A stretch of DNA of 32,041 bases from Alphaproteobacteria bacterium. GTDB lineage: Bacteria > Pseudomonadota > Alphaproteobacteria > Rs-D84. The stretch covers positions 1-32,041 of the forward strand of contig JAGCDW010000027.1 of assembly GCA_017650945.1 (NCBI GenBank). Reading direction: 5' to 3'. How positions within the stretch are numbered: the first letter of the stretch is position 1; each line of letters opens with the position of its first letter. The notes below the pieces were generated by a model. That model searched no databases and was not told the origin of the DNA. It worked only from the letters and a program-made list of their open reading frames with translations. Positions 1 through 32,041 of the stretch are shown here, piece by piece. Made by a program: the position numbers and the translations under genes.

Positions 1-68
1 CCCGAACAAGACATGTTCCGCGATGCTGCAAGTTTAACTATCGCCCGCCATAAATCTTCATGTGTCAT
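1..68 (-). CDS. HTH transcriptional regulator, N-terminal fragment running off the window (alphaproteobacterial HTH/S24-type family)
   Basis: Hand translation of the minus strand from the ATG at 68 gives MTHEDLWRAIVKLAASRNMSCSG, with a GGAGAG RBS. It resembles the 'H..IW.AID.LA....S.SGLA' N-terminus of alphaproteobacterial HTH regulators. Not in the ORF track. Confidence 0.7.
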   Translation of the reverse strand, partial: MTHEDLWRAIVKLAASRNMSCS

Positions 69-224
69 TATCTCTCTCCTTTTTGACAAGATTAGATTTT
101 ATTTTGACTTTCTTATTATAGTTGAACTATGTTCCTAGGACAAGATTTTTTTCGCTGTATGTTTTCCTAATTGCCTCAGGGTGTCGTCGTGCCGCGGTAT
201 AAAGAAAAAATATAAAACAATTGC

Positions 225-252
225 TTGACAAGAATGTCTTTTGTGTTATATT
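225..252 (+). promoter_or_regulatory. Putative sigma70 promoter for the 286..603 gene
   Basis: TTGACA (225-230), 16-bp spacer, TGnTATATT (-10 at 247-252). Confidence 0.5.
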
Positions 253-285
253 TGAGGCTGTAAACATAAACCAAAAGGTGAAAAT

Positions 286-603
286 ATGAAAAAGTCTATT
301 GTTTTGTCTATTATCTTGGCGATTTGTGCTGGTGTGGCACATGCTGATTATTATCGGACGCGTACAAATAATTGTGATCCGGCGGCGATGCGTGCAACAC
401 TGGAACGTGCGGCGCGTGAACACCGTGCGGTTATCACCGAAGTAAACTGTGAATCTGTTCGTGTTGAACCGGTTGTGGTCGCGACACCTGCGCCGGTTTA
501 TGCGCCGACTTACGCGGCACCGGCTATGGATTACAGCAATATTCCGGTGGTTGATTGTGTGCCGTATCCGACGCGCTGTGAATATTGTGGCGGACAATAT
601 TAA
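286..603 (+). CDS. Small secreted hypothetical protein (Pro/Ala-rich, Cys-containing)
   Basis: AAGGTG RBS, signal peptide MKKSIVLSIILAICAGVAHA, followed by a terminator. Confidence 0.75.
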   Translation: MKKSIVLSIILAICAGVAHADYYRTRTNNCDPAAMRATLERAAREHRAVITEVNCESVRVEPVVVATPAPVYAPTYAAPAMDYSNIPVVDCVPYPTRCEYCGGQY

Positions 604-621
604 GGAAGATAAACTTAAGTT

Positions 622-645
622 AAAACCCGCAAATTGCGGGTTTTT
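622..645 (+). terminator. Rho-independent terminator
   Basis: AAAACCCGC-AAATT-GCGGGTTTTT. Confidence 0.8.
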
Positions 646-705
646 GTCTGTTTGATACTTGCAAAATTAAAAAAGGTTGTTATCATTACGCAGGATTTAA
701 AAGTT

Positions 706-1374
706 ATGCAAATTTTCAACAGTAAAGTTCTTTATCTTATCGCGGGACCAAATGGGTCGGGAAAAACAACACTTGCCCGGGAAATTATTGATGAAAATCC
801 CGGAATAAAATTCCTTAATACCGACGATGTTCAGCGCGAAAATAACGTAAAGCCCCAAGTCGCAGGCCGTATGGTTTTACAAAAAATGAAACAACTTTTT
901 TCTACGCACGATTCTTTTATCTTTGAAACAACGCTTTCAGGAAATAACAATTATATAAAACAGGCACGCGAAAATGGTTACAAGATAGTTTTTGTTTATG
1001 TGTTGTTATCGAATGTTGAACAAAATATTGCGCGTGTCCGGCAACGTGTCGCACTTGGTGGACACGATGTTCCCGAAGATGTTATACGTCGTCGTTATTA
1101 CCGCAGTCTTTTAAATATTGACGCGGTGCAAAAGCAATCTGACCAATGGGAAATTTACTATAATGGTGAAGATAAATATGAGCTTATTGCGCGTGGCATC
1201 GGTAATCAAATAAACGTTATAAATAATCCGCGATATAAAAATTTTATTGAACGTCGCGGTAAAATTTTATCTGAACATTTATTAGAACTTGGACGGTGTG
1301 CGGCACACAAGGCTCGTCTTGCCGCTATAAATGCGGGTGTGCCAATCGCTGATATTCAAAACACTGGTCGCTAG
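706..1374 (+). CDS. Zeta-toxin-like / COG4185-type P-loop ATPase or kinase
   Basis: Walker A IAGPNGSGKTT, FETTLSG and the RVxxRVxxGGHDVP motif. Start moved to the ATG at 706 (AGGA RBS). Confidence 0.85.
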   Translation: MQIFNSKVLYLIAGPNGSGKTTLAREIIDENPGIKFLNTDDVQRENNVKPQVAGRMVLQKMKQLFSTHDSFIFETTLSGNNNYIKQARENGYKIVFVYVLLSNVEQNIARVRQRVALGGHDVPEDVIRRRYYRSLLNIDAVQKQSDQWEIYYNGEDKYELIARGIGNQINVINNPRYKNFIERRGKILSEHLLELGRCAAHKARLAAINAGVPIADIQNTGR

Positions 1375-1468
1375 ATTAATTCTATAAAATTCGATTCACT
1401 AACACTATAAAAAACACTTGCACGCGATTCGTGAATTGTTCTATGATGGGGTAAGGAAGGAAAGGAAC

Positions 1469-2818
1469 ATGAAACGAACTCTGGTTTCTGGATTGGGATT
1501 TTTGTTGGTTTTTCCGGCACTTGCGGGGGCGCGTTTGCCGGCGGTAAATGTATCAGGCGGCGGTGTTTCCGCGCGTGAACAATACGGTTTGACAACAACA
1601 CGAAGTGCACGTCCTGTATCGGTTGTTGCATCGCGTGTCGCCGATTCTGTGCATCCTGTAACGGATAAAAAACGCGTTGTTGCGCGCACGGCCAGTACGC
1701 AAAATTTTGCAAACGATGCGGGAACGCGCAATAATCTTATGGCGGATTATTTGGTTCCGAATCGTCCAAGTTCTGATTTGTGGGCGAAAAATGATACACC
1801 GCTGCGCATGCCACATGCGGATGAGTTTTCTGTTTTAACATCAAACGAAGTTTTACCCGAAGAAGACCTGGGACCGATTTCCAGTTTCGCGCGTTCTGAT
1901 AATCGTGATGATGAAATATCTGAATTGGCGGTACGGACATCGGCACTTGATTCTCAGATTGCGCGGTTGATGGATATGCAACGTCGCGCTGAAGAATCGG
2001 TTGCGGCGCATCCGGTAACGAATTTGCCATCGGTTGAAACAAATATATTTTCTTCTGCACCGATTGCTGTGAACCCAAAGCGTGAAATCGCGCCAGTTAC
2101 GGAAGAAATCCCAACCCGCACAATCGCAAGTGTTTCCGAACCTGTGGATGATGGGGTAAAGCTTTCGCGCCTTGTTGTGTCGCGTGATGATGGTGATGAA
2201 GATGTTATTTCACGTGCGGTTCGCAAAAATACTTCGCCAAAAATCAAAGAAGTTCGTGAAGATATGACAAAGATGACACCGGCCGAATTGCGCCGCGCAT
2301 TTAGAAAAACATTTTTGTCGGAAAACAAACATCTTTCAACGTATCCGGTCGATGACCGCTTTGACGCGGTAAGCGATATGGATAATTCTATTGAAGGTTT
2401 TACATCGACCCGCGATTTATCTGAAGATGTCGAAAGAATTCGTCCGTTGGAAATCAAAATAAAATTCAAAAATACAGATTCGGCGCTGTCGCGTGAAAAT
2501 TATAATTTGCTTTCGGAATATGCCGGCATAGTAGTTCATAATCCAAAGCGTGCGATTCAGATTGCTATTCCGGAAATATCTACTGAAACGACCGATGCGC
2601 GGAAACTTGCTGCGCGGCGTTTAGCCATTGTTGAACAGGTTTTGCGCGATACTGGCGTTTCTGAAAACCGCATTGTGCCCGTATTATCACAGCGCGATGA
2701 TGAAAGTTTTGTTCTGCGCGTGATTTCTAACGAGCAATATGAAACATTGACCAAGCAAACGCGCAATAAATATGGTCGCGATACCAGTTCAAAAAAGTAT
2801 AAAAGTTTAAGTTGGTAA
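1469..2818 (+). CDS. Secreted protein with a degenerate OmpA-C-like C-terminal domain
   Basis: Strong RBS (AAGGAA), signal peptide MKRTLVSGLGFLLVFPALA, low-complexity middle, and a C-terminal 'IKF...SALS...LAARRLAIVEQVL..TGVSENRI' resembling an OmpA/MotB fold. Confidence 0.6.
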   Translation: MKRTLVSGLGFLLVFPALAGARLPAVNVSGGGVSAREQYGLTTTRSARPVSVVASRVADSVHPVTDKKRVVARTASTQNFANDAGTRNNLMADYLVPNRPSSDLWAKNDTPLRMPHADEFSVLTSNEVLPEEDLGPISSFARSDNRDDEISELAVRTSALDSQIARLMDMQRRAEESVAAHPVTNLPSVETNIFSSAPIAVNPKREIAPVTEEIPTRTIASVSEPVDDGVKLSRLVVSRDDGDEDVISRAVRKNTSPKIKEVREDMTKMTPAELRRAFRKTFLSENKHLSTYPVDDRFDAVSDMDNSIEGFTSTRDLSEDVERIRPLEIKIKFKNTDSALSRENYNLLSEYAGIVVHNPKRAIQIAIPEISTETTDARKLAARRLAIVEQVLRDTGVSENRIVPVLSQRDDESFVLRVISNEQYETLTKQTRNKYGRDTSSKKYKSLSW

Positions 2819-3561
2819 TGTCTAAGGTTTCCGGTCTTTGTCGCGATTGTTTTAATTCGATAATTGATTTTCTGTTTCCGCCATCTTGCCCTGTGTGTTC
2901 TGCGCGCGTGAAAGTGCATGGCGAGTTGTGCGATGATTGCTGGGGCTATTTCAATTGGATTGATGGGCCGCATTGTGCGTGTTGTGGATACACTTTTCCC
3001 GATGGATACGAATCAAATAAAAAATCTATGTGCCCGGTGTGCGCCGCGGGCAAGAACGAATTAGAATTTACGCGTGCGGCGTGTGTCTATGACGATATGT
3101 CGCGTTCGGTTATGTTGCCGTTTAAGCATGGCGGCCGTATAAAGTTCGCACGATTTATGTCGCATGCGATGATATGGGCACTGCGCGATGTGGATATAAA
3201 ACCGGACTTGGTTATGCCGGTGCCACTTGCGAATCGCCGACTTTTTCAGCGCGGCTATAACCAGGCGACCCTACTTGCACGGGAAATCGCGCGGGCGTAC
3301 GGTGTGCCAATTGACTTTAACAGCGTGCGCCGCAAATATCGTCCGAATATGGGCCATAAAACGCATGCGCAAAGGGCGGCGCATATTCGCGGCGTGTTTA
3401 GTGTCGCAAATCGCGAAGCATTGCGCGGGAAAAAGATTTTACTGGTCGATGATGTTATGACATCGGGCGCAACATTTAACGAACTTTCGCGCGTCTTGCG
3501 GCGTGCGGGCGCGGCGGAAATATACGGCGTTGTCTTTTGCCGCGTTGTCCGCGCGGAATAA
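2818..3561 (+). CDS. comF: ComF/GntX family protein (double zinc ribbon plus phosphoribosyltransferase-like domain)
   Basis: CxxC pairs, RGYNQA and ILLVDDVMTSGAT. The ATG overlaps the upstream stop (TAATG). Confidence 0.92.
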   Translation: MSKVSGLCRDCFNSIIDFLFPPSCPVCSARVKVHGELCDDCWGYFNWIDGPHCACCGYTFPDGYESNKKSMCPVCAAGKNELEFTRAACVYDDMSRSVMLPFKHGGRIKFARFMSHAMIWALRDVDIKPDLVMPVPLANRRLFQRGYNQATLLAREIARAYGVPIDFNSVRRKYRPNMGHKTHAQRAAHIRGVFSVANREALRGKKILLVDDVMTSGATFNELSRVLRRAGAAEIYGVVFCRVVRAE

Positions 3562-3620
3562 AATAAAAAATACGCATTTTTTATGATATAATTACCTTTG
3601 AAGGACAAAAAGGATTTATT

Positions 3621-4166
3621 ATGAAACGCGCAATAAATTTTAAGATGAAAAATGGGAAAATAGTTGTTATTCGGCCATTAAAAGCGGCAGATTACGGTAT
3701 TGCTATGACTTTTTTAGATAATTTTGTTCGTGGTCCAGGTGCTATACAAACCATGCAATATCTAGGACAACCCAAAAAGGACAAGCAACAAACAATCGCT
3801 TTTTATGAAAGTCCAAATAATTTGATATTGGGGGTGTTTTATAAGAATAAAATGGTAGGGCAGTCAAGTATAGTTAAACAAAATGTTGGGCATCCTTATT
3901 CTGGAAATGGCGCAGTTATAGGGACAACTATTCTTGAACAATATACTAGCAACGGTATAGGCAATAAATTACGTGAAATTATGGTAAAATGGGCAAAAGA
4001 AAATAATGTTCACAAAATTACAACTCATGTCCGACATGATAACATTCGGTCAATTGGTAATAATTTGAAAAATGGTTTTATTATCACAGGTATATTACAT
4101 GATGCGGTATGTATAAATGGTAAATACGTGCACGAATATATATTTGAAAAAATTCTTGAAAAATAA
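3621..4166 (+). CDS. GNAT family N-acetyltransferase
   Basis: IRPLKAAD, YTSNGIG (acetyl-CoA loop-like) and NxxSIxxxxKxGF. AT-rich relative to neighbours. Confidence 0.8.
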   Translation: MKRAINFKMKNGKIVVIRPLKAADYGIAMTFLDNFVRGPGAIQTMQYLGQPKKDKQQTIAFYESPNNLILGVFYKNKMVGQSSIVKQNVGHPYSGNGAVIGTTILEQYTSNGIGNKLREIMVKWAKENNVHKITTHVRHDNIRSIGNNLKNGFIITGILHDAVCINGKYVHEYIFEKILEK

Positions 4167-4392
4167 AGGATAAACCCTAGAAAAACAGTTGGTGCACAAT
4201 TAGAATAAAACAGGTTGTTTATTCTAGTACTACAGCACCCCGATGTTTTGGTGCCGCTCTCTGGCGGTGTAACGTTTCTAAGGAATTTTGGGGGATCCAA
4301 TTTTGTTGCGCGGCGACAAGAATAAATATAGATGCTTGAAATTCATTTTCGATTTGATAGAATTCGATAAAATAATCATAAAGGGTAAAGAT

Positions 4393-6792
4393 ATGAAAAT
4401 AGATTTGGGTAAAAACATTGCGCCACGTGATATTGAAACGCGTATTCAGAAATTTTGGGATTCAAACGATTTTTGGCCGAATGATGTTAATTCGCAAAAG
4501 ACACCGTTTTGCGTTATGATGCCGCCACCAAATGTGACGGGAAATCTGCATATGGGACATGCGCTGGATAATGTGTTGCCGGATATTATTTGCCGTTATA
4601 AACGTATGTGTGGTTATGATGTTTTGTGGCAACCGGGGACAGACCATGCGGCTATTGCGACCCAGTTATTAGTAGAACGCGATTTATCAAAACGCGGTAT
4701 CAATCCACACGCGTTATCTTTGGATGAAAGATTAAATGCGGCATGGGATTGGTGCAAGGAATATGGCGGTCAGATTATACAACAACTTCATATCCTTGGT
4801 GCAACACCGGTTTGGAAACGCGAAAGGTTTACTATGGATGATGGGCTTTCACGTGCGGTTACCAAATTATTTGTAAAAATGTATCACGAAGGTTTAATTT
4901 ATCGTGATAAACGCCTTGTGAATTGGTGTCCAAAGCAACAGACGTCTGTGTCGGATGTGGAACTTGAAACACGCGAAGAACGCGGAAAGTTTTATTATTT
5001 TAATTATCCATTGGTGGGTGGTGGCTTTATTGAAATTGCAACGACGCGTCCGGAAACACTGTTTGGTGACCAAGCGATTGCAATTCATCCCGAAAACGAA
5101 AAGTTAAAACATTTAATCGGGAAAAAGGCGATTATACCACTGACCAATATTGAAATTCCGATCATTGCCGATGAACACGCGGACCCGGAAAAGGGAACGG
5201 GTGCGGTGAAAATTACACCGGCGCATGACTTTGATGATTACGAGGTTGGTCTTCGGCATAATTTAACACCGGTTTGTATTTTGACACCCGATGCAAAATT
5301 GATAAACGAATCGCCGGTGCCGGAAAAATATTGTGGTATGGACCGCTATACTGCGCGTGCGGCGGTTGTTGAAGATATCGAAGCCGCCGGTCTTATGACA
5401 AAAATCGAAGATAAAATTATTCCAACGCCGTATTCTGAACGTGGTGGGGTGCCGGTTGAACCAATGTTGACCACGCAATGGTTTGTTGATGCAAAAACTT
5501 TGGCACAGCCCGCAATCAAGGCGGTGGAAGAGGGTAAAATAAAATTCTTGCCGGAACATCGGTACAATTTGTTTATGTCGTGGATGAATAATATTCGCCC
5601 ATGGACAATTTCGCGGCAACTTTGGTGGGGACATCATATACCGGCGTGGTACGATGCGGACGGCAATGTCTATGTTGCAGAAACCGAAGAGGAGGCCGTA
5701 AAGCAATCAGGTGGTAAAACACTTACCCAAGATCCTGATACGCTTGATACATGGTTTTCATCGGGGCTGTGGCCGTTTTCAACACTTGGGTGGCCGGATG
5801 ATACACTCGAATTAAAACGTTATTATCCAACAAATTATTTATGCACTGGTTCAGATTTGATATTTTTCTGGGTCGCGCGAATGATAATGATGGCTATTTA
5901 TGTTACGGGGGATGTTCCGTTCAAAACTGTTTATTTCCACGGTATTGTTGTTGATAAACATGGTAAAAAAATGTCCAAAAGCAAGGGCAACGGAGTTGAC
6001 CCATTGGAAGCGGTGGAAAAATTTGGTGTCGATGCTTTGCGTTATTGGATTGCGACCGCACCGATTGGAACAAATTTGCCATATAATGAAGACGAGGTTA
6101 AACGTGGTTCAAAGTTGCTTACGAAACTTTGGAATGTTGCACGATTTGTTTTGGGTAATTTGGAAAGTTTTGAACCAACGGGAAATGCGCCGGCGGTTGC
6201 GAATCGTCCGATAGAAGACCGCTGGATTTTATCCGAGTTAAACAAAACAATTGCCGAAGTGCGTAAAAATCTGGATAAATATGAAAATCATAATGCGCGC
6301 AGTGCGATTGACACATTCTTTTACGACATCTTCTGTGACCAGTATGTTGAGTTTATCAAGGACCGTTTTTGGTCACCGGAAAAATATGGTGCGGAATCTG
6401 TGTTGTCGGCACAGTGGACATTGTGGACGGTGTTGCGTAGCATAATTGGCCTGTATGCGCCGTTTATTCCGTTCCTGACCGAAGAATTATGGCAAAAGAT
6501 ATACATGCCCTATGAGGGTGGCAAAACATTGCACCTAACCGAATATCCAACCGTGTGCGCGGAATACGATACGGATGTTTCAGATATGCAATACGCAATT
6601 GATGTGATTAAAACTGTGCGCACATTGCGGACAGAGCGCAAGATTGGAAACGGCGCAAAACTTGAAACACTGACCGTGCCGCAAAATGTTCCGACCGCGC
6701 TTTATGGTCTGATAAAATCCGGTGCGCGTGCGAACAACATTGTTGCGGGCGATGCGGTTGATTTCGTTGTTGCGGATGCGGGGGCGCGGTAA
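4393..6792 (+). CDS. valS: Valine--tRNA ligase
   Basis: PPPNVTGNLHMGH (HIGH), TTRPET and GTGAVKITPAHD editing motifs, ISRQLWWGH, DTWFSS and KMSKS. Start set at the ATG at 4393. Confidence 0.97.
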   Translation: MKIDLGKNIAPRDIETRIQKFWDSNDFWPNDVNSQKTPFCVMMPPPNVTGNLHMGHALDNVLPDIICRYKRMCGYDVLWQPGTDHAAIATQLLVERDLSKRGINPHALSLDERLNAAWDWCKEYGGQIIQQLHILGATPVWKRERFTMDDGLSRAVTKLFVKMYHEGLIYRDKRLVNWCPKQQTSVSDVELETREERGKFYYFNYPLVGGGFIEIATTRPETLFGDQAIAIHPENEKLKHLIGKKAIIPLTNIEIPIIADEHADPEKGTGAVKITPAHDFDDYEVGLRHNLTPVCILTPDAKLINESPVPEKYCGMDRYTARAAVVEDIEAAGLMTKIEDKIIPTPYSERGGVPVEPMLTTQWFVDAKTLAQPAIKAVEEGKIKFLPEHRYNLFMSWMNNIRPWTISRQLWWGHHIPAWYDADGNVYVAETEEEAVKQSGGKTLTQDPDTLDTWFSSGLWPFSTLGWPDDTLELKRYYPTNYLCTGSDLIFFWVARMIMMAIYVTGDVPFKTVYFHGIVVDKHGKKMSKSKGNGVDPLEAVEKFGVDALRYWIATAPIGTNLPYNEDEVKRGSKLLTKLWNVARFVLGNLESFEPTGNAPAVANRPIEDRWILSELNKTIAEVRKNLDKYENHNARSAIDTFFYDIFCDQYVEFIKDRFWSPEKYGAESVLSAQWTLWTVLRSIIGLYAPFIPFLTEELWQKIYMPYEGGKTLHLTEYPTVCAEYDTDVSDMQYAIDVIKTVRTLRTERKIGNGAKLETLTVPQNVPTALYGLIKSGARANNIVAGDAVDFVVADAGAR

Positions 6793-6793
6793 A

Positions 6794-7531
6794 ATGTCCG
6801 ATGCAAAACTGATTAAGACGCGCGAACTGCTGGCGTATCAATGTGACCGATATGGAAATATTCGGCCTGGAATTTTGATGAACGAACTCCAAGGCATGGG
6901 CGACACGCACGCGGAAATGCTCGGGTGCGGACGGACATTTATACATGAAAACAATATTGCGTGGGTTGTTACGCATTATTTGGTGGACATTGTTGATATG
7001 CCACGCAATGGCGAGATTTTGACCTATTCATCATGGCCCGCGGTCCAAGATAACCTGCGCGCGACCCGTGATTTTGAAATTCGCGATGAAAACGGGAAAC
7101 TGCGCGTGCGTGCAACATCACAGTGGGTGTTGATTGACCTGAGCCGTCGTCGTCCGCTGCGTTTGGACGAATGGCTGAATCGCAAGTGGCCAGACGATGT
7201 CATTCGCGCATACGACCGAAAATTCGAACGCTTTCCGGACTTTGACGCAACCAAGACCCACGTGTTGAAATGTCGCTTTGACGATATTGATGAAAATCAG
7301 CATATAAATAACGCGGTCTATGCGGTGTGGGCCACCGAAAGTGTTGGATACGAATACCGCAACACACATAAACTACGTGGCATAGAATTAAACTATAAAC
7401 ATGAAATAAGCCCGACAACGCCGGAAGTCTATATTGATGTTGCGTTTGATGGGTTGACAACGCGCCACCGTATTCGAACGGCCGAAACCCCTGAAAATGC
7501 ACAGATTGTATGTTATTGGGAAGATTTATAA
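6794..7531 (+). CDS. Acyl-ACP thioesterase (FatA/FatB-type double hotdog fold)
   Basis: YQCDRYG, AWVVT, SQWVLID and the catalytic DIDENQHINNAVY motif. The ATG at 6794 directly follows the valS stop. Confidence 0.9.
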   Translation: MSDAKLIKTRELLAYQCDRYGNIRPGILMNELQGMGDTHAEMLGCGRTFIHENNIAWVVTHYLVDIVDMPRNGEILTYSSWPAVQDNLRATRDFEIRDENGKLRVRATSQWVLIDLSRRRPLRLDEWLNRKWPDDVIRAYDRKFERFPDFDATKTHVLKCRFDDIDENQHINNAVYAVWATESVGYEYRNTHKLRGIELNYKHEISPTTPEVYIDVAFDGLTTRHRIRTAETPENAQIVCYWEDL

Positions 7532-7558
7532 AAAAAACCGGCGCGATGCCGATTTTTT
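7531..7558. terminator. Bidirectional terminator between convergent genes
   Basis: AAAAAAACCGGC-GCGAT-GCCGATTTTTT. Confidence 0.65.
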
Positions 7559-8123
7559 ATTGCAACCAAATCGAAGCGTAACCCGTTGGTGCACTTGCCC
7601 CAGATGTATTTGGATCGCTGGCTGCCATTGGAACTTTTACATATTGTGCCACAGGGCGACTATCGGCATTGCCGCTATAAGTCAAGACTTTGCCCGCAGA
7701 TGCCGTTGCGGGCTTTTGAATTGCATATTGTTCCACCGCGGCAACAGACGGATATTTAACAGTGCTTCCCGTGTTACCACTATCAGAAATTGTATCGCCA
7801 GACGCGCCGGTTATTTTATTGTTTTTATCTTCAGCATAACCAACAACCGCGCCTTCGGTAACCGGTACAGCAGAAGTAGTGTTGGTATTATCAATTGTTG
7901 TTACGGGTTGCACACGTGTCAAAGCGCCACTTGAATTTACCTGCATAATGGCATTTTCGTTTGTGTCGGTTACATTACCACTTCCGTCCTTGGTGCTTTG
8001 GTCAACAGCGACACGCGTTTCATCAACATATTCTTTGGTTGTGAAAATTTCGGTTGCCGATGCAACAAACGGCAAAACAGCAAAGAACATCGCTGAAATA
8101 TAAATTTTGTTAAAATACCGCAT
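7557..8123 (-). CDS. Secreted Thr/Ser-rich hypothetical protein, fibre-like
   Basis: Signal peptide, TTKEYVD, EDKNNK, YPSVAAVE and GKVLT motifs reminiscent of fibre or adhesin stalks. Confidence 0.7.
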   Translation of the reverse strand: MRYFNKIYISAMFFAVLPFVASATEIFTTKEYVDETRVAVDQSTKDGSGNVTDTNENAIMQVNSSGALTRVQPVTTIDNTNTTSAVPVTEGAVVGYAEDKNNKITGASGDTISDSGNTGSTVKYPSVAAVEQYAIQKPATASAGKVLTYSGNADSRPVAQYVKVPMAASDPNTSGASAPTGYASIWLQ

Positions 8124-8417
8124 AATCCCGCCTTTTTTGACCTTTTCCCGAGAATTATGGTATCAATTTTGAAAATTTTTGTAAAGCATAAAATTATCAA
8201 GTAATAAAAAAATCTGCTCTGATATATCCGACGTTATCAACGCATTGAAAACTTCGGACATATTGAATACAGATTTCTTGTTTGTTGTTGTTTTGTATGC
8301 GAACATTATACCACAAAAAAAGCCAAGCCACAAATAAAAAATATTTTTCGTTGCAATCGTGATAAATTTTTTTAAAAATACCACCGCGAAAATAACAATA
8401 ATAACAAAGGAGACACC

Positions 8418-11075
8418 ATGAGTAATAAATGGGTTTATACATTTGGTAACGGCCATGCCGAAGGTCGCGCCGATATGCGCAACTTGCTTGGTGGCAAGGG
8501 TGCAAATTTGGCGGAAATGAACTTGGTTGGGTTGCCGGTTCCGGCGGGTTTTACCGTTACGACCGAAGTTTGTACATACTACTACGAAAACAATCAAACA
8601 TATCCATCGGATTTGATGGATCAGGTTCGGGCCGGTATAGCGCATATTGAAAACATTATGGGCAAAAAATTTGCCGATATGGAAAATCCGCTTTTGGTGT
8701 CTGTGCGTTCGGGCGCGCGCGTTTCTATGCCGGGCATGATGGACACGGTTTTGAATTTGGGTTTGAATGATGAAACGGTGCGGGCATTGGCAAAAATCTC
8801 TGGAAATGAAAGATTTGCATACGATTCATATCGCCGCTTTATCATGATGTTCAGTGATGTTGTTCTGGGCGCGGATATCGATTTGTTCGAACACACTTTG
8901 GAACGCATGAAGGAAGATAAAGGTTACAAGGTTGACACGGAACTTACCGCGGACGATTTGAAACAATTGGTGGAACAGTTCAAAGAAATCGGTGTCAAAA
9001 TCGGTAAAGTTTTCCCCCAAGACCCATGGGAACAGTTAAAATTGGGTATTGGTGCGGTGTTCGGTTCATGGATGAGCAAAAAGGCCATCACATACCGCAA
9101 ACTGAACAATATTCCGGGCGATTGGGGTACCGCGGTCAATGTCCAGGCGATGGTCTTCGGAAATTCTGGCGATGACAGTGCGACCGGTGTATGTTTCAGC
9201 CGCGACCCTGCAACTGGCGAAAACAAATACTATGGTGAATATTTGATTAATGCCCAAGGTGAAGACGTTGTGGCCGGTATTCGCACTCCGCAACCTATGA
9301 GCAAGGACGATTCAGGTCGCGTGTCTTTGGAAGAAGCAATGCCGAATGTTTATAAAGAACTTTGCGATGTGCGCGAAAAATTGGAAAAGCACTACAAAGA
9401 TATGCAAGATATGGAATTTACCATCGAACACGGGAAACTTTGGATGTTGCAATGCCGTAATGGTAAACGCACTGCGGCGGCGGCGGTTCGTATGGCGGTT
9501 GAAATGGTGAACGAAGGTTTGCTGACCAAGGAAGAGGCGATTTTGCGCGTTGGTGCGGACCAGTTGAATCACTTACTGCACCCGATGTTGGACCCCAAGG
9601 CGGAAAAGAAAGTTATTGCGACCGGACTTCCGGCATCGCCGGGTGCCGCGGTGGGTATGGCGGTGTTCAATGCCGAAGATGCCGAAAAATGGGCGGCCGC
9701 GGGCAAGAAAGTTATGCTTATCCGCGTTGAAACATCACCCGAAGATATCGCCGGTATGAACGCGGCCCAAGGCGTGATTACTGCACGTGGTGGTATGACA
9801 TCGCACGCGGCGGTGGTTGCACGTGGTATGGGAACGCCGTGCGTTTCGGGTTCGCCGGATATTAAAATCGACTATGAATCCAAAACGATGAAAACCACAT
9901 CCGGCGCGGTTATCCACGAAGGCGATTGGGTTTCCATTGACGGGGCCAAAGGGCAAATTATCGAAGGTGCGGTTCCAACAGTTTCTGTGGAATTGACAGG
10001 TAATTTTGGAACGCTTATGCAATGGGTTGATGAAATCAAATCACTGACCGTCAAGGCAAATGCCGAAACGCCAAAGGATGCGAAACAGGCGCGCGATTTT
10101 GGTGCCGAAGGTATCGGACTTGCGCGTACGGAACACATGTTCTTTGACCCGGCGCGTATCCAAGACATGCGTGAAATGATTTTGGCCGAAGACGAAGACG
10201 GTCGCCGCGCTGCGCTGGCAAAACTGTTGCCGTATCAAAAGGCGGACTTTATCGAATTGTTCAAGATTATGGACGGACTGCCGGTTACTATCCGACTGAT
10301 TGACCCGCCATTACATGAATTCTTGCCACATACCGATGCAGATATTGCCGAATTGGCTGCTCACATCGGCAAACCAGTGGAATTTGTGAAACAGCGTGCG
10401 GACGCGTTGCATGAACAAAACCCAATGCTTGGGCATCGTGGTTGCCGTCTTGCGATAACATATCCGGAAATTTGCGAAATGCAAACACGCGCGATATTGT
10501 CGGCGGCCTTGGAATGCAAGCGCGCGGGCGTTTCAGTGCATCCAGAAATCGAGGTTCCGCTTGTTGGTTCGAAAAAAGAGGTTGATATAGTTAAATCTGT
10601 AATTGATGCAACGGCGAAATCGCTGTTTGCGGAAACGGGCGAAAGCGTCGAATACACGGTTGGTTCAATGATTGAATTGCCACGTGCGGCGGTTTTGGCG
10701 AACGAAATCGCGGAAAGTTGCGAATTCTTTGAATTTGGAACGAACGATTTGACTCAGACAACACTGGGGATGTCGCGCGATGATACAGGTAAAATCTTGG
10801 ATGAATACCGCGCCCGTGGAATCTATGTCGCCGACCCGTTTGCATCGGTTGATCAATTGGGTGTGGGCCTGCTGATAAAGGACGCTGTTGCCAAAGCGCG
10901 TGCGACCAAGGGCGACAAAATCCACCTTGGCGTGTGCGGTGAACATGGCGGCGACCCAGAATCAATTGAATTCTTCCATAAATGCGGATTCAATTCTGTT
11001 TCATGCAGTCCGTTCCGTGTGCCAATTGCACGCCTTGCGGCGGCCCAGGCGGCGGTTAAATTCCCACGGAAGTAA
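8418..11075 (+). CDS. ppdK: Pyruvate, phosphate dikinase
   Basis: LGGKGANLAEM, VSVRSGARVSMPGMMDT, GGMTSHAAVVARG (phospho-His) and GVCGEHGG. AAGGAG RBS. Confidence 0.98.
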   Translation: MSNKWVYTFGNGHAEGRADMRNLLGGKGANLAEMNLVGLPVPAGFTVTTEVCTYYYENNQTYPSDLMDQVRAGIAHIENIMGKKFADMENPLLVSVRSGARVSMPGMMDTVLNLGLNDETVRALAKISGNERFAYDSYRRFIMMFSDVVLGADIDLFEHTLERMKEDKGYKVDTELTADDLKQLVEQFKEIGVKIGKVFPQDPWEQLKLGIGAVFGSWMSKKAITYRKLNNIPGDWGTAVNVQAMVFGNSGDDSATGVCFSRDPATGENKYYGEYLINAQGEDVVAGIRTPQPMSKDDSGRVSLEEAMPNVYKELCDVREKLEKHYKDMQDMEFTIEHGKLWMLQCRNGKRTAAAAVRMAVEMVNEGLLTKEEAILRVGADQLNHLLHPMLDPKAEKKVIATGLPASPGAAVGMAVFNAEDAEKWAAAGKKVMLIRVETSPEDIAGMNAAQGVITARGGMTSHAAVVARGMGTPCVSGSPDIKIDYESKTMKTTSGAVIHEGDWVSIDGAKGQIIEGAVPTVSVELTGNFGTLMQWVDEIKSLTVKANAETPKDAKQARDFGAEGIGLARTEHMFFDPARIQDMREMILAEDEDGRRAALAKLLPYQKADFIELFKIMDGLPVTIRLIDPPLHEFLPHTDADIAELAAHIGKPVEFVKQRADALHEQNPMLGHRGCRLAITYPEICEMQTRAILSAALECKRAGVSVHPEIEVPLVGSKKEVDIVKSVIDATAKSLFAETGESVEYTVGSMIELPRAAVLANEIAESCEFFEFGTNDLTQTTLGMSRDDTGKILDEYRARGIYVADPFASVDQLGVGLLIKDAVAKARATKGDKIHLGVCGEHGGDPESIEFFHKCGFNSVSCSPFRVPIARLAAAQAAVKFPRK

Positions 11076-11086
11076 ATTTACCGCAT

Positions 11087-11124
11087 ACAAACAAAAACGC
11101 CCCACATGGGGCGTTTTTGTTTGT
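11087..11124. terminator. Bidirectional terminator
   Basis: Perfect 17-bp stem ACAAACAAAAACGCCCC-ACAT-GGGGCGTTTTTGTTTGT. Confidence 0.85.
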
Positions 11125-13730
11125 TATGTATCATCACTATCCGTTTCTGGCTTTATCTCAGGCACACCCATATCATTTATGATTGTGCAATATCCCCCAG
11201 TACCACAACAATTACGCCATGGGATATATGTACGATAGCCGTCTTCACACACACATGTTCCTCTTTCCGGATCGTATGTTGACTCCCCAGAACATGGACG
11301 GCAACTTAGTTCATCCGGGCTTGGTAAATATGGACTATGGGTATTGGAATTATCACACAGGCATGCGCCACCCAAAACATTACCGTTATTATTTTGGGCG
11401 GGATAAGAATGAGCCGGGCATTTGCGACATCTGCCTTTAAACCAGTGATAATTGTCGTCGCATGCACAATGACCCCAAAATTCAACAGGTTCCCCAGTTT
11501 GAATTTCATGTGAATTGTCTGGGCATGCCGCGGCTTCGGAACAAACCCCAGTGGACAGATATGTTCCGCCATTGTCACACGCCGGCAAACATGCGCCGTT
11601 AAAGGTTACAAAGCCTTCGCTACATTTACACATTGTGTTCACATATCCACCATAGTCGTTATTTGGCGATATGGCGTGATGCGACATTGTGTATATTGAA
11701 TTATCCGGGCATAGTAATGATTGATAGAATATTTCAGAAATGCTTTCTATACATGTATTTTGGTCTGATGATGTTTCTCTCTTTGGGCATCTGGTGGCAT
11801 CCGCCGAAAACACTGCGTATCCGCATGTAAGTGCGACATTACGGCATGCGCCACGCATAATGTTATACACACTGGACGATGCGGCCGTTGCCGACCAAGA
11901 ATTTATCTGTGAAACTTGGTTATTATAGCACGACGCAATATCATTCAAACACGTCGATGCATAGTCCGAAACAATCTGATATTGTGCGGCCTTGATATTT
12001 ACCATTGCGCGTTGGATATAGTTCACAACGATATCGTTATAGGGTTTATATGTCCCGCGGTCATCATAAGTATATGCGCGACATTTATCCAAAACCGGCC
12101 GGCAAAGCCCTTCGGCAGTCGCATCTTTTTGCGTTCCGATTTTGGTCAGCAAATATTTCATCACGCAACGTCCATCGTTTGAATTATCGGCACATTCGCC
12201 ATCACTTATCGTGGTGTTATATGCCTGACCCAAAGTGGTACTATTGATTGTTGCGTTACTGTATCCTGACATAAATTTTTGGATATTGTTTATATTCATC
12301 CCCAAAACTACATCGCCGTTTTCGTTGATATACTTCTTTGTCGGGTCAAGACATTTTGTATAGTCTTCGCCGCACACCATATCGTCTTTCATACAGGTTT
12401 CCAGCGCGCCGATACAGCCAATCGCATCGTAAGTATTCTGGTTTTGCAACACTGCGAGTCTCGCTTTTTGCAGCATACGTGTTGCACTGCGCACATTCGA
12501 CACCAATGTTTCGTTCATCTTGGTTAAGCCTTGCTCGTACGCGATGCAATCTTTATCAATCGCCAAATCATAGTTTCCTGTGATTTGCTCGGCCGTTGCG
12601 CCAACATCTTTGCATTGCTTTATTACGGTTTCACAGCGCCGCTTTGCGGCCTTGTAAAGTTCACCCCCACGCAGGTTTGAAAAACTGTTGTTCGAACCGG
12701 ACAAGAAATCAAGGCTAAACATATCCGATAAATCTTCGGACGAAAAATCTAAATCTATATCCAACAATCCATACGAATCAACGGCGTACGATGAACTGGA
12801 CGTAGTTTTCGGGTCCTTTATCATGCGTTCGATTTGCGACAACAAGTTCCGATTTTCCGTCGTATCAACAACACCAGTCATTGCTTCTTCGGCCTCGGTT
12901 GCGGACATAATCGCGGTAATTTCATCGGCCGAAAGTCCGACATAGCGAATATTTTGCGCGATTTCATTTAATTTCGTGTTGGCTTCTTTGACGGCATTTT
13001 CAACCTCTACATACTTGGCAAGATTCGCCGAACAAGAACAGCGTTTTTGATTTGTGTCAATCACTGCACAGAATTGGTCCATGCAATCGTTATATTGTTC
13101 TTGGCAAGATTTATTCAACGCAGACTTTTGTTCCAGTTGTTCTTTGGCCTCTGCGATGGATGCAGAGTCTAATTTCTCATCGCTGCGCGTCTGTCGTAAT
13201 GTTGCAATACGCGGGCTAAGGTTGCTTATTTCCGAAGATATGTTTGAACCGGTCTGCGCGCCAGATTCTAATATCGCACGACCACCAACCTCCGCTGTGG
13301 ACGGGCGCAGAGTCAATCCCATGCGTCGCACGGCTGGGTTAGCGTTTATGCTTGCGGCTTCGGTGCGCTGGGAACGGCCAGTATTACGAACGGCGGCTTC
13401 CAAGTTGCTGCGTGTGGAATCTTGCGGTGTTTGCGAACGGGTTGTTGAAACTGCGCGACCCGCAGAACGCGTTGTTGTTTGAACTTCGCGTGTTGCATCG
13501 GTTGGAATTGTACGAACGATACTGCGTGTAACCGCGCCACGGTCTGTCTGTTCAGTCGTTGTCCGCGTTGCGTTTCGTACTGGCGCGACAGACCTTTCGT
13601 CAGTTGCGGATATGTCGTCGCCACCCATTGTTGTATTTGTTCCAGGAATAACACGTGAAGGCACCGCCGCCACGCAAACCGTGGCCGGCGCATACAGTGC
13701 AATTAAAAATCCAAGTGTTAAACCCCTCAT
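11124..13730 (-). CDS. Large secreted Cys-rich hypothetical protein with C-terminal EGF/TNFR-like Cys repeats
   Basis: Signal peptide, R/T/S-rich N-terminus, CxxxYxxCMDxFC...RCxC motif, and C-terminal CPxNS/CxC repeats. Start is the ATG at 13730 or a codon just upstream. Confidence 0.85.
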   Translation of the reverse strand: MRGLTLGFLIALYAPATVCVAAVPSRVIPGTNTTMGGDDISATDERSVAPVRNATRTTTEQTDRGAVTRSIVRTIPTDATREVQTTTRSAGRAVSTTRSQTPQDSTRSNLEAAVRNTGRSQRTEAASINANPAVRRMGLTLRPSTAEVGGRAILESGAQTGSNISSEISNLSPRIATLRQTRSDEKLDSASIAEAKEQLEQKSALNKSCQEQYNDCMDQFCAVIDTNQKRCSCSANLAKYVEVENAVKEANTKLNEIAQNIRYVGLSADEITAIMSATEAEEAMTGVVDTTENRNLLSQIERMIKDPKTTSSSSYAVDSYGLLDIDLDFSSEDLSDMFSLDFLSGSNNSFSNLRGGELYKAAKRRCETVIKQCKDVGATAEQITGNYDLAIDKDCIAYEQGLTKMNETLVSNVRSATRMLQKARLAVLQNQNTYDAIGCIGALETCMKDDMVCGEDYTKCLDPTKKYINENGDVVLGMNINNIQKFMSGYSNATINSTTLGQAYNTTISDGECADNSNDGRCVMKYLLTKIGTQKDATAEGLCRPVLDKCRAYTYDDRGTYKPYNDIVVNYIQRAMVNIKAAQYQIVSDYASTCLNDIASCYNNQVSQINSWSATAASSSVYNIMRGACRNVALTCGYAVFSADATRCPKRETSSDQNTCIESISEIFYQSLLCPDNSIYTMSHHAISPNNDYGGYVNTMCKCSEGFVTFNGACLPACDNGGTYLSTGVCSEAAACPDNSHEIQTGEPVEFWGHCACDDNYHWFKGRCRKCPAHSYPAQNNNGNVLGGACLCDNSNTHSPYLPSPDELSCRPCSGESTYDPERGTCVCEDGYRTYIPWRNCCGTGGYCTIINDMGVPEIKPETDSDDT

Positions 13731-13787
13731 ACTTACCGACAATTATATCATAAAATAAAAGGGGAAAAAAGGTAAAAGTGGGAAGTG

Positions 13788-13986
13788 TTAGTGTAAGTGG
13801 TTAGTCGTCTCTGAAATCAATCCGTAATTGTGCAATAATCCCAGAAAGCAAAGTTCCCCTCTGGAAACTACCCATAAAAATGTTGCACATTTTTTGCGGG
13901 ACCCGCTAGAGCGGTGCCACGGCACCGCTTTGCGGTGACGGGCGGGGCGTGATTCACTAACCACTAGCTACCTACACTTACACTAA
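13788..13986. repeat. MITE/REP-like element with terminal inverted repeats and nested hairpins
   Basis: Inverted pairs TTAGTGTAAGTG (13788-13799) / CACTTACACTAA (13975-13986) and AGTGGTTAGT / ACTAACCACT. Internal hairpins AAAAATGT-TGC-ACATTTTT and AGCGGTGCC-AC-GGCACCGCT. Confidence 0.6.
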
Positions 13987-14012
13987 AAAAACCGCCATGC
14001 GGCGGTCTTTTT
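13985..14012 (-). terminator. Terminator of rplU-rpmA
   Basis: ACCGCC-ATGC-GGCGGT flanked by A and T runs. Confidence 0.75.
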
Positions 14013-14013
14013 A

Positions 14014-14280
14014 TTATTTTGCGCTTTCGTCAGGAATGACCGATACGGTCTTGCGATCACGGAATCCACGTTTGAACGCAACCTTGCCTGGAACTTTGGC
14101 AAATATTGTGTGGTCTTTACCCATACCGACATTTTCACCCGGATGAACGGCGGTTCCGCGTTGGCGAATAATGATATTGCCCGGAATCACGTGCGCGCCA
14201 CCGGATTTTTTAATCCCAAGTCTGCGTCCCGCTGAATCGCGTCCATTTGCGGTACTCGCGCCACCTTTCTTATGTGCCAT
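14014..14280 (-). CDS. rpmA: 50S ribosomal protein L27
   Basis: [29 protein letters not shown]. Confidence 0.98.
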
Positions 14281-14297
14281 AATTAAACTCCTTTAAT

Positions 14298-14597
14298 TTA
14301 GCCCTTGATTTCTTTGATTTTCAACACGGTTATAAATTGACGATGACCGCGTGTGCGACGATAATTTTGGCGGCGTTTTTTCTTGAACACCAAAACTTTG
14401 TCCGCGCGTTTTTGTTCGACAACGGTTGCCACCACTTTTGCGCCGTCAATTGTCGGGGTTCCAACAGTTTCACCCAACATCAAGACGTGGTCAAATGTGA
14501 CATCGCCGGTCGCGTCCAATTTTTCAACCTTGATAACATCACCGACCTTTACGCGATATTGCTTTCCGCCGGTTTGAAAGATTGCAAAGTCACTCAT
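14298..14597 (-). CDS. rplU: 50S ribosomal protein L21
   Basis: [25 protein letters not shown]. Confidence 0.98.
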
Positions 14598-14640
14598 ATT
14601 TTTTCCTTTTATTTTAACTTTTGTCTAAAAGTTTATGCAA

Positions 14641-14668
14641 ATAATACAGTTTTAATACCAAAAGTCAA
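14641..14668 (-). promoter_or_regulatory. Putative rplU promoter
   Basis: Minus strand TTGACT-16 bp-TATTAT. Confidence 0.45.
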
Positions 14669-14713
14669 GCATTTTGTCGAAAATTTTAGACAAAAGGTAA
14701 GTGGCTCAGAGAA

Positions 14714-14803
14714 CCGTCACACCGCCGCACATTTATTTAAATGTCTGCGACGCAAGTTTTTGCATTCGCAAAAACTGGATCCCGGCCTTCGCCGGGATGA
14801 CGG
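14714..14803. repeat. REP-like palindromic element (GGATCCCGGC-CTTC-GCCGGGATGAC type)
   Basis: Tandem hairpins AGTTTTTGC-ATTC-GCAAAAACT and ATCCCGGC-CTTC-GCCGGGAT, enclosed by CCGTCA / TGACGG. Confidence 0.65.
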
Positions 14804-14822
14804 AGAAAATGTGGAGTACCGT

Positions 14823-14851
14823 AAAAAAAAACGGCGCCACCACGCCGTTTT
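14823..14851 (-). terminator. Terminator of the 14871..16979 gene
   Basis: AAAACGGCG-CCACCA-CGCCGTTTT with a long A run on the plus strand. Confidence 0.7.
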
Positions 14852-14870
14852 AATAGAAGTCAGAAAACCT

Positions 14871-16979
14871 TTAATTTCCATTTGTTTCTGGTTTAGTCCA
14901 ATTACGGATACAATCTGGATTTCCATTAAGATTACCAACAATTCCAGCGGCAATATCTGATAATCTAGAACATCCTAACCTTTCTTGCAAACATTGTTCA
15001 CGAAACTCTGCGGAATTTCCAGTATCTGTTGGATTTGACGGTGTATCTGTCTCCGCCGCTGCTTCATACAATATTTCATGCAATGTCACAACATTACGGC
15101 AAGTGTTTGCTGTGTAATCGCTTGCGTTCCAAGTACAGGAAGCACTATCTGGTTTATCAATAACTGCCCTGAACTGTGCATACGACGGATTGCAAATCAT
15201 ATCTTGATAGCAATGCGGGACATTTGCAATCTGGGCACAGTATGTTTTAATACGCGCTGTTGGCCAATTTGGGTTCGACGAAGCCTGGGTTTCATAGCAA
15301 TCCCAAAGTTCACTTATACATTCGTTAAAGTTCGTCCCCGCGGCCGTTGCCTTGGATAATGTGTCGTTCCGTTCTTCATTATAGAATTCCAAACGTTTTT
15401 GTTGCAATGCCTGTTGTGCAGCGACCTTTTGATACGCAATCTTTTGTGCGGTTGCCTTTAACTGTTCACCGTACAAATCGCAATCCGCGTTCGCATCCAA
15501 TAGGTATTTTTGCATCACACTGCGCCGCGCATCCGCAACCGGCCCACGCAAACTTTCATACGGGTCGTTCGAAGAACTGTACCCAAAGCAAGATGCAGTG
15601 GTATTCGAACCGATATTGCTACGTTCGTTCAACTTTACATCGCCCGACGAAGAAATCGTCACTTTGCTGTTGTAGTTAAACGGACAAGACGATGTTGCAC
15701 CGTTCGCGCAACGACCACCCGACGGCGGTGTGCCACAACCTTCGTATATACCATTAAAGCAAGAATCAAGTACGCGCGCACAAACATTATTATGTGCATA
15801 GCGGAACAAATCGTATCCCCATGTTTCCGCAAGTGTATCAATCGTTTCGCCGGAAACAAGCGAATTAGCAGAACCATAGATTCCGTTCACAAGTTCGGTC
15901 ACATATGCATTGGTTTCATCTAAAACAGTGACATTATCCGCCAAAATTGTGTTTGTGTTTTCTTTTACCTGGTCCGCCCACGCCGAAAGCGATGCAAGAA
16001 TATCCGACCCCGCACCATCCAGATTGGCGACATTAAATCCGTAAACGCTCTCGTTTGTACAATAAGCCGGCGCAACAGAATAAGAGCAAGAACCAGATGC
16101 GAACAAAGCGTGTTCTGCACACCAATTACCAAAATTTTTCTCACTTGTTCCGTTATTACTCGCCTCTCTCCACGAAACGCAATTCATAACCTTTTCCGCA
16201 TCGGTCAGTTCGAATGCCGCGCTAACCTCTTTTCCTTTGTTTGCAATCAGCAACGCCAACTGTCCGGAAATTTTGATAAGTTCTTCGTTCGCGGAATTAA
16301 GCGCGTCTTCGGCCTCTGCAAATGCTTTGACGCGTCCGGCGCACGCGCAACGACGCTGTGCCTCGTTCCGGGCGGTGCAGATTTCGTCCATGCACGTATA
16401 GTATGATTCCAAACAGTTGCTATACGCGTCCGCGGAAATAAGCCCCGTCGAAGAATCAACGATATTGCTGTAATTCCCGGTGTAAAGTTTGCTGTTCAAA
16501 TAAGTATAATATGTTCCGCTGACGGTCTTTGTTCCGCGGATTGCATCGCCTTGTAACGAAACGCGCGACTTATTGGTTGTTGTTGTACTGCGTGGGCGCA
16601 CATTGCGCGTTGTTACCCCGCGTGAAGAACGCCGTGCCAATTCACGTGTTACAACACCGCGGGCGGTTGCGCCACGCGCGATATCAGTTGTTGGACGCTG
16701 CACAACATTGCGTTTTGCGGTGGTTGTGGTTTCGGCGGCCCCTGTTGTTGGCCGCGCGGCGGTTGTACGCACATTTCGACCACTTTGGTTGCGTGGACTT
16801 TGCCGCCCCAGTGTTAAACCATCACTCATGGCATCATCGTTACCAAGTACCGGTGCAATCGGGTCTGCGAAAACAACCCGCATAGATAAAAATGTTGAAC
16901 AAACCAAAAACGCACCCATCAGCAAGAACATCGTGCCTAACGCATTTTTGCCAAAATTTTGTAAAGAATTTTTTTTCAT
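14871..16979 (-). CDS. Large secreted Cys-rich hypothetical protein, paralog of 11124..13730
   Basis: AGGAG RBS, signal peptide, R/T-rich N-terminus, CLESYYTCMDEIC...RRCAC motif. Confidence 0.85.
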   Translation of the reverse strand: MKKNSLQNFGKNALGTMFLLMGAFLVCSTFLSMRVVFADPIAPVLGNDDAMSDGLTLGRQSPRNQSGRNVRTTAARPTTGAAETTTTAKRNVVQRPTTDIARGATARGVVTRELARRSSRGVTTRNVRPRSTTTTNKSRVSLQGDAIRGTKTVSGTYYTYLNSKLYTGNYSNIVDSSTGLISADAYSNCLESYYTCMDEICTARNEAQRRCACAGRVKAFAEAEDALNSANEELIKISGQLALLIANKGKEVSAAFELTDAEKVMNCVSWREASNNGTSEKNFGNWCAEHALFASGSCSYSVAPAYCTNESVYGFNVANLDGAGSDILASLSAWADQVKENTNTILADNVTVLDETNAYVTELVNGIYGSANSLVSGETIDTLAETWGYDLFRYAHNNVCARVLDSCFNGIYEGCGTPPSGGRCANGATSSCPFNYNSKVTISSSGDVKLNERSNIGSNTTASCFGYSSSNDPYESLRGPVADARRSVMQKYLLDANADCDLYGEQLKATAQKIAYQKVAAQQALQQKRLEFYNEERNDTLSKATAAGTNFNECISELWDCYETQASSNPNWPTARIKTYCAQIANVPHCYQDMICNPSYAQFRAVIDKPDSASCTWNASDYTANTCRNVVTLHEILYEAAAETDTPSNPTDTGNSAEFREQCLQERLGCSRLSDIAAGIVGNLNGNPDCIRNWTKPETNGN

Positions 16980-17097
16980 GAAACTCTCCTAAATATCCCA
17001 AGACCCTTGGAATTCCAACCTTTCCACCGTATAGTCCGAAATGAACTATACTACTACCAGAGTTATTATAACAGATTCATAAATTTTTGTAAACAAG

Positions 17098-17120
17098 AAA
17101 ACCCGCCATGAGGCGGGTAA
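17098..17120 (-). terminator. Terminator of the 17140..17430 gene
   Basis: AAAACCCGCC-ATGA-GGCGGGT. Confidence 0.7.
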
Positions 17121-17139
17121 TTTTTTACAGAAAAAATTT

Positions 17140-17430
17140 TTATTCAGAAACCGTTTCTTCTTCAACTGTTTCAACGACCTCTGCCGGTTCCGGATTTTCG
17201 ACGGGCGCGACAGATTCTTCTTCTGTTACGACAACCGGTTCTGTCGGAACTGCGGTTTCAACAGGCGCCGCATCTTCAGCCAAAGCGGCATCAGTAACAT
17301 CACCCGAATCCGTAACCACAGAATCAACAACAACTTGTTCGTTTTCTGTTGTGCTTACCACCAACTCGGCATTTGCACCATAAATTGCAACAATCCCCAA
17401 CATTAACCCAAGTGCTAATACTTTTTTCAT
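17140..17430 (-). CDS. Small secreted acidic (Glu/Val/Pro-rich) protein
   Basis: GGGGAG RBS, ATG at 17430, signal peptide MKKVLALGLMLGIVAIYGANA. Confidence 0.75.
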   Translation of the reverse strand: MKKVLALGLMLGIVAIYGANAELVVSTTENEQVVVDSVVTDSGDVTDAALAEDAAPVETAVPTEPVVVTEEESVAPVENPEPAEVVETVEEETVSE

Positions 17431-17499
17431 TTTTTCTCCCCTTTTTACGCACACACATGGTAATTTTTTTTACGCATCTATGTCAACAGTTTTATTTTA

Positions 17500-18081
17500 T
17501 TGCGCTTAAAATACGTTCATAATATAATCAAAATTTTAGTTACAGTTTTTCTAGTTTCGTGTTATAACGCCGCAATTGCGCAAGATAATGTGTTTTTTGA
17601 CGATGGCGATGAAAATTCGCTGTCGATTTATGTGGCGCAAAGTACTGGTTCTGGGTCGCTGTTACATTTGTTTTATCCAGGCGATTGGGAAATAGTTCCG
17701 ATGACGGCGGTGATGGTGGAATATGCGCAACCTATGAAGATATTCCGCCTGCCGGCACGTATGAATTTGAATCTGATTCAAAATACGGCGTATAATTCTG
17801 CGCGGGGCCTTTCATTCTTTGGTGGCGGTGTTTCTTGGGACGTTGCGCCAATTTCGTGGCATGGAATTTATGCTGGAATCGGATTTGGACCATATTACCG
17901 TAACAACCGCGACCGTTGGGTTTCAAGTCGCCTGGTGTTTGGGGAAAAGTTTTTTATTGGTGCGCGTGTTGCAGAACATATGCGGGTTGAATTTGTAACG
18001 TTACACTTTTCAAATGGTGATTTTACGGAAACGAACCTTGGTTTTAATTACGCCGGCCTATCGTTTACATATGGTTTTTAA
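17500..18081 (+). CDS. PagL-family outer-membrane lipid A 3-O-deacylase / acyloxyacyl hydrolase
   Basis: Signal peptide, beta-barrel alternation, H-x-S-N-G catalytic motif (LHFSNG...NLGFN) and terminal Phe. Exact start uncertain. Confidence 0.75.
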   Translation: MRLKYVHNIIKILVTVFLVSCYNAAIAQDNVFFDDGDENSLSIYVAQSTGSGSLLHLFYPGDWEIVPMTAVMVEYAQPMKIFRLPARMNLNLIQNTAYNSARGLSFFGGGVSWDVAPISWHGIYAGIGFGPYYRNNRDRWVSSRLVFGEKFFIGARVAEHMRVEFVTLHFSNGDFTETNLGFNYAGLSFTYGF

Positions 18082-18134
18082 TTAAAAAAACGCTAGCATG
18101 ACGTGTTCACTAACACTAACCCTTACACCGTTCA

Positions 18135-19205
18135 CTAATTCGGCAAAACCCAAAGCCAACAATAACTGGGGTCATTATCGTGTCCTGGTTCATATCCGGC
18201 ACATACCTTTTTATCTTGTTTTGTTTCAACGGCAGTTATCGTTGCAAGGTTGTCACCGTTACTAAGTGTTGTAACATTATTTTCCGTTGTGTATGTTGCG
18301 GCATTCGCAACTGCAAGTGAACCAACATTACCAGCGGTGCCAGTATAAGTCACAACCATGCCTGCGGTGCCTGCTGGAATGGTATTCTGTTTTTTAGCAA
18401 AGGCGAAACCGAGTACCTCTGCCGTGACAAGAGATTGTTTTACTGCGTCTAGGGTTGGCAGTGAATAATCATCAAGATAAATATTATTAGCTATGAATGA
18501 CAAATTGTTATTACTTAACGGGGTAGCTAAAAAAGTGTTTACGGCACCATCCAGATACTCTGTCATATACTCCCCCAATATCCAACGTTCTTGGATTGAA
18601 CCGGCGGTAGAATCATAAGTAAGAACACTGCCATTTGAACCATAATTACCAGCCGCAATTTTATTTTGCTTATTCGATAGTGCGGTGGCAAGGCCCGTGG
18701 CATCAATCAACTTACCCGCGTCCGCCGTCGGCCAATTTCCTGTTGTACCGTCGAACGTGGTGCTGTAATTTCCCGCCGCGGTTGTTTCGGTTGATGTCCA
18801 TGTCAATGCCGTCGGTGTATGCGCGTTAATCGCGGCCATCATTGCACCAACGGTTGGTAACCAATTATCGTTAGTATATCCGCCACTGCCGTTGGAAACA
18901 ACCGCCTTTGCGATACCACGCTCACCCGTTGCCCCAAGTGTATTCGTTGTAACAACGGACCCATCCGCGCTTGCATTATTTGTCGAGTTATAAACATAAG
19001 TACTGGTAGTTGCGGGGATTTTGTCTTGTTTACCACCCACCGTGGTACTTAGCGAGTTAAAATTACTCAGACTGGCATAATTTGCGTCGGTATAGTAGAG
19101 AGATGTAAGAACCTGTTTATCCTCGCTACCGCCATCGCCAAGCGTAGCAAACGCCGATGCACAAAGCATCGTAATCAACGCCGATGTCAAAAATAGCCTT
19201 TTCAA
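18135..19205 (-). CDS. Secreted fibre-like protein with repeated KQ[DN]K motifs
   Basis: TTG start at 19205 after an AAGGAAGGGG RBS gives the signal peptide MKRLFLTSALITMLCASAFA. Four KQ(D/N)(K/T) repeats and a terminal C-x13-CWLW. Confidence 0.75.
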   Translation of the reverse strand: MKRLFLTSALITMLCASAFATLGDGGSEDKQVLTSLYYTDANYASLSNFNSLSTTVGGKQDKIPATTSTYVYNSTNNASADGSVVTTNTLGATGERGIAKAVVSNGSGGYTNDNWLPTVGAMMAAINAHTPTALTWTSTETTAAGNYSTTFDGTTGNWPTADAGKLIDATGLATALSNKQNKIAAGNYGSNGSVLTYDSTAGSIQERWILGEYMTEYLDGAVNTFLATPLSNNNLSFIANNIYLDDYSLPTLDAVKQSLVTAEVLGFAFAKKQNTIPAGTAGMVVTYTGTAGNVGSLAVANAATYTTENNVTTLSNGDNLATITAVETKQDKKVCAGYEPGHDNDPSYCWLWVLPN

Positions 19206-19463
19206 TTCCCCTTCCTTTTTCCAACAACGGTTTCGAAAAAACGCCGAAACCCAATCACAGAAAGACTTTTGCAATGCATTCCAAAGTGTGTTTTATGGAA
19301 TAAACCAAAGCCCAGACCCCCATGTGATTTCATACATGTATAGAATAACCTAAACTATCGAATCGGGTCAAGGACAAAAATTCACATTTTGTATTTTTTT
19401 ACTTTTGTGAACCAATTTTTAACAATAAGGGGGTGCCATGAGTTGTTGAGTGCGATTTAAATC

Positions 19464-19491
19464 TTGATTTTTTATAAATATGTTATATAAT
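19464..19491 (+). promoter_or_regulatory. Putative promoter of the tRNA-Gly/tRNA-Tyr pair
   Basis: TTGATT-16 bp-TATAAT followed by a GC-rich discriminator. Confidence 0.5.
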
Positions 19492-19511
19492 TCGCGTACT
19501 GTGAACTCGTT

Positions 19512-19586
19512 GCGGGCATAGTACAAGGGCTAGTACGCAAGCCTTCCAAGCTTGATATGCGGGTTCGAGTCCCGCTGCCCGCACCA
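19512..19586 (+). tRNA. tRNA-Gly(TCC)
   Basis: Acceptor stem GCGGGCA/TGCCCGC, anticodon arm CAAGC-CTTCCAA-GCTTG, TTCGAGT T-loop and encoded CCA. Confidence 0.96.
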
Positions 19587-19632
19587 CGGATTTTCGTTAT
19601 TGCGCGCAGCGCGCACAATTAAGAAAATCCAG

Positions 19633-19663
19633 TGTCCTGCCATAGCCTTGGCGGAGGCGGACA
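19633..19663. repeat. Short REP-like palindrome in the tRNA spacer
   Basis: TGTCCTGCC-ATAGCCTTGGCGGA-GGCGGACA. Confidence 0.45.
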
Positions 19664-19679
19664 ATGGGCAAAAAGTTCT

Positions 19680-19766
19680 GGGCGTGCGCCGGAGTTGGAG
19701 AGCCGGGGCAGACTGTAAATCTGTTGGCTTAAGCCTGAGGTGGTTCGAATCCACCCACTCCCACCA
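19680..19766 (+). tRNA. tRNA-Tyr(GTA), integration target
   Basis: Anticodon arm GCAGA-CTGTAAA-TCTGT, long variable arm, GGTGG-TTCGAAT-CCACC and CCA. One acceptor-stem mismatch (C4:U69). Confidence 0.93.
19750..19766 (+). repeat. attL core TCCACCCACTCCCACCA
   Basis: 3' end of tRNA-Tyr, identical to 31943-31959. Confidence 0.9.
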
Positions 19767-19778
19767 GTAAATTTACTT

Positions 19779-19812
19779 AGAAAACCAGGCATTTGCGCTG
19801 GTTTTTCTTTTT
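19779..19812 (+). terminator. Element-supplied terminator after tRNA-Tyr
   Basis: AGAAAACCAG-GCATTTGCG-CTGGTTTTTCTTTTT. Confidence 0.65.
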
Positions 19813-19899
19813 GTTTTGCAAATTTCACAAAATTTGAAAACCTTAGAAATCCAACACTTTTTTGCACAGACACTTTCATAAAACCAAAGGATTTTGATT

Positions 19900-21405
19900 A
19901 TGTTTAAAAAGTGTATGGCAAAGTGTTATGCAGGTCCCGACAAAAATTTATATTTGCGCGGAAAAATTTTCTACTATATGATTGAATTACCCAGAGAAAA
20001 TGGAAAAAGGCGGTATTACATCAAATCTCTGCACACAGACAATTATTACGAAGCTCGCGAAAAGGTGAAAGATATGGCAAACAATGTAGATAAAACCCAA
20101 ATAAATAAAACATTTGCTAGATTACGGTTGTTGTTAAGACAATTGACATTTGAACAAAATTCTCGTCCAATCGACTTGAAAACCATGTGTTCCAGCAACT
20201 CTGCAACTACAAAAGTTTATGGTGATATCAATGTGGTAAATGAATTGCTTAAAATCCATGACACATTAAACGAAATAAAAGCCGCAATGTTGACACCCGA
20301 ACAAAAACAAAATTTAAATTTGTTGAATCAAATAGCACCTAAATTAGAAATCTTGGTTGATAATACATTGAATCCGATTACCAGTGTCAAAACAAACGAA
20401 AAATATACTATCGGTGATGTGATAGATAGCATGTTAAAAAAAGCAAAAAATTCACCTGAAGTAAATCTAAGAAAACGGCAATTACTTGAAAAAATGATTG
20501 GTTGGGTTGATTTAAAAACAACAGATAAATACTCAAAATTTTATACGGCGGATGTTATACAAAATATAAATGAAAGGATTGGAAATTTGAACGTCTCTGG
20601 TAGTGTAAAATGTAATTATACACGAGAAATGACAAACTTAATCAAGTTTGCAAATATCTTAGATGCAGATATGTATAAAACCAATTTAATCGAATTGATA
20701 TCTGATTTCAAAAAAACTAAGAACAGCGAACGAAAACCACATTGGCCATTTACAGAATCCGAATTAAAACAGATTTTCTCCACCAAAAATGATTATTTTA
20801 AATCAAGACCAGATGTATTTTGGCATGCACTTATCGGGCTTTTTGTTGGCGCAAGATGTAATGCCGCAGCAACTTTACAATACGGCGATATAATAAACGA
20901 AAACGGAATAGATTGTATAAATTTTCAAAACAACGATAAAACCAAACATTTAAAAAACGATGCAAGTATAAGAATAGTTCCTATTCCAAAACAATTATTA
21001 GATATTGGTTTTGTTGATTGGGTAAACAGACAAAAGCAAAAACTGAATGCAACAGATAAAGCTCATATATTTCCGAAAGCTATAACAAAAAGTGGCGATT
21101 ATGAAGAAAAGTATTCAAGTCGCGGATTTATTAAATACATCAAAGATATCGGTATTACAGCGGCAAATCCGAATAAACGATTGGATTTCCATTCGTTGAG
21201 AAAAAATGCAAATAAACGATATGAAAAACTAGGTGTTCCTGGAACAATTATCAATGATATTATAGGTTGGGAAGGTAGAGACACAAGAGAAAAAGATTAT
21301 TCACAAAATGAATTGGAAGAGTTAAAACCATACACAGACAAAATGAATTACGATTTTCTAAATGATGAATTTGCATATTGGAAAAAGGTAATGAAGGATT
21401 TGTAA
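19900..21405 (+). CDS. Tyrosine recombinase / integrase with an N-terminal DUF6538-like arm-binding domain
   Basis: Catalytic residues: R in VGARCN, K in LKNDAS.R.VPI, FHSLR, IIGW and a distal Y (EKDYS). N-terminal LYLRGKIFYY...KSLHT. Confidence 0.92.
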   Translation: MFKKCMAKCYAGPDKNLYLRGKIFYYMIELPRENGKRRYYIKSLHTDNYYEAREKVKDMANNVDKTQINKTFARLRLLLRQLTFEQNSRPIDLKTMCSSNSATTKVYGDINVVNELLKIHDTLNEIKAAMLTPEQKQNLNLLNQIAPKLEILVDNTLNPITSVKTNEKYTIGDVIDSMLKKAKNSPEVNLRKRQLLEKMIGWVDLKTTDKYSKFYTADVIQNINERIGNLNVSGSVKCNYTREMTNLIKFANILDADMYKTNLIELISDFKKTKNSERKPHWPFTESELKQIFSTKNDYFKSRPDVFWHALIGLFVGARCNAAATLQYGDIINENGIDCINFQNNDKTKHLKNDASIRIVPIPKQLLDIGFVDWVNRQKQKLNATDKAHIFPKAITKSGDYEEKYSSRGFIKYIKDIGITAANPNKRLDFHSLRKNANKRYEKLGVPGTIINDIIGWEGRDTREKDYSQNELEELKPYTDKMNYDFLNDEFAYWKKVMKDL

Positions 21406-21707
21406 TGGAAAAAGATTTTGAACAGTGGTTGAAAGATAATTTTTATTCTTGGGCCACAGCACGAATTTACACGGGGCGGATAAGAAAAGAATATAGACGC
21501 AAGGGATATTCCGATTTGGAATCTTTTGTTCGTGGTGAAATTAATGGGAAAACGGAAATACATGTTCCAAAAAAAGCGATTTCTGCATTCAGAAAATTTG
21601 CTGATTTTTTGGCAGAACATATAAAGGTATATGTAGGGGCAGACATACCATTTTTCAAAAGATTTAAGAAAACATTCGAAGTAAAAGAAGATGTTGGCGG
21701 AATTTAA
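21405..21707 (+). CDS. Small hypothetical protein translationally coupled to the integrase
   Basis: TAATG overlap with the integrase stop. Sequence begins MEKDFEQWLK..ATARIY. Confidence 0.7.
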   Translation: MEKDFEQWLKDNFYSWATARIYTGRIRKEYRRKGYSDLESFVRGEINGKTEIHVPKKAISAFRKFADFLAEHIKVYVGADIPFFKRFKKTFEVKEDVGGI

Positions 21708-21852
21708 AAACGGTTTTTTATTTATAAACCCTGCTACCCCATCCGACAGTATCGGCAACCGGTCCCGCAAATGCCACCAACACTAACCCACCGCACCCCA
21801 TACACCACCGTCCATCTGGTTATAAAATCGCTAACTGCAAATTGAAAAAAAT

Positions 21853-22488
21853 TCAAAGGCCTTTACGCGTGGGACGATTTTTTTCGGTTAGTATTTTCAG
21901 TGTGTCGTTTGTTCCTGTTGTATATCTGCATAGTCTCGATAACGGTTCAACTATCGGTTTCAAATAATTGTATTTCACAGATGGTGATTTATTATCAACC
22001 GTTTTCATATTATCCAAAGTTTCAACCATAAATTGCAACATATCTTGGGCTTTTTTAATACCGCGTTCAGTCAATTTTAATATTTTACGATTTTTCTTGG
22101 TTTTATCTGGAATGATTTCAAACAATATATTTGCTTCGTCGATTTTACCTGTGTTTTTGATATGGCCACCCTTGGTTATTCGTTCAGAACTGTATTTGGC
22201 AACAATGTTTCCGATGGTGCCTATCGGAATACCATATAATTTAGCGATATCGGCCTGACTTATATCGGAATAAAAAAGAACCGCCAATAAAATTTTTAAT
22301 AGATTCATTTCGTTGGTTGTTTTTTCTACATGTCTATGAATACGAAATACCAGCGTATAAATATCGGCCAATAATCTAAATTGGACTTCTTCGCCATATT
22401 CTAATTTATTTTCTTCTTCAATTTGTCTCTGATTTAAATAATCTTGCCAATCTTTGCTGGCCAACCAGCATTTTCCATTCGAAAGCAT
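21853..22488 (-). CDS. MarR-like winged-helix DNA-binding protein
   Basis: ISQADIAKLYGIPIGTIGNIV HTH and a D..KNRKILKLTERG wing. GGGGG RBS before the ATG at 22488. Confidence 0.7.
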   Translation of the reverse strand: MLSNGKCWLASKDWQDYLNQRQIEEENKLEYGEEVQFRLLADIYTLVFRIHRHVEKTTNEMNLLKILLAVLFYSDISQADIAKLYGIPIGTIGNIVAKYSSERITKGGHIKNTGKIDEANILFEIIPDKTKKNRKILKLTERGIKKAQDMLQFMVETLDNMKTVDNKSPSVKYNYLKPIVEPLSRLCRYTTGTNDTLKILTEKNRPTRKGL

Positions 22489-22709
22489 GCGTTTACCCCC
22501 TTTAATATTCCACAATAGAATATTAAAACACCCCTAAAATTAATGCAAATAAAAAATATTTACAAAAAAATTAAAAAATTTTTGCTTTATAACCAATTGT
22601 TTTTAGCGTTTTTTATTTTTTGAATTCACGAATTTTAAATTTTTTTTACGAAAACCCCTTTCAGCAACAGTTCTGAATAAATGTATCGAAAAAAATAAAG
22701 GAGTTTTAA

Positions 22710-24467
22710 ATGATACATTTAAATAGTGGGGTGGAATCTGCCTTGGATAAAATGATTCAAAATCGTAATGCGTTTTTAAATGGTGAGCAACCGTCTAAAA
22801 ATGAAGTTGAAATTGTTCCAGAAATTGTGTGTCCTGCGCTGGTGGATGAAAAATTGCCGAATTTTTTAAATGTGGATGCATCTGTTGCTGTTCCGGATAA
22901 TCCAATTGATTTAAATAATTATATGGCTGTTCAAGAAGGAGCGGGAGAATTAGGAAAAACCTTGTTGAAAAAATTAAAAATACAGGGGAAATGGTATATT
23001 CATGTTTTGCAAAAGACACAAAAACATGCTGAAAATACTTTGGAAGCGGGGTTAAAATTGGGGCAATATCTGAAACAATTACCAACAAAGCAAGGGAAAA
23101 GAACGGATTTGAAACTTCCCGACACTGATGTTGATAAGTGTAAAAATGAAATTTTGGCTGAATTGGGTATAACAGAAAGAGTTTCTTGGGATTTGCAGAA
23201 ATTAACGCCGGAAGCCGTCGAAAAAGCGAAAAAACAAGCGATTAAAGACGGTAAAATTGTAAATCGTGCTATGGCTTTGAAAATTGTTGGTAAACAACAT
23301 TACAAAAGCAACAATGTTCCAGAAGATTTTAAAGGTGAATTTGGAAAAAGGCCTGATTTTAATAGTTTCATCGGTAAACAAGTATTATATTATACACAAT
23401 GTTTCGCCTCCGTGGGTGTTGGCGAAGAAAAATTGGAACAAATAGGTTTGTTTCCGTCAGTTGTTAATGAACTTGAAGAAATTCGGTGTCGTTGGTATCA
23501 GGAACGCCATAAAAATTCTGACATTATCCAAGGTTCCATTGATGACCCAGTGATTTTTGAAAAGATTGTCGCGGCTCATTTAAAACATAAAAACAAGTTG
23601 ATATTGGCCAGCCCAGTTTGTAGAGATTTTTCAATTGCCGGCAAGCGTGATTTTGACAATCCACGCGCCAGATTGATTTTCCCTGTTCTTGAATTGGCGC
23701 GACGGGTTAATGATGTGAACGAATACATATTAATTGAAAATGTTCCTGGATTCTTAACCGCTTCACCAGAAAATTGGCCAGAAGTGAACGGAAAAGAAAA
23801 AATCAATCTCGGCACTTATGTGAAACGGGAACTTGAAAAATTGGGTTATATCGTCAATATCGCTGTTGTTTATGGTTGTGATTATAATACAGCCCAGAAA
23901 AGAAAACGCGCGTTTATTCTTGCTTCTAAAAAAGGTAAATGGCTGTTCCCAGAAAAAGACGAACGGTGGAAAACTTTGATGGAAGTTATCGGGCATTTAC
24001 CATCATTAAACAAGCCTGGTGATACATCTAAATATAAATGGCATGAATTTCCAAAAAGTATGGACGAAGAGACAATCAAAGTTTTGCGCCATACACCAAC
24101 TGGTAGTTCCGCACAAGATAATGAAGAAGAATTTCAACCACGAAAAAAAGACGGTTCAAGAAGCGGGGCTAAATTTCAATCCTATAACATGCGAAATTGT
24201 TGGGGATTACCCGCAGCAACTGTAATGCAACATAATGATAATCCAGGTGGACACAGAACAATACATCCTGGACGACCATTATCAGATGGAACATGGACCG
24301 ACCCACGAACATTCAGTATTCTTGAAATATTGTTAATTACTGGGTTGGATGCAAATTATTTTATTCCAGATTGGGCGGATGAAGAATTAATCCGAAATGT
24401 TCTTGGTGATTGTTTGCTACCAAATGTGAATCTTGCATTGTGTTCAATGATTCCTGGGCGTGAATAA
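22710..24467 (+). CDS. DNA (cytosine-5) methyltransferase with a ~215-aa N-terminal extension; orphan
   Basis: Motif I variant FASVGVGE, NELEE, motif IV variant SPVC, ENVPG, QKRKR and motif X variant LGDCL. AAGGAG RBS. Confidence 0.88.
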   Translation: MIHLNSGVESALDKMIQNRNAFLNGEQPSKNEVEIVPEIVCPALVDEKLPNFLNVDASVAVPDNPIDLNNYMAVQEGAGELGKTLLKKLKIQGKWYIHVLQKTQKHAENTLEAGLKLGQYLKQLPTKQGKRTDLKLPDTDVDKCKNEILAELGITERVSWDLQKLTPEAVEKAKKQAIKDGKIVNRAMALKIVGKQHYKSNNVPEDFKGEFGKRPDFNSFIGKQVLYYTQCFASVGVGEEKLEQIGLFPSVVNELEEIRCRWYQERHKNSDIIQGSIDDPVIFEKIVAAHLKHKNKLILASPVCRDFSIAGKRDFDNPRARLIFPVLELARRVNDVNEYILIENVPGFLTASPENWPEVNGKEKINLGTYVKRELEKLGYIVNIAVVYGCDYNTAQKRKRAFILASKKGKWLFPEKDERWKTLMEVIGHLPSLNKPGDTSKYKWHEFPKSMDEETIKVLRHTPTGSSAQDNEEEFQPRKKDGSRSGAKFQSYNMRNCWGLPAATVMQHNDNPGGHRTIHPGRPLSDGTWTDPRTFSILEILLITGLDANYFIPDWADEELIRNVLGDCLLPNVNLALCSMIPGRE

Positions 24468-24488
24468 TCTCTGGTAATTACAACAATA

Positions 24489-24517
24489 AATCCCGGCTTT
24501 GATACCGGGATTTTTTT
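24489..24517 (+). terminator. Terminator after the methyltransferase
   Basis: AAATCCCGG-CTTTGATA-CCGGGATTTTTTT. Confidence 0.8.
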
Positions 24518-24904
24518 CAAAAAAATAATTCCAACTATGCAACCACCACAAAAAAAGCGGTTCTATAAAAATGTATTTAGTGTGTTGTGGACTTTCTGTA
24601 ATTGTATCAGAAGATAAACATAGACTCAGCATATCGTACATTTTTGTTGGTTGTATCAAATTGGTTTATCAAAGGCGCCTGATTAAATGCGTTGTAGATA
24701 AGTTATTACGATTTATGATTTATGTATGTATTTATTAAATAACCACAACGCAATAACCAATACCGATACAACAAAAGATACCTGAATATAAAGGTTCTAA
24801 TTAATGATAAATCGTGAACAAAGAACAAACCAATTTTTTCCACATCCACAACCACTAGGTTTAAGTATTTGTTCACGATTATTTTTTTATAAAAGGTGGT
24901 TTTA

Positions 24905-25420
24905 ATGACAGATATTTATCAATACGAATATAAAATTTACACAGATGAAGATATGACAGAATTATTAGAAAAATCCGTTATCGATTGGTTATTTGAATTT
25001 GACCCAAACTATTTTATATCAATACAATTTCCAACAACACAGCGAAGTTATAATCTGGAAAAATCAGTTTATCGGTTAAAAGCGGTTATGAAAATCTTTG
25101 AAAAAACATTAAACCCACGACATTGGTATAAGAAACATTTACCGTTTATTGCTTTTGCTGAAAATACATCTGGTATGTGGCATTTCCATTTATTTTTAAA
25201 AAACGATAAATACCCCGAAGAAAAAATATTATCTGGTATGGACATAACGGCAAAGAAATTCGCTTTTTCAGAAGATGTAATTGATATTCAAAAGATAACC
25301 AGAACACCAGAAAAAGCATTTAAATACGGCGGCAAAGAATTAACAGCCGATTCCACAGGTAGATTTGAATCATTTCGGATAATATTGTCTGATGATATGT
25401 TTAACCTTCCACAAAAATAA
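24905..25420 (+). CDS. Small HUH-endonuclease (rolling-circle Rep-like) protein
   Basis: Motifs in Rep order: I FISIQF, II E....WHFHLFL, III YGGK. AAGGTGG RBS. Confidence 0.6.
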   Translation: MTDIYQYEYKIYTDEDMTELLEKSVIDWLFEFDPNYFISIQFPTTQRSYNLEKSVYRLKAVMKIFEKTLNPRHWYKKHLPFIAFAENTSGMWHFHLFLKNDKYPEEKILSGMDITAKKFAFSEDVIDIQKITRTPEKAFKYGGKELTADSTGRFESFRIILSDDMFNLPQK

Positions 25421-25565
25421 CCCATACAATCATATAAACCAGGTGTAGTCGCCCCAATCAGCAACCAGATATAAGTTATAAACCAAATCAAATTGGGGCA
25501 ACCACGCGTCAAATATGGAACAAATGTAAAAAATAACCTGCTAATTCACATCAGCAGGTTTTTAT

Positions 25566-26066
25566 CTATTCGTCGTCGTCAGAATACGGTTCACTGGATG
25601 TTATTAAAACTTGGCCTGTATTTTTATCTTTTACCCTTACAACAGTCCAATCTGAATCTGATGTATCGAATTCAACAGTTATATCTTTATCAGTTTCAAA
25701 TACTGCCATACCATGATATTCTTTAAATCCGTTTGAGTTAGCGTCTATATGTTTTTGTATCGTATCGGTTAATTCACATACACATACCATACCTGAATCT
25801 GCAAAAAAATCGTGTTTTAATACATTTACACCCCAGATTTCATTAGTCCAATCACCATATCCAGTTGAACATGCTTTTGCTTTATAATCGCCACTATATT
25901 TTTGTAATGCAGCGGTTGTTTCATTATCAAATAATTCCCGTTGCATTACATAATCACGATTTTCCATTGCTTTTTTATACGCTGCAGAGTCAAATATTTC
26001 ACAACATTTACTCCAATCGTCATCAGGTATTAAATAACATGGGTCGGTTATAATATATTTACGCAT
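25566..26066 (-). CDS. Hypothetical protein (ITDPCY...TGYGD...DSG family, mobile-element associated)
   Basis: AAGG RBS. Conserved-looking DPCY, T.YGD and ADSGMV motifs. Last gene of a four-gene minus-strand operon. Confidence 0.75.
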   Translation of the reverse strand: MRKYIITDPCYLIPDDDWSKCCEIFDSAAYKKAMENRDYVMQRELFDNETTAALQKYSGDYKAKACSTGYGDWTNEIWGVNVLKHDFFADSGMVCVCELTDTIQKHIDANSNGFKEYHGMAVFETDKDITVEFDTSDSDWTVVRVKDKNTGQVLITSSEPYSDDDE

Positions 26067-26080
26067 ATCGTTTTACCTTT

Positions 26081-26224
26081 TTAGTATGTAATAATCCGGC
26101 CAATTAAAGCGACATTATTATCTTCTAGGTTTCGTAATGCTGCTTTTGCTTGGTCATAGTTAAAGTAAATTTCCGGTAAAAGAATTCCGTTTGCTTCTAT
26201 TTTGAAATATGTGCAATTTGGCAT
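26081..26224 (-). CDS. 47-aa hypothetical protein missed by the ORF track
   Basis: AAGGA RBS, MPNCTYFKIEANGILLPEIYFNYDQAKAALRNLEDNNVALIGRIITY*. It fills the gap in the operon. Confidence 0.65.
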   Translation of the reverse strand: MPNCTYFKIEANGILLPEIYFNYDQAKAALRNLEDNNVALIGRIITY

Positions 26225-26240
26225 GTTAAATCCTTTTTGT

Positions 26241-26573
26241 TTAATATTCATCTGCACGCATAATGGTTAAAACCCGAATAGTGATATTTTCGTCCGCTGG
26301 ATTATCTGAGCCGGCATCCATTGTTTCGTTATAGTAGTCAATTTTCCAAAAATAGTTTTTTCCGTTATGCTCGATACGCGAAAAATCTCTTTCTCCGTAT
26401 GGATTATTATCTTCATTAAAGTCATTAAATTTTTGAACTTTATCTAACAGACGAGCTTGTTCGAGATACGGTAAAGAACTCACACCCACAGATATGAATA
26501 CCTGATTTTTACCGGGTGTGAATAAGTTCTTTCTCAGTTTATCGTTTAATTCTGCAATTTTATTCGTATTCAT
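26241..26573 (-). CDS. DUF3768 domain protein
   Basis: IAELNDKLR, F..DNNPYGERDF, FWKIDYY and RVLTIMRADEY signature. Confidence 0.88.
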   Translation of the reverse strand: MNTNKIAELNDKLRKNLFTPGKNQVFISVGVSSLPYLEQARLLDKVQKFNDFNEDNNPYGERDFSRIEHNGKNYFWKIDYYNETMDAGSDNPADENITIRVLTIMRADEY

Positions 26574-26848
26574 TATGCAACCTGTGATTCTAACATCATT
26601 TTTTTCAGTTGGACAAGCGAACTTCTAATGGACCTGGACATACCGGCACCCAGTATTTGTTTCGGCCCCCCGCGCTGATAAAGCGGACATATATCAGATA
26701 TGTTTTCTGCTAACTTTTCAATCGTTAGATTCTCGATTTTTGCTACTCGCTTCAAAGCTCGGCAATAATCATAACAAGTTGAATTTCTGCCGTTTACAAT
26801 TACAGCAAACCCATTTTTAACCAAGTATTTACGATATTCATTTAACAT
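26573..26848 (-). CDS. Small hypothetical protein
   Basis: AAGGAG RBS. Stop overlaps the DUF3768 start (TAATG). Confidence 0.75.
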   Translation of the reverse strand: MLNEYRKYLVKNGFAVIVNGRNSTCYDYCRALKRVAKIENLTIEKLAENISDICPLYQRGGPKQILGAGMSRSIRSSLVQLKKMMLESQVA

Positions 26849-27184
26849 TTTTATACTCCTTTATTCTGTTAAACTATATAAATTATACGGTGAATCAAAT
26901 GATTTTCGAACTAAAAAACTTCCCGCAAGAGCCAAAAAACGCCAGTTTTTAGCCGTTTTTGAGCAATTTTGAGCTTTCGGAGCAAAACAGAGTCGTATTT
27001 GCTATTAAATTGATATAGTTAAAGATAAACTGTTTAAATTATATAGTTTATGCGTTTTTTATGCAGAAAAGGTAAAACTTATCCACATTAAAGTAGTAAA
27101 GTTCCATAAAACAAACACAGGCAAGCCAAATTTACCCCCAGAACAAAGAAACAATTGATATAACAGAACAATATTATATAAAAA

Positions 27185-28537
27185 TTATCTTCGTTTTACA
27201 TCAATTACTTGTCCTGTAATGTTTGTTATTAATGTCTTTATAGAAAAATCTGCAACCCGTTCTGGTTGGCATAGTGTTTCTGCTGGTTCTTCTCCAAAAG
27301 CATTAAATCTCATTGGTGTCGCCGTTCTTTCTGGGTTTATTGCGTTAACTTTTACTCCGTCTTCATATAATTCTTCAGCCAATGCTTGAACTAGATTTAC
27401 AATAGCAGCTTTTGCAGAAGAATATGTTGAATACAATGCTCGACCCCTTGTATATGATGAAGAAGTAAACAACAATAAACCGCCACGACTTTTTTTAAGA
27501 TAAGGAATAGAGGCGTGTGCTACATTTATATTGCCTACATAATTAATATTTATATCTTGTATAATATCTTGGATTTTTCTGTCTATCAATTTTCCTATAT
27601 TCAATACACCAGCAGAATTTATTATGTAATCTATTTTACCATGTTTTGTATAAATTTTATTCAATTCGCTCGTTATATTAGCATAATTTGTTATGTCGCA
27701 TCCGTTTGAACGAGATAAAGCATAAGTTCTGGCGCCATATTGTTTTAATTTTATATCTATATGCTGTCCAATTCCACTATTTCCACCAAATATAACTATA
27801 ATTTTATCTTTTAAATTTTCTATTTTTATATTTTCATCATAAATGTCTGTATGTTTTAATTGGAAAAGTTTATCTGCTATATATATATCAACAGGATATG
27901 TTATTTTTATGTTATTTATATCACCTGGAATCACATAAACCTGTGCAAGACTATACTTTACGACTATACCACAGTCATCTGTAAAGTTTGTATCGTCTTT
28001 TCTTGCAAGTTGATGAGCTTTCTTAATTACGCCTAACTTGAAGCATTGAGGGGTTTGGCCATATTGTAAATTTGCACGATTGGGTATGTTTTTTACTATT
28101 TCATTATCTGTTTCTATAATCGTATCTATGGCCGGAATGGCAACATCAACGGCATCATATTTATCTAGAGCTTTTACGCAATCATTTATAATTCTATGAG
28201 TTATAAATGGCCTAGCTGCATCATGTATTATAACTTTTGTATCATCGTCATCTTGTATTGATTCAACAGCAATTTCTGAACTTTGTTGGCGGGTATCACC
28301 ACCATTTAATAATTTACAAACTTTTTTATAGTTATTTTTGATTAGAATATTTTCACATAAATATCTAAATTTTGGAGTTATTACTATAATAATTTCATCT
28401 ATATTATCATTAGCCTCAAACACATCAATAGTGTGTTCAAGTATGGTTTTACCAGCCAACTTATTGAATTGCTTTGGCAAATCATTACCATAGCGATTTC
28501 CTGTTCCTGATGCCAAAATAACTCCATAATTCTTCAT
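27185..28537 (-). CDS. Bifunctional ribitol-5-phosphate cytidylyltransferase / ribulose-5-phosphate reductase (Bcs1/Acs1 type; CDP-ribitol synthase)
   Basis: N-terminal IspD/TarI fold (ILASGTGNR..PKQF, IHDAARP, QTPQ, KITYP) fused to an SDR (GGNSGIG, SSSYTRGR, YSSAK, NPERT.TPMR), the architecture of Haemophilus Bcs1. Confidence 0.88.
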   Translation of the reverse strand: MKNYGVILASGTGNRYGNDLPKQFNKLAGKTILEHTIDVFEANDNIDEIIIVITPKFRYLCENILIKNNYKKVCKLLNGGDTRQQSSEIAVESIQDDDDTKVIIHDAARPFITHRIINDCVKALDKYDAVDVAIPAIDTIIETDNEIVKNIPNRANLQYGQTPQCFKLGVIKKAHQLARKDDTNFTDDCGIVVKYSLAQVYVIPGDINNIKITYPVDIYIADKLFQLKHTDIYDENIKIENLKDKIIVIFGGNSGIGQHIDIKLKQYGARTYALSRSNGCDITNYANITSELNKIYTKHGKIDYIINSAGVLNIGKLIDRKIQDIIQDININYVGNINVAHASIPYLKKSRGGLLLFTSSSYTRGRALYSTYSSAKAAIVNLVQALAEELYEDGVKVNAINPERTATPMRFNAFGEEPAETLCQPERVADFSIKTLITNITGQVIDVKRR

Positions 28538-28546
28538 AAAAAACAC

Positions 28547-29830
28547 CTATAATTCTTTTATTAATTTTACTAGTTGTTCTGATGCATTTCCTGTATCATA
28601 AGACCCCATTTGGTGCAGGAAATCCTTTGTCGCTTTTGCAAATGCTTCTACATTTAAATTCTGTATATTATGTATAAGCTGATTATTATCTTGGGAAATT
28701 GGTATAGGTGTATCTTCCATTTCAATATATGAACCCCTTGCACTAAAATAATATTGCTTATCAGGGGCATATATAAAGGCTGGCCGTCCAGTAATTAAAA
28801 AATCAAATATAGAAGAGCTATAATCTGTTATTAAAATATCTGCTACTGCAAGCAATTCTTGCATGTCTGGATATAATGTTGCGTCTTTTAACCAATCATA
28901 TTTTGGTAAAATATTTTGTTCCATAATCATATTAGGATGTAATCTAGACAAAATAACCCAAGAATTTGAATAACGTTTATCCAGTGTATCTTTTAATTTT
29001 TTATAATCTATGTCGTATACACTTTGGTTATGATTATCCCTGAACGTTGGTGCATACAATAAAATTTTTACACCAGCAGGAATTTTGAAATATTCGTGTA
29101 TTTTATTTTCAATTTTATCAGAATGCTTAAAAAGAATATCATTGCGCGGATTTCCCTCCCTGAAATATTTACCAGAATACCAAAATGTTTTTTTGAATAT
29201 TGTATTTTCTGACCATAGAGCACCAGATGATAGGAAATCAATATCTTTGGAATCTTGTTTGGCTAATTGTATATAACTATCTGGTAAATTAGGATAATCT
29301 GCTTCTATTTTTTTAAATCCCATATTACCGTGCCAAGTATGAATATATTTTTGACCTTTTCTTTTGTGCAATATATTTTGTCTAACATTTGATATAAATA
29401 TATGGCAAGTTGTCAGGTAATACAACGCCTTTAAACTAAAACAATTTACCAACTTGATATTTTCTGGAAATTCTTCTGGAAATTTTAACTTTTTTTTATC
29501 GTAAAGCCAGATTAAATCAAACTGGTTATCCTTTAACATTTCCAAAGCTATATATTTTGGATTGTCTCCGAAACCTTGACCAGCCATATTCCAAAAACAT
29601 ACACGAAATTTTTTTATAGGGAACAAATGAAAAATTTTAGAACAACATTTGAATACAAACTCTCTCTTTGGTGTTATAGGAATAAAGAAAAACAGAAAAA
29701 TTCTTTGATATTTTATCTTTATCAAAGGTATGTAATACAAAACAAACACAAAGTATCTGTCGTCTTTGTTTACTGCTCTTACAAATAGTTTACAAACTAA
29801 TTTTGTTATCTTTTTCATCGTTATTCGCAT
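28547..29830 (-). CDS. TagF/TarF-family CDP-glycerol/ribitol phosphotransferase
   Basis: TWHG, GNPRND, LYAPTFRD, RLHP and LITDYSS motifs. Confidence 0.92.
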   Translation of the reverse strand: MRITMKKITKLVCKLFVRAVNKDDRYFVFVLYYIPLIKIKYQRIFLFFFIPITPKREFVFKCCSKIFHLFPIKKFRVCFWNMAGQGFGDNPKYIALEMLKDNQFDLIWLYDKKKLKFPEEFPENIKLVNCFSLKALYYLTTCHIFISNVRQNILHKRKGQKYIHTWHGNMGFKKIEADYPNLPDSYIQLAKQDSKDIDFLSSGALWSENTIFKKTFWYSGKYFREGNPRNDILFKHSDKIENKIHEYFKIPAGVKILLYAPTFRDNHNQSVYDIDYKKLKDTLDKRYSNSWVILSRLHPNMIMEQNILPKYDWLKDATLYPDMQELLAVADILITDYSSSIFDFLITGRPAFIYAPDKQYYFSARGSYIEMEDTPIPISQDNNQLIHNIQNLNVEAFAKATKDFLHQMGSYDTGNASEQLVKLIKEL

Positions 29831-29836
29831 TTATAA

Positions 29837-30724
29837 TTATCTAATGACACCAATTTTTATAAAACCAAACAAATACATTTTGTTGTTTTCTAGTAAAATA
29901 AGGGGGATACGCCCAAACAGATAATACTTTGACCTGCACATGTTATATGTTTTTATTTTAATAATAGGTATTCCAAATATCCGCACCCACCTAAACAATG
30001 TTGTGTATTTGTCTATCAAATTTTCATCACCAAATAAAAATCTTGCTACATCGTATTGAATCTTTTTTGTTGTTTCTGCTTGAATATCGGCTTTTTCCTT
30101 AGATACACTTGCTTTATGCACTCTGTATAAATATAAAATTTCTTGTAAATTATGAATTTTAGCATATCTTGCAAACCTAGAATAAAATTCCATATCTTCC
30201 GCTGCAAAGTAATTAGAATCAAATCTTAAATGATATTGTTCTATAATTTCACGACGTGCTACGAATACTGTTGTTTTGCAACCGAATAAGAAATCGCCAA
30301 CACGAACTTCTGGTGGATTCATATACGAAAAATTGTCATCTTGAAAAGCTTGCAATCCACATCCAACCATTCCATAATCGGGATGCTTTTCTAAAAAATC
30401 AACCTGTTTTGCTAATCTTGTTGGTTTAGATATATCATCACTATCCATTTTTGCGATATATTCGCATTGTGCTACATCAAGGCATTCATTTAAACTAGCT
30501 ATAAAACCTTTATTTGTTTTATTGTCTATAAATTTTATTCTTTTATCTTTCTTTGCATATTCCCTGATTATTGACGATGTATTATCTGTTGAACCATCAT
30601 TTAATATTATAAATTCAAAATCCGTAAATGTTTGTTTTAAGATACTTTCAATAGCTTCACCAACATATTTTTCAACGTTATATGCTGGCATTATAACTGA
30701 AACTTTTGGCTTTTTTTGTGGCAT
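29837..30724 (-). CDS. Glycosyltransferase family 2
   Basis: VSVIMPAYN, NDGSTD, MDSDD and EDM motifs. Confidence 0.93.
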   Translation of the reverse strand: MPQKKPKVSVIMPAYNVEKYVGEAIESILKQTFTDFEFIILNDGSTDNTSSIIREYAKKDKRIKFIDNKTNKGFIASLNECLDVAQCEYIAKMDSDDISKPTRLAKQVDFLEKHPDYGMVGCGLQAFQDDNFSYMNPPEVRVGDFLFGCKTTVFVARREIIEQYHLRFDSNYFAAEDMEFYSRFARYAKIHNLQEILYLYRVHKASVSKEKADIQAETTKKIQYDVARFLFGDENLIDKYTTLFRWVRIFGIPIIKIKTYNMCRSKYYLFGRIPLILLENNKMYLFGFIKIGVIR

Positions 30725-30933
30725 TAGATGTCCTTTTTGTATAAGAAACTTTGTTGTTTAGAATCGAATTCTGTATCTGTGCTGAAAAGCGGGATAAAAC
30801 CCAATAACCAATACATTTTATGGATACATAAGGTGTGATTATTATCAAAATGTGTTGTTTTTCTTATTATGAACAAAGGAAAAAAACCTAAAAATGACAC
30901 AATCCCTATTGCTTTGTTTTCATTGTTTTTCAT
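30724..30933 (-). CDS. 69-aa protein made of two LGF(F/I)PLF repeats; first gene of the glycan operon
   Basis: GAGG RBS. Stop overlaps the GT2 start (TAATG). Confidence 0.6.
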   Translation of the reverse strand: MKNNENKAIGIVSFLGFFPLFIIRKTTHFDNNHTLCIHKMYWLLGFIPLFSTDTEFDSKQQSFLYKKDI

Positions 30934-31164
30934 TGTATAACCTCACTTTTAATTCGGATATTCAATATATTAAACAAACCAACGATTGTTTCATAAATAC
31001 GAAGTGGCAAATTTCAACTTAGCATAAATACTTTGTGTATACTGGATTTCTAAGGTTTTTTCACTAGTAATGAATTCTTGATAATAAGTTTATAAATGAA
31101 AAATTTATATTGATTTTATCGTTCTATTAAATAGGCATAAATTATCAACCAAAGGATTAGAAAA

Positions 31165-31764
31165 ATGGCAGTTTTTGGATATATTAGAGTTAGTAGTGCA
31201 AAGCAAAATTGCGACCATCAACATTATGAAATTCAACAATTTGCAGAACATAACAACATCAATGTAGATAAGTGGATTGAAGAAACAATCTCTTCACGCA
31301 AACCTTTAAATAAAAGAAAATTGGGGCAGTTGTTAAACGAATTACAAGACGGTGATATTTTAATTGCTGCTGAAATATCGCGTCTTGGGCGTTCAATGAT
31401 GGAAGTAATGCGAATACTTGAAACTTGTTTGAATAAAAATTGTGAAGTATGGACGATAAAGGAACATTATAGGTTAGGAAACGATATTCAATCCAAAGTC
31501 ATGGCATTTGCATTTGGGCTTTCAGCAGAGATAGAAAGAAATTTAATATCACAACGAACAAAAGCGTCTTTGGAAAGTATAAAAGCCAGTGGTAAAAAGA
31601 TAGGCCGCCCCTTTGCTGCTAGTTCAAAAAAATTGAAATTATCCAAGAATACAAAGAAAGTCAAAAAATTTCTGGAAATGGGATTAACACATTATCGAAT
31701 TGGCAAGATATTGGGCGTAAAACCAGCAACTGTATCACACTTTGTAAATCGCATGGGCTGGTAA
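31165..31764 (+). CDS. Serine recombinase (resolvase/invertase), Mpi-like subfamily
   Basis: GYIRVSS..Q, EISRLGRS, YRLGNDIQSKVMAFAFGLSAEIERNLISQRTK, GRP and a C-terminal HTH. Confidence 0.92.
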   Translation: MAVFGYIRVSSAKQNCDHQHYEIQQFAEHNNINVDKWIEETISSRKPLNKRKLGQLLNELQDGDILIAAEISRLGRSMMEVMRILETCLNKNCEVWTIKEHYRLGNDIQSKVMAFAFGLSAEIERNLISQRTKASLESIKASGKKIGRPFAASSKKLKLSKNTKKVKKFLEMGLTHYRIGKILGVKPATVSHFVNRMGW

Positions 31765-31942
31765 AAAATCGTTTACATTTGACAGAAATCGCGTTATTTT
31801 GTAAAAGTGCTGTGCAAGTGTTAGGCATTTCTGGTAAAAACTGGTTAAATTTGGGTGGAATCGGCGTTAAAAGTGCTTGTTTTCTCTCAAAAATTGGTAT
31901 GTCTGAAACCATCTCATTCCTACCAATGGTGGGAGTCAGATT

Positions 31943-31959
31943 TCCACCCACTCCCACCA
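31943..31959 (+). repeat. attR core TCCACCCACTCCCACCA
   Basis: Identical to the tRNA-Tyr 3' end (19750-19766). Confidence 0.9.
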
Positions 31960-31997
31960 AAATAGAAAATGACCCGTTTGGGTCATTTTTTATTTTG
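31958..31997 (+). terminator. Terminator-like hairpin immediately after attR
   Basis: CAAAATAGAAAATGACCC-GTTT-GGGTCATTTTTTATTTTG. Confidence 0.75.
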
Positions 31998-32041
31998 CAA
32001 TGTGGGGTGGGTGGATGCGCAAGAGCGCCATGGCACGACAG

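Follow-up and report, generated by a model that had tools for sequence, protein, structure and literature searches.

An undescribed family of compact tRNA-integrated elements with a predicted HUH nickase and an invertible switch in the Candidatus Enterousia group

The window analysed here, which is a whole contig of 32,041 nucleotides, carries an island of 12.2 kb inserted at tRNA-Tyr, and this island belongs to a previously undescribed family of elements. Its host, a gut alphaproteobacterium that falls in the Candidatus Enterousia group, has a genome of roughly 0.88 Mb (assembly completeness 92.7%). We think it probable that the island is an intact member of a compact family, restricted to hosts of this lineage (genomes of ~0.9 Mb), that lacks capsid and T4SS genes and inserts at tRNA 3' ends, and that its cargo is phase-variable; this judgement covers the observed and the inferred parts of the explanation jointly.

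Results

An exact repeat search found TCCACCCACTCCCACCA exactly twice, once at each end of the island (Table 1), and none of 100 shuffled controls gave any match at two or fewer mismatches. At these repeats the GC content steps from about 0.42-0.50 outside to 0.28-0.39 inside (31% for the island and 45% for the surrounding contig), and the unitigs from runs X1 and X2 branch immediately past 19766. After the second repeat copy come a hairpin and T-run, which relatives have directly 3' of tRNA-Tyr. The right flank is short, because the contig ends 82 bp past attR; in the relative L068 tRNA-Tyr is fused straight to this flank sequence, with the first 70 nt identical and 88% identity over 339 nt. 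The island is thus inserted at tRNA-Tyr with a 17-bp duplication, and both the complete element with intact repeats that the initial annotation described and the empty site that it proposed to look for were found. In 29 of 29 related genomes tRNA-Tyr has no adjoining integrase, which suggests that the island was gained recently. Neither a joint of 19766 to 31960 nor an attP circle is among the X1 and X2 unitigs listed, where a 43-nt empty-site unitig would not appear. The island is no deeper than its flank (16 against 22 in X1, 14.6 against 15.7 in X2), and neither sample thus gives a sign of replication.

Table 1. Features of the island and its insertion site, in window coordinates
Feature	Position	Strand	Basis or remark
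tRNA-Gly (TCC)	19512-19586		ARAGORN; just upstream of tRNA-Tyr
tRNA-Tyr (GTA), integration target	19680-19766	+	ARAGORN; Rfam tRNA
attL, 17-bp core, tRNA-Tyr 3' end	19750-19766	+	exact repeat
Tyrosine integrase, 503 aa	19894-21405	+	PF00589 E 2.4e-8; phrog_1 integrase
109-aa ORF overlapping integrase end	21378-21707	+	ORF list
220-aa ORF, possible DNA-binding regulator	21853-22515	-	phrog_4151 'DNA binding protein' E 2.5e-4
C5 cytosine DNA methyltransferase, 585 aa	22710-24467	+	PF00145 E 1.2e-28, aa 232-575
Conserved non-coding region, candidate replication/nick origin	24521-24895	+	conserved blocks upstream of HUH gene
Mini HUH endonuclease, Rep class, 174 aa	24896-25420	+	motifs, predicted fold
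DUF3768 operon	26848-25566	-	ORF list
166-aa ORF, end of DUF3768 operon	25566-26066	-	ORF list
58-aa ORF, end of DUF3768 operon	26081-26257	-	ORF list
DUF3768 protein, 110 aa	26241-26573	-	PF12599 E 1.2e-30
91-aa free-standing tyrosine-recombinase core-binding (SAM-like) domain protein	26573-26848	-	fold match
Cargo glycan operon	27185-30933	-	Pfam, NCBIfam
Fused ribitol-5-P cytidylyltransferase and SDR reductase	27185-28546	-	PF01128 E 1e-51; PF00106 E 3e-30
TagF/TarF-like polyol-phosphate transferase	28547-29830	-	PF04464 E 8e-68
Family-2 glycosyltransferase	29837-30724	-	PF00535 E 8e-38
69-aa small hydrophobic protein	30724-30933	-	cargo operon member
Fixed -10-like hexamer TAATAT, cargo side of switch	30967-30972	-	hexamer computation, 15 switches
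Inverton	30974-31131	.	both orientations among homologues; unitig breaks
Inverton fixed left site	30974-30986
Inverted-repeat core, 6 bp	AACGAT 30981-30986 / ATCGTT 31118-31123
Invertible segment, 131 bp, between invertase gene and cargo operon	30987-31117
-35-like TTGATT on invertible segment	31110-31115		faces recombinase gene as assembled
Inverton fixed right site	31118-31131
Small serine recombinase, 199 aa, Mpi-like DNA invertase	31165-31764	+	PF00239 E 5.6e-33; phrog_125
attR, second 17-bp core copy	31943-31959	+	exact repeat

The gene order from integrase to serine recombinase, DUF3768 and glycan operons included, is the one first proposed, and the claim that the island is a discrete integrative element, itself carrying neither transfer nor capsid genes, also holds, since none of the 17 ORFs scanned matches a capsid, terminase, T4SS, coupling protein or primase in Pfam, PHROGs or NCBIfam. 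The integrase is transcribed inward from the tRNA end; its residues R321, K351/K354, H433, R436, W459 and Y469 are invariant across 14 family integrases, and it is 71% identical to the integrase of L001, which uses the same tRNA and carries a counterpart of the 109-aa ORF in the same position (61% identity). The 109-aa ORF has no family match in Pfam, PHROGs or NCBIfam. The 220-aa ORF, divergent from the methyltransferase gene and 35% identical to an ORF of L033, had been called a wHTH regulator; a DNA-binding role is suggested by phrog_4151, the sole support for this reading, but Pfam gives no match. The methyltransferase (PADLOC MTase_II, E 3.6e-61) carries an N-terminal extension of ~230 aa and has full-length relatives in L045, L050 and L051 (39-40% identity), and no nuclease partner for it was recognised.

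Judged by its motifs and its predicted structure, the 174-aa protein is a Rep-class HUH nickase without a helicase domain. It contains FISIQFP, WHFHLFL and Y144-x-x-K147, with H96, H98, Y144, K147 and E89 invariant in 32 sequences, and its AF2 model (pLDDT 90) finds its best fold matches in SIRV1 ORF119 Rep (2x3g), parvovirus NS1, AAV Rep and pMV158 RepB (Z 8.3, for SIRV1 ORF119, to 5.7), proteins that likewise have the HUH motif and one catalytic Tyr in a YxxK setting. It differs from these proteins in having no helicase or oligomerisation domain and no sequence similarity to any solved chain, and in being chromosomally integrated alongside an integrase. The PF23343 score (19.6 bits) lies under the cut-off of 27.8 bits, so the HUH assignment, already made from the sequence, stands on motifs and fold; no MOB relaxase family in Pfam matches. 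Homologues are scarce, with 275 among 1.84 billion representative proteins at E <= 0.001. Upstream of the gene, four blocks (24521-24532, 24560-24570, 24586-24596 and 24613-24625) do not vary across the closest subfamily (7 of 7 elements), and CCACAAC-like words recur in both orientations through the non-coding region, which may on these grounds be a replication or nick origin; it has no significant fold (z -0.10). The host genome encodes two UvrD-type helicases.

The operon convergent with the HUH gene begins with the 91-aa protein, whose AF2 model (pLDDT 92) has as its top four fold matches the N-terminal domains of IntI, Brujita Int, an archaeal Xer and XerD (Z 8.0-7.2), in keeping with its Atlas lead, Phage_int_SAM. 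It is a candidate directionality or regulatory factor. Among 21 related loci its gene is present in 16, including the 4.5-kb minimal element L038, the DUF3768 gene and the 58-aa ORF in 13 each, and the 166-aa ORF in two; the 91-aa protein is therefore core, and DUF3768 a usual but not constant member of the operon. For DUF3768 no solved structural relative was found, nor any mention of the term in the literature search, and the 166-aa and 58-aa ORFs match no family in Pfam, PHROGs, NCBIfam or PADLOC.

Within the host family the HUH gene occurs in 57 of 201 genomes and 6 of 18 genera, and shared backbone genes lie near it in the neighbourhoods fetched, so that the backbone does co-occur elsewhere, as the initial annotation had suggested checking. 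The elements adjoin at least seven different tRNAs, reach four copies per genome and range from 4.5 to 15 kb, and in eight of them exact repeats of a tRNA end (Tyr, Thr, Gly, Lys or Gln), 17-24 bp long, mark both boundaries. The 21 neighbourhoods fetched, of which 13 have the integrase and 5 a full invertase, share a common backbone: an inward integrase, a variable slot, and the mini HUH nickase convergent with the 91-aa/DUF3768 operon, followed by variable cargo. An Mpi-like invertase often stands at the far end. The cargo differs between elements, as had been anticipated, and includes restriction-modification systems, YadA-type adhesins, a Slam pair, Imm_superinfect and PLD, among others. 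Three relatives have a DUF927/DUF5906 primase-helicase-like gene in addition to the HUH gene, so the HUH protein need not be the replication initiator. Plasmid, phage and viral-contig collections contained no relative, and neither these nor the literature search yielded a described family that matches, or any description of mobile elements in the Candidatus Enterousia lineage; the view that the backbone fits no named class is upheld.

The cargo of the island is a glycan operon, whose cytidylyltransferase scores above the cut-off for NF001183, D-ribitol-5-phosphate cytidylyltransferase (174.2 bits, cut-off 166), and a 131-bp segment between this operon and the invertase gene inverts. In X1 the flanking unitigs end at 30986 (depth 16.1) and start at 31118 (depth 20.6), the inner unitig spans 143 nt (30981-31123, depth 14.3), and two 54-nt junction unitigs stand at about half depth (9.4 and 7.3); X1 and X2 both break at 30986/30981 and 31123/31118. 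With 31-mers, a segment inverting at a 6-bp repeat should give just this X1 layout, and from the graph breaks and the half depth we deduce that X1 holds both orientations. The two boxes of the inverton are conserved in 15 homologous switches, 6 from genome loci and 9 from metagenome loci; of these, 11 have the inner segment in orientation A and 4 have it in orientation B, and L045 and L048 have flanks 97.8% identical around a reversed inner segment.

In 15/15 of these switches a TTG-type hexamer sits 2 nt away from the end of the segment, and at a spacing of 16-17 nt the cargo-side hexamer matches TATAAT at four or more of six positions in 14/15 and at five or more in 10/15, whereas the recombinase-side hexamer matches at no more than three in 15/15. 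The island's own cargo-side box belongs to the weakest class (4/6, spacer 16). This arrangement suggests a promoter split between the segment, which bears the -35 box, and the fixed cargo side, which bears the -10 box; the assembled orientation therefore reads as OFF. No other switch with the two inverton boxes was found in the host genome, and nothing thus hints at a 'master' role.

The serine recombinase had been counted as one of two recombinases of the element. Both genes are present, but we rejected a role as second mobility enzyme for this one, an Mpi-like invertase adjoining the invertible segment; it matches the phrog_125 DNA invertase (E 3.7e-42) and reaches 265.7 bits, below the cut-off of 272, on the model of the B. 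fragilis Mpi family (NF009949). Copies 77-84% identical occupy the same position in L033, L041, L045, L048 and L052. Close orthologues also occur in genomes with no detectable HUH gene, which means that the switch-plus-cargo cassette is not tied to the island backbone.

Discussion

The reading that comes nearest to ours, and overlaps with it, is an integrative mobilizable element, from which it differs in the purpose of the nick: the HUH protein would act as a Rep-like relaxase at an upstream oriT, and the strand would leave through a VirB/VirD4 T4SS of the host. Rep-like relaxases are known from integrative mobilizable elements. The island has no transfer genes, the host encodes VirB3/VirB4 among housekeeping genes together with a VirD4-like coupling protein, and the VirD4 family is present in 101 of 101 host-family genomes, so a pore would always be at hand. 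Against this, the HUH fold matches are replication initiators and not relaxases, no MOB family matches, the oriT is putative, and a core T4SS scattered over a reduced genome may be used for host interaction instead of for moving DNA, for which the Rickettsiales offer an analogy. We regard this reading as possible, though tentative. As such elements are described (PMC5704250, PMC5357655, PMC6499999), they share with the island an integration module of their own and one DNA-processing nickase, and both are small, cargo-bearing and without a mating pore (PMC5704250, PMC5357655); the island differs in its Rep-class nickase, which matches no relaxase family, in its putative transfer, and in having only a core chromosomal T4SS at hand.

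A phage satellite of PICI, P4 or 'PICI-like tycheposon' type, awaiting a helper phage, replicating upon induction and packaged in helper capsids, would fit the size of 4.5-15 kb, the tRNA site and the inward-facing integrase, as well as the primase-helicase-like gene in the integrase-adjacent slot of three relatives and the Imm_superinfect gene of one. This is unlikely, because the 17 window ORFs and 62 ORFs of relatives include no recognisable packaging gene, be it terS, capsid, head-size-redirection or another, 2.9 million viral contigs contain neither an HUH relative nor a copy of the origin blocks, the phage collection has no HUH relative, and the host assembly, 92.7% complete, contains no HK97-type capsid or Zot-type gene.

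Similarly doubtful is a fixed genomic island whose mobility genes are relics and of which only the invertase-controlled cargo is still useful to the host. The depth equal to that of the chromosome, the downstream remnants with degenerate att copies and the invertase cassettes found without HUH would agree with it, but every backbone ORF is intact, the att repeats are exact, only 4 of 76 HUH genes among the matches listed carry a stop, and the variety of tRNA sites and copy numbers among relatives, like the 29 genomes without an integrase at tRNA-Tyr, point to mobility and recent gain. An integrated ssDNA phage or its satellite (inovirus/plectrovirus type), raised because the nearest Pfam family of the HUH protein is REP_ORF2-G2P and consistent with weak PF23343 matches (E 0.0011 in the window, 4.8e-5 in L001; precomputed on 7 of 24 homologues), is most improbable, given that element and host genome have no Zot/pI-type ATPase, that no coat-like gene set is conserved, that the tyrosine integrase and tRNA-end repeats do the integrating, and that viral collections contain no relatives.

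Compared by published description, the island resembles the tycheposons of Prochlorococcus (Hackl et al., bioRxiv 10.1101/2020.12.28.424599) in its streamlined host genome and in the site-specific action of a tyrosine integrase on tRNA 3' ends, where partial-tRNA repeats are left behind; the gene labels in a figure legend of that paper include a small serine recombinase. The island differs in its gut alphaproteobacterial host, in having as replication-type gene an HUH nickase instead of a primase, polymerase or helicase, in a core that includes the free-standing core-binding-domain protein and DUF3768, and in cargo expression gated by a predicted inverton promoter. Conjugative elements of Bacteroidales, as described (bioRxiv 10.1101/2021.04.26.441444), likewise place a local small serine invertase beside a short invertible region on a mobile carrier, and the block of surface or accessory genes beyond the switch is highly variable. 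Here, by contrast, a 12-kb non-conjugative element carries the switch in an alphaproteobacterium, and unlike the Bacteroidales and Mpi switches the repeat core is only 6 bp and the promoter appears split.

In the explanation that we favour, the integrase would excise a circle, perhaps steered by the 91-aa protein, and the HUH protein would nick the conserved repeat-rich region upstream of its own gene, starting rolling-circle replication or single-strand transfer with the help of host helicases, and the island would enter new cells by a route that it does not itself encode. The invertase would flip a segment bearing only the -35 box of the cargo promoter, so that the ribitol-phosphate glycan operon would gain a full promoter only in the orientation opposite to that assembled, and the surface modification would consequently be phase-variable, and OFF in the assembled state.

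Boundaries and gene content of the island

The island is bounded by a 17-bp repeat, TCCACCCACTCCCACCA, which forms the final 17 bases of the tRNA-Tyr gene (called with ARAGORN) and has one exact second copy at the far end of the element, with no others in the window and no matches in shuffled sequence; the intact att repeats described in the initial annotation are thus confirmed. GC content is 0.28-0.39 between the two copies and 0.42-0.50 to the left of them. ORF calls and family scans returned the same gene order as had been claimed, from the integrase through to the serine recombinase, and no capsid, terminase, T4SS or primase family was matched in the ORF scans, in agreement with the absences noted earlier. 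An Rfam scan of the window found nothing beyond the two tRNAs, and a PADLOC scan gave the methylase as its sole match. The window is the complete contig C21 of an assembly from an uncultured bacterium (881,804 bp, 65 contigs, 92.7% complete).

Features of the tRNA-Tyr island, with positions in the window
Feature	Position	Strand	Length	Remarks
tRNA-Gly	19512-19586
tRNA-Tyr	19680-19766
Integrase	19894-21405			intact, catalytic residues present
109-aa ORF			109 aa	overlaps integrase
220-aa ORF		opposite to integrase	220 aa
C5 methylase			585 aa
N-terminal extension of C5 methylase	22710-23400		about 230 aa	no family match
GTTCTA-type word	24560-24570			upstream of HUH gene
GTTCTA-type word	about 24795-24806			upstream of HUH gene
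HUH protein	24896-25420	plus	174 aa
Operon: 91 aa, DUF3768, 58 aa, 166 aa		minus
DUF3768 gene	26241-26573	minus
91-aa gene	26573-26848	minus	91 aa
Inverted repeat	26870-26896 / 27024-27050		27 nt	81% complementary, 127 nt apart
Glycan cargo operon	27185-30933	minus
Switch segment	30987-31117
GTTCTA-type word	31120-31131			fixed right box before invertase gene
Serine recombinase	31165-31764	plus	199 aa
Second copy of 17-bp repeat	31943-31959		17 bp

The N-terminal extension of the C5 methylase is kept in the methylases of three related loci (L045, L050 and L051), at 39-40% identity over the full length of the proteins. The 27-nt inverted repeat occupies the gap that separates the 91-aa/DUF3768 operon from the glycan operon's end, and there is no sign of inversion there, because unitigs from sequencing runs X1 and X2 cross it unbroken. 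The word GTTCTA(T/A)(T/A)AA(A/T), found at three places, may serve the element as a common site for a promoter or regulator.

Distribution, core and cargo of the element family

Matches to the HUH protein occur in 57 of 201 host-family genomes, belonging to six of 18 genera, at up to four places per genome, with a stop codon in four of the 76 places among the matches listed. The backbone, which the initial annotation had proposed to search for in other genomes, recurs, and its cargo varies. When the proteins of the window were compared by tblastn with 21 related neighbourhoods, the 91-aa gene was found in 16, the integrase, DUF3768 and the 58-aa gene in 13 each, a methylase in nine, and a full-length invertase (77-84% identity), always beyond the cargo, in five. 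The elements adjoin tRNA genes for Tyr, Thr, Gly(GCC), Gly(CCC), Lys, Gln and Val. Exact repeats of tRNA ends, 17-24 bp long, bound eight elements including that of the window, with sizes of 4.46, 7.1, 9.0, 9.3, 10.2, 10.2, 12.2 and 15.3 kb. The smallest of these, L038 at a tRNA-Tyr gene, holds only the integrase, the HUH protein, a homologue of the 91-aa protein and two unassigned ORFs, and it is this gene content that defines the minimal core of the family. Grouping of the integrases partly follows the target, those at Thr sites clustering with one another and those at Gly-GCC sites likewise; the two integrase types found at tRNA-Tyr, however, are not sisters.

The slot between the integrase and the HUH gene is filled by methylases or, in three elements, by a DUF927/DUF5906 primase-helicase-like gene instead. 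The cargo of relatives comprises NgoFVII-type and DpnII-type restriction-modification systems, Imm_superinfect, a PLD nuclease, an AAA_21 and RloB pair, BspA-type LRR proteins, YadA-anchor adhesins, and Slam with its neighbour. Complete defence cargo lies in the related elements L039 (8011-10662), L036 (3832-5901) and L045 (8705-10652), the sets being a DpnII system that has two methylases, an NgoFVII-type nuclease together with a C5 methylase, and AAA_21 with RloB.

The cargo of the window is a glycan operon. Its 453-aa protein is an IspD-type cytidylyltransferase fused to a short-chain reductase (adh_short, E 2.6e-30), and the cytidylyltransferase passes the cut-off of 166 for NF001183 (D-ribitol-5-phosphate cytidylyltransferase) with 174.2 bits. 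It is accompanied by a TagF/TarF-type polyol-phosphate transferase (PF04464, E 8.3e-68), a family-2 glycosyltransferase and a 69-aa hydrophobic protein. This combination of ribitol-5-phosphate cytidylyltransferase, reductase and TagF-type transferase is shared with known CDP-ribitol and polyol-phosphate synthesis; the operon is predicted to produce CDP-ribitol and to decorate a surface polymer with ribitol-phosphate and a sugar, its substrate and sugar specificity being suggested by the family names. For DUF3768, comparison with the sequences of solved structures gave nothing meaningful, a protein atlas gave no usable match once its own family was left out, and a literature search found no paper naming it.

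In run X7 (share 0.44), the backbone was covered and there was no cover at about 28135-29004 and 29875-30744. We did not count this as cargo replacement, because no trustworthy contig joins across the uncovered stretch; run-alignment joints with short sides of 20-41 nt at a likeness of 90 were left out.

Host lineage and history of the insertion site

Among species-representative genomes, the integrase search returned one locus, at 71% identity, in a MAG titled Candidatus Enterousia sp., and this single match occupies the same tRNA-Gly/tRNA-Tyr locus as the element of the window. In published work (PMC12306168), Candidatus Enterousia is placed in the order Rs-D84 of the Alphaproteobacteria, with genomes below 1 Mb; its members are proposed to be obligate symbionts or parasites, are common in livestock guts and are thought to be reliant on other cells. 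No integrase follows tRNA-Tyr in any of 29 tRNA-Gly/Tyr loci of relatives, over stretches of up to 1.5 kb (less than 500 nt in five of them). At one of the related loci, L068 (genome G161), the right flank of the window stands directly after the tRNA, with the first 70 nt identical and 88% identity over 339 nt, and this joint is the empty site. Directly after the tRNA, four other relatives show another sequence. In the genome of the window, the latter is found some 300 bp farther along, after a remnant matching att at 15 of 17 positions, indicating that the insertion site has been used before.

The last 63 nt of the window (31979-32041) overlap the start of the reverse strand of host contig C9 (locus L054, far end). 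There, 101 nt of unrelated sequence and a degenerate att, CCCCCACCA, precede the same flank with two bases changed, and the 15/17 att remnant lies about 300 nt further along; units 1-153, 1176-1259 and 2193-2345 of the reversed contig are mutual repeats. The start of C9 gives the impression of accumulated old element ends, or of mixed strains, either of which accounts for the contig break at the window's end. In another relative (G139, contig C4, 41218-42374; L078), a 67% identical invertase gene adjoins the tRNA-Gly/tRNA-Tyr pair, on the opposite side from the insertion of the window's element.

A Rep-class HUH protein with a candidate origin

The HUH protein carries the three classical Rep motifs, FISIQFP (motif I), WHFHLFL and YxxK, and eight residues are invariant in 32 aligned family members (P46, W77, E89, H96, H98, Y144, K147 and F169). 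Its AlphaFold model (pLDDT 90) has the SIRV1 ORF119 Rep as best Foldseek match (E 9.4e-4); AAV Rep, circovirus Rep and pMV158 RepB rank behind it. A structure search that does not lean on Foldseek gave 2x3g (Z 8.3, rmsd 3.4 over 109 residues), then MVM NS1 (6.5), Helitron transposase (6.0), AAV5 Rep (5.8), RepB (5.7) and a REP-associated transposase (5.6). By the search tool's own notes these values are middling, but the matches form a consistent family. In Pfam, PF23343 (REP_ORF2-G2P) scores 19.6 bits with the HUH protein of the window and 24.0 with that of the related locus L001, below the gathering cut-off of 27.8, and seven of 24 homologues have a precomputed PF23343 domain. The protein thus shares with rolling-circle Reps the HUH motif, the catalytic Tyr (YxxK), motif I and a Rep-type fold, and is predicted from motifs and model to be a Rep-class HUH nickase that falls outside the Pfam cut-off.

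This family is small, with 275 of 1.84 billion representatives matching at E ≤ 0.001, 153 at 1e-10 and 83 at 1e-30, and its members are unnamed metagenome proteins. The protein had no match in PLSDB plasmids or INPHARED phages, its profile found none among IMG/VR viral contigs and nothing meaningful among the sequences of solved structures, and a separate search of IMG/VR with the blocks of the candidate origin also found none. These blocks lie upstream of the HUH gene and are invariant in all seven elements of the closest subfamily, in the same seven of which CCACAAC-like words repeat in both orientations; we regard the region as a candidate origin. Its predicted DNA fold was no better than that of shuffles. 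The host encodes two UvrD-type helicases.

The 91-aa protein resembles a core-binding domain

The 91-aa protein was modelled with a pLDDT of 92, and in the wider VIA search each of its top four structural matches was the N-terminal core-binding domain of a tyrosine recombinase. IntI (residues 5-85) came first, with Z 8.0 and an rmsd of 2.6 over 76 residues, ahead of Brujita Int (Z 7.5) and, both at Z 7.2, an archaeal Xer and XerD; XerA, the N-domain of a Haloarcula integrase and the core-binding domain of lambda Int came next. Foldseek returned no match at E ≤ 0.001, and a comparison with the sequences of solved structures gave nothing meaningful; a language-model atlas pointed in the same direction as the structural matches and is taken as a lead only. 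The 91-aa protein has no detectable likeness to the 109-aa protein. Because the core-binding domain comes without a catalytic domain and is kept even in the minimal element, the model suggests a DNA-binding helper or brake of recombination.

An invertible segment with a putative split promoter

The serine recombinase scores 265.7 bits on NCBIfam NF009949, the Mpi 'master DNA invertase' (cut-off 272), and matches the PHROG DNA invertase family with E 3.7e-42; among plasmid-borne proteins annotated as Mpi family, the closest share 46-59% identity with it. Upstream of six full-length invertases lie the fixed boxes ACAAACCAACGAT and ATCGTTCTATTAAA, 110-132 nt apart. Pairwise BLAST between related loci shows that the segment inside the boxes can be reversed: between L045 and L048 the left flanks agree at 97.8% over 271 nt and the matches inside the boxes are plus/minus, L033 and L052 share a 91-nt plus/minus match (83.5%), and the window gives plus/minus matches inside the boxes with L033 and L048. 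A scan of metagenome contigs for the two-box pattern added nine more switches. Judged by the terminal words, 11 of these 15 switches have the orientation assembled in the window (A) and four the reverse (B). The element thus shares with Mpi-family invertons an adjacent segment that is flanked by inverted repeats and seen in both orientations, and the recombinase is a DNA invertase whose switch works.

An independent sign came from aligning Logan contigs of four runs, built from 31-mers, to the window. In X1 and X2, an 11,250-nt unitig stops at 30986 and an 855-nt unitig begins at 31118, and 30981-31123 is spanned by a unitig of 143 nt. A 6-bp inverted repeat (AACGAT / ATCGTT) combined with 31-mers yields a branch at both ends of the inner piece and 24 junction words, that is, 54-nt unitigs, and in X1 such unitigs are present at 30957-31010 (depth 9.4) and 31094-31147 (depth 7.3), next to an inner piece of depth 14.3 and flanks of 16.1 and 20.6. 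We deduce that about half of the X1 molecules are in the other orientation, a mixture that rests on unitig layout, contigs in the other orientation being absent from the X1 alignments shown. A general repeat search around the switch did not list the true 6-bp core among its inverted repeats.

A consensus promoter scan of 30700-31300 found fewer sites than shuffles, and a whole-promoter scan of the switches was set aside as inconsistent; the split-promoter test was taken up after both. All 15 switches have, 2 nt from one segment end, a TTG-type hexamer (TTGATT, TTGCTT or TTGAAA), and in orientation B a fixed hexamer on the cargo side stands 16-17 nt from it. This cargo-side hexamer agrees with TATAAT at four or more of six positions in 14 of 15 switches and at five or more in ten; the best hexamer on the recombinase side agrees at three or fewer in all 15. 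The cargo is therefore expected to be ON in orientation B and OFF in the orientation assembled in the window. With TAATAT and a spacer of 16, the -10 of the window's switch belongs to the weaker ones. Genes beside the switch always read away from it, and all are surface items: the glycan operon in the window, YadA-anchor adhesins in L045 and L048, and a 565-aa protein with Slam in L041. No RNA runs with the element were among the sequencing runs listed.

The host assembly contains only one switch with these two boxes, a single boxed site at which 'master' control of many distant loci is not seen. A second host invertase, a 54% identical small serine recombinase on contig C43 (about 12750-13328; L099), is preceded by a separate inverted repeat whose arms, AAACCAAGG and CCTTGGTTT, are some 100 nt apart, and is probably another inverton, outside any HUH element. 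Orthologues of the invertase occur at E ≤ 1e-60 in 84 of 201 genomes, some of which (G122, G143 and G165, for instance) have no HUH match; by these gene searches, the switch cassette is not tied to the HUH backbone.

Mobility and relation to known elements

The element had been called satellite- or IME-like, and in architecture and setting the family works like small integrative mobilizable elements. With respect to phage satellites (PICI, P4-like), terS, capsid-size and capsid genes were detected in none of the 17 ORFs of the window, packaging-hijack genes were likewise undetected in 62 ORFs of relatives, and the host assembly (92.7% complete) had no match to the HK97 capsid (PF05065) or a Zot gene; the satellite tests, as far as run, are negative, though small divergent genes may have escaped the scans. 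With integrative mobilizable elements, the element shares its own integration and excision module (intact integrase, att repeats), and a pore is available in trans, but its HUH nickase is of the Rep class, with no match to a relaxase family. No genes that move DNA between cells were found in the element itself. The host has VirB3/VirB4 among housekeeping genes (C8; L055 12231-14947, with neighbours YchF, SufBD-like and DnaG) and a VirD4-like protein; C1:13677-14330 is listed with these loci. Because the VirD4 family occurs in every one of 101 genomes compared within this reduced-genome lineage, the T4SS is core to the lineage, and the element could use it.

Element depth equals flank depth or is slightly below it in the runs. 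In X1, the tRNA and right-flank unitigs (34.7 and 30.2; element 16.1) branch exactly at the ends of the 17-bp core, a pattern that fits co-existing empty or differently filled sites and does not by itself prove excision.

Tycheposons (bioRxiv 10.1101/2020.12.28.424599), the tRNA-borne elements of Prochlorococcus, share the site-specific integrase at a tRNA gene with partial-tRNA repeats, and the gene order given for them is found in the window and 21 related loci. By insertion site and gene order, the family is like tycheposons in architecture and setting. Bacteroidales conjugative elements are mobile elements that also carry an invertase, an invertible promoter and a variable block (10.1101/2021.04.26.441444). 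No description of the element family came up in the literature searched on Enterousia and Rs-D84, and the words 'mobile', 'phage' and 'integrase' are absent from the one genomics paper found on the group.

Two features are worth following up: the mobility core, which is very small and would suit biochemical dissection, and the split-promoter inverton, a compact way of building phase variation that could be sought elsewhere. Using many tRNA sites and carrying restriction-modification systems, adhesins and glycan genes together with its own on/off switch, the family offers a concrete, testable vehicle for gene gain by reduced genomes. A speculative and, in our judgement, rather unlikely reading of the whole is that obligately partner-dependent gut alphaproteobacteria with genomes below 1 Mb keep private, minimal 'gene shuttles', in which an integrase, a 170-aa HUH nickase and a core-binding protein lacking the catalytic domain form a new core; these would hop among tRNA genes and cells through the universal chromosomal T4SS or vesicles and deliver self-contained, phase-variable surface cassettes whose promoter is made or broken by inversion, with the -35 on the segment and the -10 outside. 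If this reading is true, the family would be a gut counterpart of the marine tycheposons and a main source of surface diversity in the lineage.
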